A stretch of DNA of 64,000 nucleotides. Origin: Candidatus Woesearchaeota archaeon. Lineage in GTDB: Archaea > Nanobdellota > Nanobdellia > Woesearchaeales > GW2011-AR4. Position numbers and translations under genes: made by a program. Of the stretch, positions 1 to 64,000 are shown one piece after another. Numbering within the stretch: the first letter of the stretch is position 1; each line of letters opens with the position of its first letter. The stretch lies in assembly GCA_018303625.1 (NCBI GenBank), contig JAGVXV010000010.1:13411-77410 (forward strand), given 5' to 3'. The notes under the pieces were generated by a model. The model ran no database searches and was not told where the DNA came from. It saw only the letters and a list, made by a program, of their open reading frames with translations.

Positions 1-158
1 GAATTAGGCATAGTCAAGCGCACAAGGAATATTGGAAACGCAAAACTTTACAAATTAAACCTTTCAAATCCATTTGCCAGAAAAATGGCTGACTTGTTTG
101 ACACTTTGGTTATAGAGCCCTTGAATAAGAGAAAGAAAGTGGTTGTGAGGCATTGATT

Positions 159-779
159 TTATTTATTCTTAAGCCTATAATATGTTAAACGACCTATAAC
201 AAAACCTATTAGTGTTCCGCCAATATGCGCAAAAATATTAACATTAGTCTTATTGTTAGCAAATGCCATCCATAATAAAAAAAGAAGCAGCACTATGCCA
301 GTAATTCTTCTTCTTAATGGAATTTCTTTTAAAAAACAGAGCAAAAAAATTATTAATCCAATTAACGAGAATGCGATGCCAGAACTACCTAAAAAATATC
401 CTGCATTGCTCCCCATTTTTATGCTATACCAATAAGCAATCAAGGTTATCCAAGGTGTGATTAAAACTACACGTAACAAATAATATCTCGCCAATTCTTC
501 CCTCTTTATTTGTTGAAGCAATAAAAACAAGATTGTTAAACAAAGTAAAATAATGACTGTATTGGAAAAATAATGTTGAAAATCATAATTAATAAAATCT
601 TTAGTATATATTTGCCAAAATGAAAAATTATTCCGGTTTAAGGCTAATTGTTCTTTGTAATCTTGAAAAAATATATACAAGATCGACATTATTATTGGCA
701 AGATTAAAGTAAAACTAAATTCTTTGGAGTTAAATTTAAATGATTTTCTCATATTAACTAGAATTAACCATCCTATCAA
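159..779 (-). CDS. Rhomboid-family intramembrane serine protease (polytopic membrane protein)
   Basis: 206-aa multi-TM ORF. It has a 'GSSGIAFSLIG' (GxSG-like) motif and a downstream 'AHIGGTLIGF' (AHxxGxxxG) motif, typical of rhomboid catalytic Ser/His helices. The alternative start M10 (about 752) would remove the overlap with the ispG stop. Confidence 0.55.
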   Translation of the reverse strand: MIGWLILVNMRKSFKFNSKEFSFTLILPIIMSILYIFFQDYKEQLALNRNNFSFWQIYTKDFINYDFQHYFSNTVIILLCLTILFLLLQQIKREELARYYLLRVVLITPWITLIAYWYSIKMGSNAGYFLGSSGIAFSLIGLIIFLLCFLKEIPLRRRITGIVLLLFLLWMAFANNKTNVNIFAHIGGTLIGFVIGRLTYYRLKNK

Positions 780-1809
780 TCTCCTTCATCAGCGTCTCAA
801 CAATTTTCTCTTTCTCAACCTTTCCAATTATCTTTCCATCCTTGTACAATAAATTGGTGTTTCCAGCCCCGCCTACAATTCCCAAATCAACCTTTTTGCT
901 TTCTCCCGGGCCGTTGACAGCGCAGCCCATAACTGCAACATGAATGGGCTTCTTTATTTTTTCAGTTTTCTGCTCCAGCTCCTCAACCATTTTGATTACA
1001 TCAACATGAGTTCTTGCACATGTAGGGCATGAAGTAACTTCAACACCATCATTTCTTAAGCCCAGGCTTCTCAATATCAGTTTTGCAACCCTTACTTCCT
1101 CTTTGGGCTCCTCTGACAATGAAACACGAATTGTGTCGCCAATTCCCTCTGACAATAAAATTCCCATGCCCATAGAGCTTTTTACAGCCCCCGGAACTTT
1201 GCTTCCCGCTTCTGTAACACCCAAATGCAACGGATAATCTTTCTTTTGCGCAAAAATCCTGTAGGCCTGAACCATCCTCGGCACATCAGAAGCTTTCAAA
1301 GAAACAACAATGTCATAAAAATCCAAGTTTTCCAAAATTTTCACATGCCTTAAAGCGCTTTCTGCCATACCTTCCGCGCTGTAGCCGTATTTTTCAAACA
1401 AATCGCGCTCCAAAGAGCCGAGATTAACACCAATTCTCATCGGCAATCCGTATTCTTTTGCAGCATCAACAACCGCCTTAACCCTATCCTCTTTTCCAAT
1501 ATTTCCGGGATTAATTCTTAATTTATCAACATACTTTGCAGCTTCCAATGCAATCCTATAGTCAAAATGGATGTCTGCAATCAAAGGAAGGTTTATGTTT
1601 GCCTTAATTTCCTTCAGGGATTTTGCTGCCTCCATTGTAGGGGCTGAAACCCTTATTATGTCGCATCCAATTTCCTCAAGCTCAAGAATCTGCTTTACGG
1701 TTGCATTAATGTTAGTTGTATCAGTTGTGGTCATTGATTGAATAGCAATAGGGTTATTGCCCCCTATTTTTACATTCCCTATTTTAACTTCTCTTGATTT
1801 CCTTCTCAT
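754..1809 (-). CDS. ispG: 4-hydroxy-3-methylbut-2-enyl diphosphate synthase IspG/GcpE, bacterial type
   Basis: 351 aa, collinear with bacterial IspG over its full length: 'IAIQSMTTTDT', 'IADIHFDYRIAL', 'RINPGNIG', and C-terminal 'CPTCAR...GCAVNGPGE' [4Fe-4S] cysteines. Confidence 0.85.
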   Translation of the reverse strand: MRRKSREVKIGNVKIGGNNPIAIQSMTTTDTTNINATVKQILELEEIGCDIIRVSAPTMEAAKSLKEIKANINLPLIADIHFDYRIALEAAKYVDKLRINPGNIGKEDRVKAVVDAAKEYGLPMRIGVNLGSLERDLFEKYGYSAEGMAESALRHVKILENLDFYDIVVSLKASDVPRMVQAYRIFAQKKDYPLHLGVTEAGSKVPGAVKSSMGMGILLSEGIGDTIRVSLSEEPKEEVRVAKLILRSLGLRNDGVEVTSCPTCARTHVDVIKMVEELEQKTEKIKKPIHVAVMGCAVNGPGESKKVDLGIVGGAGNTNLLYKDGKIIGKVEKEKIVETLMKEIDRMVNSS

Positions 1810-1829
1810 TTTAAGAATTTATGATAAAT

Positions 1830-2255
1830 CTATTTTCTTGCCAGATTTATTATCGGATTTCTGCTTTCAAAGCCGGCATAAATCTCATGCCAATGCCTTA
1901 TCGATTTTTCCCCCAGCTTCCAGCATAAAAAAATATCGCGATTTTCGAACTTATAGTAAAAATCAACCAAGCCCAGTTCAAGGTCTTTCAGCAGGCATCC
2001 CATGCTTTCGAGCTCGTCCAATTTCCTGTAAAACTCGTAGGAGAACTTGTGGAATTCCCTGTTCAGTTTTGTGACGTGCCTCAGGTGGGCGTAATTTTCC
2101 TCCTCAACCTCTATTTCAACGCCTTCCAATAAATCCAATGCATTGCTCAGCTGCCTCAGCCTTCTAACAATCTTCTCTATTTTAGGCAATAAAGTCTCAG
2201 CTTTATCAATTGTAAAATAGCTTTTTGCTTCCTCTGCCTCGATAAAATCCCTCAT
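1830..2255 (-). CDS. hypothetical protein
   Basis: 141-aa ORF with balanced composition, divergent from the L1 gene. No recognisable motif. Confidence 0.35.
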   Translation of the reverse strand: MRDFIEAEEAKSYFTIDKAETLLPKIEKIVRRLRQLSNALDLLEGVEIEVEEENYAHLRHVTKLNREFHKFSYEFYRKLDELESMGCLLKDLELGLVDFYYKFENRDIFLCWKLGEKSIRHWHEIYAGFESRNPIINLARK

Positions 2256-2389
2256 TGATTTGAATAAATCTTTGTTGTTTATAAAGTTTTTTAATACTTA
2301 TTTTAAAAAATTCATAACATTTATATATAATAATCTTATTCCAAAAGCCAAGCAATCCCGCTATACTACTTCGGTAGGAGGGCAGAGTT

Positions 2390-3202
2390 ATGGAAAAGAA
2401 CCAAGTAACTGAAGCGTTAAAGAGAGCAAAGGAAGTTTCTTCTAAAAGGAATTTTAACCAGAGTGTTGACCTAATCATAAACCTAAAAGGCTTGGACTTA
2501 AAAAAGCAGGAGCAGCAGCTGGACATATTTGCAAACCTGCATTACAGCAGGGGTAAAAAAATATCTGTCTGCGCCTTGATAGGAGCCGAGCTTCAGGAGC
2601 AGGCAAAGGCATGCGACGAGTTTATTCTTGTGGATGATTTCGCAAAATTCAGCAAGAAAAGTGAAATTAAGAAGCTGGCAAACAAGCATGATTTCTTTGT
2701 TGCGCAGGCAACAATAATGCCGAAAGTGGCTGCAACATTCGGAAGGGTTTTGGGCCCAAGGGGAAAAATGCCCAATCCGAAGATAGGCTGTGTCGTGCCT
2801 CCAAATGCCAACCTGAAGCCATTGTACGAGAAGCTGCAGAAAACCATGAGGATAATGACAAAAGGCAATCCTATTATACAGTGCTCTGTCGGGAAGGAGG
2901 ACTCCAGCGAGGAAGAAGTTGCAGACAATGCCATGACAATTTACAGCACGGTATTGCAGGCTTTGCCTAACGAAAAGCAGAACATAAAAGATGTTTACCT
3001 GAAGTTGACAATGGGCAAGGCAATCAAAATCGGGGAGAAGGCAGAGGAAGAGGAAACAGGTAAGAAGACCAGGAAAAAAGCAGGCAAAGAAAAGCCGAAG
3101 GAATCGGGCGAAGAGAAAAAAGCTGATGCGAAAAAAAAAGAAAAGCCGAAAAAAGAGAAAAAAACAAATGATAAACTCCCCAATAATGAAGATAAAAAAT
3201 AA
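2390..3202 (+). CDS. rpl1: 50S ribosomal protein uL1 with Lys-rich C-terminal extension
   Basis: The N-terminus 'ALKRAKEVSSKRNFNQSVDLIINLKGLDLKK' and 'MPKVAATFGRVLGPRGKMPNPK' are typical of L1. A GGAGG SD precedes the ATG. The roughly 50-aa K/E-rich tail is atypical. Confidence 0.9.
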   Translation: MEKNQVTEALKRAKEVSSKRNFNQSVDLIINLKGLDLKKQEQQLDIFANLHYSRGKKISVCALIGAELQEQAKACDEFILVDDFAKFSKKSEIKKLANKHDFFVAQATIMPKVAATFGRVLGPRGKMPNPKIGCVVPPNANLKPLYEKLQKTMRIMTKGNPIIQCSVGKEDSSEEEVADNAMTIYSTVLQALPNEKQNIKDVYLKLTMGKAIKIGEKAEEEETGKKTRKKAGKEKPKESGEEKKADAKKKEKPKKEKKTNDKLPNNEDKK

Positions 3203-3244
3203 TCAAAACTGGCAATTGCGGACTTAAAAAACAAAAATCATTGG

Positions 3245-4420
3245 ATGAAAATGGCTCACGTCGCTGAATATAAGAAGAGGATTGTGGAAAATATAGTAAA
3301 GCTCGCCAAGGAATATCCTATAGTCGGAGCTGTAAACATGGAAAACCTGCCGGCGCCCCAATTGCAGGCTATGAAGGCGCAGCTGAGGGGCAAGGTAGTC
3401 CTGGTAATGACAAAAAAAAGGCTCATAAAGATAGCCCTGGAAAAGCTGAAAAGCGAAAGAAAAGACATTGAAAAGCTGGAAGAGCACCTGAATGGCATGC
3501 CTGCCCTCATCTTCACGGGAGAAAGCCCCTTCAAGCTAAGCAGAATACTGCAGAAAAACAAGAGCAAGGCTCCTGCAAAAGGAGGCCAGATTGCTCCAAG
3601 GGATATTATGGTTAATAAAGGCTCCACAGGATTTGCCCCTGGCCCAATTATCGGGGAATTGGGAATGGTCGGCATCAAGACAGGAGTCGAGGGAGGGAAA
3701 GTCGCTGTCAAGGAGGATACAGTAGTTGTGAGGCAGGGCGAGCAAATAAAGCCAAAAGTAGCAGAGATTCTGACAAGGCTTGGCATAGAGCCCATGGAAG
3801 TAGGCCTGGATTTGATGGCTGCCTATGAAAATGGGCTGGTATACACCAGAGACATACTGACAATTGACGACCAGCAATACCTTAGCATGCTTAATAATGC
3901 GGCAAAAAGCGCATTTAATTTATCTTTCAACGCAGCTTATCCAACAAAGGACAATATCCAGCTGCTGATATCAAAGGCGTTTAATGACTCAAGGGCCTTG
4001 GGCTTAAGCCAGGAAATCATCGACAGCGGCATTGTCGAGGAATTGCTTGCAAAGGCTGAAAGGTCTCTGCTGAGCCTGAAAAATACTGCAAAAATAGATG
4101 TTCCTGAAAAAATTTCCCAGGACGGTAAAGAAACAGAAGCTAAAAAAGAAGCAAAAGCAAAGCACAAAAAGGCTGGAAAAATAAGCCATGAAACAGACAA
4201 AAAAGTTGAAGCTTTGCCGGAAGAAAAAGAGAAATTTCCACAAGAAGAAGTAAAGAAAGAGGAAGCAAAGGACGCAGTAAAAAACAAAGAAGAAGAGATT
4301 GTAAGAGAGGAACTGGATGAGCTGGAGCATGATATTCTGAAAAATAAAGAGGAAAAAGAGCGGGAGCAAATTGAGGATTTAACAAAAGAATTGGTAAGAA
4401 AAGGCACATTAAGAAAATAA
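3245..4420 (+). CDS. rplP0: Ribosomal stalk protein P0 (uL10) with long K/E-rich C-terminal extension
   Basis: Archaeal P0 N-terminal domain ('KKRIVENIVKLAKEYPIVGAVNMENLPAPQLQ', 'GMPALIFTGESPF'). Its position between L1 and P1 fits. The C-terminus ends '...LVRKGTLRK', not the usual GLxALFG peptide. Confidence 0.9.
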   Translation: MKMAHVAEYKKRIVENIVKLAKEYPIVGAVNMENLPAPQLQAMKAQLRGKVVLVMTKKRLIKIALEKLKSERKDIEKLEEHLNGMPALIFTGESPFKLSRILQKNKSKAPAKGGQIAPRDIMVNKGSTGFAPGPIIGELGMVGIKTGVEGGKVAVKEDTVVVRQGEQIKPKVAEILTRLGIEPMEVGLDLMAAYENGLVYTRDILTIDDQQYLSMLNNAAKSAFNLSFNAAYPTKDNIQLLISKAFNDSRALGLSQEIIDSGIVEELLAKAERSLLSLKNTAKIDVPEKISQDGKETEAKKEAKAKHKKAGKISHETDKKVEALPEEKEKFPQEEVKKEEAKDAVKNKEEEIVREELDELEHDILKNKEEKEREQIEDLTKELVRKGTLRK

Positions 4421-4455
4421 ATTGATTTTGATAAAATAAACTAGGAGGGGTATAA

Positions 4456-4761
4456 ATGGAGTACATCTATAGTGCAATGCTGCTGCATAAAGCAGGGCAG
4501 CAGGTTAATGAAGCGAATGTGAAGAAAGTGCTCGAGGCTGCCGGAGTCAAGGTAAATGATGCCAGGGCAAAAGCTTTGGTGGCAGCTTTGGAAGGAGTGA
4601 ATATAGACGAAGCTATAGAGAAGGCTGCTGTTCCTGTTGCGCCAGTGGCTCAAGCTGCTGAAGCAAAAGCTGAAAGCAAGGTTGACGAAAAGAAAAAAGC
4701 AGAGGAAGAAAAGAAGGGCGAGGAGCAGGCAGCGGCAGGCTTAGGGGCGCTTTTCGGTTAG
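4456..4761 (+). CDS. rpl12: Ribosomal stalk protein P1 (aL12)
   Basis: 101 aa starting '[30 protein letters not shown]' with an Ala/Glu-rich linker and the conserved C-terminal '[13 protein letters not shown]'. A strong SD 'AGGAGGGG' lies upstream. Confidence 0.9.
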
Positions 4762-4799
4762 TTTTTTTGTTCAAGAATGGGCAGGGAACGTGACACGGC

Positions 4800-5657
4800 A
4801 TGCAAAAAGAGAACGAGCTATTCAGCAGGCTAAATGAAATAAAGAAGGAAATAAACGCCTTGAAGAACAAGCTTAATGAAATTGACAAGGAGAAGGAATC
4901 GTGGTTTGGCAAAAAGGAAGGATGCAGCAAAAAAATAAGGGGCCTTATAATCTCTGTCAGGGAAAAAAGGGGCAAGAGGGACAAGCTGACAAAAAAGGTC
5001 AGGGATGACAAGGAAAAAAGGAATGCCCTCAATGAAAAAATAAAAAATTCTATTTCTGAAATCAAAAGGCTTAATCAGGAGAAAAATTCCCTGATAAAAA
5101 AACACGGCTTCAAGGAGGATCCTTTCAGGATCAAAGGCGAAATTGACAGGCTGGAGCTGAAAATAGAAACAGAGGCCATGCCCTTTGATAAGGAGCAGAA
5201 AATAACCAAGCAGGTAAAAGAGCTGAAAAGGAGATTTGACGAATCAAAAATTTTGGGCGATATTCTGGAAAAAGGAGGCAGCTTGGGCAAAGAAGCCTAC
5301 AACCTGAAAAGCGAAGCTGAGATTCTGCATGAGTCTATACAGGAAAATGCGAAGCAAAGCCAGGCAATACACGAGGGGATAATTGCAGATTCCGGGGAAA
5401 TCGATAAGCTTAAGCTAAGCGAAGAGGAGTCTTTTTCAAAATTTTTGGAATTGAAGAAAAGTTTCAGCGAAATTAATTCCGTGCTAAAGGAAAAGCTCGG
5501 GGAATACAGCAGCCTAAGCTCGGAAATGCAAAAAATGCGGGATGAAAATGAGGAGAAACTAATCAGGGACAAGGAAGAGTTCATCAGGGAAAAAATCAAA
5601 AAGGGGCAGAAACTGACTACAGAAGATTTATGGATATTCCAAAACCAGAAAAAATGA
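4800..5657 (+). CDS. Archaeal coiled-coil protein (COG1340-like), function unknown
   Basis: 285-aa K/E-rich ORF with heptad-like repeats throughout and a C-terminal 'KGQKLTTEDLWIFQ' motif. No enzymatic motifs. Confidence 0.4.
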   Translation: MQKENELFSRLNEIKKEINALKNKLNEIDKEKESWFGKKEGCSKKIRGLIISVREKRGKRDKLTKKVRDDKEKRNALNEKIKNSISEIKRLNQEKNSLIKKHGFKEDPFRIKGEIDRLELKIETEAMPFDKEQKITKQVKELKRRFDESKILGDILEKGGSLGKEAYNLKSEAEILHESIQENAKQSQAIHEGIIADSGEIDKLKLSEEESFSKFLELKKSFSEINSVLKEKLGEYSSLSSEMQKMRDENEEKLIRDKEEFIREKIKKGQKLTTEDLWIFQNQKK

Positions 5658-5843
5658 TTATTTTTTTAAGAATTCCGTATAGCCGCACTGGCCGCAAAAC
5701 TCCCTGTTGGCATGCTTTGCCATGAAAGTTCCCGGGCCGCATTTCGGGCAATACCTGTTTTTCCTCTCCAGCTTATCGCCTGCTACCTTGTAGATCTTCC
5801 ATCCCTGCAAAGGCTTTTTTGGTTTTTTTTTCTTTTTTGCCAT
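5658..5843 (-). CDS. rps27ae: 30S ribosomal protein S27a (eS31), zinc-ribbon
   Basis: 61 aa with a K-rich N-terminus followed by '[27 protein letters not shown]' (C4 zinc ribbon), typical of eS31. Confidence 0.85.
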
Positions 5844-5845
5844 TT

Positions 5846-6136
5846 TTACTCTTTAGCTTCCTTAGCCGGGGCTTTTTCTTTTTTCGGCTTTATCTCAATG
5901 CTGCCCATCTCTTTCTCATCATTGTAGAGATAGCTTTCCACGCTTGCTTTCTTTAAGCCAAAATCAGTGTAAATGTGCTTGACAACAACCAAATTCTCAT
6001 TGGCGTTCAGCAAAGAGGCAATCTTTGATTTGGTTTCATTTTTTGATGGAGTTGAAGCGCTGAAATTTACCTCTGAGATTATTTTCGTCCTTGACAGCAA
6101 TGGCTCTTCCTTCTTTTCGATTATCTTCAGATCCAT
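5846..6136 (-). CDS. rps24e: 30S ribosomal protein S24e
   Basis: Internal start '[23 protein letters not shown]...[19 protein letters not shown]' matches the S24e fold. The 47-aa N-terminal extension in the ORF track begins at GTG and is unlikely to be translated. Confidence 0.8.
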
Positions 6137-6141
6137 AGAAC

Positions 6142-6327
6142 TCACCTGACTTTTATTGCATATTCTCCTTTTGCAGCTAATCCTATCTTTTTTGCTATAA
6201 GGGACTTGTCCGCGTCCAAAATGTGAAGCCTTCCCTGCCAGCTTACGGAAAACTGGTTGCCTTTGCAGACAGGGCACTCGCTACCTTCAACAAATATCTT
6301 GCATTTTTTGCAGACTTTTTTTTTCAT
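6142..6327 (-). CDS. spt4: Transcription elongation factor Spt4 / RNA polymerase subunit E''
   Basis: 61-aa Zn-ribbon 'CKKCKIFVEGSECPVCKGNQF' followed by 'GRLHILDADKSLIAKKIG', typical of Spt4. It sits in the conserved position between rpoE' and S24e. Confidence 0.75.
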   Translation of the reverse strand: MKKKVCKKCKIFVEGSECPVCKGNQFSVSWQGRLHILDADKSLIAKKIGLAAKGEYAIKVR

Positions 6328-6914
6328 TTTTTATCCTTGTCTTTTCCTTTTTGCTCTTTCTTTGGTTTTGGAATTTCTTTCTGCTCAGGATGGTCTATCC
6401 AGTCCAGCCTTCCAAGGCCCTGCTGCCTCATTGTAAGTCCAAGCTTTGGATTATTGCTGTCTTTGAATGAAACTGCTATTATGCGCGCCCTGCATATGTC
6501 ATTTACCTTCAATACCCTTTTGCTCTCCTTGCCCGCTAATGTCTTGTCCTTGCTGAAGCTTACGAAATCGTCCATTGTCTGGCTTACATGTATCATGCCT
6601 TCTATAGGCCCTAGATTCATAAAAGCGCCGAAATCCACGATATCTTTTATTCTGCCAGTAATGACTTCCTGCAATTCAGGCTTGAATGTAAGCAGCTCAA
6701 AGGTTGTTTCATAGTAGGAAGCGCCGTCTCCGGGTATGATTATGCCTTCACCGATTTCCTTTACATTGGATACATCAATGACTATTCCCATGTTTTGGGA
6801 AATGAAGCCTTCATATTTCACCTTTACCCTTTTTACGATAGCCTCCTCAACAGGAAGGCCAAACATGTCCGGAGGCACCCGTATATGGTCCTTTAGCTCA
6901 ATTTTGTAAAACAT
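6324..6914 (-). CDS. rpoE: DNA-directed RNA polymerase subunit E' (Rpo7)
   Basis: The N-terminus 'MFYKIELKDHIRVPPDMFG' and an S1-like domain 'GRIKDIVDFGAFMNLGPIEGMIHVSQ' are typical of RpoE'. It ends in a K/D-rich tail. Confidence 0.85.
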   Translation of the reverse strand: MFYKIELKDHIRVPPDMFGLPVEEAIVKRVKVKYEGFISQNMGIVIDVSNVKEIGEGIIIPGDGASYYETTFELLTFKPELQEVITGRIKDIVDFGAFMNLGPIEGMIHVSQTMDDFVSFSKDKTLAGKESKRVLKVNDICRARIIAVSFKDSNNPKLGLTMRQQGLGRLDWIDHPEQKEIPKPKKEQKGKDKDKK

Positions 6915-6951
6915 ATAAAAAACACCTTATCGTGAGAATTTTGCTCATTAT

Positions 6952-7344
6952 TTAAACTTTTCCCTCAAATATGAGGTACTTCTTTTGCCTTAAAGTTATT
7001 ATGGGTATGCTTTTCGCTTTCAGCAATCTTTTTAAATCCGCGTCCTGCGTTGCCGCTATAAAGCCGCTTTCCGCGGTATTTACTATTGACATGTCCGTGC
7101 TGACGCCATCTTCGGTTTTTACGATGCCCAGTTTCTTCAGACTGACAAGTTTCAGGCCGAGCTTTGCAGCGTCCCTGTCTTTTCCCTTCTGCTTTTTTAT
7201 GATATTCTCCAATTCCATTATTGTCTTGTCCAAAATAAAAATCTGGTAGCTGAAATTGCATATCCTTTCAATTTCAGAGAAGATATCTACCTTGAATTGC
7301 GCAGGTATGAGCAGGAAGTTTGTGTCGAGCAGTATTTTTTGCAT
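6952..7344 (-). CDS. PIN-domain protein, the conserved archaeal partner of the rpoE'-spt4 cluster
   Basis: 'MQKILLDTNFLLIP...' carries the PIN N-terminal acidic motif, plus later 'DADL' acidic residues. Its position upstream of rpoE' is conserved. The longer ORF-track N-terminus is less likely. Confidence 0.6.
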   Translation of the reverse strand: MQKILLDTNFLLIPAQFKVDIFSEIERICNFSYQIFILDKTIMELENIIKKQKGKDRDAAKLGLKLVSLKKLGIVKTEDGVSTDMSIVNTAESGFIAATQDADLKRLLKAKSIPIITLRQKKYLIFEGKV

Positions 7345-7593
7345 ATTTCCTGGTTTTTTTCCCGCTTTAATAAATTTTTTCATTAAATTGAGCCAGAGCC
7401 ATGTTAAGGCAGGCACCAATTCATGGCTCAATAAGCAAAAAGAATCGCAAGGGGGTGGGGAACATAACTAAATATGTAAAGAGAAACAATAAACCTATTC
7501 CCACTTAATTTTAGAAAAAATAAATTCAATAAAAAATAATAAAAAATCAAAAAATTGAATAGCTTTTTATAATTAAAACATTTCTTAAGGGAT

Positions 7594-8736
7594 ATGAGGG
7601 GCTTGGCAATAACTGAAAGGGGCATTGAGGATATCTGCGCCAAAGAGGTAAAGGAGCTGATAAATGCGGATGCTGAAATTAGAGAAAGCTGCGTGGCATT
7701 CAATGTTAAGAAACTGCCCGATTTATGCCTTTTGTGCTACAGGGCGCAGTCTGTAAGCCGAATTCTTTTTTTATTTGAGGATTTCAGCCTGGATGGTGAT
7801 CTTTTCGGGAAAATAAACGGGAAAATAGGGAAAGTTGACTTTTCCGGCTGGCTGGATAAAGGCACCAGCTTTGCCGTCAGGTGCCTGAAAGACGGAAATG
7901 TGGCAAGTGCTGCAGAAATTGAAAAGAAGGCAGGGGAATTTGTGATTGACAATATAAAAAAGAATAAAAAATACCGGCAGGAGGTTAATTTAATCCAGCC
8001 GGATGTGCTCTTTGTGGTTTATATTAATCAAGGCCGCTGCTATTTTGGGATTGATTTCTCCGGCTTTGATTTGAGCAAAAGAGGCTATAAGATTTTCATG
8101 CACCCCGCCTCATTGAAGGGAACCATAGCTTATGCCTTGGCAAGAATAGCGGAGTTTCGCAAAAAAGACTCTTTATTAGACCCTTTTACAGGCTCTGGCA
8201 TGATACCGATAGAAGCTTCGTTATTCGCATTGAATTTTCCGGTTAATTTTTACAATAAGGACAAGTTTGCTTTTTTGAAGTTAATTCCGCTTAAGAATTT
8301 TGATTTTGGCAGGTTCTTCAGGCAGGCAGATAAGAAGATAAGAAAGGAAAAATTGAGTGTTTATGGCTATGACAATTCCATGAAATTTGTGCAGTATGCA
8401 AAAAAGAATGCCAAAATCGCCGGGATTGACAAGCAGCTCAATTTCAGCAGGGTTGATGTCGAGTGGCTTGACATAAAATTCAAGAAGGGCAGTGTTGACA
8501 AAATCGCGGCTGACATGCCTGCGCTGTCAAAATACAATAAAGATATCGAGAAGGCCTATAAGGAGCTTTTTTACCAGTCGGACTACATATTAAAAAAAGA
8601 CGGCATTCTTGTTGTCTTGGTCCGGGATTTAAGCCTGATAAAGGGGCTTTGCGCGGAATACAATTTCAAGACCATCGAGCAAAGAAAGGTTTACAGCGGA
8701 AAGCAGGAGTTATTGGCAGTTAAGCTGAAAAAGTGA
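7594..8736 (+). CDS. THUMP-domain tRNA (guanine-N2) methyltransferase (Trm11/Trm14-like) with variant motif IV
   Basis: N-terminal ferredoxin-like and THUMP region, then a Rossmann methyltransferase with motif I 'LLDPFTGSGMIPIEA'. Motif IV reads 'AADMPALSK' instead of the (D/N)PP(Y/F) consensus. Confidence 0.65.
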   Translation: MRGLAITERGIEDICAKEVKELINADAEIRESCVAFNVKKLPDLCLLCYRAQSVSRILFLFEDFSLDGDLFGKINGKIGKVDFSGWLDKGTSFAVRCLKDGNVASAAEIEKKAGEFVIDNIKKNKKYRQEVNLIQPDVLFVVYINQGRCYFGIDFSGFDLSKRGYKIFMHPASLKGTIAYALARIAEFRKKDSLLDPFTGSGMIPIEASLFALNFPVNFYNKDKFAFLKLIPLKNFDFGRFFRQADKKIRKEKLSVYGYDNSMKFVQYAKKNAKIAGIDKQLNFSRVDVEWLDIKFKKGSVDKIAADMPALSKYNKDIEKAYKELFYQSDYILKKDGILVVLVRDLSLIKGLCAEYNFKTIEQRKVYSGKQELLAVKLKK

Positions 8737-8757
8737 GAAAGATATATAAATGGGATA

Positions 8758-9063
8758 TTGCATGATGGCGATATGCTTGAAAAAAAGAGGAAAGCAAGCA
8801 TTTTCGAGAAACTGCTTCTGGTAGTAGGGCTATTAGTTCTTGTCATAGGCTACTTCCTCATAAACCGCGTCTTTATCGCCGATAATTATACATTATCATG
8901 GGGATTCCTGCAGACAGTTTTCCTGTGGCTTCTGATGGTCATTTTTATTGTCGTGCTGGCGATAGGGGAGGATATAAAGGAAAGCATTTTGTCCGACCAG
9001 TTCGAGGAAATCAGGAGCCTGAGGAAGGACATAAACGACATTTTAAGGGGAAAAAAGAGTTAA
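8758..9063 (+). CDS. small membrane protein, hypothetical
   Basis: 101 aa with two predicted TM helices and a charged C-terminal tail. Confidence 0.35.
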   Translation: MHDGDMLEKKRKASIFEKLLLVVGLLVLVIGYFLINRVFIADNYTLSWGFLQTVFLWLLMVIFIVVLAIGEDIKESILSDQFEEIRSLRKDINDILRGKKS

Positions 9064-9082
9064 TTTTATAAACTAGGAAATT

Positions 9083-9416
9083 CTACTTTGCAGAGGGACT
9101 GGCGCTTAGCTGTCGGCAGAGATACTAAATCTGCTTTGCAGATTTATTCAATCTTCTGCTGAGGAAAGTCCATCCACACCTGCCTTGCAGGAAGCAGCCA
9201 CTTTCGGAAGAAAGTTCCAGCAATGGAAGTAAACCGCACAGAAACGAGACCTCCCTGGCTAAGGATGATAAACGCGAAGTTTCCCGCGAGGGAAATGAGT
9301 TAACCTTTTGACGTTGCCAAGGAAAGGATGAAACGGCGAGCACTGGCTTGTGCAACCTTTACAGGGCTTAGTTAAATGCTAAGGCAGATGATCGCAACCT
9401 TATGTTGCAAAAAGCA
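9083..9416 (+). ncRNA. rnpB: RNase P RNA (archaeal), approximate ends
   Basis: A roughly 330-nt GC-rich island in AT-rich DNA with no credible ORF. It contains the universal P4 motif 'GAGGAAAGTCC' (about 9161-9171) and a CR-V-like 'ACAGGGCTTAG' (about 9361-9371). The 5' 'CTTTGCAG' pairs with the 3' 'TTGCAAAAAG' as helix P1. Confidence 0.7.
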
Positions 9417-9466
9417 TCTGACAGAAGATGGCTTATGCCAGTCCCATTTTTCAATATTCGGTTAAA

Positions 9467-9640
9467 ATGAGCAATGATAGGGTTTCAATACCATCAGGCA
9501 TGGGGGGCCTTGTAAGGTATTTTGACGAGTACAAAAGCAAAATAAAATTCAAGCCCGGCCATATCGTGATTTTCAGCATAGTGGTCATTGTCATAATGAT
9601 ATTTCTTTACAGCTACGGAAACAGGCTGCTAGGCATATAA
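9467..9640 (+). CDS. secG: Preprotein translocase subunit Sec61beta (SecG)
   Basis: 'MSNDRVSIPSGMGGLVRYFDEYKSK' followed by a single C-terminal TM helix, the hallmark 'GLxRYxDE' motif of archaeal Sec61beta. An internal start is preferred over the ORF-track start. Confidence 0.65.
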   Translation: MSNDRVSIPSGMGGLVRYFDEYKSKIKFKPGHIVIFSIVVIVIMIFLYSYGNRLLGI

Positions 9641-9641
9641 A

Positions 9642-9977
9642 ATGATACCAGGAATGAACCCGAGAAAGATGCAGCAGATGATGCGCAAGATGGGTATTTC
9701 CCAGCAGGAAATTGACGCAACCGAGGTAATAATCAAAACAGCCGAAAAAGAGCTTGTCATCTCGAATCCGCAGGTAAGCAAGGTAAACATGATGGGGCAG
9801 GAAACATTCCAGATAATAGGGAATGTAGAGGAAAGAAGCAGGGAAATAGACATAAGCGATGAGGATATAAGGACAGTGATGGAGCAGGCCAATGCCGATA
9901 AAAAAAGCGCGAAAGAGGCCATTGAAAAAAACAACGGCGATTTGGCTGCGGCAATCATGGAATTAAAGTCTGACTGA
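9642..9977 (+). CDS. nac: Nascent polypeptide-associated complex protein (NAC alpha homolog)
   Basis: An NAC domain ('ELVISNPQVSKVNMMGQETFQIIGNVEE') plus a C-terminal UBA-like 'DEDIRTVMEQANADKKSAKEAIEKNNGDLAAAIMEL'. Confidence 0.85.
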   Translation: MIPGMNPRKMQQMMRKMGISQQEIDATEVIIKTAEKELVISNPQVSKVNMMGQETFQIIGNVEERSREIDISDEDIRTVMEQANADKKSAKEAIEKNNGDLAAAIMELKSD

Positions 9978-10011
9978 GAAAAGCTTTATATTTTCAGGCT
10001 GGTTTATCCGT

Positions 10012-10497
10012 ATGGAAAAATTCCAGGAATTTGGAGGTTTGGCAAGGGAAAAGCTGCAGCTTGCAGAGCATATACTCGCAATAACCTACCCGATGGTTAA
10101 AGATGCCCGCCTGCTGCTGGCTGTTGCTGAAAACCTGTTTTTGTCTTTGACATACGCTATGAGCTCAGTTCTTTACTACGAGAGGCTGTTTAACCGCATA
10201 CCGCCATTCCAGGAAAATTTTGCAGCAAAATTCCATTTGTTTGAAAAAAAATGCATCGGAAAGCATGGGATAAGCAGGGAGCACATAAGGCTGATACAGG
10301 AAGTAAGGGACATAGTCATGCAGCACAAAAAAAGCCCTGTCGAATTCCAGAGAAAAGGCCAGTTTGTCATATGCGATGAATATTTTAGTATCAGGGTTAT
10401 ATCAGCAGATTTTTTGGAAGATTATGTTTCAAAAGCAAAATCATTTATAGATGGCATACTTACCACAGTAAGCAGGGATGAGAGCGTATTAGCCTGA
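10012..10497 (+). CDS. hypothetical protein (tandem paralog A)
   Basis: 161 aa with no known motif. It shares a C-terminal signature with the downstream ORF ('REHIRLIQEVRDI...FLEDYVSKAKSFI' vs 'EEYRRHVTMISNV...LKEDYETTKNFI'). Confidence 0.4.
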   Translation: MEKFQEFGGLAREKLQLAEHILAITYPMVKDARLLLAVAENLFLSLTYAMSSVLYYERLFNRIPPFQENFAAKFHLFEKKCIGKHGISREHIRLIQEVRDIVMQHKKSPVEFQRKGQFVICDEYFSIRVISADFLEDYVSKAKSFIDGILTTVSRDESVLA

Positions 10498-10507
10498 TTT
10501 TTTCAGA

Positions 10508-10972
10508 ATGGAAGAAGCCTTGAATAACGCAGTGCAGGAACTGAAGAGGGTAGACCATTTGTTCTATGTAAGCCTCAAATACACCCGGACAGTGGATATG
10601 ATGAGGCACATGATTGAGAGATTGATAAGCACCATAGACTTCGGCACAGAGTCTTTGCTCAAGCACGCAAAGGAGAATAAATTAATAGCTTCGATACCGA
10701 GCAACGCGGGATTGAGGTCCGAGCTGGTGAAAAAGGTTTACCATGACAACCAGGAGATAATAAGCTACATAAATTTTTACATGAAACTGAGGAAAATCCT
10801 CAGGGCTGACCATAGCAAGAGGGAGGAATACAGAAGGCACGTTACAATGATTTCCAATGTCGGCGGGGAGATTGTCGAAGTGAGCATAGACACGCTGAAA
10901 GAGGATTACGAAACAACTAAAAACTTCATAAAGCTGGTTAAAAAAACACTTTACGGGGAAGAAGAATCCTGA
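10508..10972 (+). CDS. hypothetical protein (tandem paralog B)
   Basis: 154 aa, co-directional with and 10 nt downstream of paralog A. It has the same length class and a shared C-terminal motif. Confidence 0.4.
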   Translation: MEEALNNAVQELKRVDHLFYVSLKYTRTVDMMRHMIERLISTIDFGTESLLKHAKENKLIASIPSNAGLRSELVKKVYHDNQEIISYINFYMKLRKILRADHSKREEYRRHVTMISNVGGEIVEVSIDTLKEDYETTKNFIKLVKKTLYGEEES

Positions 10973-10974
10973 AA

Positions 10975-11487
10975 ATGGATAAGCTGAAAAAGAGGCTGAA
11001 AGAAAAGGGGTGGGCCGAGCAGGAAATAGATAAAACTATAAATATTGTCAGGGAGGCTAAGGAAGGGAAGCACGCGGCAATAAAAATCCTTGACAAAGCA
11101 GTCTACTGGCTCGCTTTGGTTATAGCCGTTATAGGCAATTTTATCATTTCCGTTGCTTTAATACCGCCGCTGATGTTTTTGAAATCAGTCCAGCTGTTTT
11201 TGGTTACCATGATTCTTGGCGCCTCTTTTGGTCTGCTGTTCGAACTGCTTATAAGGAGCATAGAGCATCTTGAGGCAAGGCACCATATCTTTCTGGGCAT
11301 TTTAATCCCGCTCATAGCCATAATAAACGTTTTTATCATCACTTTAGTCGCAAATGGCTTTGAGAAAGCCTTGAATATTAATAATCCGCAAAACCCGTTT
11401 ATTGTTGCAGTTGTTTATGCCTTTTCATTCATACTGCCTTTTGCCTTCTATAAACTCGTGCTGAAGAAGGGCTATTATTCCGGCTAA
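10975..11487 (+). CDS. membrane protein, hypothetical
   Basis: 170 aa with a hydrophilic N-terminal roughly 40 aa and then 4 predicted TM helices. It is tightly packed in the same operon. Confidence 0.4.
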   Translation: MDKLKKRLKEKGWAEQEIDKTINIVREAKEGKHAAIKILDKAVYWLALVIAVIGNFIISVALIPPLMFLKSVQLFLVTMILGASFGLLFELLIRSIEHLEARHHIFLGILIPLIAIINVFIITLVANGFEKALNINNPQNPFIVAVVYAFSFILPFAFYKLVLKKGYYSG

Positions 11488-11488
11488 A

Positions 11489-12052
11489 ATGGCCTGCAAT
11501 GTCTTTATCATCCATGGCGCATACGGGCGCCCTGATGAGAACTGGTTTCCATGGCTGAAGGGGGAATTGGAGAAGTTGGATTGCCGGGTTTTTATTCCTA
11601 AATTCCCAACGCCTGAAAAGCAGACAATGAAAAAATGGCTGAAGGCTTTTGAAAATTATGGAAAATATTTAAATGAGGATTCTATTGTTGTCGGGCACAG
11701 CCTGGGCTGCGCATTCATCCTGAATCTGCTGGAAAATAAAAAAATCAGGGCTGCATTTTTGGTCGCCGCATATTACAAGTTCATAGGCAATGATTATTTT
11801 GACACTATAAGCAAGACATTCATGAAAAGCTTTGATTGGGAAAAAATAAAAGGCAATTGCGGCAAATTCTTCATTTACCATTCTGACAATGACATGTACC
11901 AGCCGCTTTCCATGGCTCATGGCCTGACTGATAACTTGAATGCCAGATTGAAAATAATAAAAAATGCCGGGCATTTCAATGAGAAATCCGGCTATGTGAA
12001 ATTTGAGGCCCTGCTGCATGATTTAAAAAGGCTTGTCGCAAAAGATTTATAA
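11489..12052 (+). CDS. alpha/beta-fold serine hydrolase (RBBP9/YdeN-like)
   Basis: 'FIIHGAYGRPDENWFPW', a nucleophile elbow 'GHSLGC', and a C-terminal 'NAGHFN' His motif. About 190 aa, typical of this esterase family. Confidence 0.6.
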   Translation: MACNVFIIHGAYGRPDENWFPWLKGELEKLDCRVFIPKFPTPEKQTMKKWLKAFENYGKYLNEDSIVVGHSLGCAFILNLLENKKIRAAFLVAAYYKFIGNDYFDTISKTFMKSFDWEKIKGNCGKFFIYHSDNDMYQPLSMAHGLTDNLNARLKIIKNAGHFNEKSGYVKFEALLHDLKRLVAKDL

Positions 12053-12077
12053 GCAAAAAACCAATTCTCAGCATTAT

Positions 12078-12171
12078 GGTGGCCGTAGTTTAATGGTAGA
12101 ATAAGCGGCTGTGGATTGCTTTGTTTGCAAACAGAGCCCGCTTGGAGTGGGTTCGATTCCCACCGGCTGCC
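12078..12171 (+). tRNA. tRNA-His (GTG) with about 22-nt intron in anticodon loop; G-1 encoded
   Basis: Acceptor GTGGCCG/CGGCTGC, an extra 5' G-1 opposite discriminator C73 (a His identity element), U8A9, D-arm GTTT/GAAT, and anticodon stem AGCGG/CCGCT with loop CTGTGG|intron|. The T-arm is GTGGG-TTCGATT-CCCAC. Confidence 0.7.
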
Positions 12172-12258
12172 CTTTTTTATATAAAATGGCGGGTTCGTTT
12201 CAGCTTTGGTGATTTTTATTTTTTTCCGCAAGCTTTTTAAATACCCCCATTATCCTTA

Positions 12259-12268
12259 TTTTATATAA
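12259..12268 (+). promoter_or_regulatory. TATA-box-like element upstream of the uS13 operon
   Basis: 'TTTTATATAA' lies about 75 nt upstream of the uS13 ATG, in the intergenic region after tRNA-His. Confidence 0.3.
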
Positions 12269-12344
12269 GCCCGAGTTCGTTGCGAGCGCTTTTAGGGTTA
12301 GCTGGTTTCGCTATAACGGTTTATTCTCGGCTGTTTTTTTGAAG

Positions 12345-12824
12345 ATGGAAGAAAAGAAAGAGCTCAAGTATTTTGTAAGGATTGCGCAGACAGACCTCGA
12401 GGGAAACAAGCCTATCGGCCATTCCCTGATGAAGATAAAGGGAATAGGCTTCATGATGGCTAATGCCGTCTGCAATGCCATAGGGATGGACCAAAGGAAG
12501 AAAACAGGCTACCTGAATGATGACGAGGTTAAAAAAATCGACGATGTTCTTAAGGACCCTTTAAAATTCAATATTCCCGCGTGGATGTTCAACAGGAAAA
12601 ACGACCCTGAAACAGGGGAAAGCCACCATATTGTAACTTCAAATTTGATTTTCGCCCAGGAAAACGACATAAAGATGTTGAAGAAGATGAGGAGCTACAA
12701 GGGGATAAGGCATATTCTTGGCCTGCCTGTAAGGGGCCAAAGGACAAAGGCGAACTTCAGAAGAAACAAGGGCAAGGTCATGGGAGTTAAAAAGAAGGCA
12801 GAAGCCAAGGCAGGGAGAACTTAG
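12345..12824 (+). CDS. rps13: 30S ribosomal protein uS13
   Basis: 'FVRIAQTDLEGNKPIGHSLMKIKGIGFMMANAVC' and 'KGIRHILGLPVRGQRTKANFRRNKG' are typical. The ATG at 12345 follows an in-frame TTG at 12339. Confidence 0.9.
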   Translation: MEEKKELKYFVRIAQTDLEGNKPIGHSLMKIKGIGFMMANAVCNAIGMDQRKKTGYLNDDEVKKIDDVLKDPLKFNIPAWMFNRKNDPETGESHHIVTSNLIFAQENDIKMLKKMRSYKGIRHILGLPVRGQRTKANFRRNKGKVMGVKKKAEAKAGRT

Positions 12825-12829
12825 CTAAA

Positions 12830-13420
12830 ATGGGAGACATAAAAAGGCAGAAGAAAAAATATTCAACGCCGCGCCATCCGTGGCAAAAGGACAGGATTTT
12901 AGCTGAAAAAGAGCTGATAACAAAATACGGTCTAAGAAGAAAATATGAGATATGGAAAATGAATTCAATCCTGAAAAACTTTTCAGACCAGGCAAAAAAA
13001 TTAACCTCGGAAAAAACAAGGCAGGTTGAAATTGAAACGGGCCAGCTGCTTAAAAAATTGAGTGGGCTGGGGCTTTTGGAAAAAAATGCCAAGATAGCGG
13101 ATGTCCTTTCGATAACGCTGAATGACATCATGGGAAGAAGGCTGCAGACGCTGGTTTTCAAAAAAAGCCTGGCAAAAAGCGTTTTGCAGGCAAGGCAGTT
13201 CATAGTGCACAGGCATGTTACAATAGGGGATAAGACAATAACAACTCCGTCATACCTTGTCCCGCTCCACGAAGAAAGCCTGATACAATTCACCTCCTCT
13301 TCCTCTTTATCAAGCCCAAGCCACGCTGAAAGGCTTCCTGAAGAGAAGAAAGCAAAGAAGAAAGAGGCTGAAGGCGGAAAAGCAAGGAAAAAAACTAAGG
13401 AGAAAACAGCAGAAAAATAA
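12830..13420 (+). CDS. rps4: 30S ribosomal protein uS4 with K-rich C-terminal tail
   Basis: '[29 protein letters not shown]', a typical S4 N-terminus, plus an S4 RNA-binding domain ('[26 protein letters not shown]'). The tail is '[22 protein letters not shown]'. Confidence 0.9.
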
Positions 13421-13421
13421 A

Positions 13422-13823
13422 ATGGTAAGGCCGGAAGGTATAAGATGGGGAATTGCGCACATTTATGCCAGCTATAACAATACTATAATACATATAACGG
13501 ACATAACAGGAACCGAGACAATAAGCAAAAGCTCCGGCGGCCAGGTTGTTAAAAGCCACAGGATGGAAAGCTCGCCGACAGCTGCGATGATTGCGTCTAA
13601 AAAGGCTGCGGAAACAGCGATGGAAAAGGGAATCAGCGGCATACATGTAAAGATAAAGGCGCCCGGAGGCCATAACGGCCCTACAAGCCCGGGTCCTGGC
13701 GCTCAAGCTGCCATAAGGGCTTTGTCGAGAATGGGATTAAGGATAGGCATTATAGAGGAGGTTACGCCTTTGCCTCATGATGGCTGCAGAAAAAAAGGCG
13801 GCAGAAGAGGGAGGCGTGTATAA
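13422..13823 (+). CDS. rps11: 30S ribosomal protein uS11
   Basis: '[24 protein letters not shown]' and '[25 protein letters not shown]' are typical of S11. Confidence 0.9.
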
Positions 13824-13824
13824 A

Positions 13825-14619
13825 ATGGAAGTCAGATCGCTTGAAAACAGGAAGGATGAAAATAAGCTTTCATTTATTTTGAAGGACGGCAATCCGTCTT
13901 ATGCAAATGCTTTGAGAAGGATAATGCTTGAAGAAGTGCCTGTAATGGCAGTGGAAGATGTTGAAATAAGGAAGAACAGCTCGATTTTGTACGATGAAAT
14001 TATTGCGCACAGGCTGGGCCTGATGCCGTTAACCACGGACTTAAAATCATATAACCTGCCGGATAAATGCAAGTGCGAGGGCAAAGGCTGCGCGAGGTGC
14101 CAGGTAAAGCTGACATTGCAGGCCTCAAAAGGCACCGGAGTGGTTTATGCGTCTGAAATCAAAAGCAAAGACTCTGCAATCAAGCCTGTTCACCCTAAAA
14201 TGCCGATTGTAAAGCTGCTGAAAAACCAGCAGCTCGAGCTGGAGGCAACAGCGGTTTTAGGCAGGGGAAAAACGCATGTAAAATGGAGCCCGTGCCTTGT
14301 TTACTACAAGAAAAGGCCAGTCATAGAGATAGGCAATGTAAAAAATCCCGAGGAGGTTGTTGACAAGACCCATGGGAATATTTTTGAGATGAGGAATGGA
14401 AAATTAGAGGTTGTGAAGGAGAATTTATTCAAGTATGACCTAGCAGGCATTGCCGAGGAAGTCTCAAACGGAGAAATAAAGGTTTCTTATGTGGATGATT
14501 ACATTTTCAATGTAGAGTCTTGGGGCCAATTAAGCTGCAAGGAAATTGTGACAAAGGCTATAGACATATTTAACGAGCAGCTTGACGAGTTTGCTGAAGA
14601 GCTGAAAAAGGCAAAATAA
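13825..14619 (+). CDS. rpoD: DNA-directed RNA polymerase subunit D (Rpo3)
   Basis: The internal start 'MEVRSLENRKDENKLSFILKDGNPSYANALRRIMLEEVP' is the RpoD dimerisation domain. A Cys cluster 'CKCEGKGCARC' is present. The ATG is 1 nt after the S11 stop. Confidence 0.85.
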   Translation: MEVRSLENRKDENKLSFILKDGNPSYANALRRIMLEEVPVMAVEDVEIRKNSSILYDEIIAHRLGLMPLTTDLKSYNLPDKCKCEGKGCARCQVKLTLQASKGTGVVYASEIKSKDSAIKPVHPKMPIVKLLKNQQLELEATAVLGRGKTHVKWSPCLVYYKKRPVIEIGNVKNPEEVVDKTHGNIFEMRNGKLEVVKENLFKYDLAGIAEEVSNGEIKVSYVDDYIFNVESWGQLSCKEIVTKAIDIFNEQLDEFAEELKKAK

Positions 14620-14642
14620 ACGCAACATATTCCCGCTCCCAT

Positions 14643-14760
14643 GCGGGGGTGGCAGAGATTCCGGGCCTTTAGCGGGGCTCGCTACTGCACCTGGCCAAAT
14701 GCGCAAGGTCGAGGGCCTTGTCCCTTAGTGGGTGCGCGTGTTCAAATCACGTCCCCCGCA
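14643..14760 (+). tRNA. tRNA-Leu (GAG), class II, with about 32-nt intron in the D-loop
   Basis: Acceptor GCGGGGG/CCCCCGC with A73. D-stem GCA/TGC with D-loop 'GAG|32-nt intron|CCTGGCCAAA'. Anticodon stem CAAGG/CCTTG with loop TCGAGGG. Long variable arm 'TCCCTTAGTGGGTGC'. T-arm GCGTG-TTCAAAT-CACGT. Confidence 0.7.
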
Positions 14761-14776
14761 TATTCAAAAAAACAAA

Positions 14777-15142
14777 ATGGCAAAAAGAACCGGTCCGACA
14801 AATCCGATATTGCAGAGCTTAATCCAGGAGCTCAAGAAAAGAGGTAGTGAGCAGTCTGCAAATTTATGGAAGAGGGTTGCAATGGATTTGGAAAAGCCGA
14901 CAAGGCAGAGAAGGGCTGTCAATCTGTCAAGGATTGACAGGTACACAAAAGAAAACGAGATTATTGTCGTGCCTGGAAAAGTGCTTGGCTCCGGAGACCT
15001 GAACCATAAGCTGACTATAGCCGCATACCAGTTCTCGGAAGGCGCTCTCGAAAAGCTGGAAAAGGCAGGCGCTAATGTTGTCTCATTGCTGGAATTAAGC
15101 AAAGAAAGCCCTGACGGAAAAAGGATAAAGATCATAGGCTAA
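14777..15142 (+). CDS. rpl18e: 50S ribosomal protein L18e (eL15 family)
   Basis: The internal start 'MAKRTGPTNPILQSLIQELKK...' is typical of L18e. It lies in the conserved position before uL13. Confidence 0.85.
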   Translation: MAKRTGPTNPILQSLIQELKKRGSEQSANLWKRVAMDLEKPTRQRRAVNLSRIDRYTKENEIIVVPGKVLGSGDLNHKLTIAAYQFSEGALEKLEKAGANVVSLLELSKESPDGKRIKIIG

Positions 15143-15143
15143 A

Positions 15144-15557
15144 ATGATAATAGACGCAAATAATCTTATTTTGGGGAGAATGGCAAGCTACATCGCAAAA
15201 AAGGCCTTGCTGGGCAACAGGGTAGATGTTGTTAATTGCGAAAATTGCGTCATTATAGGAAAAAAGAGGGAAATTTTGGGCAGATATAACAAAAGGCTTC
15301 AGAGAGGAGTGCATACAAAAGGGCCTTTTTTGCCGAAAATGCCGGACAGGTTTGTCAAAAAAACCATAAGAGGCATGATACCCTACAATATAAGCAAGGG
15401 AAAAAGCGCCTTCAAAAACGTCAGATGCTATATAGGCGTTCCTGAAAATCTAAAGAACGAAAAAATGGAGAATTTAAAAGGCATGAATATTTCGAAGCTT
15501 GATGCTATCGATTACATAAGAATAAATGAGGTATGCAAGTTCCTGGGTGGAAGATGA
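15144..15557 (+). CDS. rpl13: 50S ribosomal protein uL13
   Basis: 'IIDANNLILGRMASYIAKKALLGNRVDVVNCENCVIIGKK' is typical of archaeal L13. Confidence 0.9.
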   Translation: MIIDANNLILGRMASYIAKKALLGNRVDVVNCENCVIIGKKREILGRYNKRLQRGVHTKGPFLPKMPDRFVKKTIRGMIPYNISKGKSAFKNVRCYIGVPENLKNEKMENLKGMNISKLDAIDYIRINEVCKFLGGR

Positions 15558-15955
15558 AAGTCGTACAGGCATTAGGAAAAAGAAAAACCGCAATTGCGAG
15601 AGTTACACTAAGGCAGGGAAAGGGGACTGTAAGGGTAAACCACGTTCCTATTGATAATTACACGCCAAAGCTTTCGAGGCTGAAGCTGATGGAGCCTTTG
15701 ATTATAGCCGGCGATGCGGCAAGCAAGGTTGACATAGACGTTAACGTCGCAGGCGGCGGAGTGACAAGCCAGGCCGAAGCTTCAAGATTAGGCATTGCAA
15801 AAGCTCTTGTCGAATTCACGAAGAGCGAGAAACTAAGGGAGCAATACTTAAATTATGACAGGACTATGCTTGTTGCGGACGTAAGGAGAAAGGAAATGCA
15901 CAAGCCTAACAGGCATGGGAAGGCAAGGGCAAAAGTGCAGAAGTCTTACAGGTGA
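15533..15955 (+). CDS. rps9: 30S ribosomal protein uS9
   Basis: 'VVQALGKRKTAIARVTLRQGKGTVRVN' and the C-terminal 'RRKEMHKPNRHGKARAKVQKSYR' are typical of S9. It overlaps the L13 3' end. Confidence 0.9.
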   Translation: MQVPGWKMKVVQALGKRKTAIARVTLRQGKGTVRVNHVPIDNYTPKLSRLKLMEPLIIAGDAASKVDIDVNVAGGGVTSQAEASRLGIAKALVEFTKSEKLREQYLNYDRTMLVADVRRKEMHKPNRHGKARAKVQKSYR

Positions 15956-15965
15956 GGAGGGCAAA

Positions 15966-16163
15966 ATGATAATTCCAGTCAGGTGTTGGAGCTGTGGAAA
16001 GCCGATAGGGCATTTATGGGAATCTTTCCAGGACAAGGTAAATGCAGGCGATGAAAGGAAGAAGGTTTTGGATGAATTGGGCCTGGAAAGGTATTGCTGC
16101 AGGGCAATGTTTTTGGGCCATTCTGACTTGATTGACACGGCAGCGCAGTTCAAGAAGTTTTAA
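15966..16163 (+). CDS. rpoN: DNA-directed RNA polymerase subunit N (Rpo10)
   Basis: 'MIIPVRCWSCGKPIGHLWESF...YCCRAMFLGHSDLID', Zn-binding CxxC...CC. About 65 aa from the internal start. An SD 'GAGGAGGG' lies upstream. Confidence 0.8.
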   Translation: MIIPVRCWSCGKPIGHLWESFQDKVNAGDERKKVLDELGLERYCCRAMFLGHSDLIDTAAQFKKF

Positions 16164-16380
16164 TCTTTTTAATTTTTATTTTAATTCTTATTTGAAAACC
16201 AAAAGATTTTTATATAAATTATATGATTTAAAGTTTTATGTCGCAGACTGGCATAATTGCTTTGAGTATCCTGATTATTGTGCTAGTCATCGTGCTGTAA
16301 GTGCGGGCCTGATAAGAGGAGCCTGCACTTGTTGAGCTTTTTCTTATCGGGCAAAATAAAATTGATGGAGGTAGAAATAA

Positions 16381-16584
16381 ATGGTTGAAATGTACGAAGC
16401 AGAAAAAGGACCTTATTTTAGGCCAGGTGATCAAGGAACGGTCGCTTACAATGGTGGCTGGATAACAAGACCGAGAGAAAACAGAATTTTCATTCCTGTT
16501 ACTCCGACAAATATTGTTGATGTGCACACTGTTCCAAGTCAATTTGGGCAGAAAAACCAAAAACCACTGGAAAGAATATTATAG
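16381..16584 (+). CDS. small hypothetical protein
   Basis: 67-aa ORF preceded by a 'GGAGG' SD. No homology is recognisable. Coding status is uncertain. Confidence 0.3.
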   Translation: MVEMYEAEKGPYFRPGDQGTVAYNGGWITRPRENRIFIPVTPTNIVDVHTVPSQFGQKNQKPLERIL

Positions 16585-16654
16585 TAATTTATTTTTATTT
16601 ATTTTAGGTTACAAACAAAAAACCTTAAAAAAGATGCCCCTTTACGTTTAGATT

Positions 16655-19528
16655 ATGCTGGATTTCAACAGTATTGCCAAAAAATGGCAGGATAAATGGG
16701 AAAAAGAAAAAGTTTTTCGGGCTGAAGCAGATAAAAGGAAAAAATACTATGTTGCAATAGTTTATCCTTACATGAGCGGCCTTCTGCACCTTGGCCATTT
16801 GTTCACTTACACTTATTCTGAGGTCATGGCGAGGTACAAGAGAATGAGAAATTTCAATGTTCTGGTTAAGTTCGGCTTTCATTGTACAGGAACCCCGATA
16901 ATTGCAGCAGCGCAGCGCGTAAGGGAAAAAGAGCCGACGCAGATTGAAACTTTAAGGAAGATGGAGGTGCCTGAAAAGGAAATAACAAAATTTGCAAATC
17001 CGGAATACTGGTGCGACTATTTCCCAAAAGAGACATTAAAAGACATAAAGAGCATGGGCTTTGCCGTTGATGAAAGGTATACTTTCAGGACAACCTACTT
17101 AAATCCGCCTTACGACGCTTTTATAAGATGGCAATTCAACAGGCTTAAGGAAAAAAGCTATATAAAAAAAGGCAAGCACCCCGTTATCTGGTGCCCAAAA
17201 GACAATGTGCCGGTAGGGGATCATGACCGCTCAGAGGGGGAAGGCGAAACTCCGCAGGAATTTTTATTGTTCAAGCACAAATTAGAGGGGGGCAGGTATA
17301 TTTTAAGCGCTACATTAAGGCACGACACCATTCTGGGCATAACAAACCTGTTTGTCAATCCGGATGTAGATTACTGCGAGGCAAAAGTCAATAGCGAAAA
17401 GTGGATATTGGGAAAAAAAGCCATAGAGAGGCTGAATGAGCAAGGCTATGATATTAAAATAATAAAAAAAATTTCCGGCATTGACTTGATAGGCAAAAAA
17501 ACCGGGGAATTTGACAGAAGCAAAGTCCTGATTCTTCCGGCAACATTCCTGAAAGCTGATGTTGGAACAGGCATTGTGCATTCTGTCCCTTCAGAATCCC
17601 CGGACGATTTAATAGCATTGAGGGAAATACAAAACAACGGGCAGCTGTGCAAAAAATATAACCTAAACTTTGAGGAAGTCAAAAGTATAAAGCCAATAGC
17701 AGTATTAAACACGCCTGAATATGGGGATATTGCTGCCGAGGCAATGCTGAAGAAATACAATATAAATTCGCAAAAGCAGCAGGAGCAGCTGGAAAAAGCA
17801 AAGAAAGAATTATACAAAATAAGCCATTACACAGCCACTTTAAACCATTTGTATAAAGATGCGTTTTCTGTCAATCTGGAAGGAAAGAAGGTAGAGGAAG
17901 GCAAGGATATAATCAAAAAAGAGCTGATTGAAAAGGGCTTTGCGGTTAAATACTACGAGCCGACGGGCAAAGTTATTTGCAGATGCCTGACAGAATGCAT
18001 TGTCAGGATTGTTGAAGACCAGTGGTTTATTGAGTATAATGATGCTAAGTGGAAGAAAGCAGCGCATGAATGCCTTGAGAATATGAAAATATACCCCGAG
18101 ATGGCAAGAAAGCAGTTTGATTATGTCGTAGACTGGCTTGGCCACTGGGCATGCACAAGGGAATTTGGCTTAGGGACAAAGCTGCCCTGGGATCTTAAAT
18201 GGGTTATTGAGTCGCTGTCAGATTCCACAATACAGATGGCATACTGCACAATTGCAAAATACCTTGAGCACCCCAAGGATTACGGGCTTAGGATTGACAG
18301 GCTGAATGACGAATTTTTTGACTTCGTTTATCTCGGAAAAGGAAATTCTGCAGCGATAGAAAAATCAACCGGAATTTCAAAAAAAATGATTGAAACAATG
18401 AGGAAGGATTTTGAGTACTGGTACCCTTTCGACTTCAGGAATTCGGCAAAGGACCTGCTGCAAAACCACCTCGCATTCTGCATTTTCAACCATGTTGCAC
18501 TGTTTCCTAAGAAATACTGGCCAAGGGCATTCATAATAAACGGCAGGATTATGGTAAACAATGAAAAGATGTCGAAGTCGAAAGGCAATTTCTTCACGAT
18601 GAGGGAGCTCTATGCCAAGCACGGCCCGGATATTGTAAGGCTAGCCGCGGCAAATGCCGGGGAAGGCATGGACGACGCGAACTATGACATGGAGTTTTTG
18701 GAAACAGCAAAGAGAAAATTAGAGGAACTGCATGCTTTCATAAACGGCAATTATGACAAAGGCAGGTCGACAAGCCTTGCAATAGACAGGTGGTTTAAGG
18801 GAAAAATCAACGAGACAATAAGAAAAGTGACAGATGCCATGGAAAACATGCTCTTCAAGTCAGCAGTGCAATATTCATTCCTGGACATGCAGAGGGAATT
18901 GAAATGGTACTTAAGAAGGACAAGCAACAATCCAAACAAGGCCTTGATAAACTTGTTCATAGAAACCCAAATAAAATTATTGGCTCCATTCGCGCCTCAT
19001 TTCTGCGAGGAATGCTGGAATATTATAGGAAAAAAATCCTTTGTGTCAAATGAAAAATGGCCTGAAGCTGATTTAAAGTCCATCAACATGGAACTGGGTT
19101 ATATGGAAAACTTCATAATGGGCACTTTGAGCGACATCAGGGAGGTTATAAGGCTTGCAAAAGTTGAAAAGCCCAAGTCAATAAAACTATTTGCCAGCCC
19201 GTTGTGGAAATACTCCCTTTTCAAAGACGCCAACAGGCTGATTGGCGAAGGCAAAAATACCAGGGATATATTAAATGATATAATGGGCAGCAGTTCCTTT
19301 AAGAAGCACGGAAATGAAATCATGAAATTCCTGCCAAAGATGCTCAATGCAAGAAAAATCCCGAATGCGGCATTAACGCAGCAGCAGGAGCTTTCAGCGC
19401 TAAAAGAATCGCTGGATTTTTTCACAAGAGAATTTGGCTGCGAAATCACTATAACGGATGCCGATAAAAGCAGCGAGCAAAAAGCCGGGCAGGCAATGCC
19501 AGGAAAAGCTGCAATTTTAATACAATAA
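16655..19528 (+). CDS. leuS: Leucyl-tRNA synthetase (archaeal type)
   Basis: 957 aa with the class I 'HLGHLFTY' (HIGH) and 'KMSKSKGN' motifs, an editing-domain insertion, and a C-terminal tRNA-binding extension. Confidence 0.95.
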   Translation: MLDFNSIAKKWQDKWEKEKVFRAEADKRKKYYVAIVYPYMSGLLHLGHLFTYTYSEVMARYKRMRNFNVLVKFGFHCTGTPIIAAAQRVREKEPTQIETLRKMEVPEKEITKFANPEYWCDYFPKETLKDIKSMGFAVDERYTFRTTYLNPPYDAFIRWQFNRLKEKSYIKKGKHPVIWCPKDNVPVGDHDRSEGEGETPQEFLLFKHKLEGGRYILSATLRHDTILGITNLFVNPDVDYCEAKVNSEKWILGKKAIERLNEQGYDIKIIKKISGIDLIGKKTGEFDRSKVLILPATFLKADVGTGIVHSVPSESPDDLIALREIQNNGQLCKKYNLNFEEVKSIKPIAVLNTPEYGDIAAEAMLKKYNINSQKQQEQLEKAKKELYKISHYTATLNHLYKDAFSVNLEGKKVEEGKDIIKKELIEKGFAVKYYEPTGKVICRCLTECIVRIVEDQWFIEYNDAKWKKAAHECLENMKIYPEMARKQFDYVVDWLGHWACTREFGLGTKLPWDLKWVIESLSDSTIQMAYCTIAKYLEHPKDYGLRIDRLNDEFFDFVYLGKGNSAAIEKSTGISKKMIETMRKDFEYWYPFDFRNSAKDLLQNHLAFCIFNHVALFPKKYWPRAFIINGRIMVNNEKMSKSKGNFFTMRELYAKHGPDIVRLAAANAGEGMDDANYDMEFLETAKRKLEELHAFINGNYDKGRSTSLAIDRWFKGKINETIRKVTDAMENMLFKSAVQYSFLDMQRELKWYLRRTSNNPNKALINLFIETQIKLLAPFAPHFCEECWNIIGKKSFVSNEKWPEADLKSINMELGYMENFIMGTLSDIREVIRLAKVEKPKSIKLFASPLWKYSLFKDANRLIGEGKNTRDILNDIMGSSSFKKHGNEIMKFLPKMLNARKIPNAALTQQQELSALKESLDFFTREFGCEITITDADKSSEQKAGQAMPGKAAILIQ

Positions 19529-19543
19529 TTTTTAATTCTTAAA

Positions 19544-20437
19544 ATGAAAATAATAATACTCGGCGCAGGCGGCATTGGAAGCATGGCCGGAGCCCTGCTT
19601 AGCAGGGAAAATGATGTTCTTTTGGTCGGAAGAGAAGCCCATGCCGATAAAATAAATAAGGATGGCCTGAAAATAAGCGGCTGCATCAACAAAAATTTCA
19701 AGGTCAAAGCCGCAACTGAAATAGTGGAGATGGATGAAGGTACACTGGTAATCCTATGCACAAAAGTTGTGGACAGCGAAGCGGCAATAAAAAAAATAAG
19801 GCATTTAATTAAAAAAAATAATATTATTCTTTGCCTTCAGAACGGGCTTGGAAGCGAGGATATTGTAAAGGGCATAGTAAAATGCAAAGTCATAAGGGGC
19901 ATCACAACAGCAGGCACCACCTTTCTGGAAGCAGGAAAGGTAAGCTGCAGCAACATCGGGGATATATTTATCAAGCAGTCTGATGTTTCTGAAAAAATCT
20001 GCAGAATATTCAAAAAATCAGGCCTGCCGGCGCAGGTTGACAAAAATATCAAGGAAAGGATTTGGAAAAAAACTATTGTGAACTGCGTTATGAATCCGCT
20101 GACGGCGATATTTGGGGTTAAGAACGGCGCCTTATTGAAAGATACTGGCTTGATAATGCCAATAATCGATGAATTGCTTGCTGTTGCTGAAAAAGAGGAC
20201 CTGAAATTTGACAGGAGGGAAACTTTTAGCATGGTAATAAAAATCATCAAGGACTCAGCCGAAAATAAAAGTTCAATGCTCCAGGATATTTTAAAGGGGA
20301 AAAAAACAGAAGTAAACTTTTTAAACGGGAAAATTATAGAGCTGGCAGAGAAGCATAAAATAAATGTGCCTGCGAACAAAATGCTTTTCAGCATGGTTAA
20401 ATTTTTGGAAAATGATAAGCCTAGAGCAAAAAAATGA
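19544..20437 (+). CDS. panE: 2-dehydropantoate 2-reductase (ketopantoate reductase, ApbA/PanE family)
   Basis: N-terminal Rossmann 'MKIIILGAGGIGSMAG', a mid-domain 'NGLG', and a C-terminal KPR helical domain ('KSSMLQDILKGKKTEVNFLNG'). Confidence 0.75.
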   Translation: MKIIILGAGGIGSMAGALLSRENDVLLVGREAHADKINKDGLKISGCINKNFKVKAATEIVEMDEGTLVILCTKVVDSEAAIKKIRHLIKKNNIILCLQNGLGSEDIVKGIVKCKVIRGITTAGTTFLEAGKVSCSNIGDIFIKQSDVSEKICRIFKKSGLPAQVDKNIKERIWKKTIVNCVMNPLTAIFGVKNGALLKDTGLIMPIIDELLAVAEKEDLKFDRRETFSMVIKIIKDSAENKSSMLQDILKGKKTEVNFLNGKIIELAEKHKINVPANKMLFSMVKFLENDKPRAKK

Positions 20438-21062
20438 GCTGCTGAAGTTCTGGAAAGAGAATTTTGGGTTTAGGGAGATAGAGCTGAACGCTTTCAGGGA
20501 TATACCAAGAGAGGATTTTGTGCATAGGGAGCTGAAAAGCAGGGCCTATGATGACACTCCACTGCCTTTATTAAGGGGAAAGACAATCTCGCAGCCGACA
20601 ACCGTTATGATAATGACTTCCCTGCTTGAATTGCAGCCTGGGGAAAAGGTTTTTGAGGTTGGCACCGGCTCAGGCTATCAGGCAGCTATAATTGCAAGGA
20701 TTGTAGGAAGCATGGGAAAGGTAATATCAACCGAAATAATACCGGAGCTTGTGCATTTTGCAAGGGAAAACCTGAAAAAGTCAGGAATGAGGAATGTTTT
20801 TGTTCTTGAGGATGACGGCTCAAATGGTATGCCCAATGAAGCGCCTTTTGACAAGATTATAATAACATCTGCATGTAGGGAGTTTCCAAAACCTTTGCTT
20901 GAGCAGCTCAAGCCCGACGGGATTATAGTGGGGCCTGTCGGCAGCCAGAATGAACAGGAGATGGTAAGGGGCATCAGGGATAAGAGCGGAAAATTGCAGC
21001 TGGAATTCTTCGGTCCTTTTCTTTTCACGCCCATGTACGGCAAATACGGCTTTGAAGTTTAG
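20412..21062 (+). CDS. pcm: Protein-L-isoaspartate O-methyltransferase
   Basis: 'GKTISQPTTVMIMTSLLEL', 'VFEVGTGSGYQAAIIA' (methyltransferase motif I) and 'DKIIITSA'. The internal ATG (MISLEQ...) overlaps the panE 3' end. Confidence 0.85.
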   Translation: MISLEQKNELLKFWKENFGFREIELNAFRDIPREDFVHRELKSRAYDDTPLPLLRGKTISQPTTVMIMTSLLELQPGEKVFEVGTGSGYQAAIIARIVGSMGKVISTEIIPELVHFARENLKKSGMRNVFVLEDDGSNGMPNEAPFDKIIITSACREFPKPLLEQLKPDGIIVGPVGSQNEQEMVRGIRDKSGKLQLEFFGPFLFTPMYGKYGFEV

Positions 21063-21099
21063 GCAAAAATTTAAATAAGGCATTTAATTCTGTTTCCCT

Positions 21100-21894
21100 A
21101 TGAAAATAGGCAATGTCTTGGTTGTTTACACGAAATTCAACCTGAAAAGGCAGAAAAGCACGATAAGCGCAGTAAAGGCCGCCTTGGGAAAAAGCAGCAT
21201 AAGAAACAGGCTGGTTGAAAGGACAAGGCTCAATAAAAAATTTTTTAATGATGCGGATTTGGTGATAGCTGTCGGCGGCGACGGGACTTTCTTGAGGGCA
21301 GCGCAATTCATATTTGATGAAACGCCTTTGCTCGGCGTTAATTCCGACCCCGAAAAAAAGGAGGGATTTTTTATGCAGGCAGCAGGAAATGATTTCAATA
21401 AAAAGCTGAAGAAAATCCTGAATAATAATTACAAAATAAAAAAATTGCACAGGCTTGAGGCTTTTATAGGCAATAAAAAAGTCCATGAGCTTGCCCTGAA
21501 TGAGTTCTATATAGCGGCGGAAAGGCCTTACCTTACAGCAAGGTATCTTCTGTATGCAGGAAAAAAGAAAGAAAGGCAGAAAAGTTCCGGCATTTTGATT
21601 GCGACAGCAGCAGGAAGTAATGCGTGGCTGAAAAGCGCAGGCGGCAAAGTTTTGCCTTTAAATTCCGATAAATTTGAATACTTGGTAAGAGAGCCTTATT
21701 GCGGCAAGGTTTCCGCAAAATGCAAACTGGTTAACGGAGTTGTAAATAAAAACGAAAAATTGGGCATTGTATTCGAAGTTGGCAACGGAATTCTTGTTTC
21801 GGATTCATTGAGCAAAGAGTATAAGTTCAGGATGGGGCAGAAAGTTACAATACAAATGTCGAAAAAGCCCATTCACATGGTTTCTTTTGGCTGA
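21100..21894 (+). CDS. nadK: NAD kinase
   Basis: 'DLVIAVGGDGTFLRAA' (GGDG motif), 'NEFYI' and a C-terminal NAD kinase beta-sandwich. 264 aa. Confidence 0.8.
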   Translation: MKIGNVLVVYTKFNLKRQKSTISAVKAALGKSSIRNRLVERTRLNKKFFNDADLVIAVGGDGTFLRAAQFIFDETPLLGVNSDPEKKEGFFMQAAGNDFNKKLKKILNNNYKIKKLHRLEAFIGNKKVHELALNEFYIAAERPYLTARYLLYAGKKKERQKSSGILIATAAGSNAWLKSAGGKVLPLNSDKFEYLVREPYCGKVSAKCKLVNGVVNKNEKLGIVFEVGNGILVSDSLSKEYKFRMGQKVTIQMSKKPIHMVSFG

Positions 21895-21899
21895 TTAGA

Positions 21900-22796
21900 A
21901 TGGAATTAAGGGGAAAAATCTGGATTGACGGAAAAATATTTGATTTTGATGATGGTAAAATCCACATACTGGCGCATGCATTGCATTACGGCACAGCATG
22001 CTTTGAAGGCATACACAGCTATGAGGCGAAAAAAGGAGTCGGGATTTTCAGGCTTAAAGAGCATATAAGCCGGCTTTATGAAAGCGCAAAGGTTCTGGGC
22101 ATGCAGTTGAGGTACTCACAAGGAGAAATCAAAAAAACAATTAAAAAACTAATTAAAATAAATAAAATAAAAGACGGCTACATAAGGCCATTGGCATTTT
22201 ACGGCTTTGGCAGCCTGGATGTTTATCCAAAGAATATAAAGCCGAGCATTGCAATCATCGCTTTGCCCTGCAGCTCTGAAATAAAAAAGCCTATGAGGCT
22301 CATGACTTCGTCATACAAAAGGATTAATCCCGATGCTTCCAAATTCGGGGCTAAAATTTCCGGATTTTATGCTAACTCTGTTATGGCTATGCGCGAAGCA
22401 AGGCAAAAAGGCTATGACGAGGCCCTGATGCTTGACAGCAGCGGTTTTGTGGCGGAAGGGCCATCCCATAATGTGTTTATGGTTAAAAATGGAAGGATAA
22501 TAACTTCTGACAGCAAAAGCATACTGCCAGGAATTACCCGGCTGTCACTTATGGAATTGGGCAGGGATTTGGGCTACAATGTTTCTGAGCAAAAAATTTA
22601 CCTAGATGAAATAAAAACTGCAGATGAAGTTTTTTATTGCGGCACCTTGTCAGAGACCATCCCCATTGTGCAAATTGACAATGCAAAGATAGGCAATGCC
22701 AAAATAGGAAAAATAACTGGAATTTTAAGAAAAGAATTCCAGAAGATTGTCAGGGGAGAGAATAAAAAATACAAAAAGTGGCTTGAATATGTTTAA
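21900..22796 (+). CDS. ilvE: Branched-chain amino acid aminotransferase (class IV PLP enzyme)
   Basis: 'HALHYGTACFEGIHSYE', 'IRPLAFYG' and 'EVFYCGTLSETIPIVQID' are class IV aminotransferase signatures. Confidence 0.85.
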   Translation: MELRGKIWIDGKIFDFDDGKIHILAHALHYGTACFEGIHSYEAKKGVGIFRLKEHISRLYESAKVLGMQLRYSQGEIKKTIKKLIKINKIKDGYIRPLAFYGFGSLDVYPKNIKPSIAIIALPCSSEIKKPMRLMTSSYKRINPDASKFGAKISGFYANSVMAMREARQKGYDEALMLDSSGFVAEGPSHNVFMVKNGRIITSDSKSILPGITRLSLMELGRDLGYNVSEQKIYLDEIKTADEVFYCGTLSETIPIVQIDNAKIGNAKIGKITGILRKEFQKIVRGENKKYKKWLEYV

Positions 22797-22825
22797 GGGT
22801 TTCTTGATTTAAAATTATCAAAAAA

Positions 22826-23105
22826 TAAGCGGGAGGACGCGCTTGAAAATGGGCAGGATCCTCGCTATCAGTTAACCCTGAGCTTTTCTTGGCCCTGTTT
22901 TCTGTAAGCACCGATGCCAAAGGTTAAGGCTGCTTCCTTCCGGACCTGACCTATTTCCCAAAAACACCAGCCAAACAGGACAAAGCCTCATTGTCGAGCC
23001 CAAGACTGATAGTTTTGGAAAGTGCCTCTTTTCCAGCTTCACCCTGTGTAAAGCGTATTCACAGTTACAGGAGAGCGCTAACCTCCCAGCAAAGTCCTCC
23101 CATAA
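22826..23105 (-). ncRNA. ffs: Signal recognition particle RNA (7S/SRP RNA), approximate ends
   Basis: The minus strand contains 'GGTCAGGTCCGGAAGGAAGCAGCC', identical to the universally conserved helix-8 (domain IV) segment of 4.5S/7S RNA. The 5' 'GGGAGGAC' pairs with the 3' 'GTCCTCCC'. An oligo-T run follows the 3' end. The island is GC-rich with no plausible ORF. Confidence 0.8.
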
Positions 23106-23267
23106 GAAGTAATGCATGGGGTTTTTTAAGGGTTTTGTTCCAGATGCACTATTAAACTGCTATATTTGCTTTGTATTTTTTATCGGCTTATTTAAATGTT
23201 GCGCAGTTTAATGTGTAACAAACAATATTACCCACTTCTTAAAAAGCATTGCAAGAAAACAGTATCT

Positions 23268-24494
23268 TTAGCTGAATTTACAGCAGTAGATATCATAACC
23301 GACACCTGCCGCCCATCCCCATGCTTCATTATGGCCGCGCATGTATTCATCTTCTGCGCACATAGCCCGTGATCCAATCTGTCCATAAACAATGCGGCAA
23401 TTATTGGAAGGGCCGCCACTGTCAACATTATCAGCAAATCCTGCTGGTATGCCTGAAATCTCGCCCCATGAAGTGCCATCTTTTACATAAGCAGGCACGG
23501 TAGGGTCGCTTTCAGAAGTAATTCCCATCTGGTCGCCGTCGCTAAGCCCAGCAGGCACGCTTGTCAGCAATGACCAAGGTATTGAGCCTACCTGTAAGAC
23601 TCCATTCTGGAAATACCAGTCCCAATTATTGTCAAGATTGTTATAAACGCCTGAATAATCAGGATGAACCATAAATGTCCCGTAATTAGTGCCTCCGCTT
23701 TTGAAGTTTATCCCGCTCCATCCGTTTTTTGAGCCGTCAATTGTCAAAGCGCCATAATTGCTGGTGGAGCCAGAGCCGAATATGCTTCCTGAAAGCTTTA
23801 TGTTTCCAGCAACATCAAGCTTTTGCGTTGGAGCTGTTGTCCCGATGCCGACGTTGCCTGTAGGAAAAACAACCCTATTATTGCTCCCCCCATCAGCATA
23901 AACTCCAAGATATTCCGCCGCAATACCATTATTCGCGACAGTCAGGCTAAACGGGTGATTGGAGTTATAGAGGGCTTGCAAGGTCGTGTAGTAATTGGCT
24001 GGATCTGAATTTGTTTCCAATCTTAATTGCGCTGAGTTTGATTTAACCGTGAGGGGATTACTTGGACTCGCAGTCCCAATCCCGACATTTCTGCTTGCAT
24101 CAATTGTAAGCGCCCTTCCAACTCCCGTTCTGTCAATGTAAAAATACCCTGAAGAGTCCCTTCCCATGCCCCACAGATTTGTATTCCCTGAATAAAAGTC
24201 AATTGCAGCCCAGCCCGTTCCAACGCCCTTTATTGCCAAAGCTGTAGAACTAGCAGGATTTCCAATTGTAGCAACACCTCCTACTAAGCTTAAAGTTTCT
24301 GCTTCATCTATTATCTTATTATTATTCTCATCAACGCTTGTGATGTCAGTATCTGATTTTGCAACCTGCTGCAACGGATGCCATGATTTTGTTGTGTCTA
24401 CAACGGCGTTTGCCCCCAATACAAGAAGGATTAATGCCAAGCCCAATAATGGAATATAGAATAATCTTTTATTGGAATCTGCCTTAACCTCCAT
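23268..24494 (-). CDS. Secreted/surface protein with tail-fiber-like Gly-rich repeats and Cys-rich C-terminus
   Basis: An N-terminal TM/signal peptide ('LFYIPLLGLALILLVLGANA'). Repeated motifs 'NVGIGTASPSNPLTV' and 'GNVGIGTTAPTQKLDVAGNIKLSG'. The C-terminus carries 5 Cys ('NNCRIV...MCAEDEY...YCCKFS'). The ORF-track start at 24575 is an alternative. Confidence 0.5.
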   Translation of the reverse strand: MEVKADSNKRLFYIPLLGLALILLVLGANAVVDTTKSWHPLQQVAKSDTDITSVDENNNKIIDEAETLSLVGGVATIGNPASSTALAIKGVGTGWAAIDFYSGNTNLWGMGRDSSGYFYIDRTGVGRALTIDASRNVGIGTASPSNPLTVKSNSAQLRLETNSDPANYYTTLQALYNSNHPFSLTVANNGIAAEYLGVYADGGSNNRVVFPTGNVGIGTTAPTQKLDVAGNIKLSGSIFGSGSTSNYGALTIDGSKNGWSGINFKSGGTNYGTFMVHPDYSGVYNNLDNNWDWYFQNGVLQVGSIPWSLLTSVPAGLSDGDQMGITSESDPTVPAYVKDGTSWGEISGIPAGFADNVDSGGPSNNCRIVYGQIGSRAMCAEDEYMRGHNEAWGWAAGVGYDIYCCKFS

Positions 24495-24649
24495 TTTGCC
24501 TCTTTTTGAATTTATGCAGTTATTACTCTTATTATTGTTTATATTTTTTTCTATTTTATTTTCTATTATACCCAACTGAAAAAGATATTAGTGCGGATAA
24601 AAGCGTACAAAACAGAAATATTTATTAACTAAACATACTCTGGTTTCAC

Positions 24650-25585
24650 TTGGGGGTAAAAATTTCAGCTATAATCTTCTTAGGCACTGGCGGCGACACT
24701 TATGTTGTAGGCAAGCAGATAAGGGCTTCCGGAGGCATTATCCTCCAGATAAATGAAAACCAGTTCCACATTGACCCTGGACCTGGCAGCCTGCTGATGG
24801 CAAAAGAAGTTGGCGTTAATCTAAGGGCAAATACCGCCTTGTTTGTAAGCCACAATCATTTGAACCACTGCAATGATGTCAATGCTGTTATTGACGCAAT
24901 GACTTACGCCGGCTTTGACAAAAAAGGGGTTTTGATAGCAAATAACACTGTGGTAAACGGCAGCCAAAGCTACAGGCCAATTTTGCAGGAATACTATAAG
25001 AACTGCCTGGAAAGGTACATTGTGCTGAATGCAGGCCAAAAAGTGGGCATCAACGAAGTTGAGATCATGGCCTTGAAGGCAAGGCACTCCGAGGAAAATG
25101 CCATCGGCTTCAAGTTTTTCACGCCGCAATTCACTTTAAGCTACAGCGGCGACACGAAATACAATGCGGAAATCGCCGATCAATACCAGAACTCCAATAT
25201 ACTGATTTTAAATGTCCCTTACTTAAAAAAAGAAAAAGACAATGACGGCTTAAGCAAGGAAGATGCAGTAAAAATAATAAATGCTGTAAAGCCCAGACTG
25301 GCGATAATAACCCATTTTGGAATGGATTTTGTGAAAGCAGATCCTTTGTATGAAATCAGGGAAATACAAAAGGAGACAAGCTGCCAGGTAATAGCGGCAA
25401 AAGACGGAATGGTTGTAAATCCCTTAAGCTACTCTGTTGAGCAGGGCCAAAGAACGCTGATTGGATTTAAGGAGGAAAAAAGAGGGGTTCATGTAAGGTT
25501 CGAGGAAAAGGTAAAGGAAGTTGATGAGATTCTCGAGGAGAAGCAGACAAGCTTAGAGGAAGCGGAAGATAAAGAATTTCAATAG
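24650..25585 (+). CDS. Metallo-beta-lactamase-fold hydrolase
   Basis: 'FLGTGG', 'VSHNHLNHCND' (HxHxDH-like), 'SGDTKY' and 'ITHFGMD' metal-ligand motifs. It has a TTG start and an acidic C-terminal tail. Confidence 0.6.
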   Translation: MGVKISAIIFLGTGGDTYVVGKQIRASGGIILQINENQFHIDPGPGSLLMAKEVGVNLRANTALFVSHNHLNHCNDVNAVIDAMTYAGFDKKGVLIANNTVVNGSQSYRPILQEYYKNCLERYIVLNAGQKVGINEVEIMALKARHSEENAIGFKFFTPQFTLSYSGDTKYNAEIADQYQNSNILILNVPYLKKEKDNDGLSKEDAVKIINAVKPRLAIITHFGMDFVKADPLYEIREIQKETSCQVIAAKDGMVVNPLSYSVEQGQRTLIGFKEEKRGVHVRFEEKVKEVDEILEEKQTSLEEAEDKEFQ

Positions 25586-25666
25586 TTATTTGCTATTTTT
25601 ATACTTATTCATGTGTATAAATAAGTATGATTTTAACAGATATTGATTCAAAAAACCAATAAATTA

Positions 25667-26560
25667 TTAAAAAAATAGCCAAATAACAAAAAACCCGACA
25701 AAACACCCAATGCTCAGGTAAGGCATTGCCGGATAAAACTTGTCTTTCTTGCCTTTTATCAATAAAAACAGCAAGGCAATTGTTGTGAAAAATGGTATAA
25801 CCAAAGATTTTAGGAAGCCTATAATTTCCGGATTTGTCAGCATCAGGTCTTTCATTACCACTCCTGCAAATATTAGCGGAAACCCTATGTCCCCGCCGCC
25901 GAGAACCGCTATCCTGCCTTTTGTTGGCGTTAGATTTCCTTTGGGTATATCCTCTTTTGGCAATTTTTTGTAGGGAACCAAAAGCCCTGCAAATATTTTG
26001 CTTTTCGCCTGGAATTTTGCAAGCTTTATCATGTGCCTTGTTTTAAGCACTGCGATAATATCATAAATTGAGATTAAAATCAGCAGCATGAAAGCCGCAA
26101 ATATATTGACTATAGGGACGAATATGGCTGCCAATCCGCCATAAACAAAGATTTCAGTCAGGTTCTGCGTTATAATATTTGGCCTGTAGATTTTCGCCAG
26201 AGTTGCTATTAATGCAGCCAAAGCTGCAATTGCTTGGGGCATGAAAGCAGATAACGCAATGCCTAAAGTAATCCATACCGCGAGGAAAAACCAGAATTTC
26301 CACAATTTGAATACTTTGTATTTTATCAAAATCAGGAAAATCGCAGTTCCGATTAAGACTGCAGCTATAATCCAGATAAAAGAAGTGCTTTCCTCAACTT
26401 CAGGCCTTTCAAGATTGTAAGGCAACTGCTTGAATTCAACTTTGCCCGTTTCAATTATTTTTTCATGGTCTATATACCGGTTGGTTATCGCCAAACCAAT
26501 AATCTGAGTTATTAGGAAAATCCCGACAAGCAGAATCGTTACTTTCAATGTATGCTTCAT
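25667..26560 (-). CDS. Presenilin/signal-peptide-peptidase-like intramembrane aspartyl protease (A22 family)
   Basis: About 9 TM helices with a 'YD' motif ('SIYDIIAV'), 'GxGD' ('LGGGDIGFP') and a PAL-like motif ('YPAMPYL') in the canonical order. Confidence 0.6.
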   Translation of the reverse strand: MKHTLKVTILLVGIFLITQIIGLAITNRYIDHEKIIETGKVEFKQLPYNLERPEVEESTSFIWIIAAVLIGTAIFLILIKYKVFKLWKFWFFLAVWITLGIALSAFMPQAIAALAALIATLAKIYRPNIITQNLTEIFVYGGLAAIFVPIVNIFAAFMLLILISIYDIIAVLKTRHMIKLAKFQAKSKIFAGLLVPYKKLPKEDIPKGNLTPTKGRIAVLGGGDIGFPLIFAGVVMKDLMLTNPEIIGFLKSLVIPFFTTIALLFLLIKGKKDKFYPAMPYLSIGCFVGFFVIWLFF

Positions 26561-26698
26561 CTTTTTATCTGTTTTTTGAATGTATTTAAATGTTTGTTAT
26601 AAATCTGAAGTGCCAGATGCGTCATAGTTTTTTGTTGCTGTCGGACAAAACCGCATAAAACAATAAATTTATTAATGATAAATTAAAAAATACATAAT

Positions 26699-27361
26699 AT
26701 GGATGTTTTTGAATGCATAAGGACAAGGCGCTCTGTCAGGAAATTCAAGGACAAGCAGGTTCCATGGGACAACGTAGTTACAATAATGCAGGCCGGCAAA
26801 TACGCGCCTTCTGCAGGGAATTTGCAAAACTGGAAGTTCATAATTGTCAAGAGCGATGCAAAGAGGAAGGCAATCGCAAAAGCCTGCCTTGATCAGGAAT
26901 GGATGGAAACCGCGCCAGTATATATTGTTCTTGTTGGCGAGCCTGAAAAGGCTGAAAGGTACTATGGCGCAAGGGGAAGAAGGCTTTACACAATACAGGC
27001 CATTGCCGCTTCGATACAGAATATGCTGCTTACAGCGCATTCTCTGGGGTTGGGGAGCTGCTGGGTCGGGGCTTTTGACGAAGATGAGATAAGAAGAATT
27101 TTGCTGCTGCCAGAGGTTGTTGATGTTCACGCTGTTGTTGTCATAGGCTATGCGGATGAAAAGCCGGAAATGCCGCCTAAATACAGAATCGAGCATATGA
27201 TGTACTTTGAAAAATGGTGGGGCAGGGTTGAAGGGCCAAAAACCTTTATCGGCTGGTGGAGCCTGTACAATAAAAGGATTGTTGATGAGACAAAAAAGCT
27301 TGCAAAGAAGACTGCGAAAAAGGTAGGGGATAAGGTCAAGGAAAAAATCCAAAAACGATAA
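26699..27361 (+). CDS. Nitroreductase-family flavoprotein with K-rich C-terminal tail
   Basis: 'RRSVRKFKDKQVPWDNVVTIMQAGKYAPSAGNLQNWKFIIV' and 'SCWVGAFDEDEIRRIL' match the nitroreductase fold. The tail is 'KKLAKKTAKKVGDKVKEKIQKR'. Confidence 0.8.
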   Translation: MDVFECIRTRRSVRKFKDKQVPWDNVVTIMQAGKYAPSAGNLQNWKFIIVKSDAKRKAIAKACLDQEWMETAPVYIVLVGEPEKAERYYGARGRRLYTIQAIAASIQNMLLTAHSLGLGSCWVGAFDEDEIRRILLLPEVVDVHAVVVIGYADEKPEMPPKYRIEHMMYFEKWWGRVEGPKTFIGWWSLYNKRIVDETKKLAKKTAKKVGDKVKEKIQKR

Positions 27362-27536
27362 GCTCTTCTTAAAAATAACTTACTTCTTCTTCATATTTTA
27401 AAAAAAAGAAAAAATCCCCTTTCGCAAGGGGATAAAGCCTTCATTGTTAAAACGTTGGGGGTGGTTTTAAAGAATGAAGGCATAGAAAAAATGCCTCATG
27501 TTGCCATAAGGCTCACCACAAAGACTGAAGGGGTGA

Positions 27537-28604
27537 TCATTCAATGATTTCTATGCCAAGCTCTTCGGTAATTTCTTGGACCTCCGCACTTGGTTTTAAG
27601 TGTTCGACTTTGCCCAAAATCCACGGGCTCGTAACACCCGTTATAATTGTCATGACAGTTATCCTTCCTGCCATGTCATTCTGAACACGGGCACCCCAGA
27701 TAACGTTTGCATCCGCATCTAAGCTCTCTGTTACAAGCTCTCCCACGCGGTTTATGTCATCCAGAGTCATATCAGGGCCTCCGCATACATGTATCAAAGC
27801 TCCTGTAGCTCCCCTGTAGTTTATGTCAAGCAGTGGATTTTGCAGCGCTCCTTTAACAGCCTCTTCAACCTTGTTTGTTGTATCTGAAGCTCCAACACCT
27901 ATAGCGGCAACTCCGCCGTTTTTCATTATAGCCCTGACATCCGCATAATCCAGATTAACCAGGGAGGGAATTGCTATTGTTTCTACAATGCCCTTTATCA
28001 TGCTTGCAATCAATTCATTCGCAACTGCAAATGCCTGCTGTATTGGCAAATTGCCTGCGATGGTTACAAGCCTGTTATTGTCAATAACTATCACTGTATC
28101 GGATGTTGTTCTTAATTGCTGCAGCCCGAATTCCGCTTTATCAACTCTGGCCCTTTCAATTTTGAATGGCATTGTCACAGTTCCTATCACTATCGCACCA
28201 GTATCACGCGCAACTTGCGCAACTATCGGCGCTGCTCCGGTTCCGGTGCCTCCTCCCATGCCTGCGCAAACAAAAACCATATCAGAGCCCTTCAAGCATT
28301 CTTTAACTTCCTGCAGGCTCTCTTTTGCAGACTCAGCCCCCTTTTCAGGATATCCTCCACATCCTAATCCTTTTGTAACGCCTTTTCCCAGCAAAAATTT
28401 CCTGTCGGCGCTGATTAAATCCAAATGCTGCTTATCGGTGTTGCAGGCTATAATCTCAGCACCTTTGATTCCTTTGTTATAAAGCCAGCCCACCATGTTG
28501 TTGCCTGAGCCGCCAACACCAATAATTTTTATGTTCGCCTGGCCAACCAATCCCTCATAACTCTTTGTTTCAGCCTTTAGGGCATTCTCCACCAAAAAAT
28601 TCAT
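27537..28604 (-). CDS. ftsZ: Cell division protein FtsZ
   Basis: Tubulin signature 'GGGTGTGAAPIVA', plus 'NTDKQHL' and 'VIDNNRL'. 355 aa. Confidence 0.95.
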   Translation of the reverse strand: MNFLVENALKAETKSYEGLVGQANIKIIGVGGSGNNMVGWLYNKGIKGAEIIACNTDKQHLDLISADRKFLLGKGVTKGLGCGGYPEKGAESAKESLQEVKECLKGSDMVFVCAGMGGGTGTGAAPIVAQVARDTGAIVIGTVTMPFKIERARVDKAEFGLQQLRTTSDTVIVIDNNRLVTIAGNLPIQQAFAVANELIASMIKGIVETIAIPSLVNLDYADVRAIMKNGGVAAIGVGASDTTNKVEEAVKGALQNPLLDINYRGATGALIHVCGGPDMTLDDINRVGELVTESLDADANVIWGARVQNDMAGRITVMTIITGVTSPWILGKVEHLKPSAEVQEITEELGIEIIE

Positions 28605-28800
28605 TTTCTTTTCCCCCTTTTTGTGGTTTTTGGAATATATATCTTAACATAAACATTAGAGTACCAAAATATTTATATTCAAGTTGTTTATATTCCACTC
28701 TCAGAAAAAGCTTAAACGCCAAACAAGCTTTTTAAGTCATTAACAGCCTTATAAGTGCTTAGAACTTATATACGCTTTAAAACACGCCAGTTAAGCACGC

Positions 28801-28852
28801 TTTTTCGCCAAAAAAAGCCTGCTTCATGAGTTTTTCGCCAAAAAAACTCATT
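28801..28852. repeat. Two copies of 16-nt 'TTTTTCGCCAAAAAAA' plus an overlapping palindrome in the ftsZ/dph5 divergent intergenic region
   Basis: The copies are at about 28801-28816 and 28831-28846. 'CATGAGTTTTT cgcc AAAAACTCATt' forms an 11-bp inverted repeat. Confidence 0.4.
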
Positions 28853-28986
28853 ATGACTATTTTTTTAATTTATCTCTAACTGGTTTGTCAGTATTTAAAT
28901 ATTTCTAAAGTATAAAATATATTTTTTAGTATACTAGTTCTCAAAAATGGATAAGATTTTTATAATTTCAGGCATTTCTTCAGCTT

Positions 28987-29745
28987 ATGGCACTTTATCT
29001 AATCGGCATAGGGCTAAATGATGAGAAGGATATCAGCCTAAAAGGCCTGGAACTGATAAAGAAATCAGATTTTGTTTATCTGGAAGCTTACACTTCCAAG
29101 CCGAATGTTCCATTAAATTATCTGGAAAATCTCTACAATAAAAAGATAATTTTAGCTGACAGGAATCTGGTTGAGGTTGAAGCTGAAAAAACTATTTTAA
29201 AGGAAGCAAAATCAAAGAATGTTTCCTTTTTGGTTGCGGGGGATATTTTTGCCGCAACAACACACATTGACTTGTTCTTAAGGGCAAGAAAATCAGGAAT
29301 TGAAGTGAAAGTGGTGCATAACGCCTCAGTGCTTACCGCAGTTGGTGTTACCGGGCTGATGCTTTATAATTTTGGCAAAACGACAAGCATTCCATTGCAC
29401 AACGAGGATATAGAAACCCCTTATGATGTTTTGAAGCTGAACCAGAAAAACAGCATGCATACTTTGTTTATTCTTGACTTGAAGGAAAATGAGAATAGCA
29501 GCTTGACTGTAAATGATGCTATAAGGTATTTGCTGAAAATTGAAATAAAAAGAGGGGAAAGGGTTTTTAGCAATGAGGCCATGTGTGTTGGCTGCGCAAA
29601 GCTTGGCAGCTTAGATCAGATAATAAAAGCAGGAAAAGCCTCGGAGCTGCTGAAGCATAATTTTAAGAATGGCCTGCATTGCCTAATTGTTCCTGCAAAA
29701 AAGCTGCATTTCATTGAGGAAGAGGCTTTGGGGCTTTATAGGTAG
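28987..29745 (+). CDS. dph5: Diphthine synthase (Dph5)
   Basis: 'MALYLIGIGLNDEKDISLKGLE', 'FLVAGDIFAATTH' and 'GLHCLIVP', typical of the tetrapyrrole-methylase-fold diphthine synthase. Confidence 0.85.
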   Translation: MALYLIGIGLNDEKDISLKGLELIKKSDFVYLEAYTSKPNVPLNYLENLYNKKIILADRNLVEVEAEKTILKEAKSKNVSFLVAGDIFAATTHIDLFLRARKSGIEVKVVHNASVLTAVGVTGLMLYNFGKTTSIPLHNEDIETPYDVLKLNQKNSMHTLFILDLKENENSSLTVNDAIRYLLKIEIKRGERVFSNEAMCVGCAKLGSLDQIIKAGKASELLKHNFKNGLHCLIVPAKKLHFIEEEALGLYR

Positions 29746-29800
29746 ATTTCGTTTCTAAATAGGTTAATTTTATAAATTAATTATCATAACGCTGCTTTAC

Positions 29801-29873
29801 AGCCCCGTGGTGTAGCGGTCAAGCATCGTGCCCTTTGGAGGCATGGACGGCAGTTCGAATCTGCCCGGGGCTA
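29801..29873 (+). tRNA. tRNA-Gln (TTG), intronless
   Basis: 73 nt. Acceptor AGCCCCG/CGGGGCT with A73. Anticodon stem GTGCC/GGCAT with loop CTTTGGA. T-arm GGCAG-TTCGAAT-CTGCC. Confidence 0.8.
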
Positions 29874-29933
29874 TTTTTACGAAAACTTTAAATAATAAGT
29901 TCAGTTAGTTATTATATAATTGGGAGTGTTGAT

Positions 29934-30806
29934 ATGGCAATCTTTTATTGGGTTATAGGGGCAGTAGTTATATTTTTCTTCTTTGCGGGGATAAGAATAG
30001 TTAGACCTGTAGAAAGAGGCCTTATTGAGAGGCTTGGAAGATATAAAAGGTTTGCAACGCCTGGATTTAACTGGATTATACCGATAATTGACAGAATGAT
30101 TAAAATCAATATAACTGAAAGAATGGTAAATGCTGAGCCTCAAGAGATTATTACAAAAGACAAGCTTAATGCAAGAGTTGATGCGCAAGTTTACTTCAAA
30201 GTCAAGGACAATGAGAATTCTGTTAAAGACTCGCAATACAATGTTAACAGCTATGAAGACCAGATTGTAAGTCTGGCAAGAACTACATTAAGAAACATAA
30301 TAGGAACTTTATCATTAAATGACGCCAACAGCGGAAGGGACAAAATCAACCAGGAGCTAATGGGCACATTGCTCAAGGAAACAAAAAGCTGGGGGATTGA
30401 TGTTGTAAGAACTGAATTAAAGGAGATTGACCCTCCAAAGGATGTACAGGAAACAATGAACAAGGTTGTAAAGGCAGAGAACGAAAAAATAGCTGCTGTT
30501 GATTATGCAACTGCCACAGAAACAAGAGCCGATGGAGAGAGAAGGGCTGCGATAAAGATGGCTGAAGGAGCTTCAAAGGCTGTTGAGATTGAAGCAAAAG
30601 CAAAGGCCGAAGCTATAAGATTAGTCAACGAGTCAGCGGACAAATACTTCAAAGGCAACGCTCAGTTATTGAAAAAGTATGAAGTGACTGAGGCAAGCCT
30701 GAAAGACAATGCAAAGATCATACTTACAGAGAAAGGCATCCAACCAGTTATTATTTTTGGGGATGAAAAAGTTGTTCCTTTGAATATTAAGAAAGGGAAA
30801 GAGTAG
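29934..30806 (+). CDS. SPFH/band-7 (stomatin/prohibitin-like) membrane protein
   Basis: An N-terminal TM helix, then the SPFH core 'IRIVRPVERGLIERLGRYKRFATPGFNWIIPIIDRM...TKDKLNARVDAQVYFKV'. The C-terminus is a coiled coil. Confidence 0.85.
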   Translation: MAIFYWVIGAVVIFFFFAGIRIVRPVERGLIERLGRYKRFATPGFNWIIPIIDRMIKINITERMVNAEPQEIITKDKLNARVDAQVYFKVKDNENSVKDSQYNVNSYEDQIVSLARTTLRNIIGTLSLNDANSGRDKINQELMGTLLKETKSWGIDVVRTELKEIDPPKDVQETMNKVVKAENEKIAAVDYATATETRADGERRAAIKMAEGASKAVEIEAKAKAEAIRLVNESADKYFKGNAQLLKKYEVTEASLKDNAKIILTEKGIQPVIIFGDEKVVPLNIKKGKE

Positions 30807-31010
30807 AGTTCATTTCAACAAAAACATTTATAAACAACCAAACATTCCAATTTATTGAAAGATAGCGTGGTGAAAGCTCCGCTATACTGGATACAAGAAA
30901 TCTTGTTCTCCAGTTAAATAAATATAATAAATTGCGAGCCAATGAGCGAGCGTAAAATTTGCCGAACGCATATTTAATCTAAAAATAAGCAAGAAAATAA
31001 TTTTCAAAAA

Positions 31011-31466
31011 ATGGCGCGAATGTATTCAAGGAAGAGGGGAAAAAGCGGCTCCAAGAAGCCGATTAAAAAGGCAATGCCCACCTGGCTTAGGTACAAAGCC
31101 AAGGAAATCGAGCTGTTGATAGTGAAATTTGCAAAAGAGGGAAAAAGTGCTTCTGAGATAGGCCTGATTTTGAGGGACAGCTACGGCATTCCTTCTGTGA
31201 AATTGATCTGCGGCAAAACCATAACAAGCGTAATGAAGGAAAAAAACCTGCTGCCTGAAGTGCCTGATGACTTGATAGCCCTGATAAGAAGATCTGTTCT
31301 GATAAGAAAGCACATTGAAGTAAACAAGGAGGACCAAACCGCAAAAAGAGGCCTCACCATAACGGAATCAAAGATAAAGAAGCTTGTGAAATACTATAAG
31401 AGAGAGGGAAAACTGCCATCAGAATGGAAATACGACCCTGCAAGAGCAGGTTTCTTTATGAAATAG
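31011..31466 (+). CDS. rps15: 30S ribosomal protein uS15 (S15P/S13e)
   Basis: 'MARMYSRKRGKSGSKKP...PTWLRY', 'SASEIGLILRDSYGIPSVK' and 'LIRKHIEVNKEDQTAKRGL' are typical of archaeal S15P. Confidence 0.85.
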   Translation: MARMYSRKRGKSGSKKPIKKAMPTWLRYKAKEIELLIVKFAKEGKSASEIGLILRDSYGIPSVKLICGKTITSVMKEKNLLPEVPDDLIALIRRSVLIRKHIEVNKEDQTAKRGLTITESKIKKLVKYYKREGKLPSEWKYDPARAGFFMK

Positions 31467-31501
31467 GCAAGGCCTGAAAGGCGCCTGGGCAGCAAAACCC
31501 A

Positions 31502-34108
31502 TTATTGCCTTAAATCTTTTTTTATAAAATCATAAATCTGAGGGAACTTTCCAATATCAAGTAGCTGTTCATGTAAAACTTTAAGGCTGGAACAGCTGCC
31601 ATTCACATAAAAGTTTTCTGCATACGGCAATTCTGCATTTGCCCTTGTCACAATTCCGTCGCCATCTTCGCCGCCAGTGTTGCATCCTGTTCCGACAACC
31701 ACATATAATTTTGCACTTTTTGGGGTTTTCGACGGGTCATTTAGCTTTTTTATGAAGATGCTGTCTTTAGCCATGTCGCCACACTCCTTATTTTCACCCA
31801 ATATGGGGCAAAAACCGCTTACAGCTCCGGAAATGCCTTTGTTAGGCGTCCCAAACATTATCAGCTTGTGGACGCTTTGTTCCCCGAATATCTGCATATA
31901 GCTTCTTGCCACAAGACCTCCCATGGAATTAGAGAAGATTATCACTTTTTCCCTTCCTGTCCTGAACTTCAGAAGGTCTACAAGCTCTTTTAGCCTTAAA
32001 GCGTATGTTTCTATATTTTCACTTTTTTGCTGGGACACAACATAGCCCCCAATATCATAATAGCTTACAAGATAATAGCTGCCCTTAACGGAAATCGGCT
32101 TTGAGGACAAGCCCCATTCTCCCCTGTTTACTTCAGAATAGTTGGAAACAGGGGTTATTGTCCCGGCGCTTAAATAGCCGTCTTCCTCAAGCCTTGATAT
32201 TAATTTGTTGAAAGCGTCCAAGGAATAATCCGGAGAATTGTCGCTGTTCAATGCGTGGCCATGAATGAAAAGTATAGGGTACAAGGCCGGGTCTTTTCTG
32301 CAGGATTCCTCCTGGCAGCATGGCCTGCATTCCCCAAAAATACAGCATACGGGGTAATTATCCGACAGAGATACGTCAATTCTCGAGCTGAAGTTTTTCT
32401 TTTCAGGGATTGGAACCTTGCCAATGCTGGTTCTGTTCCCGTAGTATTCCGAAAGATTTAATTCCGGGGTTATGGCGCAGTAATCATTATAGTATTTTAT
32501 TGACTGATTTGTCAGGTTCAGGCTTATCAATGATAAAATCTCGCTTTCTGAAAATTCCCCGTAGTCTGAATCCTCTATCAAAGGCGTTTCATTGTAAGCC
32601 GAAAGCATCCCAAGAAGCATATTCAGGGAAAAATTCTGGTTTTGGCTTCCCGGGCTCAGGCTTTTTATTTCATTATAATGCCTGTTTTTTATCATGCCGA
32701 TTTTTTTATTTTTTATTTTCTCTGCTATGGCAATAACTTCCCTCATGTTTACGTAATTTTTCATCAGGTTGCCTGATATGTTATTTTCAATTGATTGCAG
32801 TCCTTTTATTTCATTGAAAGAGCTGCAAAATGAAGCTATCTTTCCGTCGTCGACATCAAAGAATTCATCTTTTATGGAAGAAAGGTTTCTCCTATCGAGG
32901 CATATTCCCTTAATATCGCAAAGAATATCCTCTTCAAGGGCTGAGTAATAAAATCCGGCAGTATATGCTTCTATAAATCTGTCTTTTGATCTAGCTGTTA
33001 TCCCGCTGAATGATTTTTCGGCTTCGTTGATGCTCTTTTCAACATAGCTGTAGTTGGAAAATGTGTTTTGCCTTATTTCATTTTTTATCTTTTCAACTGC
33101 CCTTAAAGCCGAATTATGCTCCTCAAGGATTTTTCCCGAGCCGGGCCTTAGGCCGAATAACAGGGTTTGGTTCAGTTCCCTCAGATTGGCCTCTATTTCA
33201 TCAGCCTCCTCTGCCAAGGTATTGTGCATCTCAAGTACAGACTGCATCCTGCTGCTGACGCTGCCTAGTTCTTCCGATATTTCCTGGAGCCTTGCTTCGT
33301 AGCCCTGGCCGTAAAGCTCGGAAAGGTATGGGTAATTCTGGCTCGACCATACTCTCCTAAGATTTTCTGTTTCCAGCACAATGCTGCTGTATTTCTGGTT
33401 CAGGATATCTTTTTCCCTGCTTATCTCGTTGAGGTTTATATTGAATGCCAATTCAAAAAACTGGCCATTAAGCTCCTGAATCCCTATATCAATTTCTGAA
33501 ATTCTCTTAAGCACTTTTTCCAGGTCTTCCTTCAGGCTGCTTTTCAAAAACCTCTCATATGCCGACAGGTCATAATTTAATGTGACAAAGGATGCTTTTT
33601 GCCTCTTTAACTCGTCTGTCAGGCAATACCACGTCCTTATATTATTGCAGGCTACACTAAACCTGTATATTTTCTGGCCGCTTCCAACGGAATCTATTGA
33701 CAGGTTATAGCCTTTTGAAAACCTTTTCTGGGTGCCTGAGCCTACAGAATAGCCCTCTTCAATAAGTCTTGATGAGGATATGTCATAAAACTCGTAGCTG
33801 CAGCGGCTGTCGCAAAAAAAGCTGTTTTTCACTTCCACATTGAATGTAACGCCGGGTGTTTCATTATAAAGTACGCTCAATGAGATGTCATTGGGATTGA
33901 GGCTTATTGAAAGGTCCTCTGTTATCAAAAAATGCAGATTCAGCCACAGCCTATAGCCGCCGAACAATGCAAATATGGCAAGAGCTATGACAACGGCTAT
34001 AACGGCCTTTTTGTGCTTGCCAAGAAAATCCTTCATATTACTTAGCTTATTTTTTGAGGTTTTCTCTTTCTTTGGGCTGTTTTCTTCTGTTTCTTCTTTT
34101 TCCGGCAT
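31502..34108 (-). CDS. Large membrane-anchored extracellular protein with C-terminal alpha/beta-hydrolase (PGAP1/lipase-like) domain
   Basis: 868 aa. The N-terminus has a single TM ('AVIAVVIALAIFALFGGY'). A long coiled-coil/Asn-rich middle region has many N-x-S/T sites. The C-terminal roughly 280 aa carry 'ILFIHGHALNSD' and a nucleophile elbow 'IIFSNSMGGLVARSY' (GxSxG). Confidence 0.55.
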   Translation of the reverse strand: MPEKEETEENSPKKEKTSKNKLSNMKDFLGKHKKAVIAVVIALAIFALFGGYRLWLNLHFLITEDLSISLNPNDISLSVLYNETPGVTFNVEVKNSFFCDSRCSYEFYDISSSRLIEEGYSVGSGTQKRFSKGYNLSIDSVGSGQKIYRFSVACNNIRTWYCLTDELKRQKASFVTLNYDLSAYERFLKSSLKEDLEKVLKRISEIDIGIQELNGQFFELAFNINLNEISREKDILNQKYSSIVLETENLRRVWSSQNYPYLSELYGQGYEARLQEISEELGSVSSRMQSVLEMHNTLAEEADEIEANLRELNQTLLFGLRPGSGKILEEHNSALRAVEKIKNEIRQNTFSNYSYVEKSINEAEKSFSGITARSKDRFIEAYTAGFYYSALEEDILCDIKGICLDRRNLSSIKDEFFDVDDGKIASFCSSFNEIKGLQSIENNISGNLMKNYVNMREVIAIAEKIKNKKIGMIKNRHYNEIKSLSPGSQNQNFSLNMLLGMLSAYNETPLIEDSDYGEFSESEILSLISLNLTNQSIKYYNDYCAITPELNLSEYYGNRTSIGKVPIPEKKNFSSRIDVSLSDNYPVCCIFGECRPCCQEESCRKDPALYPILFIHGHALNSDNSPDYSLDAFNKLISRLEEDGYLSAGTITPVSNYSEVNRGEWGLSSKPISVKGSYYLVSYYDIGGYVVSQQKSENIETYALRLKELVDLLKFRTGREKVIIFSNSMGGLVARSYMQIFGEQSVHKLIMFGTPNKGISGAVSGFCPILGENKECGDMAKDSIFIKKLNDPSKTPKSAKLYVVVGTGCNTGGEDGDGIVTRANAELPYAENFYVNGSCSSLKVLHEQLLDIGKFPQIYDFIKKDLRQ

Positions 34109-34179
34109 TTTAAGTATATTTAATCAAAATCTGTGAATCCAGCGATATCTTTTTAAACTTTTTAATCTTTGCCTTTTCC

Positions 34180-35931
34180 ATGCAATATGGCAAGCTAGTC
34201 GAATTTTACGAGGAACTTGGCAAGACTACAAAAAGGCTGGAAAAAACGCATATAATTTCTGAATTGCTTAAGCAGACTCCCGCTGAGGATTTGCCAGTTA
34301 TAATGCTTCTCCTGGAAGGGCGCCTGTTTCCGAGCTATGATGCCAGGGAAATTGGCGTCGCCTCGAGGATTATTTTAAAGGCAATAAGCGCCGCATCAGG
34401 GATTGAAGCCGGCAGGATAGAGAAAGAATGGAAAAAAACAGGGGATTTGGGCCTGGTTGCTGAAAATCTGATAAAGGCAAAGAAGCAAGCGACTTTGCAC
34501 AGCCAGGAATTAACTGTAAAAAAGGTTTTTTTGAATCTCAGGAAGCTTGCCGAGCTTGAAGGCTCTGGAACTGTTGAAAGAAAAATTCAATTAATTTCCG
34601 AGCTATTGACATCGGCAAAGCCAAAGGAGGCAAAGTACATAGTAAGGACAATCTTGCAGGTTTTAAGGGTGGGTGTTGGGAGCGGCTCTGTAAGGGACGC
34701 CATAGTATGGGCGTTTTTTTCTGGTGAGATAAATTTAAGGTATAATAAAGAAGAAAACAGCATGGAAATAGGAAACAGGGAAGAATACAAAAGGCACATT
34801 GACGCTGTGCAAAAAGCATTTGATGCCACGAATGACTTTGCTCTGGTTGCAGAGGCTGCCAAAACAAAAGGCCTTAGCGGCCTGAACAGCATCGGCCTCT
34901 TAGTCGGAATTCCGATAAAGGTCATGCTCGCATTGAAAGTCGATACTGCCGAGGAAGGCTTTGAGAGAGTCGGGAAGCCTGCTGAGCTGGAATTCAAGTA
35001 TGACGGCTTCAGGATCCAGGCGCACAAGAAAAACAACGAGATAAAGCTGTTTACAAGGCGCCTGGAGAATGTTACAAACCAGTTTCCTGACGTTGCCGAA
35101 TACATAAAAAAGCACGTGAAAGGAAAAGAGTTCATCATTGACAGCGAAGCTGTCGGCTACAGCAACAAGACAGGAAGGTACCTTCCTTTTCAAAGCATCT
35201 CCCAGAGGATAAAAAGGAAGTATGATATTGAAAAAATGTCAAAAGAGTTTCCGGTTGAGCTGAATGTTTTTGACATCATCTATCATGACGGAAAAAATTA
35301 CCTCAATGAGCCCTTTGAAAGCAGAAGAAAGCTGCTTGAAGGGATTGTAAGCCAAGAGAAGAAAAAAATCGTGCTGGCAAAAAGCTTGATTGCATCCAAT
35401 GCAAAGGAAGTTAAAAAGTTCTATGAGGAGGCCATTAAGCTTGGGAACGAGGGATTGATGCTCAAGGCATTGAATGCTCCTTACAAGCCCGGCGCCAGAG
35501 TCGGTTATATGGTGAAATACAAGCCTGCAAAGGAAACATTTGACCTGGCTATAATAGCAGCTGAATGGGGCGAGGGCAAAAGGGCTAAATGGCTCAGCAG
35601 CTATACAATTGCGTGCACTGACAACGGCAATTTTTTGGAAATCGGCAAGGCAAGCACAGGCCTTAAAGAAAAAGATGAAGAAGGCCTTAGCTTTAATCAG
35701 ATGACAAAGCTGCTCAAGCCTTTAACTTTATCAGAAAAGGGCAAGGAAGTTGCAGTAAAGCCTTCTATAGTTATAGAAGTCGGCTATGAAGAAATACAAA
35801 AAAGCCCCACTTACAGCTCGGGTTTTGCATTGCGCTTTCCAAGAGTAATAAAGCTAAGAGATGATAAAGGCCCTGAAGATGCGACAACATTGGCCATGAT
35901 TAAAGATTGCTACAATAAGCAGAAGAAGTAG
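34180..35931 (+). CDS. lig: ATP-dependent DNA ligase
   Basis: 583 aa with the adenylation motif 'EFKYDGFRIQAHK' (KxDG), plus 'EGLMLK' and a C-terminal OB domain. The N-terminal DNA-binding domain is typical of archaeal LigA. Confidence 0.95.
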   Translation: MQYGKLVEFYEELGKTTKRLEKTHIISELLKQTPAEDLPVIMLLLEGRLFPSYDAREIGVASRIILKAISAASGIEAGRIEKEWKKTGDLGLVAENLIKAKKQATLHSQELTVKKVFLNLRKLAELEGSGTVERKIQLISELLTSAKPKEAKYIVRTILQVLRVGVGSGSVRDAIVWAFFSGEINLRYNKEENSMEIGNREEYKRHIDAVQKAFDATNDFALVAEAAKTKGLSGLNSIGLLVGIPIKVMLALKVDTAEEGFERVGKPAELEFKYDGFRIQAHKKNNEIKLFTRRLENVTNQFPDVAEYIKKHVKGKEFIIDSEAVGYSNKTGRYLPFQSISQRIKRKYDIEKMSKEFPVELNVFDIIYHDGKNYLNEPFESRRKLLEGIVSQEKKKIVLAKSLIASNAKEVKKFYEEAIKLGNEGLMLKALNAPYKPGARVGYMVKYKPAKETFDLAIIAAEWGEGKRAKWLSSYTIACTDNGNFLEIGKASTGLKEKDEEGLSFNQMTKLLKPLTLSEKGKEVAVKPSIVIEVGYEEIQKSPTYSSGFALRFPRVIKLRDDKGPEDATTLAMIKDCYNKQKK

Positions 35932-36075
35932 AAATGCCCCTAAGGGAAGATAAACAAATTTGTTAAAAATTGTGGTTCCTATTTCTCAATAGAATATAAA
36001 ACTATTTGAAGAATCTCAAATCAGCATTTTAGGTTAGATGGGATATCCGTTGAAGTGTTTGTATCCCAATATATC

Positions 36076-36822
36076 TCAGTAAATTCCGAAATCTTCGCAG
36101 TACCTTACACCAGTATATCTAGTTGACAACGGATCAACCCGCTTTACGCAACAAAAAGGGTTAGGGGAACCTGGGGGATCGTAAGCACAGCGCAAAATAT
36201 AGCTCCTGCTGAGGTTGTTATTGTTTTCATTAGATTCGCTTATAACTGAAGTTGCGTCAGCTATGCCGTAGAAAGTAAACTTTTGTTCAGTTGGTGTTCC
36301 ATCAAGAAGAGGCAATGGTATAGGAATGTTCATGAAATGAACAGTGTATACCTCTCCAGTACCTGCCTGTAGTGGATTTACTATAATTCCTATACTTATT
36401 CCACCTGCCAAATTATAATAAGTTGTTGAAGCACTTTGAAACGTATTAGTATCCTTAGTATATAATACAAACGCTGCTGATTTAACCCCACCTAGCGAAT
36501 CACCTTGCACACCTGCCTCAAGAATAGACTCTTTGGCTCTAGTACCACCAACATTGCCGACGCCTATACCTACCTGCATACTTGCTAATAGCGTAGAATT
36601 TTCTCCATATTTATACTCAATAGATTGCAAATTTGACCCATAAGGCACCAAATCAGGCTTTTTTGAGCCGCCGCCACGAACAGCGCTTCCGGTCCCAGAA
36701 GGAATCCCGTTGGAAATTATCATCACAATTGCAATTAAAACAATAAAAGAAATTAGAATTATAGTATTATTTTTTGGTTTAATTCCTTTGCTATCTTTTT
36801 TGCTGCTCTCTTTTTTCGGCAT
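36076..36822 (-). CDS. secreted protein, hypothetical (Gly/Thr-rich, Cys-containing C-terminus)
   Basis: 248 aa. A K-rich cytoplasmic N-terminus is followed by a single TM ('IILISFIVLIAIVMIIS'). The extracellular part has 'CAYDPPGSPNPFCCVKRV...YCEDFG'. Codon usage is AT3-rich. Confidence 0.4.
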   Translation of the reverse strand: MPKKESSKKDSKGIKPKNNTIILISFIVLIAIVMIISNGIPSGTGSAVRGGGSKKPDLVPYGSNLQSIEYKYGENSTLLASMQVGIGVGNVGGTRAKESILEAGVQGDSLGGVKSAAFVLYTKDTNTFQSASTTYYNLAGGISIGIIVNPLQAGTGEVYTVHFMNIPIPLPLLDGTPTEQKFTFYGIADATSVISESNENNNNLSRSYILRCAYDPPGSPNPFCCVKRVDPLSTRYTGVRYCEDFGIY

Positions 36823-36905
36823 TTTTATTGAAATTTTATATGCTTATGATATTATTGGCTGAAATCTTTATAAATATTTCCATTTGAATTTAGATATTTT
36901 TAAGT

Positions 36906-36982
36906 ATGCCCCTACTGGGTAGCGGAAATCATAGATTTCCTGAACCCATCGGGTCATTCGTTTTGCTCATGCCCCTACTGGG
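36906..36982. repeat. Direct repeat of the tRNA-Arg 3'-terminal 14 nt (att-like), enclosing a short hairpin
   Basis: 'ATGCCCCTACTGGG' occurs at about 36906-36919 and again at about 36969-36982, which is the actual 3' end of tRNA-Arg on the minus strand. The roughly 50-nt spacer contains the hairpin GGAAATC-ATA-GATTTCC. Confidence 0.45.
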
Positions 36983-37042
36983 AATCGAACCCAGGTCTTA
37001 AGGTCCGCAACCTCATATTCTGATCCACTAAACTATAGGGGC
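36970..37042 (-). tRNA. tRNA-Arg (GCG), intronless
   Basis: 73 nt on the minus strand. Acceptor GCCCCTA/TAGGGGC. Anticodon stem TGAGG/CCTTA with loop TTGCGGA. T-arm CTGGG-TTCGATT-CCCAG. Confidence 0.8.
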
Positions 37043-37158
37043 GCAACATAACTAATTCAGGATGGTTTATAAACATTATTGCGCATAAATAATTAATTAC
37101 TTTATAATAGTGACAAAATAGAAAGATTTAAATATGAGTATGATGGAATATTATTAGT

Positions 37159-38214
37159 ATGGTAGAGGTAGGAAGAATAGTCAGAGATTTGGAAACTGTG
37201 AGAGAGCATTTACTTAGAACTGGAGCTAGGCCAGAAGTTGTTGACGCATTTAACAGAACTTTTCTACTTGACACTTTAAACACAGATGTCCTATCCAGAT
37301 TTGCATTTTATGGGCTACTGAGACGAACTATAGAAAATTATATTGAAGGGAATTTAATAATAGAACGCCAGGATAGAAGAAAACTGAATGGTGGCGATAG
37401 AGTCAATCTTAGGGGTAAAGCCAAAGAAGATAGAAGAGCCGAAAGAATAGAGGTTACAAGTGACATGATAGATGTAGCTATGTTTGATTTAGGCCGTTTT
37501 AAATTTTATAATGACGAATTTGGGGAATTAGTTGGAGATTTGCTTCTAGCAGTTGTAGGCGGAATGATTAGCAAGAACCTAAGGCCGTATGACGCCACCA
37601 CAGCACCAGTGGATTATGAATCTCTTTTGAGAAACATAGGCAGTGGGGTTGCAAGTAGGGAAAAAGGTGATGAATATAGGGCAATGATAGTCGGGACAAG
37701 ACAGCATAAGACAATAATTAACCGTATTCTTAAAAATGTCAGAAAGGAAGCCATAGAAGAGGCTTATAAACAAGTTAAAGGAAATCCAGAATTGATTAAT
37801 TTGTTTAGAGGTGATTCTTACGCAGAAAAAGAAAGTAACCTAGAGAAGTTTTACAGAGCACAAAAGACTATGCCAATAGTGTTAAGGGTAGGGTATGCCA
37901 TACTAAAAGACATTGAAAAAGAAGTTGAAAGAACTGAGCGCGCCAGAGACCCTGAGAACCTAGCTACCCGCTTGATAGTGGCAAGCACGGATACACAAGA
38001 AGCTGTTAAGATGAGCGGTGATTTGGGAAAAGTTTATTCTTATCAAGATTTAAAGAATGGAAAAATTGGGGGTAAAACGACAAGCCACATGCCTCCAAAT
38101 TTAGTTGAGATGGTTCAAAGGTATGGTGGTGAAGTTTTTCACCGTAGAGTTCTTGATGAAATTCGAGCCTCTCATCCTGACGCTTACAGATTGTTAACAA
38201 GAAGAACTGGTTGA
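37159..38214 (+). CDS. hypothetical protein (351 aa), Arg-rich, atypical codon usage
   Basis: A long, clean ORF adjacent to tRNA-Arg. Its codons are strongly AT3-biased (aga, tta, gta, aca) in contrast to core genes. No enzymatic motif is recognised. It ends with a Walker-A-like 'GKIGGKTTS' near the C-terminus. Confidence 0.4.
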   Translation: MVEVGRIVRDLETVREHLLRTGARPEVVDAFNRTFLLDTLNTDVLSRFAFYGLLRRTIENYIEGNLIIERQDRRKLNGGDRVNLRGKAKEDRRAERIEVTSDMIDVAMFDLGRFKFYNDEFGELVGDLLLAVVGGMISKNLRPYDATTAPVDYESLLRNIGSGVASREKGDEYRAMIVGTRQHKTIINRILKNVRKEAIEEAYKQVKGNPELINLFRGDSYAEKESNLEKFYRAQKTMPIVLRVGYAILKDIEKEVERTERARDPENLATRLIVASTDTQEAVKMSGDLGKVYSYQDLKNGKIGGKTTSHMPPNLVEMVQRYGGEVFHRRVLDEIRASHPDAYRLLTRRTG

Positions 38215-38236
38215 TGTTGATAATAGTAAAATTAAC

Positions 38237-39787
38237 TCAATAATCCACCAGGCTGATCTGCCCTTTCCTTTTTCCAGATGGAATTTCTTTTATTTCCTCT
38301 CCTACCTGCTTCTTCACATTCAAAGCGACTTTTTCTCCCAGAATCTGCACTAACTTTAAAAAATCTGCCTTCTTAACATCCCCGATATCCTTGATCTTGT
38401 TGTTGTACAATTTCCTTGCCCTTACTCTTCCAATCTGCTCAAGCCTCAATAAGGGCAGCAATTCCTCTCTGACGCCATACTTCATTCTCAGCCTCAGCTT
38501 CGCAATTTCCCTGATCAGGCTTTGGTAATGCAAAATTCTTGATATTTCCTCAGAGGAGTAAAGCAGCCAGTCGGCATTGTCCAGCTTGACCCTTAATTCG
38601 CCAGGCCTTAGGTTGTACTGCTCGAGCAGAAACTCCTCGTCTTTCTCATCGGTCCAGTCGATAAACATCAATGCTGTTTTAATGCTGTTCAAAAAGTCAT
38701 CATATTCGGGCTCGTACATGGAAGGCTCATGCTCAAGCAGAAAACTTTCGTGCTTTATCAATTCCTCCTGGATTTTCTCATTTTCTTTTGCGCCAACCCT
38801 GAGCAAAGGCCTCATTTCAAGTGTATGGCATGCCATCTGCAAAAGGGAAAATTCATTTATTTTTTTGTCAGAGGCATTCCTCAGGCAGCTTATGATGAAA
38901 AAAGCAGTCAAGGGGTCAATGTAAAGCTCTGCAACTCTTTTGCCCATTACTGTCGCCCTTATCTCCTCATTTTCAAATTTATCAGCATCCCTGAATTCAT
39001 TTTTCTTCCTGGCTATAAATTCCCATTCTTCCAGCAAATCCAGCATTTTTGATATTATCATTTCAAGCTTTCCAAAATCCCTGAACTGGTAGGCCCAGAA
39101 TGTCCTCTCAAAAAAATCCATTATCTGGCTTTTGTTTCTTGTGAAATCAGCCGCAATCAGGCTTAATAGGTATGTCCTTAACACAGGCTCGACAGCAAGC
39201 TTCGAGTAAATATCCTCAGGCTCGCCCAAAATGTACATCTCGTAAATCTTGTTTTTTTCACCTTCGCTGCCTGCAATTGCAATTGCCTCTCCTGTTTTGT
39301 CAAATTTAGGCCTGCCAGCCCTTCCTGACTGCTGCAGATATTCCAGAACAGGTATCCATGCCAATCCTCTTGGGCTGTATCTCCTCAAATCCTTAATAAT
39401 GACCCTGAATGCCGGAAGATCAACTCCATACGCCAATGTTGGGGTTGCGCAGATAATCTTGATTAAGCCGTTCCTGAAGTTATTTTCAATCAGCTCCCTT
39501 TGCTTTGAAACCAGGCCGGCATGGTGAAAAGCAATTCCTTTTTTTATGCAGTAAGCCAGCCTTTCGCACTGCTTTGTAGGCCTAGAAAGGGCGTTAAGTA
39601 TGCCGTCAGAAATTCTCTCTAAATCCGCATTGCCCACCTTTATGCTCTTGGCTATTTCCTCAGCGGCTTTTTCAGCGCTCCTCTTGGTATTTGCAAAAAC
39701 TATAGCCTGCTTTCCCAGATTAATCGTGTCCAAAGCCAGGTTTGTAACAGAATTATCGCTATGATTGGGTATTTTTTTATTGCCCAT
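38237..39787 (-). CDS. Hel308/Ski2-like DNA helicase, C-terminal portion only (RecA2, WH, ratchet and HLH domains); N-terminal RecA1 domain absent
   Basis: It begins at the RecA2 domain ('GKQAIVFANTKRSAEKAA', 'AFHHAGL', 'TPTLAYGVDLPA', 'QQSGRAGR' motif VI). The Hel308-type WH/ratchet/HLH C-terminus continues to 'KRKGQISLVDY'. A TAG stop lies 5 codons upstream of the ATG. No Walker A/DEAH is present. Confidence 0.7.
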   Translation of the reverse strand: MGNKKIPNHSDNSVTNLALDTINLGKQAIVFANTKRSAEKAAEEIAKSIKVGNADLERISDGILNALSRPTKQCERLAYCIKKGIAFHHAGLVSKQRELIENNFRNGLIKIICATPTLAYGVDLPAFRVIIKDLRRYSPRGLAWIPVLEYLQQSGRAGRPKFDKTGEAIAIAGSEGEKNKIYEMYILGEPEDIYSKLAVEPVLRTYLLSLIAADFTRNKSQIMDFFERTFWAYQFRDFGKLEMIISKMLDLLEEWEFIARKKNEFRDADKFENEEIRATVMGKRVAELYIDPLTAFFIISCLRNASDKKINEFSLLQMACHTLEMRPLLRVGAKENEKIQEELIKHESFLLEHEPSMYEPEYDDFLNSIKTALMFIDWTDEKDEEFLLEQYNLRPGELRVKLDNADWLLYSSEEISRILHYQSLIREIAKLRLRMKYGVREELLPLLRLEQIGRVRARKLYNNKIKDIGDVKKADFLKLVQILGEKVALNVKKQVGEEIKEIPSGKRKGQISLVDY

Positions 39788-39896
39788 TAAATAAAGAAGC
39801 TATCAGAAATTTATAAAGCTTGTGGATTAAATTATCAGTTAAGAATGTATAACTACTCTATAAAATTGACACAATTCCACATTTTTATTTGATGAA

Positions 39897-41237
39897 TTAA
39901 GAAGTTGGGTCTGATACTCTACCTATAAACAGAATTGTATTATTTTCACGTTCTTGAATTATGAAGATAAAAGGATGGTCTGCACGAAAAATTGGTGTTG
40001 GTGGTGGGATCGATATAATTCCAATAACAACTGCTGTTGCAGCTGCTGCTTCTGTGCCTTCCTCATTCACATCAACAAATGCCTGATGGATAACATCGCT
40101 AATAACAAGGTCTTTTTTTCCATCAATTCCAGAAAAATCCGCTTCTAGTGGATCAAATGATGATAAGATTCCCATTTCTTTAAGATTTTTAGAGAGAAAA
40201 TATTTACTATCAAAAGTAAACCGAGGTATAAAAACATCAACGTTTTGTTCTTTCAACTTGGTAACCCATTCAGTAAATTTAACTGTGGAAAGAGAGCTTT
40301 CAACTTTTTCTAAGTCATCATTTTTTGGAAGTAGGATTATCATCGATAAATTGTTTCCTTCATACAGCAATTCAAGAATCTGCGATTCATCTGTTTCTGC
40401 ATAATTGAATCTTGACTCTGTATACCTCATAATTGGCACTATTACAGTTTTTTCATTATTCACCTTAAATTCTTCATCCTTGGTTTCTTCTTTATCAAAT
40501 TGTACTAGCCAGTTTGCTTTAAAGTAAATTGCATTTGTAAGTACCAATCTTGTCGCGGCATCAAGAACGCCTACTGGAATTAAATCCTTAATCTTATCAT
40601 TAGTTTTATCTTCTACCCATTTATTTATTGTCTGCCGAGCTTCTTCAGTCGCTTTTATGAAATCAACAAGATTAGCGCTTGCATCATAATATTTTTGCAA
40701 TACATTAACATATTCATCTAAAATTCCAAAATCTTTTTGTACCCAAAATGCATTTGCAGTGCTAAGATTATATTTACTGTCCTTGCTATTTATTTTACTG
40801 TTAAGTTCTACATATGACAATCTAAGCAAGCCATAATCCTCTGGAAAATGCAATGTTCTTGCAATCTCATTTGCAGTCTCTCCACGTGCTCCTTCATATG
40901 TCATTGCAAGTGCTGCAGTAATGCTCCATGGAGAGAAAAAGATATTCCCTTCTTCCTCACTTAATTTTGAATAAAGATCAAAAGCAAATTGATTATTAGA
41001 GTCTGAAATGCCACTAAAATTTACTGTAATTGCTTTGTTATCTTTCTTTGCGGGTAATTCATGCTCTATAGATTGATTTTTAGCAGCGGATTCACGTTTC
41101 TCTAGAGGAGCAATTTCTTCATCTTTTTCTGGCAAATTATTAAATATCGCCAAATTAAGAACTACTAGAATACTAACTATAACGATAACTATCCATAAAA
41201 TAGTTAAAATCGTTTTCTTATCCATTTCCTCCAACAT
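39897..41237 (-). CDS. Serpin (serine protease inhibitor), membrane-anchored/secreted
   Basis: An N-terminal TM is followed by a serpin fold. It has the hinge 'NEEGTEAAAATAVVIGIISIPPP', the canonical EEGTEAAAAT inhibitory hinge, and the C-terminal 'FRADHPFIFIIQE...ILFIGRV' serpin signature. Codon usage is AT3-rich. Confidence 0.85.
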   Translation of the reverse strand: MLEEMDKKTILTILWIVIVIVSILVVLNLAIFNNLPEKDEEIAPLEKRESAAKNQSIEHELPAKKDNKAITVNFSGISDSNNQFAFDLYSKLSEEEGNIFFSPWSITAALAMTYEGARGETANEIARTLHFPEDYGLLRLSYVELNSKINSKDSKYNLSTANAFWVQKDFGILDEYVNVLQKYYDASANLVDFIKATEEARQTINKWVEDKTNDKIKDLIPVGVLDAATRLVLTNAIYFKANWLVQFDKEETKDEEFKVNNEKTVIVPIMRYTESRFNYAETDESQILELLYEGNNLSMIILLPKNDDLEKVESSLSTVKFTEWVTKLKEQNVDVFIPRFTFDSKYFLSKNLKEMGILSSFDPLEADFSGIDGKKDLVISDVIHQAFVDVNEEGTEAAAATAVVIGIISIPPPTPIFRADHPFIFIIQERENNTILFIGRVSDPTS

Positions 41238-41343
41238 TAGAATTAATATTACCTTCTTTAAAAACCCTTCGATTAAATCGTCGGGCTTTTAGTCATCAAA
41301 TTATCATTTACTAATAAAGCTGCTTTTCTTATTTTAACTGTAT

Positions 41344-43236
41344 TTAATTAACATCAACAACAAACTCGCGGCTTATTTCCTCAACGCCGTCGCTTACAGT
41401 AACCTTGATTTCCTTTTTGCCTTTTGACGCAAATGTCCTTTTGTGTATCGCAGTTGCATTGTGCTTGTCAAAAAGCCCGAAATCCCAGAGATAAGACAAA
41501 GCATCATTATCAAAATCCCTTGCCGCAACAAACAATGTTACCGGTTCGTTCACTTTAGCTGACAAATCCGTGCTGGAATTGACTATTTCAGGCGCTATAT
41601 TTTTATTGAAAACAGTAATGTTAAGCTCCTGCTCAGCACTATCCTGTCCATCGCTTGCAACAAACCTGACTTTTACGCTTTCTTTTTCTTTGCCTTTGAC
41701 AAAGGAAAAATCCGGCTTGAAAGTAAAAATGCTGCCTTCCAATTCAGCATTTTCCGGCAGATTTTCAGCAGAGAATCCTATTATATCATTGTCAGGATCT
41801 GTTGCCATTAATTCCATTCTAAGAGTTTTGTTTTCAGTTATTTCTGCATTTTTTAATGGCTCAAAGGCTGGAGCCCTGTTGACATTCTCAACACTGACAG
41901 TAACAAATTCCGAAGCAGTGTAAAACCCGTCAGTGCCCGTGACTTTTACGATATAAATGCCTGCATCATCAAAATTTGTCTTATAAGTATTTTTTGCCAT
42001 CCATCCTGAATATGCAAATGAAACCCTGTCGTTGTCAGGGTCGTTGTAGCGCGGCTCTATTTTAACTTCCTCATTTTCATCGATAGTGATTGGTGCAATA
42101 GGCTCCAAGGTAAAAGGCCTGTTTGCGTCCCTTACAGTTATTTTTACGTCTTTTTCCGCTTCATTTCCATTGCTTTCCGCCATAAACTTGATATTTACGC
42201 TTTTGCTTAGCAAATGAAACTTGTCGGCGATATAATCAACAAGATTTTCCTTTTTTACAAAATTGAAATCAGGCTTCCATCTGAAAGTATTTCCATCCAG
42301 TACAGCCCCATCCGGCATGTTCTGCGCAGAAAAGATTATGTCATCATTATCAGGGTCCTGAACATTCAGCTCTATGGCTGCTTCTTCATTTTCATTTATT
42401 GCAATATCCTTTAAGTCAACAAAAAAAGGAGGCCTGTCATTGTTGCTTACAGTCACTTTGACCTGCTTGCTTCCTGAAAATCCTTTTCCATCTGCTTTTA
42501 TCGTTACCTTATAGGTGCCTGCATCATCATAGCTCGTCTGCCATTTGTTGTTCTGCCCGATTGGCTCTGATATAGTGTAAATTAGGCCGTATTTTTTAAA
42601 ATCAGGAAGGTTTAAGCTTGCAATTTCTGTTTCCCGGACTGCAATATCCTGTATAGAATCCAGAACATTTTCCATGCTGACATCATTTACCTCTACAATC
42701 CATTCGTTGCTTACACTATGGAGTTTATCTGAGACAACAATCTTGACATTATGCGTTCCGGCATCTTCGTAATCAGTTAAGTAATTTATAGTCTTGTCAT
42801 TGCTCACCAAAACATCATCAAGAAACCATTCATAGGCTAGAGTGTCTTTATTCAGGTCAGAGGCTGAAACATCAAAGCTTATGCTTTCTCCCTCATTAAT
42901 TGCCACTTTGTTTTCTTTCGGGGCAAAGCTTTCAATTGCCGGCTTTTCCTCCTTTTTACTGACAACCAGCAAAACCTCCTGGGAACTGCTCAATTCTCCA
43001 TCGCTTACAGTAATTGTGACTTTATATTCGCCTGCATCACCATAAGTTGTCTGCCACTCGCCATTTTCATTTAAAGGCTCGCTGTATGAATAAACAAGAT
43101 TCTGCGCATCAGGGTCTGTGGCTTTCGGCTGCAGGCTTACCAGTCCGGTTTCATTATAGGCAAAGGTTGTTATGCCGGAAGAGATATTAGCAACTAATAA
43201 TAAAACTAGCAATAGCAAAATTATTTTTTCCCCCAT
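41344..43236 (-). CDS. Secreted protein with about 6 PKD-like Ig-fold repeats
   Basis: A signal peptide is followed by repeats of roughly 90 aa, each with 'Y..DAG.Y.V.V.V.D' PKD signatures (for example 'TTYGDAGEYKVTITVSDGELSS', 'TDYEDAGTHNVKIVVSDKLHS'). Confidence 0.6.
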   Translation of the reverse strand: MGEKIILLLLVLLLVANISSGITTFAYNETGLVSLQPKATDPDAQNLVYSYSEPLNENGEWQTTYGDAGEYKVTITVSDGELSSSQEVLLVVSKKEEKPAIESFAPKENKVAINEGESISFDVSASDLNKDTLAYEWFLDDVLVSNDKTINYLTDYEDAGTHNVKIVVSDKLHSVSNEWIVEVNDVSMENVLDSIQDIAVRETEIASLNLPDFKKYGLIYTISEPIGQNNKWQTSYDDAGTYKVTIKADGKGFSGSKQVKVTVSNNDRPPFFVDLKDIAINENEEAAIELNVQDPDNDDIIFSAQNMPDGAVLDGNTFRWKPDFNFVKKENLVDYIADKFHLLSKSVNIKFMAESNGNEAEKDVKITVRDANRPFTLEPIAPITIDENEEVKIEPRYNDPDNDRVSFAYSGWMAKNTYKTNFDDAGIYIVKVTGTDGFYTASEFVTVSVENVNRAPAFEPLKNAEITENKTLRMELMATDPDNDIIGFSAENLPENAELEGSIFTFKPDFSFVKGKEKESVKVRFVASDGQDSAEQELNITVFNKNIAPEIVNSSTDLSAKVNEPVTLFVAARDFDNDALSYLWDFGLFDKHNATAIHKRTFASKGKKEIKVTVSDGVEEISREFVVDVN

Positions 43237-43264
43237 TTTTTACCAAAAAGAAAATTAATTAAAA

Positions 43265-44278
43265 TTATTCCTGCACTATGTCTATTATCTGCGGAGGCCT
43301 GTTTACATTCTCTACTATGACGGCAACTTCCTGGCTTGCTTCATCAGTGCCGTCTGATGCCGTTACTTTTACAGTATACGTTCCTGAATCATCATAGGTT
43401 GTCTCCCAAACGCCGTCATTTCCTACAGGATCAGATATTGTAAATGCAATTTCATCTCCGTCCAAATCTGCCGCTTTAGGCCCTATGGTTACTGTTTCTG
43501 TCTCTTTAACTTTTATAGCTGGGATTTCCTCCAGTACCGGCTTCCTGTTTACATTATTTACAGTGACAGACCATAAGTTTTCTGTCGATAGCTTGCCATC
43601 TGAAACAGTGACTTTTACTGTGTGGCTTCCGGCATCATCATAAGTGATTTCATATTTGAAGTAATCGCTGCCTGAAACCTCACTGCCGTCCAGTTTCCAT
43701 TCATAGCTTATTTTATCCTTGTTTAAATCAACGGCTTTAACGTTAAATTCAATTGCTTTTGTTTCACTTGTGATTGCGGTCTTTTCATGAGGCATAAAGC
43801 TCTCGATTACAGGCGCTTCTTCCTTTTTATTTACAATTATCAAAACTTCTTTTGAGCTTGTCAGTTCGCCGTCTGAAACAGTCACAGTAACGGTATATTC
43901 GCCAGCATCGCCGTAAGTTGTCTTCCATTCGCCTTTTTCGTTTAACGGGCTGCTGAATGCAAACTCTAATTCATCCTTATCAGGGTCCTGGGCTTTAGGA
44001 GTTAAGCTTACAATGTCTGTTTCCTGCACTATAATAACAGTCGCTTCCCCTACTTCTTCCCTGACTTCCTTCACTTCCTCTTTTTCAGCTTCCTTTTCTA
44101 CAGGAGCCTCTTCTTTTATTAGTTCTCCTATGGTTATGTTTTCCTCAGGAATCTTGACTACCTCCCCAACAGGAGCCGGCGGCGCATATAGTGTATTGTA
44201 GACGTCGCAGGCTGACAAGAAAACAGCGAATATAACAAGAGTTGCAATGAGCGCTTTTAATTTCATAATACCCCTCAT
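43265..44278 (-). CDS. Secreted/lipobox-anchored protein with 3 PKD-like repeats (paralog of the upstream gene)
   Basis: A signal peptide ends 'FLSAC' (lipobox-like). The repeats 'TTYGDAGEYTVTVTVSDGELTS', 'ITYDDAGSHTVKVTVSDGKLST' and 'TTYDDSGTYTVKVTASDGTDEA' are closely related to the 41344-43236 repeats. Confidence 0.6.
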   Translation of the reverse strand: MRGIMKLKALIATLVIFAVFLSACDVYNTLYAPPAPVGEVVKIPEENITIGELIKEEAPVEKEAEKEEVKEVREEVGEATVIIVQETDIVSLTPKAQDPDKDELEFAFSSPLNEKGEWKTTYGDAGEYTVTVTVSDGELTSSKEVLIIVNKKEEAPVIESFMPHEKTAITSETKAIEFNVKAVDLNKDKISYEWKLDGSEVSGSDYFKYEITYDDAGSHTVKVTVSDGKLSTENLWSVTVNNVNRKPVLEEIPAIKVKETETVTIGPKAADLDGDEIAFTISDPVGNDGVWETTYDDSGTYTVKVTASDGTDEASQEVAVIVENVNRPPQIIDIVQE

Positions 44279-44362
44279 TTTTTATTTGTACTTATTCTAA
44301 AATAACAACTACTATTTAAATTTTGCGGGTAGTGAAAGTTTTTAAATAAAAAATAAGCAGAA

Positions 44363-44490
44363 TGGGCCTGCCAGGATTTGAACCTGGGACCATTCTCGGC
44401 TTATTGGCTCTCGATGTCTAACAGCTGGTTATCAGTTTCGCCGCCTCTTCTGGAGACTCGAGCATTCTAACCAGACTGAACTACAGGCCC
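44363..44490 (-). tRNA. tRNA, 128 nt, with a roughly 36-nt anticodon-loop intron and extra nucleotides in the variable region; anticodon probably CTC (Glu) but uncertain
   Basis: Minus strand. Acceptor GGGCCTG/CAGGCCC with A73. An intact D-arm GTTC-AGTCTGGTTA-GAAT. Anticodon stem CTCGA/TCGAG enclosing 43 nt. T-arm CCAGG-TTCAAAT-CCTGG preceded by 22 nt. Confidence 0.55.
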
Positions 44491-44533
44491 GTGATTTTAA
44501 ATTTGGTATGAATTTATGGCGATTTAAAAAAAA

Positions 44534-44637
44534 CGCCCCTGACCAGACTCGAACTGGTGATCTTACGGTTACAGCGCAAAGCTAACAGCCGTACGCTCTA
44601 CCTATTGCTCCACTCATAGTGTCTAAGCTACAGGGGC
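44534..44637 (-). tRNA. tRNA-Asn (GTT) with two introns (D-loop about 20 nt; anticodon loop about 13 nt)
   Basis: Minus strand. Acceptor GCCCCTG/CAGGGGC with G73. D-stem GCTT/GAGC with an interrupted D-loop 'AG|intron|GGTA'. Anticodon stem TACGG/CCGTA with loop CTGTTA|intron|A. T-arm ACCAG-TTCGAGT-CTGGT. Confidence 0.6.
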
Positions 44638-44746
44638 ATCGAGTTCTGGAATAAAAGAATTGTTTAAATAGGTTTCTATGCAAAGATTAAAATAATAAAT
44701 CGGGATTAATTCAGTCTGCCTTCGGCAGATTTTAGTGCAGTTATAA

Positions 44747-45160
44747 TCAATTTATTTCAATAACTTTTACCTTGAAATTCAAGTCTTTTCCCGCCAATGG
44801 ATGATTTAAATCTATTAAGACGGCATCTTCCCTTACTTCCTTGATTACAGAAGGCATTCTTTCACCCTGGGGCCCTTTCAGGAGCAGATGGCCGCCAACT
44901 TGAACTTCCGGAGGAAGCTTGCTTCTTGGAACAGAAACAACAAGCCTTTCATCCCTTTCCCCGTAAGCGTCTTTTGAGCTTATCTTTATTGTTTTTTCCT
45001 CATTTAGATTCATTTCTTTTACTCCATTTTCAAAGCCCGGAATAACCTGGTTATTACCTATTGTGAATTCCAATGGCTCTCTCCCGTCAGAGCTGTCAAA
45101 TACAGTCCCGTCATTCAATGTTCCTGTGTAATGGACTTTTACTTTGTCTCCTAGGTTCAT
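44747..45160 (-). CDS. FKBP-type peptidyl-prolyl cis-trans isomerase (SlyD-like, with IF insertion)
   Basis: 'VKVHYTGTLNDGTVFDSS...EFTIGNNQVIPGFENGVKEM' is the FKBP core. The C-terminal insert-in-flap is typical of archaeal short FKBP. Confidence 0.85.
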   Translation of the reverse strand: MNLGDKVKVHYTGTLNDGTVFDSSDGREPLEFTIGNNQVIPGFENGVKEMNLNEEKTIKISSKDAYGERDERLVVSVPRSKLPPEVQVGGHLLLKGPQGERMPSVIKEVREDAVLIDLNHPLAGKDLNFKVKVIEIN

Positions 45161-45290
45161 TTTAGGGAGAAATTATGAAATGATATTTAAGGGTTGTGGG
45201 TTAAGGCTCTGAATTTTTATTCAGCTCTGCAAGAATTAATTATATAATTTAAAACTAAAATTTAAATAGTACCATGCTTAATACTTTATT

Positions 45291-45548
45291 ATGTACGAGA
45301 TTTATACTGCAAATAGCAGAACAGAAAAAAGGCTCAAAGATCATATAAAAGAAAGGCAGGATATTCTCAAAAAGCTTCAAAGATTAAAGCTTTCTCCAAG
45401 AACGGAAATAGGTGCGCATCCCCTGCATGGAAAGCTGAGCGGAAAATGGAGCTGCTGGCTTGGCTCCAATATCAGGATGATTTACAGCATTGATGACAAT
45501 AACAGGCAGATAATCGTAGAAGCAATAGGAACCCATCAGGTTTATTAA
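45291..45548 (+). CDS. YoeB/Txe-like (RelE/ParE superfamily) toxin
   Basis: 85 aa. 'GAHPLHGKLSGKWSCWLGSNIRMIYSIDDNNRQIIVEAIGTHQVY' matches the YoeB C-terminal catalytic region (LSGxWSRRI...RLVY...H.Y). Confidence 0.65.
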   Translation: MYEIYTANSRTEKRLKDHIKERQDILKKLQRLKLSPRTEIGAHPLHGKLSGKWSCWLGSNIRMIYSIDDNNRQIIVEAIGTHQVY

Positions 45549-45556
45549 ACTTTCAG

Positions 45557-45694
45557 CTTTTTTATTTTGCCCCGGGCAATGTTCTTTTCGCTCTCCAAAA
45601 TCTGTTTCATCATATCAGAATTTTGGAGTATCTCTATTGTCTCTTTCATGCCTTCATACTCTTTTTTTGATATGAGTATCATGTCTTGCTTCAT
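45557..45694 (-). pseudogene. YefM/Phd-like antitoxin fragment (C-terminal half only), convergent to the toxin; coordinates approximate (within a few nt)
   Basis: Minus-strand 45-aa ORF 'MKQDMILISKKEYEGMKETIEILQNSDMMKQILESEKNIARGKIKKLKV'. It aligns with the C-terminal half of YefM ('[39 protein letters not shown]'). An in-frame TAA lies just upstream, so the N-terminal DNA-binding half is absent. Confidence 0.45.
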
Positions 45695-45837
45695 AAGGAA
45701 ATCATAATATACCTGCCTTTATATAATTTTCGCATGTTTAATAGCCACGCCTTTTCCGAATTTGATTATTTGTGGGGTTAAAAATTTATGGGTTAGTATT
45801 TACCCCACTGGTGCGCTACGCAACACCAGTGGAAAGC

Positions 45838-46038
45838 TCAGCTTTTAATAATGAATGTATCACAACAATTTTTTTCAATAATACCTAATTTTTGGTTGCA
45901 GTCATTACAACAAATTATTTTAAGTTTAGCAGGTCCTCCTATGTTCATAGGTATGAAGTGATCATAAGTCCATTTATTATCATTAAAGTTTTTATCGCAA
46001 TATACGCAATAGTATTCCTTAATATTTTTTGAAACCAT
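45838..46038 (-). CDS. Small HNH-family endonuclease-like zinc-finger protein
   Basis: 'YCVYCDKNFNDNKWTYDHFIPMNIGG...CCNDCNQKLG' has the CxxC...DH...N...CxxC arrangement of HNH nucleases. About 66 aa from the internal ATG. Confidence 0.5.
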   Translation of the reverse strand: MVSKNIKEYYCVYCDKNFNDNKWTYDHFIPMNIGGPAKLKIICCNDCNQKLGIIEKNCCDTFIIKS

Positions 46039-46048
46039 ATTATTTTTC

Positions 46049-47587
46049 CTAAACCTCCACTTCCCTCTTAACCACAACCTTCCCAGTAATTGACCTCAAC
46101 ATATGCCCAGTTATCTCTAAATCATAGAATTTCTTTAGCTCTAATCTTCCCTTAACCCCAACAATTATCGGATATGTTCCAAACTGCCTGCAGAATGTTG
46201 TGTTGCCGTCATAGATTTCCGCATAACAATTGGTTAAAACTGTTCCGTTTGGAATTACTCTCTGCAGCATTGGCCAGTCTATTTTCTGCCTTATTTCATT
46301 GCGCCATTTCCAGTATAATTTTTTATTTTTTCTTAAAAACTTGTCCCTGCCTTTGTTATATAATGAAGTGCCTTCAAATATTGCAACCTGCCTTATGTTA
46401 ATCCTCCTTAGCATCAATCCTTCATCATAAATTCTTTTCAACCATTTCATGTTCTCTTCATGGGTTTTCTTTGTTTCATTGCGAAGCCCGAAAATTATAT
46501 TGACTCCGGGCAAAAACCTGGGCATTCCGTCAGGGCCTCTTTCAGCCCCGTATTTGTTCAGTATCTTAACCGCTTCATAAGCAATCTGAGGAGGAGTATT
46601 CAATGTATTTGCCTTCACAACCTCTAAATCAAAAGACTCAACTCCAAAAGCGGCAATATTTCCCGAAGTGCAGTACTTAACAATTGCTTTTGTTATTTCA
46701 AAATCACTTTTCTTGTCCATAACAACCTTGACAGGATTTACATTATCAATATGCAAAACCTTAATATCAGGGCATTTGCCATTTATTTCTTTCAGTAATT
46801 CTGCGGCATAAGGCAAAGTATAGAAGCAGGTCTGCTTTCCAAGCCTAAAATAACGAGCGCCAAGATTGTAAAACTCAATAACCTCCTGCAAAACATCCTC
46901 TTTATCGCGAAACTCAACTCTGTTTTTCAGAGGCTCTGTGCAAAAGCTGCACTTTCCTATGTCGCAGCCGTGCCCAGTCTCAATCTCTATCATGCGATGA
47001 TCAGGAATCTGCTTTATGATTGAAGCCCCTTTTATTGAATGATTCTTCACATCAGAATATTTGAAATTAAACATTGAATAATCAACTTTGTCAAAAGCGC
47101 CTAAATCAGCTTTTTCAAAAAACTTGCCGCCAAAAAGCTGCGTTCCGAAAACAGCAGGTCCTGTCAAAATTTTCTCGCATCTTAAATCCTTAATCATTGG
47201 AATTATCTCATTTAGGGTGCCAGGCACTGCAGAAAGATATTTTCCCGGAACATGAACACCAAGGACAACAATCAAGGTACCTGTTTCAGCAAGAATTTTC
47301 CCAATATTTTTATAATTAATTGTCAGGTTATAAGTTGTAATGTCTGTTTTCTGCGACGGCCTTATTGCTCTTATTTCTGAATTGTTTTTTTTCCACAACC
47401 TCAAATCATCAATAGTTAAATAACAAGCATCTTCATTCAGGTATCCTGCTATGTACCTAGGATACGTGCCAAGATAAGGCGGAACTCCAAGCCCGGCCGG
47501 CTCATCAGTATAGCAGTCAAGTATAGTATATCCCATAGCTTGGAGTAATGCTTTTTCATTTAAAAAGGTATTTGAAAAAGAAAACAT
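46049..47587 (-). CDS. Radical SAM domain protein with N-terminal extension and C-terminal TRAM-like region
   Basis: 512 aa. It has a radical SAM cluster 'IETGHGCDIGKCSFC' (Cx4Cx2C). The C-terminal 'GVKGRLELKKFYDLEITGHMLRSITGKVVVKREVEV' resembles a TRAM/OB domain. Confidence 0.65.
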   Translation of the reverse strand: MFSFSNTFLNEKALLQAMGYTILDCYTDEPAGLGVPPYLGTYPRYIAGYLNEDACYLTIDDLRLWKKNNSEIRAIRPSQKTDITTYNLTINYKNIGKILAETGTLIVVLGVHVPGKYLSAVPGTLNEIIPMIKDLRCEKILTGPAVFGTQLFGGKFFEKADLGAFDKVDYSMFNFKYSDVKNHSIKGASIIKQIPDHRMIEIETGHGCDIGKCSFCTEPLKNRVEFRDKEDVLQEVIEFYNLGARYFRLGKQTCFYTLPYAAELLKEINGKCPDIKVLHIDNVNPVKVVMDKKSDFEITKAIVKYCTSGNIAAFGVESFDLEVVKANTLNTPPQIAYEAVKILNKYGAERGPDGMPRFLPGVNIIFGLRNETKKTHEENMKWLKRIYDEGLMLRRINIRQVAIFEGTSLYNKGRDKFLRKNKKLYWKWRNEIRQKIDWPMLQRVIPNGTVLTNCYAEIYDGNTTFCRQFGTYPIIVGVKGRLELKKFYDLEITGHMLRSITGKVVVKREVEV

Positions 47588-47616
47588 TTAAATTATTGAT
47601 ATTTTAAATAAAAACT

Positions 47617-48231
47617 ATGTTGGGGATTGTATTGTATATTGCGTTAATCTTTATTTTATTGCTAGCTTTATTCCTCCTAAACTTCTACCGCGACCCTGAA
47701 AGAAAAATACCAAAAGGAAATAATATTGTTTCCCCGGCGGACGGCAGAATAATCAGAATAATAAAAATAAATTCCAATGAGAAAATAAAAATAAAAAAGG
47801 GAATTTTGGGAAAGATTGAAACATTGACAAAAGATGTCGCAAAGGAATGCTATCTGGTCTCAATTTTCATGTCGCCTTTTGATGTCCACATCAACAGGGC
47901 TCCAATAGATGGAAAAATAAAAAAAATAAAATATGAAAAAGGCAGGTTTTTCTCCGCCTTCAATTTTGAAAAATCGCTGAAAAACGAAAAAAATGAGATA
48001 TTAATAGAAAGTAAAATCGGCAATGTCAAGGCAATCCAGATAGCCGGTTTTCTTGCAAGGAAGATAAAATGCTTCGTGAAAGAAAATCAAAAAATTAATA
48101 AAGGGCAGAAAATAGGCGCGATTGTGTTGGGGTCGCAAGTGTCTTTGGTAATTCCCGCAAAAATAACATTAAAAATAAAAATAGGCGATAAAGTAAAAGC
48201 TGGCTCGACAATAATTGCTGGATTAAAATGA
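47617..48231 (+). CDS. psd: Phosphatidylserine (archaetidylserine) decarboxylase-like proenzyme
   Basis: An N-terminal TM, then 'FYRDPERKIPKGNNIVSPADGRI', 'FMSPFDVHINRAPIDGKI' and the C-terminal 'GAIVLGSQVS'. A small Psd with a GS cleavage-site-like motif. Confidence 0.7.
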   Translation: MLGIVLYIALIFILLLALFLLNFYRDPERKIPKGNNIVSPADGRIIRIIKINSNEKIKIKKGILGKIETLTKDVAKECYLVSIFMSPFDVHINRAPIDGKIKKIKYEKGRFFSAFNFEKSLKNEKNEILIESKIGNVKAIQIAGFLARKIKCFVKENQKINKGQKIGAIVLGSQVSLVIPAKITLKIKIGDKVKAGSTIIAGLK

Positions 48232-48797
48232 ACTCTCAACTCATATTTCTGTCAAACTTCCTCCGCAGCCCGAGGGAAATAGCGGCTGTTGCGCCAAGCT
48301 CAAGGTATGTGGTAGATAAGGTGATTAGCCAGATAGATTTTGGCAAAGCCAGGCTTATAGTTGAGTACGGGCCCGGAACAGGAATTCTGACAAAGGCCAT
48401 ACTTGAAAGGTTAAAGCCCAATGGAAAATTAGTATGCTTTGAGCTTAATTCAAAATTCTGCAGGCATCTTGCAAGCAGCCTTGATGATCCAAGGCTTACC
48501 ATTATCAATGATTCTGCGGAAAAGCTGGACTTTTACCTGGATAAGCTCAAGATAAAAGCAAAAATTGATTATGCGCTGTCTTCCATACCTTTTTTGCTTA
48601 TAAAAGACAGGCGCAAGCACTCCATCATCAGGAAAACAAAGGACAGCCTCGGCAAGAACGGAAAATTCATAGTGTATCAGCAGTATTCGTGGCACATAAG
48701 GAACTACCTGAGCTTTTACTTCAAAAAAATCTCAACGGGATTTGAAATAAGGAATATTCCCCCTACGTTTATCTACAGGTGTGAAAAGGCAGAATGA
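48228..48797 (+). CDS. Small class I SAM-dependent methyltransferase (KsgA/Erm-like fold; phospholipid N-methyltransferase-like)
   Basis: 189 aa. Motif I is 'LIVEYGPGTGILTKAIL' followed by 'LVCFELNSKF'. It lacks the rRNA-dimethylase NxPY motif (it has 'SSIPF'). It overlaps psd by 4 nt and the downstream gene by 4 nt, suggesting a translationally coupled operon. Confidence 0.5.
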   Translation: MNSQLIFLSNFLRSPREIAAVAPSSRYVVDKVISQIDFGKARLIVEYGPGTGILTKAILERLKPNGKLVCFELNSKFCRHLASSLDDPRLTIINDSAEKLDFYLDKLKIKAKIDYALSSIPFLLIKDRRKHSIIRKTKDSLGKNGKFIVYQQYSWHIRNYLSFYFKKISTGFEIRNIPPTFIYRCEKAE

Positions 48798-49831
48798 AGT
48801 TAAAAATACGCAATAGGAAATTTCCAATAACACTGACTTTGCTTAGGGTCCTTCTTGCCCCGATAGTGATGCTTGTTATCCTGTACGAAAGAAAAAACAT
48901 TGCCGCGTTCCTGTTTGTCCTTACAGCGCTGATAGGCTTCTTTGACAGCCTGATTGCGAAAAAAAAGAAAAGGTCGCAGTTAAGGTCGATAGTGGATTTA
49001 TTGGCAGATAAGTTGCTGGTAAATCTTACAGCTATAGCACTTTATTTTAAAGCCGTGCTTCCATTGTGGGTAACCTTGGTTTTTCTTGGCAGAGACCTGC
49101 TGACGGTTTCTGGAGCTTCAATCCTGCTTTACAAGGACAGGAGAAGGGAGTTTAAGCCGACTTTCTCAGGCAGGATTATGCTGTTTTTCCAGATAATGGC
49201 GTTTATCCCAGCCATATTGCAGACAATTGACTGGCTTCTTATTTACATTGCAGTTTTCTTAACCGCGGCATCGGCAGTTGAATGGGCCTTCAAGTCAGAG
49301 TTCAGGCTTGTAAGGAGGACTGATATGGATGAATTCAGGATTTCAAAATTAATAAAATTTTCAGATGTTTTTACATTAACAAATGTAGTTTCCGGGCTGA
49401 CTGCAATACTGTTTTCAGTAACCTACAAGCATAATCTGGCTGCAATAATGCTCGTAACTGCGGTTATTTTTGATTACCTGGACGGAAAAATCGCGCTTTT
49501 GACAAAAACAAGCAACGAATTCGGCAAAGAGCTTGACAGCCTGGCAGACACCATAAGCTTTGGCGTTGCGCCGGCTGTTTTTGGCTTTTCCCTGATACAA
49601 ACGCCGCTGGCGATTATAGCCTTCGCCATTTTTCTTTTTTGCGGCATTTTAAGGCTTGCAAGGTACAATATAATGGAGTTCAAGGGGGAATATCATGGTA
49701 TGCCGATAACACTCAACGGTGTTATTGTGCCTCTGGTTTATTTCCTCAAAATGCCGTTTGACTACTACCCATACCTTTACCTTATATTGAGTATCCTGAT
49801 GATTTCTTCCCTAAGGGTAAAGAAGCTATAG
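48794..49831 (+). CDS. CDP-alcohol phosphatidyltransferase with duplicated domain (N-terminal copy degenerate)
   Basis: The C-terminal half has the canonical 'DGKIALLTKTSNEFGKELDSLADTIS' (D-G-x2-A-R-x8-G-x3-D-x3-D). The N-terminal half has the related 'FDSLIAKKKKRSQLRSIVDLLADKLL'. About 8 TM helices. Confidence 0.7.
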   Translation: MKLKIRNRKFPITLTLLRVLLAPIVMLVILYERKNIAAFLFVLTALIGFFDSLIAKKKKRSQLRSIVDLLADKLLVNLTAIALYFKAVLPLWVTLVFLGRDLLTVSGASILLYKDRRREFKPTFSGRIMLFFQIMAFIPAILQTIDWLLIYIAVFLTAASAVEWAFKSEFRLVRRTDMDEFRISKLIKFSDVFTLTNVVSGLTAILFSVTYKHNLAAIMLVTAVIFDYLDGKIALLTKTSNEFGKELDSLADTISFGVAPAVFGFSLIQTPLAIIAFAIFLFCGILRLARYNIMEFKGEYHGMPITLNGVIVPLVYFLKMPFDYYPYLYLILSILMISSLRVKKL

Positions 49832-50854
49832 CTTCCTGCTGCTTGCCTTGGCCATAAAGGCGACCATAGTCAAATAAGCAAAACTCAGGGCTGCTATAAG
49901 GAAATGATTCTTATAAACAAAATTTATAAGTATTGTCAAGACAGTTATATAGCTCAATCCCACGGTAATCTTGCTTACGGTAGAAGTAAGCGTTTTGTTG
50001 TGCTTCTTGAGGTAGTATAGCTTTATGATTGCAGTTGAAACAGATGGAATTGCTGCCAAAATGCCGAATATAAAGGAGATATGCCCTGAGTAGATAAATG
50101 CTATAAGGGCTACAACAATAAATGTCCAGTCAGTAAAAGAATCAAAATTGCTGCCAAATTCCGTAACCTGCTTCATTAATCTTGCAGAAATGCCGTCAAT
50201 TTTGTCGCTCAGGGCTATAATCGCAAAAATCATAATGGAGATGTTGGTCTTGTCCTCAAAAACAAAGATGACAAAAACAGGGATTAGCACAAGCCTTGTT
50301 AAGGTTATCAAATTAGGTATGTTAAGCATCTTGTCCTTCACGAGATTGCTGAATTTGATTAGGTAGTCAAGCCCGGAGATTACTGTAAATAAAACCGCGA
50401 TGAGCATTACATGCCATGCAAACTGGAATTTCAATATAACAAGCAAAATGCCTATTGTCTGTGTTATTGTTTTCAGCTTGCCTAAAATGCTCGCGCTCAC
50501 TACAGTGCCTTTCGAGACAAATATCAGCCTCAGGCCTGTTATAATCCATTCCCTCGCTATTATTACGACAACCATCCACAAAGGAATGCCTTTGCCCATG
50601 AAAAAAATCAGGGCTACGGAAATCAAAAGCTTATCTGCAATAGGGTCTATCAGCTTCCCAATTTCCGTAATTTCCTTTCTTTTCCTCGCTATATAGCCGT
50701 CCAGCGCATCAGATAATGATAAGATTATGAAGATAAATGCCGCAAAATATTCTATATATGGTAAATTCAAAACAAGAAAATAAACAAACAGGGGTATGAG
50801 CAATACCCTGATGACCGTAATTTGATTGGGTTTTGAAAAAATATCCTTTGCCAC
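49826..50854 (-). CDS. Tandem-domain CDP-alcohol phosphatidyltransferase (two complete catalytic motifs)
   Basis: Two full motifs: 'SDALDGYIARKRKEITEIGKLIDPIADKL' and 'SDKIDGISARLMKQVTEFGSNFDSFTDWT'. 342 aa, polytopic. Confidence 0.75.
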   Translation of the reverse strand: MAKDIFSKPNQITVIRVLLIPLFVYFLVLNLPYIEYFAAFIFIILSLSDALDGYIARKRKEITEIGKLIDPIADKLLISVALIFFMGKGIPLWMVVVIIAREWIITGLRLIFVSKGTVVSASILGKLKTITQTIGILLVILKFQFAWHVMLIAVLFTVISGLDYLIKFSNLVKDKMLNIPNLITLTRLVLIPVFVIFVFEDKTNISIMIFAIIALSDKIDGISARLMKQVTEFGSNFDSFTDWTFIVVALIAFIYSGHISFIFGILAAIPSVSTAIIKLYYLKKHNKTLTSTVSKITVGLSYITVLTILINFVYKNHFLIAALSFAYLTMVAFMAKASSRKL

Positions 50855-50903
50855 TTTCCTTCAAATCATAAACTTTATAATGCTTATATAGTTTTCTGTT
50901 TGA

Positions 50904-51539
50904 ATGAAATATGATCTCCATATGCATACACATTACTCCAAATGCGGCAATCTAAAGCCGGAACTGCTGCTGAAAATCGCGAAAAAACGCGGCCTGGACG
51001 GCATTGCAGTTACCGACCATAACACCATTAAAGGTGCATTAGAGGTAAAAAAACTGAATAAAAATAAGAAATTTGAAGTCATTGTCGGTGAGGAAATATC
51101 CACCAATGTTGGGGAAGTCTTGGCCTATTACTTAAAAAAACAGGTAAAAAAAGGTGATTTTTTCTCAGTTGTTGATGAGGTAAAAAAGCAAGGCGCTTTG
51201 GCTTCATTATCGCATCCTTTCAGGACATCGTTAAACCCAAACCACCGCTTTAAGCTCCCAATAGAAAAAATTAAAAATAGGGTAGATGCCATGGAGGTTT
51301 TTAATGCAAGGAACCTGCCAGGGAACAATGAAATGTCCCAGAGAACGGCAAAAAAATTAAATTTGGCAGGAACGGCAGGCTCTGATGCGCATTTTTCCTT
51401 TGAAATAGCAAAAGCTTACACAATTTTTGATGGTAATTTAAGGCAAGCAATTAAAAAAAATGAGACAAAATTCAAAGGAACAATAATTTTTGGCCCTTTT
51501 GGGGGCTTACTGAGCTTTTTGAGAAACAGGTTTTTGTAA
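50904..51539 (+). CDS. PHP-domain metal-dependent phosphoesterase
   Basis: 'MKYDLHMHTHYSKCGNLKPELLLKIAKKRGLDGIAVTDHNTIKGA', 'SHPF', 'GSDAH'. These are PHP His/Asp ligands. Confidence 0.7.
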   Translation: MKYDLHMHTHYSKCGNLKPELLLKIAKKRGLDGIAVTDHNTIKGALEVKKLNKNKKFEVIVGEEISTNVGEVLAYYLKKQVKKGDFFSVVDEVKKQGALASLSHPFRTSLNPNHRFKLPIEKIKNRVDAMEVFNARNLPGNNEMSQRTAKKLNLAGTAGSDAHFSFEIAKAYTIFDGNLRQAIKKNETKFKGTIIFGPFGGLLSFLRNRFL

Positions 51540-51548
51540 AGAGGCAAA

Positions 51549-52091
51549 ATGATATTTATTTTAATTGTAAAGGCTTTCTATTTCATGCTTCCGGCATATT
51601 TCGCCAACATGGCCCCCGTTATTGTAAAAAGGCTGTTCAAAAACCTGGCAATTGCTATAGATTCCGGCAGAAGATTTGGCAATAAGCCAATCCTTGGGAG
51701 CAACAAGACGTGGCGCGGCCTGGTTTTCGGGATTATTTTTGCGATTGTCATCTCATTTTTGCAATTTTTATTTTATAATAATAATATTTTTGCGGAAATA
51801 TCTTTGGTGGATTATTCCAATTGGCTGTTATTTGGGTTTTTAATGGGCTTCGGTGCTTTGCTTGGAGACATGACAAAAAGTTTTTTTAAAAGAAGGCTGG
51901 GTTATGCTCCGGGAAAGCCTTTTATCCCGTTTGACCAGCTTGACTTTGTCGTAGGAGCCCTGCTTTTTACTTACCCCTTGGTTAAACTGCCGATAGGGCT
52001 TGTAATCACAACAATTTTGCTGAGTTTTTTTTTAGATATTGCTGTAAACCATATATCCTATTACCTCAAAATAAGGAACGAGAAGTGGTAA
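51549..52091 (+). CDS. carS: CDP-archaeol synthase (CarS)
   Basis: 180 aa with about 5 TM helices. 'GNKPILGSNKTWRGLVFG' and the C-terminal 'PFDQLDFVVGALL' are CarS signatures. Confidence 0.8.
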   Translation: MIFILIVKAFYFMLPAYFANMAPVIVKRLFKNLAIAIDSGRRFGNKPILGSNKTWRGLVFGIIFAIVISFLQFLFYNNNIFAEISLVDYSNWLLFGFLMGFGALLGDMTKSFFKRRLGYAPGKPFIPFDQLDFVVGALLFTYPLVKLPIGLVITTILLSFFLDIAVNHISYYLKIRNEKW

Positions 52092-52558
52092 TTTAAAAGG
52101 AATAGGAGATTTGCTGCAATAAGAAAAATAGAGTTATAAAAAAGGATTTTATAATGATTTTTCTCCCTTATGCCATATATCAAAGAGGCTGTCGGGATTC
52201 CTAACAGCAAAATTAAAGCTGATTCTATGGCAAAGAGGCTTGTGTTTATTGAGCTTAAAAAAAACAAAACCCCGAGTAGGGCATAGGTCAGCAGGGATTT
52301 TTTAAATAAGCCCCATTTTTTAAATTCAATAAGCAATAAAAATAAAAAAAGTATTATTAAAATTAAAAAATAGGAAAAATCATGGAGATAGTACAATAAA
52401 AAAAATATGAAAATGGCAAATAAAAAAATCCTCCTCAACAGGATAAAATATTTTTTCCCGGGCTTCTGCTCTTCAGGCGCTATTTTTACCAGCAGTATGC
52501 CTACTGCCAGGCCTAAAAAAGAGATAAAAGAAGCGAGAAAATAGTTTATGGATTGCAT
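52061..52558 (-). CDS. membrane protein, hypothetical
   Basis: 165 aa and highly hydrophobic (about 5 TM helices). No motif. It overlaps the carS 3' end. Confidence 0.35.
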   Translation of the reverse strand: MQSINYFLASFISFLGLAVGILLVKIAPEEQKPGKKYFILLRRIFLFAIFIFFLLYYLHDFSYFLILIILFLFLLLIEFKKWGLFKKSLLTYALLGVLFFLSSINTSLFAIESALILLLGIPTASLIYGIREKNHYKILFYNSIFLIAANLLFLLNYHFSFLILR

Positions 52559-52559
52559 C

Positions 52560-53021
52560 TTATCTGCACATGTTTTTTTCCATTTCCTTTATTTGCTTGA
52601 CTCTTCTCCTGTGCCTTTCCTCTTTGCTGAAATTTGTTTCAAGCCAGATTTTTGTTATTTTTTTTGCCTCATTCTCCTTCAGGATTCTTGCGCCGAGGCA
52701 AAGCAGGTTGCTATCATTGTGCTCGCGGCTTTTTAATGCAGTATATTCATTAAAGCAGTTTGTTGCCCTTATGCCCCTTACCTTGTTTGCCACAATTGCC
52801 TCTCCCAAGCCTGTGCCGCAAACCAAAATGCCCTTGCCTTTTGCCTTTGCCACCTTTTTTGCGACTTTAATAGCTGTTTTAGGGTAATCATGATATTTCT
52901 TGTCATCATCAACGCCCAAATCCTCTGCCCTATAGCCTGATTTGCCAAGAAATGCTTTTATTTTTTCCTTCAGCCTAAAGCCGGCATGGTCGCTGCCTAT
53001 GAATATTACCTCTTTTTTCAT
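52560..53021 (-). CDS. rpiB: Ribose-5-phosphate isomerase B (RpiB/LacAB family)
   Basis: 'VIFIGSDHAGFRLKEKI' and 'GILVCGTGLGEAIVANKVRGIRA' are typical of RpiB. It has a 20-aa basic C-terminal tail. Confidence 0.85.
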   Translation of the reverse strand: MKKEVIFIGSDHAGFRLKEKIKAFLGKSGYRAEDLGVDDDKKYHDYPKTAIKVAKKVAKAKGKGILVCGTGLGEAIVANKVRGIRATNCFNEYTALKSREHNDSNLLCLGARILKENEAKKITKIWLETNFSKEERHRRRVKQIKEMEKNMCR

Positions 53022-53094
53022 GATTTATTCTGCAGAATAGGAGCTTTTTAAACTTTTCTTAAAAATCAAATTATTTTAAAAACAGGACTATAGT

Positions 53095-53355
53095 TTACCA
53101 GCTTCTTATGTAGACAGAATGGCCCCATTGTATCAGCAAATCAACGCCCAATTTCTCAACCAGCAGGGGCACATCGCAGCCTCCCCAGCAGCTTCCAAGC
53201 CAGATAACAACCTTCGCACCGGTATTCTTTTCCAGATATTCCTGTATTTCATTTGCCCTCGGCTTCAGACCGTCAGGCAGCTGTATGCATACCAGTTTTG
53301 CATTGCTTTTCCTGATTTCCTCAGCTGCTTTGTTTAGTTCTAAATCGTAAGTCAT
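53095..53355 (-). pseudogene. dph2: Dph2 (2-(3-amino-3-carboxypropyl)histidine synthase) N-terminal fragment
   Basis: The 86-aa ORF 'LVCIQLPDGLKPRANEIQEYLE...VVIWLGSCWGGCDVPLLVEKLGVDLLIQWGHSVY' matches only domain 1 of Dph2. It ends in a stop about 70 nt upstream of rpiB. Full-length Dph2 is about 330 aa. Confidence 0.6.
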
Positions 53356-53380
53356 AGAATTAGGGTTTATTAGTCAATTT

Positions 53381-54010
53381 TTATACTTTTCTAGGTTTAG
53401 GAGGCTCCACTGGTTGATTAGGAAAATTCTCAGCATCTTCAAGAAATGTTTCAAAAAAATATGTTTCTAAACTTGAAAATAATTCTAAATATCCATCTTG
53501 GGTAACTTTTTTGGTAAGTTTTCTTCTTGTTTCATCCTCCAATTGACCAAGGTCCCCAGTATTTTCAATTACATGCGGATTTGAAGTATATATGCTATCC
53601 CTAAACCACGTAGCAAAAATATCAATAAATCTTTTGTATAAGTCTTGATTTACTTCATTAATCCGTCCATCACCAGTAAAAACGCTAAAAATATGTCTTC
53701 CATATACTTTTCCAAATACAAACTCAACCTCATCCCGAGCTTTTTTTTCATTTTCTTTGATTATTTCTTCGACTCTTGAAAAATAACTTTTTGATACTTG
53801 TACTTCTCTGTTTTGTGAATTATACCACGGTTTTATTAGAAGTATATTATCCACCATTACTAATCCAGGAATCGGAAACAAATTTTTATCAACACTTCCT
53901 TTATAAAGTGCATCTGCTATTTCTTCAAGAACTCCGCCAATAAGAGTTTTAGACCTATAAAAAATATCTCCATTTGCAAATATTCCTTGATTTCCTACAA
54001 CATCTCCCAT
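53381..54010 (-). CDS. hypothetical protein (209 aa)
   Basis: A clean ORF with AT3-rich codon usage (aga, tta, cca) and no recognisable motif. It is the last gene of an apparent 3-gene minus-strand unit. Confidence 0.4.
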   Translation of the reverse strand: MGDVVGNQGIFANGDIFYRSKTLIGGVLEEIADALYKGSVDKNLFPIPGLVMVDNILLIKPWYNSQNREVQVSKSYFSRVEEIIKENEKKARDEVEFVFGKVYGRHIFSVFTGDGRINEVNQDLYKRFIDIFATWFRDSIYTSNPHVIENTGDLGQLEDETRRKLTKKVTQDGYLELFSSLETYFFETFLEDAENFPNQPVEPPKPRKV

Positions 54011-54039
54011 TTTTAAAATTCAATAATTTAAGAATCTCA

Positions 54040-54177
54040 CATAAACAATTCATCCAGCTCAAATTCGCTCAGGTCTTTTTTATTGATAAGTTTAGCAAAA
54101 TCCTTCTCTCTCATCTTTTTCCTTTCTTCCCTCATGCTTTCGATTTCAGTCATGTCTTCATCAAAAAACTCTTCCAT
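54040..54177 (-). CDS. tiny acidic ORF (about 45 aa)
   Basis: 'MEEFFDEDMTEIESMREERKKMREKDFAKLINKKDLSEFELDELFM'. It starts 3 nt after the stop of the 109-aa ORF. It is not in the supplied ORF track and its coordinates are approximate. Confidence 0.25.
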
Positions 54178-54180
54178 TTT

Positions 54181-54510
54181 TTAACCCCTCGGTATTTGAG
54201 TTCTGTATGTTTCTGGTATCATTAAATCATGGAATAAAAATCCGTCTGTTGGACCATCACCTGGAATGATGTTGGCATAAAACCTGTTACCCCTTAAACC
54301 ACTCTCCCAATATTCATATGTAGATTCTGGATGCTCAGATTTTTGTGGTCTTCTTCCGTTAAATAAACCTCTGACTTGTGGGTCTTTAATTAATTCGACA
54401 GTTATAAGTTCTGCATTTTGTGGTCTTAAATAATGTACAAGCATTCTCACTACCCGATTACCATCAGATTCTCTACTCACTACTGTAACTCCTTCCATTT
54501 TCAAAACCAT
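54181..54510 (-). CDS. hypothetical protein (109 aa)
   Basis: '...RRPQKSEHPESTYEYWESGLRGNRFYANIIPGDGPTDGFLFHDLMIPETYRTQIPRG', with AT3-rich codons. It is the first gene of the 3-gene unit. Confidence 0.4.
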   Translation of the reverse strand: MVLKMEGVTVVSRESDGNRVVRMLVHYLRPQNAELITVELIKDPQVRGLFNGRRPQKSEHPESTYEYWESGLRGNRFYANIIPGDGPTDGFLFHDLMIPETYRTQIPRG

Positions 54511-54610
54511 ACCCCCTTTAACTACTTGTTAGTGCGGAACTTATATATAAATTTTTCGATTTATATATTAAAACATATTAATTGCAATATAGAAAATAAA
54601 TGAGATATGA

Positions 54611-54919
54611 TTATTTATAGGGAATCCTCATAAACCTTTTGCAGCTTAGGCAGTAATAAACCGCTTTGCCTCTTTGCACTCTTATGCGGCAGTTTACAGA
54701 TGGCACTAAAAACTTATGGCAATGCTTGCAGAATTTTCTTTTAAGGCTGGAAGGGATTTTTACCTTGTATTTCATCGTAATTTTCCTTGCAAGCTGTACA
54801 TACCTGTCAGAAAGGCTGGAATCTTCCCTGAACATCTCCTTTGCCTGCCTGAATAAGACTTCAACCCTTTCCCGTGCAATCTTTTGGTGCTCTTTGCGCT
54901 TCCCATAAACCTTTTTCAT
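54611..54919 (-). CDS. rnp4: RNase P protein subunit Rpp21 (Rpr2/RNP4)
   Basis: An N-terminal helical region 'RKEHQKIARERVEVLFRQAKEMFRED...YVQLARKI' is followed by the Zn ribbon 'CKHCHKFLVPSVNCRIRV...YYCLSCKRF'. The ATG is at about 54919. The TTG at 54937 is less likely. Confidence 0.75.
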   Translation of the reverse strand: MKKVYGKRKEHQKIARERVEVLFRQAKEMFREDSSLSDRYVQLARKITMKYKVKIPSSLKRKFCKHCHKFLVPSVNCRIRVQRGKAVYYCLSCKRFMRIPYK

Positions 54920-54973
54920 AAAACAAATAATTCGCAAAATATTTAATAAACTTCCTATTGCTTAAGGCTGAAA

Positions 54974-56227
54974 ATGCTGAAATTCTTGAAAAATATTTTT
55001 ATGCAGAAGGAAATCAAAAATGAGGAAATTAACCTGAACGAGCTTGAGGGCTGGATTGAGTCCAATAAAAAGATTATTTTAAACGACCTCAATAAAAAAA
55101 CCGATGAGATAATGTCCAGGATAAGCAATGAGGTAAGAAAGTGCAATGAAAACCTCAGGGCATTGGAAAATGCTGAATTGGCAAACCCTAAAATACCGCT
55201 GAGGGCAAAACAGGCAATGGAAGGCAACAGGGAAACCTATATAAAAAGGATAAATCTTTTTTTGGCGGGGATTGACTTAAAAGAGGCTGATTACGGCAAA
55301 CTCCTTGATTTCTGCACTAATTTTGAAATTCAGGCAGGTGAAGTGGCAAAAAGCACTTTCAAGAGCTATCAGGTTTTGCAGCATTTCTTTGCCAATGAAT
55401 CCTCCGATATAGCCAAGAATATAAAATATATTGATGATAATGTAAAAGAAATCAGACATCTGATAGTAAGCTCTAAGGTAAGCTCCATTGACGGCATAAA
55501 AAATGAAATTCTTGGTTTAAGGATGAGGATAAACCGGAAAAATAAGCTGGAGGAGGGCTTAAGCGGCAAAGAAAAGCTTATTGAAGAATTAAAGGAATTG
55601 AAAGCTGGCTTGGCAGAAGAGATAAATGATTTCAGCAAATCCGAAGAATATACTGGCTTTAAAATTTTAAAGGATAATAAAGCCTCGATAGAAAAGGAGA
55701 TTGGCGCGCATACTGCTTCCGTTATTCATTCTTTCTCAGTTTTGGAAAAAGCGCTGAAAAAATTTTCCAGGATATCATTGGAGGATGAAAAATTGATTAA
55801 CAATTATCTGGTTTCTCCGGTAAAAACTCTAGCCGAGGACAAGGGATTGAGGATAAAAAAGGTATTGGATAATTTAAAGGGCAATCTGCTCAGGAATAAA
55901 TTGGAGCTGGAAGAAAAGAAAGTGCAAAAATCCCTGAGCGAGATAGAAAAATTAAGCGTTGATTTTTTCATGTATTTCCTCGCAGCTTACAATGAACTTG
56001 AAGAGAGATTAAAAAACACGTGCAATGAGCTGGAAAATAATATGGCAGAGAAAAAATATATTGAATTGAACAATAGGATGGGCTTATTGAACCTCCAAAT
56101 GGAGAGGTTAGAAGAGGACATTAAGGGCTTAAAGCAAGAATCAGGGAAAATAGATATTCAGGCATTGAAAACTAGCCTGCAGGAAAAGGTGAACAGCGCA
56201 TTAAATAAATGCATCATCATTTCTTAA
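54974..56227 (+). CDS. coiled-coil protein, hypothetical
   Basis: 417 aa, K/E/L-rich with heptad periodicity throughout. No catalytic motif. Confidence 0.4.
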   Translation: MLKFLKNIFMQKEIKNEEINLNELEGWIESNKKIILNDLNKKTDEIMSRISNEVRKCNENLRALENAELANPKIPLRAKQAMEGNRETYIKRINLFLAGIDLKEADYGKLLDFCTNFEIQAGEVAKSTFKSYQVLQHFFANESSDIAKNIKYIDDNVKEIRHLIVSSKVSSIDGIKNEILGLRMRINRKNKLEEGLSGKEKLIEELKELKAGLAEEINDFSKSEEYTGFKILKDNKASIEKEIGAHTASVIHSFSVLEKALKKFSRISLEDEKLINNYLVSPVKTLAEDKGLRIKKVLDNLKGNLLRNKLELEEKKVQKSLSEIEKLSVDFFMYFLAAYNELEERLKNTCNELENNMAEKKYIELNNRMGLLNLQMERLEEDIKGLKQESGKIDIQALKTSLQEKVNSALNKCIIIS

Positions 56228-57428
56228 ATCTCCCGTGGGCTTCTTCCAAAGCAACTATCGCGGGCAGTTTGCCGTCTTTTTCTATAAATTCAAGTGAAGC
56301 CCCTCCTCCGGTGCTCACATGGGTCATCTTTTCAGCAAAGCCGAATTTTTCAACTGCCGCAGCGCTGTCCCCCCCGCCGATTATCGTGGCAGCGTACAAA
56401 GAGGAGATGAATTCTGCAATCTTTCTTGTACCGCTGGAAAATTTCTTGAATTCAAAAACCCCCAGGGGTCCTGCCCAAAGCACTGTTTTTGCATGGCTCA
56501 GCTTTTCCTTATAGGCTTCTATGGTATTGCTGCCGATGTCCATCACCATCCAGTCATTTGGAATTTTATTGATGCTGACTTCCTTGCTGTCGGCATTTTC
56601 CTCAAACCTGTCCGCAACAATAACATCGACAGGCAATAAAATCTTCTTATTGCCAATGAACTCTTTTGCGTGTTGCAAACTTTCCTCATCAAATTTCGAT
56701 TTCCTGATGTCAACTCCTTTTGCCTTCAGAAAAGTGTTTGCCAGAACCCCCCCTATAATCAGGCTGTCGACTTTTGAGAGCAAAGCCCTCATAACACCTA
56801 TCTTGTCTGCTTTTGCGCCGCCTATTATAGCTACAAAAGGCTTTTCGGGATTAAGCAGTTTGCTTAATTCATTTATCTCCTTTTCCAGCAAAAAGCCCGC
56901 GCATGAAGGCAGGAAATTCGTAATTGCGTGGACTGAAGCGTGCTTTCTATGGGAGGCTCCAAAAGCATCATTGACATAAACATCCGCAAGGCTTGCGAGC
57001 TTTTGCGCAAAAGCCTCATTGTTTTTTTCCTCTTCGTCATGAAACCTCAGATTTTCCAGTAAGATGATGTCAGCGTCTGGCAGCCTGATATCAACACAAT
57101 CGCCGGCAAAAACAACATCAATGCCCAGTATCCCGCTTAGGTTTTCCGCAACAGGATTCAATGAAAGCTCCCTCTTCACATCCTCAACGCTTTTTCCCTT
57201 TTCATACTCGTCTTTCGGCCTGCCTAAGTGGCTCATCAGGATTATTTTGCAGTTTTTCTCAAGCAAATAGTTTATTGTAGGGACAGTTGCCTCTAACCTT
57301 GTATCATCTGCAACTATTCCGTTCTTCAAAGGAACATTATAGTCTACTCTAACAAGAACTCTTTTGTTTTCCAGGGCCATATCCTTCAAAGTCAAAAACT
57401 TCATAGTGCTATAGAGGGAGTATTGCAT
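56217..57428 (-). CDS. pgk: Phosphoglycerate kinase
   Basis: 'VLVRVDYNVP', 'ILMSHLGRP', 'GGGASLE' and 'FVAIIGGAKADKIGV' are PGK signatures. 403 aa. Confidence 0.95.
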   Translation of the reverse strand: MQYSLYSTMKFLTLKDMALENKRVLVRVDYNVPLKNGIVADDTRLEATVPTINYLLEKNCKIILMSHLGRPKDEYEKGKSVEDVKRELSLNPVAENLSGILGIDVVFAGDCVDIRLPDADIILLENLRFHDEEEKNNEAFAQKLASLADVYVNDAFGASHRKHASVHAITNFLPSCAGFLLEKEINELSKLLNPEKPFVAIIGGAKADKIGVMRALLSKVDSLIIGGVLANTFLKAKGVDIRKSKFDEESLQHAKEFIGNKKILLPVDVIVADRFEENADSKEVSINKIPNDWMVMDIGSNTIEAYKEKLSHAKTVLWAGPLGVFEFKKFSSGTRKIAEFISSLYAATIIGGGDSAAAVEKFGFAEKMTHVSTGGGASLEFIEKDGKLPAIVALEEAHGRFKK

Positions 57429-57570
57429 TTATTAATTTATTGCTAATGTAAAGTAAACTTGTCAAGTATTCTCATTAACAATATAAAATATGCTCCGCAA
57501 ATTTAGTGCTAGGCTTCGCTGTCAAGCACATCGCTCAGCCTCGCCTATTTATGATTATTATTGAGTCAGT

Positions 57571-57668
57571 ACGAGGCAAAAATTAGTGAGTTGCGTGCGA
57601 GAACGCTCGCACGCTCGCGTTCAACTCAGGCAATTTTTGCCGAGACTAAATTTTGTCGCAGAGCGACA
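57571..57668. repeat. GC-rich imperfect palindromes in the pgk-upstream / hppA-downstream intergenic region
   Basis: 'GGCAAAAATT' (about 57575) pairs with 'AATTTTTGCC' (about 57632). These enclose 'GAGTTG CGTGCGAG aacg CTCGCACG ... CAACTC'. A separate 'TGTCGC aga GCGACA' hairpin (about 57654-57668) is flanked by T-runs. Confidence 0.4.
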
Positions 57669-57701
57669 TTTTTAATTTTGTCCCAAAATTAATGTGTTTC
57701 A

Positions 57702-59696
57702 TTAAATAAAAAGCGGGACAAAGACAATTGACACAATTCCCATCAGCTTTATTAAGATGTTCAATGAAGGCCCGGCAGTGTCCTTAAAGGGGTCTCCTAC
57801 AGTGTCGCCTACAACAGCCGCCTTATGGGCAAAGCTTCCCTTGCCTCCAAATTTCCCCTCCTCTATGTATTTTTTTGCATTGTCCCAGGCGCCGCCGGAA
57901 TTTGCCATGAATACTGCCATCAAAAACCCAACGACTGTTTTTCCAGCCAGCAAGCCTCCCAAGGCTTCAGGCCCAAGCAATATGCCGACAGCTATCGGAG
58001 TTACAATAACCAGAATCCCGGGCAAGATCATTTCCCTTAAAGCCGCCTTTGTGCTTATGTCAATGCACTTATGGTAATCGGGCTTTGCTTTTCCTTGTGC
58101 GAGGCCTTTTATCTCCTTGAATTGCCTCCTTGCTTCATTGACAATATGCATTGCAGCCTTCCCGACAGAGCCCATCAGCATGGCCGCAAAAATAAAGGGC
58201 AGCAATCCGCCAACAAACAAGCCAACCAAAACTGTAGGGTCTGCAACATTTATTGATTTTATCCCCGTAATCTCGGCAAAGGTGACAAACAACACCAGGG
58301 ATGTCAAGGCTGCGCTTCCAATGGCAAAGCCCTTCCCGATGGCAGCAGTTGTATTTCCTACAGCATCAAGGCTTTCAGCCCTTTCCCTTGTTTTCTTTCC
58401 AAGGTTTGCCATTTCAGAAATGCCAGCCGCATTATCAGCAACAGGGCCATAAGTGTCTGTCGCCAGGGTAATGCCCAAGGTTGCCAACATCCCGACTGCT
58501 GAAATCGCGACTCCGTACAAGCCTTCGCTGAAATTATTCACACCATTCGCTAAAAAAAACGCGGCTAAGATAGCTATGCTTACCGACAAGACAGGGATTA
58601 TTGTGCTCCACATGCCGATTGCCAGGCCTTCAATTACATTTGTTCCTGCTCCTGTCCTTGAAGCCTCGCTTATGGTTCTTGTAGGCTTTCTTTTGTTTGA
58701 AGTGTAATATTCAGTTGAAAGCCCTATAGCAATTCCCGCCAATAATCCTGATAAAGTTGCCCAAAAAATTCCTAAATTTTTTACCATGTAGGATATTATA
58801 AAATAGGATGATGCAACTGTCAGCAAAGATGCCGCTAAAATTCCCTTATTCAAAGTCCATATCAGGTTTTTGCTCTTTCCCACCCTTACAAAAAATGTCC
58901 CCGTTATTGCCGCCAATATGCCTGCAGCGCTTATAGCCAGAGGCAGCAGGACATAATTCTCCCTGTTTGAGGTATAAGCTAAAAACCCTATGACCATGGC
59001 TGCAACAATGCTTTCCACATAGCTCTCGAATAAATCAGCGCCCATTCCAGCAACATCACCCACATTGTCACCCACATTATCAGCTATGACTGCAGGGTTT
59101 CTTGGGTCATCTTCCGGGATTCCCCTTTCAATCTTGCCAACCAAGTCTGCGCCGACATCTGCAGCTTTTGTGTATATGCCGCCGCCTACTCTTGCAAATA
59201 ATGCTATGTAAGAAGCGCCGAAAGTGAAGCCGAAAATAAGCTGGGGATCCTTAAACTGCGGGAGAAAATAGAAAGCAGTTATTCCCAACAAGCCAAGGCT
59301 GACAACAGTAAGCCCCACGACAACTCCTGAATTAAACGCTATTTTCAGGCCCGAATCAATGTTTTTTTCGCAGGCCTCTGCAGTTCTTGCATTGGCCTTT
59401 GTTGCTATATGCATCCCTATCCTTCCAGCAACTGCAGAAAGAAAAGCGCCAGCAATAAAGGAGACTGCAAGCTCCAGCCCATTTTCCAGGGCAAAATAAA
59501 GTATCGCTGCAATAATAATCGCGAAAACAGCCATTATCCTGTATTCCCTGTTAAGAAAAGTCAAAGCCCCTTTATGTATTATTAATGATATTTCCTCAAC
59601 TTTCTTATTTTGTATTTCTTGCCTTACAATGCCTCTTCCCAGGTAAGCGGCAAATAAAAGCCCCATTACTCCAGCAATGAGTATTATCCACAGCAT
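57702..59696 (-). CDS. hppA: Membrane-bound proton/sodium-translocating pyrophosphatase
   Basis: 664 aa with about 16 TM helices. '[17 protein letters not shown]', '[21 protein letters not shown]' and '[18 protein letters not shown]' are canonical H+-PPase motifs. Confidence 0.95.
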
Positions 59697-59775
59697 TTTA
59701 TTAACGAGGTTATAAGCAATTTAAAAAGATTTCGCTCTAGAAATTATTAGATATGTGTTTGTGCATCGGTTCCTT

Positions 59776-61005
59776 TCATTTAGCAGCGGGTTTTGGGCTA
59801 AATGACTGAATTACATAATCAGCCAATTTTACTGCATCGTAAGTTGGTTTTTCATTTGAGCTTAACTGTCTTTTCAGTTCATCCAATCTTTGTTTACCAT
59901 CCAAACCCTTTCTAACTAATACTGGTATATGGCTATCTCCCTCAATTTCCGCTATCTCCTTTTTTAAGCGAGTTCTTTCATCAGTGATATACTTTAATGC
60001 CTTACTCCTTCCTTCTTCAATTCTTAAAATAAACTCGCTTACTTGCACGCCTTGAGAGGATAGTATATATCTTACACTTTTATCGAATGCCTTCATTATG
60101 TCGAAAAAGTCAGTCTCATAATGATCAGACCTCATGGATAAGTATTGGATAAGTTGAGCAGCTTTTAGGACGGGAATTCTTGTTCCCTCAATAGCATCAA
60201 ATATGGTGTAAAGTGCTTGGGGGGCATTAACCTTGCCTGTGAGTCCGTAAAACGATTTTAATACTTCTCTGGCTTCATCTCGTGTCCTATTGTATCTTAG
60301 AGTTGCGGCTGCCGCCTGATATGCAGAAGATGTAGAGCAGGCTATATCTTTTAGGCTTTGGCCGATGCGCATGTCCGGAAACTCTTTTTCTCCAAATAAT
60401 ATAAGTCTGGACAAAGACAGGTTCTCATCAGGTTTTCCTTTGCCGATTGTATCTGATGCCTCTTTGATAATAGCTCTAACAACATCTCCAAATTGTGATA
60501 TGCTTTCAGGTTTGTCTCCCAATGCAATGCCGTCATCTAATTTTACCTTCTTTAGAACTTCAAGATAAAACTCCACGATTCCCGTTACACTTTGAATATC
60601 CACTCTGGCTACACTTGTTACCTTATTCGCTATATCAGCTGCCTGTTCTAAGCTGAATCTTTTCTCCCCACTGTCAGATTTATAACCTAATATTTTTTCC
60701 GCAATCTCTAATCGCCTCACAATCGGAGCGATGTTAAACTCATTAGGGTCTATTTCCTCATCATGCCTATAAAGCATTGAGAGCAGATAAGCACTTTCAT
60801 CTCTTGTCCTACTATTGCCCAAAAGAGCATTTGTGAGTCCCCTCACAGCACGCGCCTTTAGAATGTCTGCTTCTGCTTGCTCAACCATCCCTAAAGCATT
60901 CTGGCGTGCTTTTTGGGCCGCTTCCAATTGTGTTACGAGATTATCTAAAGAAAAAGCGCCTGACTCAGGATCTATGCCCAATTTTGGATTCGGCTGGACT
61001 GACAT
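59776..61005 (-). CDS. hypothetical protein (409 aa)
   Basis: A soluble, helical-looking ORF with no motif and relatively AT3-rich codons. It lies immediately downstream of atpD. Confidence 0.4.
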   Translation of the reverse strand: MSVQPNPKLGIDPESGAFSLDNLVTQLEAAQKARQNALGMVEQAEADILKARAVRGLTNALLGNSRTRDESAYLLSMLYRHDEEIDPNEFNIAPIVRRLEIAEKILGYKSDSGEKRFSLEQAADIANKVTSVARVDIQSVTGIVEFYLEVLKKVKLDDGIALGDKPESISQFGDVVRAIIKEASDTIGKGKPDENLSLSRLILFGEKEFPDMRIGQSLKDIACSTSSAYQAAAATLRYNRTRDEAREVLKSFYGLTGKVNAPQALYTIFDAIEGTRIPVLKAAQLIQYLSMRSDHYETDFFDIMKAFDKSVRYILSSQGVQVSEFILRIEEGRSKALKYITDERTRLKKEIAEIEGDSHIPVLVRKGLDGKQRLDELKRQLSSNEKPTYDAVKLADYVIQSFSPKPAAK

Positions 61006-61196
61006 AAATTATCACAAAATCATTTAACTACTTTAAAATGGAATCAGAATCAATGTTATATTTAAATGTTTCTAAACTCTAGCCTTAACCCAAAAGTACA
61101 AATAAATAAAAAACCCGATGATGAGCAAAAAGTTTATCGCAGTGATTGCAATGACAAACCATATTAGGAATTTCCTTTTAGCGGGTTTTTTTGCCA

Positions 61197-61814
61197 TCAT
61201 GCCCTGACTTTTATCCTTTTCATCCTGAATATGTTCTCTCTTTCCATCTCCTCCAGGCGCAGGTTTATGAAATTTTTCACCTGGTCGAGCCTGGGCATAA
61301 CAACATACTCCAATGCATTTACCCTTCTCTTTGTCTTTTCAATCTCTCTCAGCAGCTTTCTCATGGAAGTTTCAACCTCTGCCGCCAGGATTATTTTTTC
61401 AACGACTTTTTCATAAGCGGCTGCTGCCTCGTCAATTGATGCTGAATTGTAAAATCCATAGCCCCTTTCCAAAAAATGCTTTTGCAAAGATTTGCTTTCA
61501 ATTTTAGGCACCTTAACCCCCATTATGTTTTTTGTCTGCAAAGAAACTTCGGGAATATCTTTTATTGCCATTGCTATTGACTTTATTTTGAGGTCGCCTT
61601 CCAGTGTTCTTGCTATATTCATCTTTTCCAGCGCTGTTTGGTATTCGCTAACCAGCTCTTCCCTCAGCGTTTTTGCCTTCTTCAGGATTTCAAAAAATTC
61701 GAGAATAAGACCATCTCTTTTCTTCTTCAGCAGGCTGTAGCCTGATTTAGCTAACTTAATCTGCTTTTTTACTTTCAATAATTCGGATCTTGTTGGTTTA
61801 ATGTCCTGGGCCAT
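61197..61814 (-). CDS. atpD: A/V-type ATP synthase subunit D
   Basis: 'MAQDIKPTRSELLKVKKQIKLAKSGYSLLKKKRDGLILEF', with coiled-coil character, typical of A1 subunit D. Confidence 0.85.
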   Translation of the reverse strand: MAQDIKPTRSELLKVKKQIKLAKSGYSLLKKKRDGLILEFFEILKKAKTLREELVSEYQTALEKMNIARTLEGDLKIKSIAMAIKDIPEVSLQTKNIMGVKVPKIESKSLQKHFLERGYGFYNSASIDEAAAAYEKVVEKIILAAEVETSMRKLLREIEKTKRRVNALEYVVMPRLDQVKNFINLRLEEMERENIFRMKRIKVRA

Positions 61815-62817
61815 TTTGTATTGGTATTTTTAATTGGTATATTGCCTTTTGTGAAGGAGTATCTCCGATTCTTGCTAGGAATACCGACCCTCCTCTCCCA
61901 ATATAATCCCGAATAAATGTCTGGTCTTCTCCGCTTAAAAATTCCCTTAATCCAGTAGGCAAATCCCTTCCCTGCCTAAATGCAAAAATTGTTGATTTAG
62001 TATGAGCAAAACTGTTCCCATTTCCGTTTAAGGCATGAGTCATTGCATAATAAAGGGAGTCTCTTATAATAGGGTCGAATGAATTTAACTGCAAATCTAT
62101 TTGAAATATTCCAAACCCCGTTGGGGAGCTATGTACATTGTTAACAAGAATTATATTTGGATCCTGCCCCGAGGCAAATTCATCAATATCTCTTTTAGTA
62201 TACCATTCTTCCAGGCAAGGCTTTAATTCCTCTAAAAGTTTCAGCCTGGTTCCACTTCTAGCGTAATGTTGATTAGGTACATCAAAAATTCTGCCTTTCG
62301 CATGGTCAAAAAAAAGTACTCCCGCCCTATATGCTTCTTCAACTTTATGCAATTGTCTTTTTGCATTTTCTATAGCATCTCCGTCAACCATAGTTTTGAA
62401 AGCCTCTAAATGCGCATGGTCATCTAAGCCATGCTCTCTTGCGTATTTCACTGCCCCGCATACTTCATGGGCAATCACAACCGTAGGTTTTTTTTGGGAA
62501 TTGTAAAGAGTATTGCCTGCTGTATTATAAGTTGCAACACCAGGTATCTGGCTTAGAATAACCCTTAACACCTCATTCCTCACATCGCTGCACAGGTAAA
62601 CATGAGTGTCTATTGGTTTTTCAGTATTATTAAGAACTTGTAAGTATCTTCTTGCTTCTTCATGGCCTACTTCACTTATCGTTATTGGGGTAATTTCAGC
62701 CCAATCTAATCTCAAATCCCTTATTTCCCTAATTTTTACAGCTTGCTCTTGTTCCACAGCCACAACCATGCTACCACCGCCTAGCCTTCCTTCCAGATTA
62801 ACATCACCGGAGTCCAT
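61798..62817 (-). CDS. hypothetical protein with beta-carbonic-anhydrase-like Cys/His motifs, inserted between atpB and atpD
   Basis: 339 aa. 'YLCSDVRNE' (CxDxR-like) and 'VIAHEVCGAVKY' (HxxCG-like) lie about 40 aa apart, as in beta-CAs. The C-terminal roughly 130 aa are unassigned. Codon usage is AT3-rich. Confidence 0.35.
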   Translation of the reverse strand: MDSGDVNLEGRLGGGSMVVAVEQEQAVKIREIRDLRLDWAEITPITISEVGHEEARRYLQVLNNTEKPIDTHVYLCSDVRNEVLRVILSQIPGVATYNTAGNTLYNSQKKPTVVIAHEVCGAVKYAREHGLDDHAHLEAFKTMVDGDAIENAKRQLHKVEEAYRAGVLFFDHAKGRIFDVPNQHYARSGTRLKLLEELKPCLEEWYTKRDIDEFASGQDPNIILVNNVHSSPTGFGIFQIDLQLNSFDPIIRDSLYYAMTHALNGNGNSFAHTKSTIFAFRQGRDLPTGLREFLSGEDQTFIRDYIGRGGSVFLARIGDTPSQKAIYQLKIPIQNGPGH

Positions 62818-62838
62818 AAAATCACTGCCTCGCTATTT

Positions 62839-64000
62839 TTATCCTGACTCTTTTTTCTCTTCAGCTTCTCGAGATTTGTAGTATCTCTTCCTCAGCTCCG
62901 GGCTTATCCTTGTCAATTCATTTTCCGGCAATAATCCAAGCAGTTTCCATCCCAAATCCAAAGTCTGGGAAATGCTCCTGTCCTCATCTTTTTTCTGCCT
63001 TACGAACTTGTCTTCAAATTCTGCAGCTAACTTAAGGAAGTTTTTATCTCTTGATGATAAAGCCTCTTCTCCGACAATCGCAACAAGGCCCCTTAAATCA
63101 CGGCCTTCGGCATAAGCTGCGTACAACTGGTCGGAAACCTGCTTATGGTCTTCCCTTGTTTTTTCAGCGCCGATGCCGAGATTCATCAGCCTGGAAAGTG
63201 ATGGAAGAACATCTATGTTGGGGTAAACTCCTTTCCTATGCAGTTCTCTCGCTAAAACAATCTGCCCTTCAGTTATATAGCCGGTTAAATCCGGAATAGG
63301 ATGAGTTATATCATCGCCAACCATTGTCAATATTGGGATTTGGGTAATGCTTCCTTTCTTTCCCTTGATAACACCAGCTCTTTCATATATCATTGCCAAA
63401 TCAGTGTACATGTACCCTGGATAGCCTCTTCTTCCGGGAATTTCTTCCCTTGCCGCGCCTATCTCTCTTAAGCTTTCGCAATAATTGGTCATATCCGTTA
63501 AAATCACGAGGACATGCGCATCATGCTCAAATGCAAAATATTCAGCTGCTGTCAAAGCCATTCTTGGCGTTACAAGCCTCTCTACAGCAGGGTCATTTGC
63601 AAGATTAAGGAAAACAACGCTTCTCTGCAAAGCCCCTGTTCTCTGGAAATCATTTATGAAATATTGTGCTTCTTCATTAGTTATGCCCATTGCGGCGAAA
63701 ATAACAACAAAATTCTCTTTCTTGCCGACAACTTTTGCCTGCCTTGCTATCTGCAGGGCGATTTCATTATGCGGCAGGCCAGAGCCTGAAAACAATGGCA
63801 GTTTCTGGCCCCTAACCAGGGTATTCATTGCGTCTATTGTTGATACTCCGGTCTGTATAAAGTCGTGGGGGCTGCCTCTTGAAAAAGGGTTTATTGCAGC
63901 TCCGATAATATCGAGCTTTTTTTCCGGGATTATTTCCGGCCCGTTGTCTATCGGCTTTCCTGAGCCGCTTAAAACCCTGCCAAGCATCTCTTTTGAGACG
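62839..64000 (-). CDS. atpB: A/V-type ATP synthase subunit B (partial; N-terminus beyond window end)
   Basis: '[17 protein letters not shown]', '[14 protein letters not shown]', '[19 protein letters not shown]' and '[31 protein letters not shown]' are diagnostic of the non-catalytic B subunit. The ORF runs off the 3' edge of the window. Confidence 0.9.

Follow-up and report, generated by a model that had tools for sequence, protein, structure and literature searches.

S-type (Sinorhizobium-type) phospholipid N-methyltransferases such as PmtA of A. tumefaciens (AtPmtA, structure 9KO3) are small, soluble class I SAM-dependent enzymes of about 190 residues acting downstream of PssA and Psd. The roles of the PmtA substrate-groove residues have been described, including the requirement of Tyr161 for methylation and the control of the number of methylations by Ile159, which is Phe in BdPmtA (PMC12139422). 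A second reference point is OlsG of Singulisphaera acidiphila (model NF041658; Escobedo-Hinojosa 2015, as cited in PMC12971839). Both characterised relatives, PmtA and OlsG, methylate phosphatidylethanolamine (PE), and in E. coli OlsG takes PE to phosphatidylcholine (PC) (PMC12971839).

For archaea, an archaetidylserine synthase and decarboxylase pair has been described for M. jannaschii (MjPSS) and Methanothermobacter (PMC8633023, PMC9385802). N-methylated head groups have been reported as MMPE- and DMPE-archaeols in Ca. Methanoperedens (PMC6581649), as archaetidylcholine in Methanopyrus (as cited in PMC6581649 and PMC5572230) and as PME-, DMPE- and PC-archaeol in environmental samples (PMC13032954). 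A 2022 review of archaeal glycerophospholipid biosynthesis mentions no N-methyltransferase step (PMC9385802), and the literature that we searched yielded neither a characterised archaeal enzyme or gene for this step nor anything relevant on Woesearchaeota or DPANN archaea with psd, pssA or an N-methyltransferase. The preliminary description of the locus analysed here had called a route to N-methylated head groups unusual in archaea, which is fair, but the route would not be unprecedented since such lipids have already been reported.

Organization of the locus

The window, that is the whole stretch of 64,000 nucleotides analysed, comes from a contig of a Candidatus Woesearchaeota archaeon (DPANN). 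Table 1 lists the features of the locus. As had been described from the sequence, three genes overlap by 4 nt each: the open reading frames lie exactly as expected, with an ATGA at both the psd/methyltransferase junction (48228–48231, context aaaATGAac) and the junction of the methyltransferase with the gene for the 345-residue protein (48794–48797, context cagaATGAag). We consider it likely that psd, the methyltransferase gene and pssA form one operon with translational coupling, dedicated to the head groups of amino-phospholipids.

Table 1. Coordinates of the features discussed, numbered from the first nucleotide of the window
Feature	Position	Strand	Description
Radical-SAM protein	46049–47587	−	512 aa; PF04055; divergent from psd
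Divergent intergenic region	47588–47616	.	29 bp, AT-rich; between radical-SAM gene and psd
psd	47617–48231	+	204 aa; archaetidylserine/phosphatidylserine decarboxylase proenzyme, short archaeal/Bacillus type
Methyltransferase	48228–48797	+	189 aa; predicted SAM-dependent lipid head-group N-methyltransferase, S-type Pmt/OlsG family
CDP-alcohol phosphatidyltransferase fusion	48794–49831	+	345 aa; two CDP-OH_P_transf stretches
PgsA-like N-terminal domain of fusion	48794–49318	+	residues 1–175; degenerate motif
PssA C-terminal domain of fusion	49319–49831	+	residues 176–345; archaetidylserine synthase by homology
Tandem CDP-alcohol phosphatidyltransferase	49826–50854	−	342 aa; convergent to operon; PgsA domain + second domain
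CarS, CDP-archaeol synthase	51549–52091	+	PF01864, NF003114

The region upstream of psd reads TTAAATTATTGATATTTTAAATAAAAACT. It carries TTAAATTATT at about −29 to −20 relative to the psd ATG and, on the reverse strand, TATTTAAAA at about −17 to −25 relative to the ATG of the radical-SAM gene. Judging from the letters, these are probably back-to-back TATA-like boxes that would give rise to two leaderless transcripts. The position of the radical-SAM gene beside the operon is conserved: its product is 79–83% identical in the methyltransferase-bearing relatives and always encoded divergently from psd, and its link to the pathway is putative. We considered it as a tetraether synthase (GDGT-MAS/Tes), an identity that would connect the locus with the synthesis of core lipids, and rejected this, as its single match in the PDB was a weak one to the radical-SAM protein 9ccb (E 0.0035), with no significant solved-structure match beyond it.

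On the other side of the operon, the 342-residue protein scores 182.4 bits against the pgsA model TIGR00560 (cut-off 109), in two stretches, and both of its DxxDGxxAR...GxxxDxxxD motifs are present in all aligned orthologues. Its N-terminal domain is a predicted archaetidylglycerophosphate synthase and the motif of its second domain is intact. The protein is part of the same putative head-group cluster. CarS, which had been named as lying nearby, is found 1.7 kb downstream of the operon and exceeds the equivalog cut-off of its model (NF003114, 155.3 bits, cut-off 148; PF01864, 129 bits).

Family placement of the methyltransferase

The preliminary description had portrayed the second gene product as a small protein of KsgA-like fold that lacks the NxPY motif and resembles bacterial phospholipid N-methyltransferases, and both points are borne out. 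The best full-length models were OlsG (NF041658, 102.7 bits, model positions 1–186 of 191) and then PmtA (NF045881, 61.5 bits, positions 16–193 of 197), and the same two models ranked first and second, end to end, in all 19 aligned members of the methyltransferase clade. These scores are far under the equivalog cut-offs of 350 and 250 bits, respectively, suggesting a distinct subfamily that is an equivalog of neither, and the substrate can therefore not be transferred by homology alone. The KsgA model, by comparison, gave 38.9 bits (cut-off 171) over positions 16–104 of 256, and the Erm model 35 bits (cut-off 212); matches to both end near model position 104–113 of 256–263. Pfam returns RrnaAD alone, over residues 26–119, which is the SAM-binding half. 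All the RrnaAD, KsgA and Erm matches are confined to residues ~25–120.

What the protein has in common with KsgA/Dim1/Erm is thus the Rossmann SAM-binding half. Those enzymes are ~250–290 residues long, with a C-terminal RNA-binding domain and NxPY, whereas the protein studied here, at 189 residues, lacks that domain and aligns S-I-P-F (residues 119–122) in the NxPY position. Given these differences and the sub-cut-off scores, we rejected a KsgA/Erm-type rRNA dimethylase; the HMM classification gave no robust grouping with rRNA or tRNA methylases.

Searches of solved structures point the same way. The best match in the PDB is AtPmtA (9KO3; phmmer E 1.9e-10, query residues 14–183 against chain residues 3–169; hhalign probability 98.5%). 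An AF2 model of the methyltransferase (pLDDT 90.2, alternating beta and alpha elements) also had 9KO3 at Foldseek rank 1 (TM 0.72/0.81), with matches to MnmM, YtqB and rRNA methylases nearly as good, so that beyond ranking PmtA first Foldseek does not sharply split the lipid from the RNA small class I methyltransferases. In a neighbour-joining analysis, a rough distance tree without an OlsG reference, the clade received a support of 71/100.

AtPmtA and the methyltransferase are 25–30% identical over their full length and share several features. The SAM motif V-E46-Y-G48-P-G50-T-G52, containing the common GPGTG, is invariant in a 36-sequence alignment and near-invariant in a set of 161 sequences. 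The PmtA groove A32-I-V-P-T36 corresponds to A20-V-A-P-S24, giving a common A-[VI]-x-P-[ST] loop, and PmtA Ile186 corresponds to I177 within a shared RNIPP motif. AtPmtA Tyr161 aligns with Y153 by phmmer, hhalign and MAFFT alike; the position is only partly conserved, with Tyr in 27 of the 33 members of the clade and Tyr, Asn or Phe across the wider family. The nearby Y150 is invariant within the clade. An N-terminal helix, possibly amphipathic and membrane-binding as in the S-type enzymes, is predicted too, and it is about 12 residues shorter than the 25-residue helix of AtPmtA. AF2 places it at residues 3–13 with low pLDDT (~65); the hydrophobic moment is 0.35 for residues 2–13 and reaches 0.74 in an 11-residue window from residue 8, and F7, S9, F11 and P15 do not vary within the clade.

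Differences from the characterised enzymes are also evident. PmtA Ile159 aligns ambiguously, with either Q151 or Y150, so that the Ile/Phe specificity position is occupied by Gln or Tyr; this ambiguity defeated our attempt to predict, by the PmtA rule, how many methyl groups would be transferred (PMC12139422). Unlike its bacterial homologues, which stand alone, the methyltransferase is embedded in a psd–pssA operon, and its host is an archaeon. It likewise differs from OlsG, its best curated model, in its score and in that no ornithine-lipid synthase is found near its gene. On balance, the sequence comparisons favour assignment to the S-type Pmt/OlsG family of class I SAM enzymes rather than to KsgA/Erm, and the protein is probably soluble or peripheral.

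Psd and the phosphatidyltransferase fusion

The first gene had been described as a psd homologue, in agreement with its passing the cut-off of NF003685 (207 bits, cut-off 183) and its match to PF02666 (173 bits); against TIGR00164 it scores 209.7 bits, under the cut-off of 230. In an alignment with E. coli Psd, the PADG (D42) and D-x-H (DVH, H91) motifs are kept, and by inspection the LGS self-cleavage motif lies at residues 171–173.

The third gene had been called a serine/inositol-type phosphatidyltransferase. The serine-type assignment stands for its C-terminal domain, which scores 131.8 bits against pssA (TIGR00473, cut-off 107), but neither the inositol-type assignment nor the idea of a single enzyme does, the protein being a fusion of two domains. 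The PssA domain stays under the cut-offs of NF038087 and TIGR04217, the archaeal ‘exception’ models, and matches MjPSS (7POW) with E 2.5e-24, 38–39% identity and TMt 0.65. We inspected it for the CDP-alcohol phosphatidyltransferase motif D-x2-D-G-x2-A-R-x8-G-x3-D-x3-D. Residues D227, D230, G231, A234, G244, D248 and D252 are invariant, and the domain also keeps the LRLAR arginines (R101/R104 in MjPSS). The motif Arg, which as Arg49 of MjPSS binds the CDP phosphates (PMC8633023), is replaced by Leu235, the position being Lys or Arg in 28 of 38 homologues; this replacement might make for a weaker PssA enzyme.

The N-terminal domain of the fusion resembles PgsA but is degenerate. It scores 67 bits against TIGR00560, under the cut-off of 109, and its fold matches S. 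aureus PgsA (7DRK). Its motif reads [DE]51-x-x-[IVTL]54-x-K-[KR]...D68-x3-D72, all 38 aligned homologues lack the second Asp and the Gly, and the domain is wholly absent from one lineage (L003/L009), where the gene encodes 201 residues. These features suggest that it is probably a non-catalytic partner domain. In the predicted structure of the whole protein (pTM 0.76) the two halves possibly form an intramolecular pseudo-dimer.

In common with the MjPSS/Methanothermobacter pair, then, the locus has PssA homology, the PssA motif, a short Psd and a supply of CDP-archaeol from CarS. What sets it apart from that pair is the degenerate PgsA-like domain fused in front of PssA, together with the methyltransferase gene that separates psd from pssA.

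Conservation, proposed route and alternatives

In all eight Woesearchaeal lineages examined that carry this methyltransferase clade (51–60% identity to the protein studied here), psd, the methyltransferase gene and pssA are clustered, and they keep together across this Woesearchaeal clade. Such recurrence is more than chance would give. Part of the synteny seen in related genomes could be due to common descent instead of selection. The 4-nt overlaps are retained in seven of the eight. The remaining one (L092) has lost them and carries an additional, inserted gene, and the cluster is still together; the persistence of the psd/pssA association despite the lost overlaps argues for selection on co-location. 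PlsC-type acyltransferases are present in the same cluster in relatives.

In L094, the relative with the most similar PssA (76% identity), the neighbourhood is the same but lacks the methyltransferase, and pssA follows psd after 18 nt. This points to the methyltransferase gene as an accessory that was inserted. Its acquisition by an older, widespread and conserved Woesearchaeal psd–pssA operon is the explanation that we favour for this pattern. In another relative (L095) an 85-residue open reading frame occupies the slot between psd and pssA; we considered this as a decayed methyltransferase and rejected it, as it encodes a Cys-rich protein that is unrelated to the methyltransferase and shows no similarity to it by tblastn.

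Outside this clade the association was not seen. Neither psd nor pssA lies near the archaeal homologues in L068 (Pacearchaeota, 44%) and L030 (39%), so the operon appears specific to one clade. No lipid genes were found beside the bacterial homologues, either at P0035, P0036 and P0061 or at 72 bacterial loci, and the context of these homologues is therefore uninformative on function, as is typical of pmtA. The homologue search returned Woesearchaeota, Pacearchaeota and bacteria, with no named Methanoperedens protein among the matches, so we could establish no link to Ca. Methanoperedens, the MMPE-archaeol maker.

From the gene identities, overlaps, family placement, cluster conservation and presence or absence of the methyltransferase among relatives, all of which can be seen directly, we propose a route based on homology and gene context. 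CarS would form CDP-archaeol, and the PssA domain of the fusion would make archaetidylserine by moving the archaetidyl group onto L-serine. Psd, a pyruvoyl enzyme, would decarboxylate this to archaetidylethanolamine, and the methyltransferase would then use SAM to add at least one methyl group to the amine of the head group. This would yield N-monomethyl-archaetidylethanolamine and possibly the N,N-dimethyl form or archaetidylcholine. We put the probability of this route at roughly two in three. That the proteins are active, that the substrate of the methyltransferase is archaetidylethanolamine rather than diacyl PE or another amine, and how many methyl groups it adds are inferred from homology and gene context. 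With an archaeon that has CarS as the host, an ether isoprenoid lipid is the presumed substrate. PlsC acyltransferases in relatives, together with the acceptance of CDP-DAG by MjPSS (PMC8633023), mean that the backbone could however be diacyl.

Two other readings of the methyltransferase have to be weighed, and we regard each as improbable. One is that it acts on a different lipid amine, such as archaetidylserine ahead of its decarboxylation, an ornithine-type aminolipid (as OlsG does) or scavenged diacyl PE of a host. DPANN archaea often rely on host lipids and OlsA is a PlsC-family enzyme, which fits the acyltransferases clustered in relatives; the higher score of the OlsG model and the use of CDP-DAG by MjPSS are in keeping with it too. 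Ornithine lipids, however, are reported absent from archaea, OlsG itself also methylates PE (PMC12971839), and no OlsB or OlsF homologue was among the Pfam annotations that we obtained for these loci. Moreover, the gene lies precisely between psd and pssA, two genes whose pathway ends with an ethanolamine head group. The other reading holds that the substrate is not a lipid but rRNA, tRNA, a protein or a small molecule, the position in the operon being an insertion accident kept by synteny. The sole Pfam assignment to RrnaAD, the near-equal Foldseek matches to MnmM, YtqB and rRNA methylases, the uninformative context of most bacterial homologues and the support of only 71/100 for the clade all count in its favour. 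Against it, the KsgA/Erm match covers the SAM-binding half only while the lipid methyltransferase models match over their full length, the protein, at 189 residues, has neither a C-terminal RNA-binding domain nor NxPY, and the association with psd and pssA survives in L092 without overlaps and with a gene inserted.

On a further reading, the pathway would be impaired in the source genome, Leu235 in place of the motif Arg (A234-L235 against A-R49 of MjPSS, with Arg49 in the role described in PMC8633023) marking the operon as a decaying remnant. This we think very unlikely. Independent assemblies (L006 from ENA and L007 from JGI) encode a protein of identical sequence, and among the 38 homologues at least 7 have a non-basic residue (Ala, Val or Phe) at this position, suggesting that the family tolerates one. 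K232 beside the motif hardly varies, the four Asp and two Gly are all preserved, and neither frameshifts nor stops interrupt the gene.

In its full form, the proposal is that a subset of Woesearchaeota took a bacterial-type lipid N-methyltransferase into a psd–pssA operon and so would make N-methyl-archaetidylethanolamine, up to archaetidylcholine, with PssA working as a fused pseudo-heterodimer of one dead and one live domain. As a joint claim this is tentative, and we think it less likely than not. If true, it would assign the first gene to the N-methylation of ethanolamine lipids in any archaeon, and the fusion of a dead with a live CDP-alcohol transferase would be an architecture not yet described for this enzyme class. 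N-methylated ethanolamine and choline archaeols serve as rare biomarkers, among others for ANME-2d, Methanopyrus, cold seeps and springs; Woesearchaeota, which are uncultured, would then be a source of PME-, PDME- and PC-archaeol in groundwater and sediments. The operon offers a small and, by prediction, soluble candidate for the formation of N-methylated archaeal ether lipids that can be tested directly, with a natural control in the sister lineage that has the same locus minus the methyltransferase gene. DPANN archaea are usually seen as lipid scavengers. The locus suggests that some of them keep and elaborate a cluster for head-group tailoring, comprising CarS, PgsA, PssA, Psd and the methyltransferase, and that head-group chemistry in this Woesearchaeal clade is probably modified by a methyltransferase from a family whose other members are mostly bacterial.

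Operon structure and gene identities

By checking the open reading frames we found psd, the methyltransferase gene and pssA exactly where the preliminary description had placed them, all on one strand, and the 4-nt overlaps it reported are directly established as an ATGA stop/start at both the psd/methyltransferase and the methyltransferase/pssA junction. The divergent 29-bp spacer upstream of psd is AT-rich, a sequence that suggests leaderless transcription of the operon. The window is archaeal, given its archaeal-type ribosomal proteins (L1, L10, S24e and S15), Rpb7, A-type ATP synthase subunits, ATP-dependent DNA ligase and CarS, the CDP-archaeol synthase. An NCBI protein of 'Candidatus Woesearchaeota archaeon' is 100% identical to the methyltransferase, and independent ENA and JGI assemblies contain the same locus. 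The window also encodes GcpE/IspG, which belongs to the bacterial-type MEP/DOXP route to isoprenoids; archaea as a rule make isoprenoids through mevalonate.

Features of the operon and its surroundings, in window positions
Feature	Position	Strand	Length (aa)	Remarks
GcpE/IspG, full-length	754-1809	-		PF04551, 499.8 bits
GGDEF-like match	37159-38214			weak (35 bits)
Serpin, two large PKD/Big_9-repeat surface proteins, FKBP, YafQ-like toxin ORF	39897-45548			upstream of lipid cluster; serpin 446 aa
Radical-SAM protein	46049-47587	-	512	divergent from psd across the spacer
psd (gene 1)	47617-48231	+	204	
Methyltransferase (gene 2)	48228-48797	+	189	
PssA fusion (gene 3)	48794-49831	+	345	
PgsA-like half of gene 3	48794-49318	+		
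Second tandem CDP-alcohol phosphatidyltransferase	49826-50854	- (convergent)	342	PgsA domain 182 bits (cut-off 109)
PHP-family phosphoesterase	50904-51539	+		adjoins pgsA-like gene and CarS; conserved in most relatives
CarS	51549-52091			above equivalog cut-off

Gene 1 matches Psd models (PF02666, 173 bits; NF003685, 207 bits, cut-off 183). The aspartate of its PADG motif and the histidine of D-x-H align with the E. coli Psd positions, and an LGS self-cleavage motif lies at residues 171-173. Gene 3 is a phosphatidyltransferase, as previously proposed, but not a simple one, since it has two CDP-OH_P_transf stretches according to Pfam. Its C-terminal half, spanning residues 181-343, is a PssA (TIGR00473, 131.8 bits, cut-off 107; 38–39% identity to M. 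jannaschii PSS, E 2.5e-24). The N-terminal half resembles PgsA, but its catalytic motif has lost both the second Asp and the Gly in 38/38 aligned homologues; despite this degeneration it is 51–75% conserved. In one lineage (loci L003/L009) this half is deleted, leaving a gene of only 201 aa. CDP-alcohol phosphatidyltransferases are normally homodimeric, and the AF2 model of the whole protein (pTM 0.76) is compatible with the two halves being packed as an intramolecular pseudo-dimer; the fusion may be a pseudo-dimeric version of this enzyme class. At the position of the motif arginine that binds the CDP phosphates in M. jannaschii PSS (PMC8633023), the window PssA has Leu235; 28 of 38 homologues have K/R there and at least seven a non-basic residue (A, V, F).

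Relationship of the methyltransferase to lipid N-methyltransferases

Pfam matches only the N-terminal half of RrnaAD to the methyltransferase, and KsgA and Erm models align only at model positions ~8–113. By comparison, the NCBIfam models of the ornithine-lipid N-methyltransferase OlsG (102.7 bits, 1–186 of 191) and of Agrobacterium PmtA (61.5 bits, 16–193 of 197) match end to end. All 19 aligned members of the methyltransferase clade repeat this pattern, bearing out the suggested likeness to bacterial phospholipid N-methyltransferases. Both scores are far below the respective equivalog cut-offs, and the protein therefore belongs to a separate subfamily. OlsG, its best-scoring relative, also turns PE into PC when expressed in E. 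coli (PMC12971839). Among PDB entries its best relative is 9KO3 (hhalign probability 98.5%), A. tumefaciens PmtA without its first 25 residues (PMC12139422). An AF2 model (pLDDT 90.2) likewise has 9KO3 as its top Foldseek match (TM 0.72/0.81), with generic small class I methyltransferases close behind.

The NxPY motif is missing, as first noticed: S-I-P-F occupies its KsgA site, S119 within it corresponding to PmtA Ala128. The substrate-groove loop A32-I-V-P-T36 of PmtA maps onto A20-V-A-P-S24, Ile186 onto I177 inside an RNIPP motif, and the catalytic Tyr161 onto Y153, a tyrosine in 27 of 33 clade members. The PmtA Ile159/Phe position, on which the number of added methyl groups depends (PMC12139422), aligns ambiguously with Q151 or Y150, so the product series is not predictable.

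Conservation of the operon and insertion of the methyltransferase

The methyltransferase clade comprises 33 protein clusters 51–70% identical to it (NJ bootstrap 71/100 in a rough tree). We examined eight clade contexts (the window, P0004, P0005, P0013, P0017, P0019, P0028 and P0030). The three-gene order, whose conservation in relatives had been proposed as a check, is well kept: psd, methyltransferase and pssA occur together in all eight and are contiguous with 4-nt overlaps in seven. At the exception, L092, a HAD 'PGP_phosphatase' (PF09419) lies between psd and the methyltransferase; the overlaps are gone and the genes still cluster. Neither psd nor pssA was found near 35–44% identical homologues in 72 bacterial and two other archaeal loci. 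The P0028 context (L008, CAYTDO010000078.1) is labelled 'uncultured Methanosarcinales archaeon', apparently through a mistake in binning or taxonomy, given its full Woesearchaeal synteny and a radical-SAM protein 79% identical to that of the window. Locus L030 (CAZRZZ010000061.1; 48–55% GC) carries the same label.

Tandem PssA is far more widespread than the methyltransferase (>120 clusters at ≥57% identity), and all clusters with organism names are from Woesearchaeota or Nanoarchaeota. At L094, the closest relative by PssA (PssA 76%, PgsA N-domain 85%, CarS 68%), the neighbourhood is the same, the methyltransferase is absent and pssA starts 18 nt after psd. At L095, in a Woesearchaeal genome also without it, the slot holds an unrelated 85-aa Cys-rich ORF (CINCGECCKLP...; 4747-5004, plus strand) overlapping pssA by 4 nt. 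Different small accessory genes seem able to occupy this slot. The methyltransferase is therefore an accessory gene, inserted precisely between the psd and pssA of a conserved operon, and no other argument from context speaks as strongly for its acting on what the operon makes.

Across window positions 46049-52091, identities to L094 and to L001-L005 form a mosaic. The radical-SAM protein, more conserved than the lipid genes themselves, is 79–83% identical to those of the methyltransferase-bearing relatives and 62% to that of L094; PssA, PgsA and CarS are nearest L094 and 59–66% identical to the methyltransferase-bearing group. This pattern points to a recombination close to psd, which may be how the methyltransferase arrived. 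The radical-SAM protein has a single weak PDB match, 9ccb (E 0.0035).

Proposed head-group route and its lipid setting

We consider it fairly probable, at roughly two in three, that the methyltransferase N-methylates the ethanolamine head group produced by its operon partners, as first proposed; every available computational test supports this. CDP-archaeol from CarS, whose proximity to the operon holds, would be converted to archaetidylserine by the PssA domain and then to archaetidylethanolamine by Psd, which the methyltransferase would N-methylate with SAM. The gene identities, overlaps, family placement and clustering are shown directly; that the methyltransferase is active, what it acts on, that the backbone is an ether and not an ester, and how many methyl groups are added are what we infer.

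Nearby, the C-domain of the 342-aa tandem protein is divergent and has a complete DxxDGxxAR...GxxxDxxxD motif, kept in orthologues; the protein may have two activities or form an obligate fused dimer. The PHP-family phosphoesterase could be the archaetidylglycerophosphate phosphatase, an activity to which, to our knowledge, no gene is yet assigned. In L001, L003, L005, L091, L092, L094 and L095 a larger head-group island flanks the operon, with DUF212, DedA/VTT-domain proteins, one or two extra single-domain CDP-alcohol transferases, an Fe-ADH (possibly a G1P dehydrogenase) and a PlsC-type acyltransferase, a bacterial-type ester-lipid enzyme here in an archaeon.

Ca. Methanoperedens has abundant MMPE- and DMPE-archaeols (PMC6581649; bioRxiv 10.64898/2026.04.11.717812), and Methanopyrus is known to contain archaetidylcholine (cited in PMC6581649, PMC5572230). 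Springs and seeps contain PME-, DMPE- and PC-archaeols, and one paper records KEGG-annotated N-methyltransferases in >30 archaeal species (PMC13032954). Our literature search found no characterised archaeal enzyme for the N-methylation step and no description of a psd-methyltransferase-pssA operon. The kind of enzyme is already known; what is new is its host and its operon context.

What the first reader, a model, noticed from the sequence alone, without database searches (positions are those of the whole stretch)
48794..50854. Two convergent genes each encoding tandem CDP-alcohol phosphatidyltransferase domains
49826-50854 carries two complete D-G-x2-A-R...G-x3-D-x3-D motifs in one polypeptide. 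48794-49831 carries a canonical C-terminal motif plus a degenerate N-terminal copy. Internally duplicated CDP-OH phosphotransferases are uncommon. They may be fused bifunctional head-group transferases, or a pseudo-dimer.
Basis: seen in the sequence. Interest (0 to 1): 0.5.

Follow-up and report, generated by a model that had tools for sequence, protein, structure and literature searches.

The report
Fused two-domain archaeal lipid head-group transferases
Two neighbouring genes of a tiny symbiotic-type archaeon (Woesearchaeota) each encode two copies of a membrane-lipid head-group enzyme fused into one chain, one with a dead first copy and one with two intact catalytic sites; this layout is standard in that lineage, and I found no published description of it.

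Summary
ORF A (48794-49831, +, 345 aa) and ORF B (49826-50854, -, 342 aa) are convergent, and each holds two CDP-alcohol phosphatidyltransferase (CAPT, PF01066) domains.

- **ORF B:** it carries two complete signature motifs, both invariant in 119 homologues. The N-half is a bona fide PgsA: it scores above the curated cutoff and keeps all glycerol-3-phosphate ligands of S. aureus PgsA. The C-half is a diverged paralogue that has lost the phosphate-binding basic triad and fits no curated family.
- **ORF A:** this is a fusion, not an internal duplication. The N-half is PgsA-like and catalytically degenerate across the family. The C-half is a PssA-type (archaetidyl)serine synthase, and in this protein the signature Arg is Leu.
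- **Distribution and context:** both architectures occur in many Woesearchaeota/Nanoarchaeota proteins (the best 120 hits of each search). They lie in a conserved cluster: radical SAM, psd, N-methyltransferase, A, B, PHP phosphoesterase, CarS.

Best reading: these are single-chain versions of the obligate CAPT dimer. A has one active site. B has two, and its second acceptor is unknown. Pseudo-dimer geometry could not be measured. This is a new variant of a known kind, of moderate interest.

The parts
48794..49831 (+). ORF A, 345 aa: tandem CAPT made of a degenerate PgsA-like N-half and a PssA-type C-half
   Evidence: 120-sequence family alignment A2. AF2 pLDDT 84, pTM 0.84.
48794..49318 (+). 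A_N domain (aa 1-175): six helices, PgsA-like, catalytically degenerate
48935..49009 (+). Degenerate signature of A_N (aa 48-72), GFFDSLIAKKKKRSQLRSIVDLLAD
   Evidence: Family columns: D1 = S/A/G; D2 = E92/D24; G2 = S in 119/120; D3 = D82/S21/N11; only D4 (D72) is invariant.
49319..49831 (+). A_C domain (aa 176-345): PssA-type (archaetidyl)serine synthase half
49472..49549 (+). Catalytic signature of A_C (aa 227-252), DYLDGKIALLTKTSNEFGKELDSLAD, with the signature Arg replaced by Leu235
   Evidence: D227, D230, G231, A234, G244, D248 and D252 are invariant. Position 235 is K68/R40 in the family but non-basic in the window protein and 11 relatives. 10 of those 12 have K/R at 238, against 27 of 108 of the rest.
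49826..50854 (-). ORF B, 342 aa (GTG start): tandem CAPT made of a PgsA N-half and a diverged paralogous C-half
   Evidence: 100% identical to public protein P0001, named Candidatus Woesearchaeota. AF2 pLDDT 86, pTM 0.64.
50339..50854 (-). B_N domain (aa 1-172): PgsA, an (archaetidyl)glycerophosphate synthase
   Evidence: TIGR00560 139.5 bits versus cutoff 109.1. S. aureus PgsA 7DRJ E 3e-27; Foldseek of the whole model gives 37-38% identity to 7DRJ. Keeps N10, R57, K126 and K75, R101, R109, K128, Y164.
50633..50710 (-). Signature motif of B_N (aa 49-74)
   Evidence: D49, D52, G53, A56, R57, G66, D70 and D74 are invariant in the family alignment.
49826..50338 (-). B_C domain (aa 173-342): uncharacterised CAPT subfamily with an intact catalytic motif and an altered acceptor site
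   Evidence: Best NCBIfam hits are 52-56 bits, far below cutoffs. K83->W243, R110->P270, K137->S/A/N/T297. A stand-alone relative, P0405, exists in L089.
50129..50206 (-). Signature motif of B_C (aa 217-242)
   Evidence: D217, D220, G221, G234, D238 and D242 are invariant; R225 is R in 119/120.
47617..48231 (+). Archaetidylserine/phosphatidylserine decarboxylase (psd), first gene of the psd-methyltransferase-A operon
   Evidence: PF02666 E 6.6e-51. ATGA overlap with the next gene. Syntenic in L004, L005, L007 and L088.
48228..48797 (+). PmtA/OlsG-like lipid N-methyltransferase
   Evidence: OlsG 2e-29 and PmtA 7e-17, both below their cutoffs. ATGA overlaps on both sides.
50904..51539 (+). PHP-family phosphoesterase, divergent from B; candidate lipid-phosphate (AGP) phosphatase
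   Evidence: PF02811/PF13263. Conserved in this slot in L001, L006 and L007. In L089 the slot holds a PAP2 domain fused to CarS instead.
51549..52091 (+). CarS, CDP-archaeol synthase, which makes the CDP-activated donor for all CAPT sites
   Evidence: PF01864 2e-37. PRK04032 155 bits versus cutoff 148.

Best explanation
Both genes encode 12-helix, single-chain versions of the normally homodimeric CDP-alcohol phosphatidyltransferase. They belong to the lipid head-group gene cluster of a Woesearchaeota (DPANN) archaeon.

**ORF A.** It has one active site. Its C-half is a PssA-type enzyme that transfers the archaetidyl (or phosphatidyl) group from the CarS product to serine. This feeds the decarboxylase and the N-methyltransferase encoded in the same operon. 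Its N-half is a PgsA-like domain that has lost the metal and CDP site. It still keeps the dimer-interface helices, the TM4-5 loop and basic residues (R100, K127). I infer that it acts as the built-in partner protomer and may supply residues in trans.

**ORF B.** It has two active sites. The N-half makes (archaetidyl)glycerophosphate from glycerol-3-phosphate. The C-half is a paralogue that keeps every catalytic residue but has lost the Lys/Arg/Lys triad that binds the acceptor's phosphate. It most likely transfers the lipid to a different, non-phosphorylated alcohol. That acceptor is unknown; archaetidylglycerol (giving a cardiolipin) or a neutral polyol are candidates.

**Shown:** the architecture, motif states, fold, topology, family-wide conservation and synteny.

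**Inferred:** intramolecular pseudo-dimer packing, the trans role of A_N, and the identity of the second B reaction.
For: - **Two CAPT domains per protein:**
- **Motif conservation:** both B signatures and the A_C signature Asp/Gly are invariant, while the A_N signature is degenerate family-wide.
- **Relationships of the halves:** hhalign scores are B_N~B_C 146, A_N~B_N 111, and A_C against the others only 37-60. An NJ tree puts B_N among single-domain PgsA with S. aureus PgsA, B_C in its own clade with stand-alone relatives, A_N in a third clade, and A_C with M. jannaschii PSS.
- **Topology:** K+R counts inside versus outside are 29:5 for A and 17:4 for B. This places both motifs of each protein on the cytoplasmic side, in parallel orientation.
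- **Acceptor sites:** S. aureus PgsA ligands (PMC8640168) are all kept in B_N. In B_C they are replaced by W243, P270 and S/A/N/T297.
- **Conservation pattern in A_N:** the CDP-pocket helices TM1-2 are least conserved (0.61-0.64). The TM4-5 loop (0.89), TM5 and TM4 are most conserved.
- **Published precedent:** CAPTs dimerise through TM3/TM4 and use residues of the partner protomer at the acceptor or anion site (PMC8640168, PMC9385802, PMC8633023).
- **Synteny:** A sits in an ATGA-coupled operon with psd and the methyltransferase. The cluster is conserved in distant relatives.
Against: - No coordinates or PAE could be inspected, so pseudo-dimer packing rests only on pTM. That value is just 0.64 for B.
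- B_C helices 4-6 are poorly conserved (top-residue frequency 0.45-0.59). This is unusual for a specific acceptor pocket and leaves its function open.
- In some relatives A_N keeps D at the D2 and D3 positions, so residual activity cannot be excluded from sequence.
- The Arg-to-Leu change in the A_C signature of this particular protein could lower or alter activity.
- No biochemical data exist for any member.
Confidence: 0.6

Rival explanations
1. Plain bifunctional fusions. All four domains are independent enzymes joined only for co-expression, and A_N is also active with a non-standard motif. The halves do not pair with each other; each pairs with its twin in a second chain, giving a dimer of tandems.
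For: Fusions of consecutive pathway enzymes are common. B has two intact sites. pTM for B is only 0.64. A_N-type domains with an intact motif exist in other tandem proteins, P0247, P0248 and P0262.
Against: A_N lacks D1 in every homologue, has Ser for G2 in 119/120, and D3 is variable. Its CDP-pocket helices are the least conserved part of the protein. The inter-domain linker of B is only about 7 residues, and pTM for A is 0.84. Both fit a compact single-chain bundle.
Confidence: 0.15
2. B_C is a second copy doing the same PgsA reaction, or a regulatory or structural half with a fossil motif. B would then be functionally a covalent PgsA homodimer.
For: B_N and B_C are each other's closest relatives. 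B_C helices 4-6 evolve fast. Public sources name the whole protein PgsA.
Against: A fossil motif would not stay invariant at seven positions (the eighth, A224, is A102/S18) across homologues of about 50% identity. The three basic residues that hold the glycerol-3-phosphate phosphate are replaced family-wide by W, P and small polar residues. A stand-alone B_C-type gene occupies the B slot in L089, with no PgsA half next to it.
Confidence: 0.15
3. Assembly or annotation artefact: two adjacent single-domain genes read as one because of a missed stop or a frameshift.
For: Metagenome assemblies do contain such errors. L088 shows the opposite error, a B homologue split into 93-aa and 298-aa ORFs. 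P0257 looks like a chimera.
Against: The same roughly 340-350 aa architecture recurs in the best 120 hits of each search, from many independent samples and sources. The 100% identical P0001 was seen on 33 contigs. The linker region of A is itself conserved.
Confidence: 0.01

Closest known systems
Bacterial PgsA (phosphatidylglycerophosphate synthase), e.g. S. aureus PgsA, PDB 7DRJ/7DRK
   Same: B_N scores above the TIGR00560 cutoff. Foldseek of the whole B model gives 37-38% identity to 7DRJ. The fold is the same, and every CDP-DAG and glycerol-3-phosphate ligand is conserved.
   Different: The known enzyme is a six-helix protein of about 190 aa that forms a homodimer. Here it is the first half of a 12-helix chain whose second half is a diverged paralogue. 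The likely donor is CDP-archaeol, because CarS lies next to it.
PssA-type phosphatidylserine/archaetidylserine synthase, e.g. M. jannaschii PSS, PDB 7B1K/7POW
   Different: MjPSS has eight helices and is a homodimer. A_C has six helices and is preceded by a dead PgsA-like domain. The signature Arg is Leu in this protein. The archaetidylserine synthase models NF038087 and TIGR04217 are not reached.
IPCT-DIPPS bifunctional enzyme (PDB 4MND) and AF2299
   Same: A CAPT domain fused to another domain in one polypeptide, acting on consecutive steps.
   Different: There the partner is a soluble cytidylyltransferase and the CAPT domains still homodimerise. Here the partner is a second CAPT membrane domain.
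CMP-forming (CAP-type) cardiolipin synthases
   Same: They use a CAPT site with a non-phosphorylated lipid alcohol (PG) as acceptor. This is the kind of acceptor that the B_C site changes would suit. JGI labels two B_C-type proteins 'cardiolipin synthase'.
   Different: The NCBIfam ClsA model scores only 56 bits against a 240 cutoff, and B_N scores higher on it than B_C does. There is no positive evidence for this acceptor.

Membership tests
CAPT superfamily (Pfam PF01066) | Signature D1xxD2G1xxAR...G2xxxD3xxxD4 | tested here: met
   Complete in B_N and B_C. Seven of the eight signature positions are invariant in B_C, and A224 is A102/S18. A_C has all Asp and Gly, but Arg is Leu in this protein (K/R in 108 of 120 relatives). 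A_N does not meet it: D1 is absent, G2 is Ser and D3 is variable.
CAPT superfamily (Pfam PF01066) | Six-transmembrane-helix fold with the signature on helices 2 and 3, facing the cytoplasm | tested here: met
CAPT superfamily (Pfam PF01066) | Dimer through TM3/TM4, here expected as an intramolecular pseudo-dimer | not testable with these tools
   No coordinates or PAE were returned. The only hints are pTM 0.84 (A) and 0.64 (B).
PgsA (TIGR00560) | Score above the curated equivalog cutoff of 109.1 bits | tested here: met
   B_N scores 139.5 bits. B_C (52.6) and A_N (53.6) fall below the cutoff.
PgsA (TIGR00560) | Glycerol-3-phosphate phosphate ligands K83, R110, R118, K137, Y181 (S. aureus numbering, PMC8640168) | tested here: met
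   B_N has K75, R101, R109, K128 and Y164, each at 110-120 of 120. B_C does not: W243, P270, K278, S/A/N/T297, Y/F333. A_N is partial: K73 and R100 are kept, while S109, M129 and W164 replace the rest.
PssA (TIGR00473) | Score above the curated cutoff of 107 bits | tested here: met
   A_C scores 128.9 bits and the whole protein 131.8.
Archaetidylserine synthase (NF038087 / TIGR04217) | Score above the curated cutoffs of 240 / 200 bits | tested here: not met
   Scores are 127 and 110 bits. A_C covers only model positions 2-171 of 216, so the last two helices of the archaeal type are missing.
CMP-forming cardiolipin synthase (NF053678) | Score above the curated cutoff of 240 bits | tested here: not met
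   B_C scores 56.5 bits over model positions 1-95 only. Stand-alone B_C-type proteins score 38-57 bits.
Archaetidylinositol-phosphate synthase (NF040950) | Score above the curated cutoff of 180 bits | tested here: not met
   B_C 38.7, B_N 42.3, A_C 30.9 bits.

The most novel reading that the evidence does not exclude
Woesearchaeota have turned the obligate CAPT homodimer into covalent heterodimers whose halves have divided the work. In A, a pseudo-enzyme half completes or gates the serine site of the active half in trans. In B, a PgsA site and a new CAPT subfamily site sit on one 12-helix scaffold and make two different head groups, possibly glycerophosphate lipid and then a CMP-forming archaeal cardiolipin. 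Together with CarS, Psd, a methyltransferase and a PHP phosphatase, this forms a compact kit for rebuilding the head groups of lipid cores that these cells cannot make themselves.
Probability: 0.25. Interest if true: 0.65.

Novelty: new variant of a known kind. Interest (0 to 1): 0.45.

Why it matters
All solved CAPT enzymes are dimers, and partner-protomer residues reach the acceptor site. What dimerisation is for has been hard to separate from catalysis.

Natural single-chain heterodimers give ready-made asymmetric constructs for that question. One has a dead half and one has two different live halves. The B_C clade is a CAPT subfamily with no assigned head group.

The setting also matters. 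Woesearchaeota are reported to lack the core ether-lipid synthases (PMC8421398). Yet they conserve this CarS-CAPT-Psd cluster, which points to head-group remodelling of acquired lipids.

Automatic annotation hides all of this, because it calls the proteins simply PgsA and PssA.

Tried and rejected
1. **GTDB genome scan with the B alignment.** It gave no taxonomic range for the tandem form. It showed only that B_N is up to 50% identical to Firmicutes PgsA.
2. **AlphaFold-DB fold search.** The library was unavailable.
3. **'Stand-alone' B_C and B_N proteins in the representative library.** Most are fragments from contigs of about 1-2 kb or frameshifted genes (L088). Only P0405 in L089 is convincingly a complete solo gene.
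4. **Model coordinates.** They are not exposed, so the halves could not be superposed on the 7DRJ dimer.
5. **Literature searches for tandem, fused or pseudo-dimeric CAPTs and for Woesearchaeota head-group enzymes.** None described this architecture.
6. **The conserved neighbouring radical SAM.** It has no significant NCBIfam or PDB assignment, so a tetraether-synthase identity was not supported.
7. **The extracellular-side INFxYK motif of B_C.** I considered it as an acceptor site and rejected this, because topology puts it on the outer face.
Full report
**Observation.** ORF A (48794-49831, +, 345 aa, ATG) and ORF B (49826-50854, -, 342 aa, GTG) are present exactly as described. They converge, and their stop codons overlap inside the palindrome AAGCTATAGCTT, so both proteins end in -KL. 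Pfam PF01066 matches two separate stretches in each protein (E 8.9e-34 and 1.8e-63). Each half still hits CAPT families when scanned alone.

The B motifs at aa 49-74 and 217-242 are both complete. The A motif at aa 227-252 has every Asp and Gly, but Leu replaces the signature Arg. The A copy at aa 48-72 is degenerate.

**Source and spread.** ORF B is 100% identical to a public protein named Candidatus Woesearchaeota, seen on 33 contigs. The best 120 hits of each search are almost all about 340-350 aa and come from many samples. Where named, they are Woesearchaeota or Nanoarchaeota, and they carry only the generic labels PgsA or PssA.

I searched 1.84 billion 50%-identity representatives with the B profile. 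Full-length tandem proteins made up only about a dozen of the best 150 clusters; the rest were single-domain PgsA-like proteins or fragments. The fused form is therefore rare in the superfamily but recurs widely in this lineage. It is not an assembly artefact.

**Anatomy of the halves.**
- *Family B (119 sequences):* D49, D52, G53, A56, R57, G66, D70, D74 and D217, D220, G221, G234, D238, D242 are invariant. R225 is R in 119/120 and A224 is A102/S18.
- *Family A (120 sequences), C-half:* D227, D230, G231, A234, G244, D248 and D252 are invariant. The signature Arg position is K or R in 108.
  - It is non-basic in the window protein and 11 relatives.
  - 10 of those 12 have K/R three residues later, against 27 of 108 of the others.
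  - This may be a shifted basic residue, but the sequences are not phylogenetically independent.
- *Family A, N-half:* D1 is S/A/G, D2 is E92/D24, G2 is Ser in 119/120, and D3 is D82/S21/N11. Only D4 is invariant.
- *Profile comparisons:* B_N~B_C scores 146 (28% identity), A_N~B_N 111, A_N~B_C 56, and A_C against the others 37-60.
- *NJ tree of halves:* four clades appear.
  - B_N groups with single-domain PgsA and S. aureus PgsA.
  - B_C groups with stand-alone relatives.
  - A_N groups with intact-motif domains from other tandem proteins (P0247, P0248, P0262).
  - A_C groups with M. jannaschii PSS.

So B is a diverged internal duplication of PgsA. A is a fusion of a decayed PgsA-like domain with PssA.

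**Fold and topology.** AF2 models have pLDDT 86 (B, pTM 0.64) and 84 (A, pTM 0.84). Each half has six helices, and the signatures lie on helices 2 and 3.
- Foldseek matches the B model to S. aureus PgsA 7DRJ at 37-38% identity.
- Lys+Arg counts in loops are 29 inside to 5 outside for A, and 17 to 4 for B.

This gives an N-in, 12-helix topology. Both halves are parallel and all motifs face the cytoplasm.

Intramolecular TM3/TM4 pairing is an inference from pTM and from the short linker (about 7 residues in B).

**Substrate sites.** In S. aureus PgsA, the phosphate of glycerol-3-phosphate is held by K83, R110, R118, K137 and Y181. CDP-DAG is held by N5, F58, R65 and K135. The dimer forms through TM3-TM4' and TM4-TM4', and R110' and Y181' of the partner lie next to the site (PMC8640168).
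- *B_N* keeps all of them: K75, R101, R109, K128, Y164, N10, R57, K126.
- *B_C* keeps N181 and R225. It has W243 (W100/F18), P270 (110/120) and S/A/N/T297 in place of the basic triad. No curated family is reached by B_C or by stand-alone B_C-type proteins. Its helices 4-6 are the least conserved part of B.
- *A_N* keeps K73, R100 and K/R127. Its CDP-pocket helices 1-2 are the least conserved (0.61-0.64), and its TM4-5 loop RREFKPT is the most conserved (0.89).

Published structures show partner-protomer residues acting at the acceptor or anion site of CAPTs, with activity depending on them (PMC9385802; PMC8633023).

**Context.** psd, a PmtA/OlsG-like methyltransferase and A are linked by ATGA overlaps. 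B is divergent from a PHP phosphoesterase, which is followed by CarS. The order radical SAM, psd, (methyltransferase), A, B, PHP, CarS, small membrane ORF, RpiB recurs in relatives of about 50-60% identity.

In L089 the B slot holds a complete stand-alone B_C-type gene, 43 nt from a PAP2-CarS fusion. B_C-type enzymes can therefore exist without the PgsA half, and a phosphatase function is repeatedly tied to this slot.

**Interpretation.** The best reading is single-chain CAPT dimers.
- A is a one-site pseudo-heterodimer that makes the serine lipid for the Psd/methyltransferase branch.
- B is a two-site enzyme that makes the glycerophosphate lipid at B_N and an unidentified product at B_C, from a non-phosphorylated acceptor.

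I put about 0.6 on this overall. Confidence is near-certain for the architecture, about 0.6 for the scaffold or trans role of A_N, and about 0.2 for any specific B_C acceptor. The rivals are listed with their tests: independent bifunctional fusions forming dimers of tandems; B_C as a redundant or fossil site; and an assembly artefact.

**Novelty.** No solved structure contains two CAPT domains in one chain. Full-text searches found no description of tandem CAPTs or of these Woesearchaeota enzymes. The sequences are public but labelled only PgsA or PssA. This is a new variant of a known enzyme kind, of moderate interest. Its main value is as a natural asymmetric dimer and as a pointer to an unassigned CAPT subfamily and to DPANN lipid head-group remodelling.

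Noticed in passing
window 50904-51539 (+); L089 3981-4958: A PHP-family phosphoesterase sits between B and CarS in most relatives. In L089 the slot instead has a PAP2 phosphatase domain fused to CarS. Two unrelated phosphatase folds in the same slot suggest the missing archaeal (archaetidyl)glycerophosphate phosphatase.
   Followed up: partly
window 46049-47587 (-): A 512-aa radical SAM protein lies next to psd in the window contig and in the relatives' contigs examined (L004-L007, L088). It has no meaningful NCBIfam or PDB match (best E 9e-7 and 0.0035). It may be a lipid-modifying enzyme.
   Followed up: partly
window 47617-49831 (+): psd, a PmtA/OlsG-like N-methyltransferase and ORF A are joined by ATGA start/stop overlaps. 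This implies a serine to ethanolamine to N-methylated head-group pathway in an archaeon.
   Followed up: partly
window 52061-52558 (-): A 165-aa polytopic membrane ORF with no family match is conserved beside CarS, between CarS and RpiB, in the contexts that show this region (L001, L004, L006, L007, L088, L089).
   Followed up: no
L005 5245-5871; L007 9053-9610: PlsC-type acyltransferases (PF01553), a bacterial-type glycerolipid enzyme, sit inside or beside the same cluster in some Woesearchaeota. L005 also has a stand-alone 216-aa CAPT and a VTT/DedA protein.
   Followed up: no
proteins P0247, P0248, P0262/P0408, P0289: Other tandem CAPT types exist. Some join an A_N-type domain with an intact motif to PgsA, in either order, and one is PgsA+PgsA. 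One (P0262) is labelled as from an Alphaproteobacteria MAG. CAPT domain fusion seems to have happened repeatedly.
   Followed up: partly
window 49823-49834: The stop codons of the convergent genes overlap in a perfect 12-nt palindrome, AAGCTATAGCTT, which gives both proteins the same C-terminal -KL.
   Followed up: yes
L088 3813-4932; protein P0257: A B homologue is split into overlapping 93-aa and 298-aa ORFs, which indicates a frameshift or pseudogene. A 375-aa protein joins most of A to B_C and is probably an assembly chimera.
   Followed up: partly
window as a whole (e.g. 51549-52091 CarS): Woesearchaeota are reported to lack GGGP and DGGGP synthases (PMC8421398). They nevertheless conserve CarS plus three or four CAPT sites, which fits re-activation and re-decoration of scavenged lipid cores. 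B_N is up to 50% identical to Firmicutes PgsA.
   Followed up: no

Follow-up and report, generated by a model that had tools for sequence, protein, structure and literature searches.

The window analysed in this work was a continuous stretch of 64,000 nt from a Candidatus Woesearchaeota contig, and a short ORF was found on its minus strand at 53095-53355. The ORF started with ATG, encoded 86 aa and ended in QWGHSVYIRSW, in which Trp86 was directly followed by the TAA stop codon (53095-53097). By direct reading, an A/T-rich spacer of 73 nt (53022-53094, minus strand) lay between this stop codon and the start of rpiB at 53021 (52560-53021, minus strand; PF02502, 170 bits), which agreed with the about 70 nt of non-coding DNA reported in the initial annotation. 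A CarS-like CDP-archaeol synthase gene was located at 51549-52091 on the plus strand (PF01864 annotation, locus L001). Upstream of the 86-aa ORF, three small ORFs were arranged on the minus strand at 53381-54010 (209 aa), 54037-54177 (46 aa) and 54181-54510 (109 aa), and all three were identical across independent assemblies (L001-L003). No NCBIfam match was obtained for the 209- and 109-aa ORFs, the 209-aa ORF was also without a significant Pfam match, and the 46-aa ORF had no family on record. A TATA-like 'GTATAAAAATT' overlapped the stop codon of the 209-aa ORF about 25-35 nt before the start of the 86-aa ORF. The gene of diphthine synthase, dph5, was present at 28987-29745 on the plus strand and was intact, as had been annotated: the TIGR00522 equivalog model gave 269 bits against a cut-off of 114 over profile positions 2-251 of 258, and PF00590 was also assigned. 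Dph5 is the next enzyme of the diphthamide pathway and needs the product of Dph2.

Dph2, the 2-(3-amino-3-carboxypropyl)histidine synthase, is in canonical archaea one chain of about 330 aa with three similar alpha/beta domains, each of which gives one Cys to a [4Fe-4S] cluster. This cluster cleaves SAM, and the 3-amino-3-carboxypropyl group is transferred to a histidine of elongation factor 2. The 86-aa ORF was a member of the Dph1/Dph2 superfamily, over the first 60-83 or so positions only, since both PF01866 (Diphthamide_syn; E=6e-12, 46 bits, cut-off 33.2, positions 1-58 of 302) and TIGR00322 (Dph1/Dph2 domain; 74.7 bits, cut-off 35, positions 1-83 of 320) exceeded their cut-offs. The archaeal Dph2 equivalog TIGR03682 was matched with 56.7 bits over positions 1-64 of 308, below its cut-off of 202.8. 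The ORF was aligned with residues 7-84 of Methanobrevibacter smithii Dph2 (6q2d, E=2e-13) and also with the equivalent stretch of the Methanoperedens and Pyrococcus horikoshii enzymes. These profile and PDB matches, covering about 84 N-terminal positions, bore out the initial annotation of the product as domain 1 only, about one quarter of the normal length. The 'WGGCD' of the ORF was aligned on 'GACD' of P. horikoshii Dph2, the motif with the first [4Fe-4S] ligand, which is Cys59 of that enzyme; in the ORF this ligand was Cys60, and the 'GH' motif was found at positions 78-79. With 86 aa the product was no canonical full-length single-chain Dph2 (about 310-340 aa), and of the three cluster cysteines it carried Cys 1 (C60) only. 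Its length, its end shortly after GH(S/N) and its invariant Cys 1 placed it among a group of split N-terminal ORFs of about 85-95 aa, which are referred to as NTD below.

Domains 2-3 of Dph2 left no trace in the six frames of the 64-kb window, including the 73-nt spacer, when HMMs built from 22 full-length Dph2 proteins and, separately, from C-terminal-only proteins were applied, and both HMMs matched the NTD ORF alone. A TBLASTN search of the window with a P. horikoshii Dph2 sequence gave no match, was too insensitive and missed the NTD as well. Whether the 209-aa upstream ORF might conceal the C-terminal half was also examined, and this was rejected, for the ORF had no Cys, no family match and no HMM match. 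The gene of aEF2 was not in the window, in which there was no ORF of about 730 aa; the window ORFs of 583-957 aa encoded LeuRS, DNA ligase, H+-PPase, a protein with repeat domains and one of 868 aa that matched no family significantly.

Several other features of the window and its contig were recorded. A bacterial-type MEP/DOXP isoprenoid cluster extended from window positions 754-1809 (minus strand), where GcpE/IspG was encoded (PF04551, 500 bits), across the window start into the same contig (L226 11000-18600), where DXR, an IspD-IspF fusion, GHMP kinase, LytB/IspH and polyprenyl synthase were found just outside the window; the mevalonate route is the norm in archaea, and the organism is in other respects a DPANN archaeon. 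At 38237-39787 (minus strand) a 516-aa archaeal helicase had a Helicase_C domain at residues 75-160 and also 'archaeal helicase domain 4', and was without the DEAD/ResIII N-terminal half; its gene may, like that of the 'large helicase-related protein' of Nanoarchaeota, be a further case of splitting. Upstream of it, a full-length serpin gene was found at 39897-41237 (minus strand; PF00079, 412 bits) in this small archaeal genome, adjoining genes of large surface proteins with PKD/Big_9 repeats (41344-43236 and 43265-44278). A 351-aa ORF at 37159-38214 (plus strand) had a partial match to GGDEF (residues 100-146, 35 bits), a domain unusual for archaea. PGK was called as two pieces (268 and 137 aa) compared with 395 aa in assembly ERZ28564412 (L229 10196-11387, window about 56217-57428), which indicated a frameshift or a strain variant.

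The NTD was a member of a large family of short proteins. A protein search retrieved 1374 homologues, the best 120 of which were nearly all 87-88 aa long and 73-91% identical, and annotated homologues were named 'diphthamide synthesis protein [Woesearchaeota/Nanoarchaeota]' by NCBI. In a library clustered at 50% identity, dozens of distinct representatives of about 85-95 aa, down to about 33% identity, were ranked ahead of the first full-length Dph2. Relatives were detected in at least 585 GTDB species genomes (one genome per species scanned), and in 80 of 80 inspected GTDB loci the ORF was N-terminal-only, with 85-153 codons from stop to stop and matches to HMM positions 1-84 only. Residues G29, C60, D61, G78 and H79 were invariant among 29 diverse homologues. 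An AlphaFold2 model of the NTD (pLDDT 79, pTM 0.70) had three helices and four strands in the alpha/beta fold of Dph2 domain 1, and the top 15 Foldseek matches in PDB were all Dph2, with query-normalised TM of 0.69-0.75 and rmsd mostly 2.2-3.3 A over 74-80 columns. Lower confidence was observed in the model at the cluster loop and the C-terminus, as would be expected for parts that need a partner. Dozens of the GTDB genomes that carried the Woesearchaeota-type split NTD and its synteny were titled 'uncultured Methanosarcinales archaeon (binchicken...)' (loci L014, L015, L017 and L018 among them), and these titles look taxonomically mislabelled.

The flanks of NTD loci were scanned for C-terminal-only proteins (CTD), and a seed was obtained in this way from locus L071, in which a 231-aa ORF 2.1 kb downstream of the NTD matched HMM positions 87-312 and contained 'LGC' and 'ACPR'. 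The search with this CTD gave 1912 proteins, and the best 120 of the 1912 were nearly all 225-271 aa. One 346-aa ORF among them (P0528) was examined as a re-fused protein and was rejected as over-called, its N-terminal extension not being Dph2-like. The second and third cluster Cys were invariant in 119 of 119 CTDs, and GDGxFHP and KPGQ were likewise kept. Several CTDs were called 'diphthamide synthesis protein' (Woesearchaeota/Nanoarchaeota) in NCBI, and one is now also named '2-(3-amino-3-carboxypropyl)histidine synthase subunit'. Almost all matches of a profile made from C-terminal regions cut out of full-length Dph2 were full-length proteins of 326-331 aa; the CTDs of the split lineage are too diverged. 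The CTD-only HMM gave 89 bits for full-length Woesearchaeota proteins, compared with 390-445 bits for its own source CTD-only ORFs. An NTD gene adjoined every one of the best 120 of 1912 CTDs whose contigs were examined.

Different arrangements of the paired halves were found. In L092 (GCA_016185625.1) and four Logan assemblies the NTD abutted the CTD in frame (TGG TAA ATG), the former ending in KKEGW and the latter beginning with MDVLFLDAPY. The halves were 2 nt apart in L097, were separated by a UDG gene in L099 and by a 260-aa gene in L101, and overlapped by 1 nt (TAATG) in a different frame in the marine loci L102-105. The junctions of L092 (9990-10010) and L102 (9995-10005) both look like translational coupling, and the in-frame junction of L092 could permit occasional read-through to a fused protein. 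The CTD motif W[VI]NTACPR[IV]GxDD, written as a DNA pattern, was also used to scan metagenomes, and the sample so obtained was unranked by similarity to any one protein. All 80 loci of this sample were CTD-only ORFs. An NTD was located upstream on the same strand in 52 of them, the distance being -4 to +16 nt in 38 and 40-1129 nt in 14. For a further 9 of the 80, the upstream flank was 600 nt or longer and contained no NTD. In the paired loci inspected, the NTD ended a few residues past GH(S/N) with Trp as the last or second-to-last residue, and the CTD starts among the sequences read followed 'M..(L/V/F)(F/H)(L/I/V)(E/D)'. As the cut position was the same in all loci examined, a single ancestral fission is suggested, after which both genes would have drifted apart.

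The position of the window NTD was examined by neighbour joining of 138 sequences, with full-length N-termini as the root (about 85 columns, without support values). In this tree the split NTDs were all placed together, apart from the N-termini of full-length Dph2, and the window NTD formed one clade with 79 unpaired GTDB NTDs, apart from the paired NTDs. Independently of this, ten CTDs without NTD in the locus, namely the nine with at least 600 nt of flank and L108 with about 190 nt of upstream flank, formed one clade in a neighbour-joining tree from a short alignment without support values. These unpaired CTDs were absent from the best-120 list of the L071 search because they were only 41-49% identical to the CTDs in it; they came from metagenomes including groundwater (Hainich 'Hain' contigs), and both Cys were intact. 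In the simplest reading, which is drawn from mirror phylogeny only, the unpaired NTDs and the unpaired CTDs would be the two halves from the same organism group; the sister groups of the two clades differed between the two trees. Neither a contig nor a MAG was obtained in which an NTD and a CTD of the two unpaired clades occurred together. When the unpaired-CTD loci were compared by TBLASTX with the window and with the unpaired-NTD loci, the matches were of paralog level only (about 40%) and showed no overlap. P0488 was examined as the window organism's own locus and was rejected, being from a different organism with paired halves.

The gene order of the window clade was also compared with that of the paired lineages. 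The order Rpr2 ... NTD, rpiB, a 165-aa ORF and, convergent to them, CarS was kept in the closest 25-30 species genomes, and rpiB directly downstream of the window NTD occupied the slot of the C-terminal half in paired lineages. CarS and a CDP-alcohol phosphatidyltransferase gene (CDP-OH_P_transf) adjoined the NTD and CTD pairs in L092, L097, L101 and L102. Since these genes also flank pairs, it is apparently the CTD that has moved elsewhere, the NTD remaining beside its former neighbours.

Taken together, the window ORF is very probably the N-terminal subunit of a split Dph2 that works with a separately encoded C-terminal subunit. In the proposed course of events, dph2 would have been cut once, just past GH(S/N), in a large Woesearchaeota/Nanoarchaeota lineage, giving a domain-1 gene of about 87 aa with Cys 1 and a gene of domains 2-3 of about 225-255 aa with Cys 2 and Cys 3. 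The two polypeptides are predicted to join non-covalently as a Dph2-like protomer, which would act as an ordinary Dph2 and supply the substrate for the intact Dph5 of the window. In the window clade the two genes would have drifted apart, and the partner gene of the window organism is expected to lie outside the source contig. In this sense the functional dph2 elsewhere in the genome that the initial annotation had envisaged was partly upheld: the relatives do have a separate gene, but for domains 2-3 and not for a full-length Dph2.

An alternative is that the window clade lost the C-terminal half, the 86-aa protein took another role, for example binding EF2 or another Fe-S partner, and Dph5 persists otherwise. 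A CTD was absent from about 82 kb around the gene (positions 540-82,603 of a source contig of 86,448 nt), and there was no second PF01866 gene in the 10 kb past each window end; of the 80 species genomes inspected, 79 likewise had no CTD at a distance of 10 kb or less from the NTD. The clade's own cluster motif 'SCWGGCD', in place of the usual 'SCFGACD', and the new conserved neighbourhood with rpiB would also suit such a role. Against it, what is kept invariant is precisely the catalytic set of Dph2 (cluster Cys and GH motif), the intact Dph5 requires the Dph2 product, the unpaired CTDs with both Cys intact are monophyletic and occur in metagenomes including Hainich groundwater, and the halves Nst222 and Nst440 are already dispersed in Nst1. 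A new role without the C-terminal half was thus considered unlikely. In a milder variant, the dispersed halves may be regulated separately, the small subunit setting the amount of active Dph2.

It was also considered that the window ORF duplicates domain 1 beside a normal dph2 of about 330 aa elsewhere in the genome. Such a combination, which the initial annotation had set as its refutation, did not show up in the stretch of the source contig examined. Full-length Dph2 of 326-331 aa does occur in some Woesearchaeota/Nanoarchaeota MAGs, such as P0353 in GCA_018658265.1. This P0353, which was found on many contigs, was examined as the Dph2 of the same organism and was rejected, as it came from marine MAGs. 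The monophyly of the split NTDs against full-length N-termini argues against an extra copy, as does the equally large CTD-only family which has the same cut point and goes with the split NTDs. Additionally, the NCBI accession numbers of the full-length and split proteins looked up were far apart, and no pair fell within the range of one genome. A paralog beside an ordinary Dph2 was accordingly judged quite improbable.

The initial annotation had taken the ORF for a remnant and had raised the loss of diphthamide synthesis as one outcome. It is true that just one quarter of the gene is left and nothing Dph2-like comes after it. However, the ORF was intact in all 80 inspected species genomes, its catalytic residues were invariant, the position of the stop codon after Trp was conserved, and Dph5 was intact. 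Between the window and its nearest relatives pS was 0.72-0.92, which is saturated, while pN was 0.11-0.19, and the median dN/dS of 405 pairs with measurable dS was 0.18, indicating purifying selection. Family-wide conservation, invariant catalytic residues and this selection contradicted both the remnant and the loss of the pathway, and a decaying pseudogene is very hard to maintain. A deletion or frameshift in the window contig, in favour of which nothing was found, is scarcely conceivable, because about 50 contigs, spread over 81 index blocks (ENA, JGI, NCBI and Logan) and coming from independent assemblies, carried the identical 86-aa protein with the same neighbours; among the sources were ENA MEGAHIT assemblies, JGI 3300002529, the 'ANAN16' metagenome assemblies in ENA, Logan, and the NCBI entry MBS3102252.1, 'diphthamide synthesis protein [Candidatus Woesearchaeota archaeon]'.

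The split Dph2 favoured here is already known, as reported for Woesearchaeota (split Dph1/2, arCOG04112; Narrowe et al. 2018, Genome Biol Evol, PMC6143161), for Parvarchaeota, Pacearchaeota, Woesearchaeota and Altiarchaeota (Dombrowski et al. 2019, PMC6349945), and for Nanoarchaeote Nst1, with genes 222 and 440 as the parts of its split DPH2 (Podar et al. 2013, PMC3655853). The window ORF is a case of this known feature that was earlier read as gene decay. As described in the relevant passages, the DPANN split Dph1/2 corresponds to the window case, with N- and C-terminal parts of Dph2 in two genes, and the halves of Nst1 are non-adjacent, as is proposed for the window clade. Neither the split point nor the sizes nor the gene arrangement are stated in those passages. 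Our work added the sizes of 87 and about 250 aa, the cut just after GH(S/N) and the occurrence in at least 585 species. It also added a preserved series of arrangements from abutting through interrupted to dispersed, in which the window clade would be a monophyletic group with dispersed halves. In a Woesearchaeota-type genome, a dph2 of one quarter of the normal length should thus be taken neither for pathway decay nor for a sign that the genome is incomplete, and the same caution for marker-gene sets is raised in the passages on split genes of Narrowe et al. 2018 (PMC6143161). The series of abutting, overlapping, interrupted and dispersed halves offers a clean natural case for the fission tolerance of a three-domain Fe-S enzyme.

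Compared with the canonical Dph2 homodimer (P. horikoshii 3LZD, M. smithii 6Q2D and Ca. Methanoperedens 6BXM), the NTD resembles domain 1 in sequence and in predicted fold and has Cys 1 and GH in common with it, and the CTD family shares Cys 2, Cys 3, GDGxFHP and KPGQ, whereas the canonical enzyme is one chain of about 330 aa and the split form consists of two polypeptides. The eukaryotic Dph1-Dph2 heterodimer is composed of two full-length paralogs, both of the PF01866 family. There the same step is likewise carried out by two PF01866 gene products, while in the split archaeal form one protomer is cut between domain 1 and domains 2-3. The split genes of Nanoarchaeum equitans and other DPANN archaea with reduced genomes (reverse gyrase, AlaRS, RNA polymerase B and large helicase) are also cases of one enzyme from two dispersed genes with the cut at a domain boundary; differently from these, the Dph2 split is common to hundreds of species and its adjacent intermediates are preserved.
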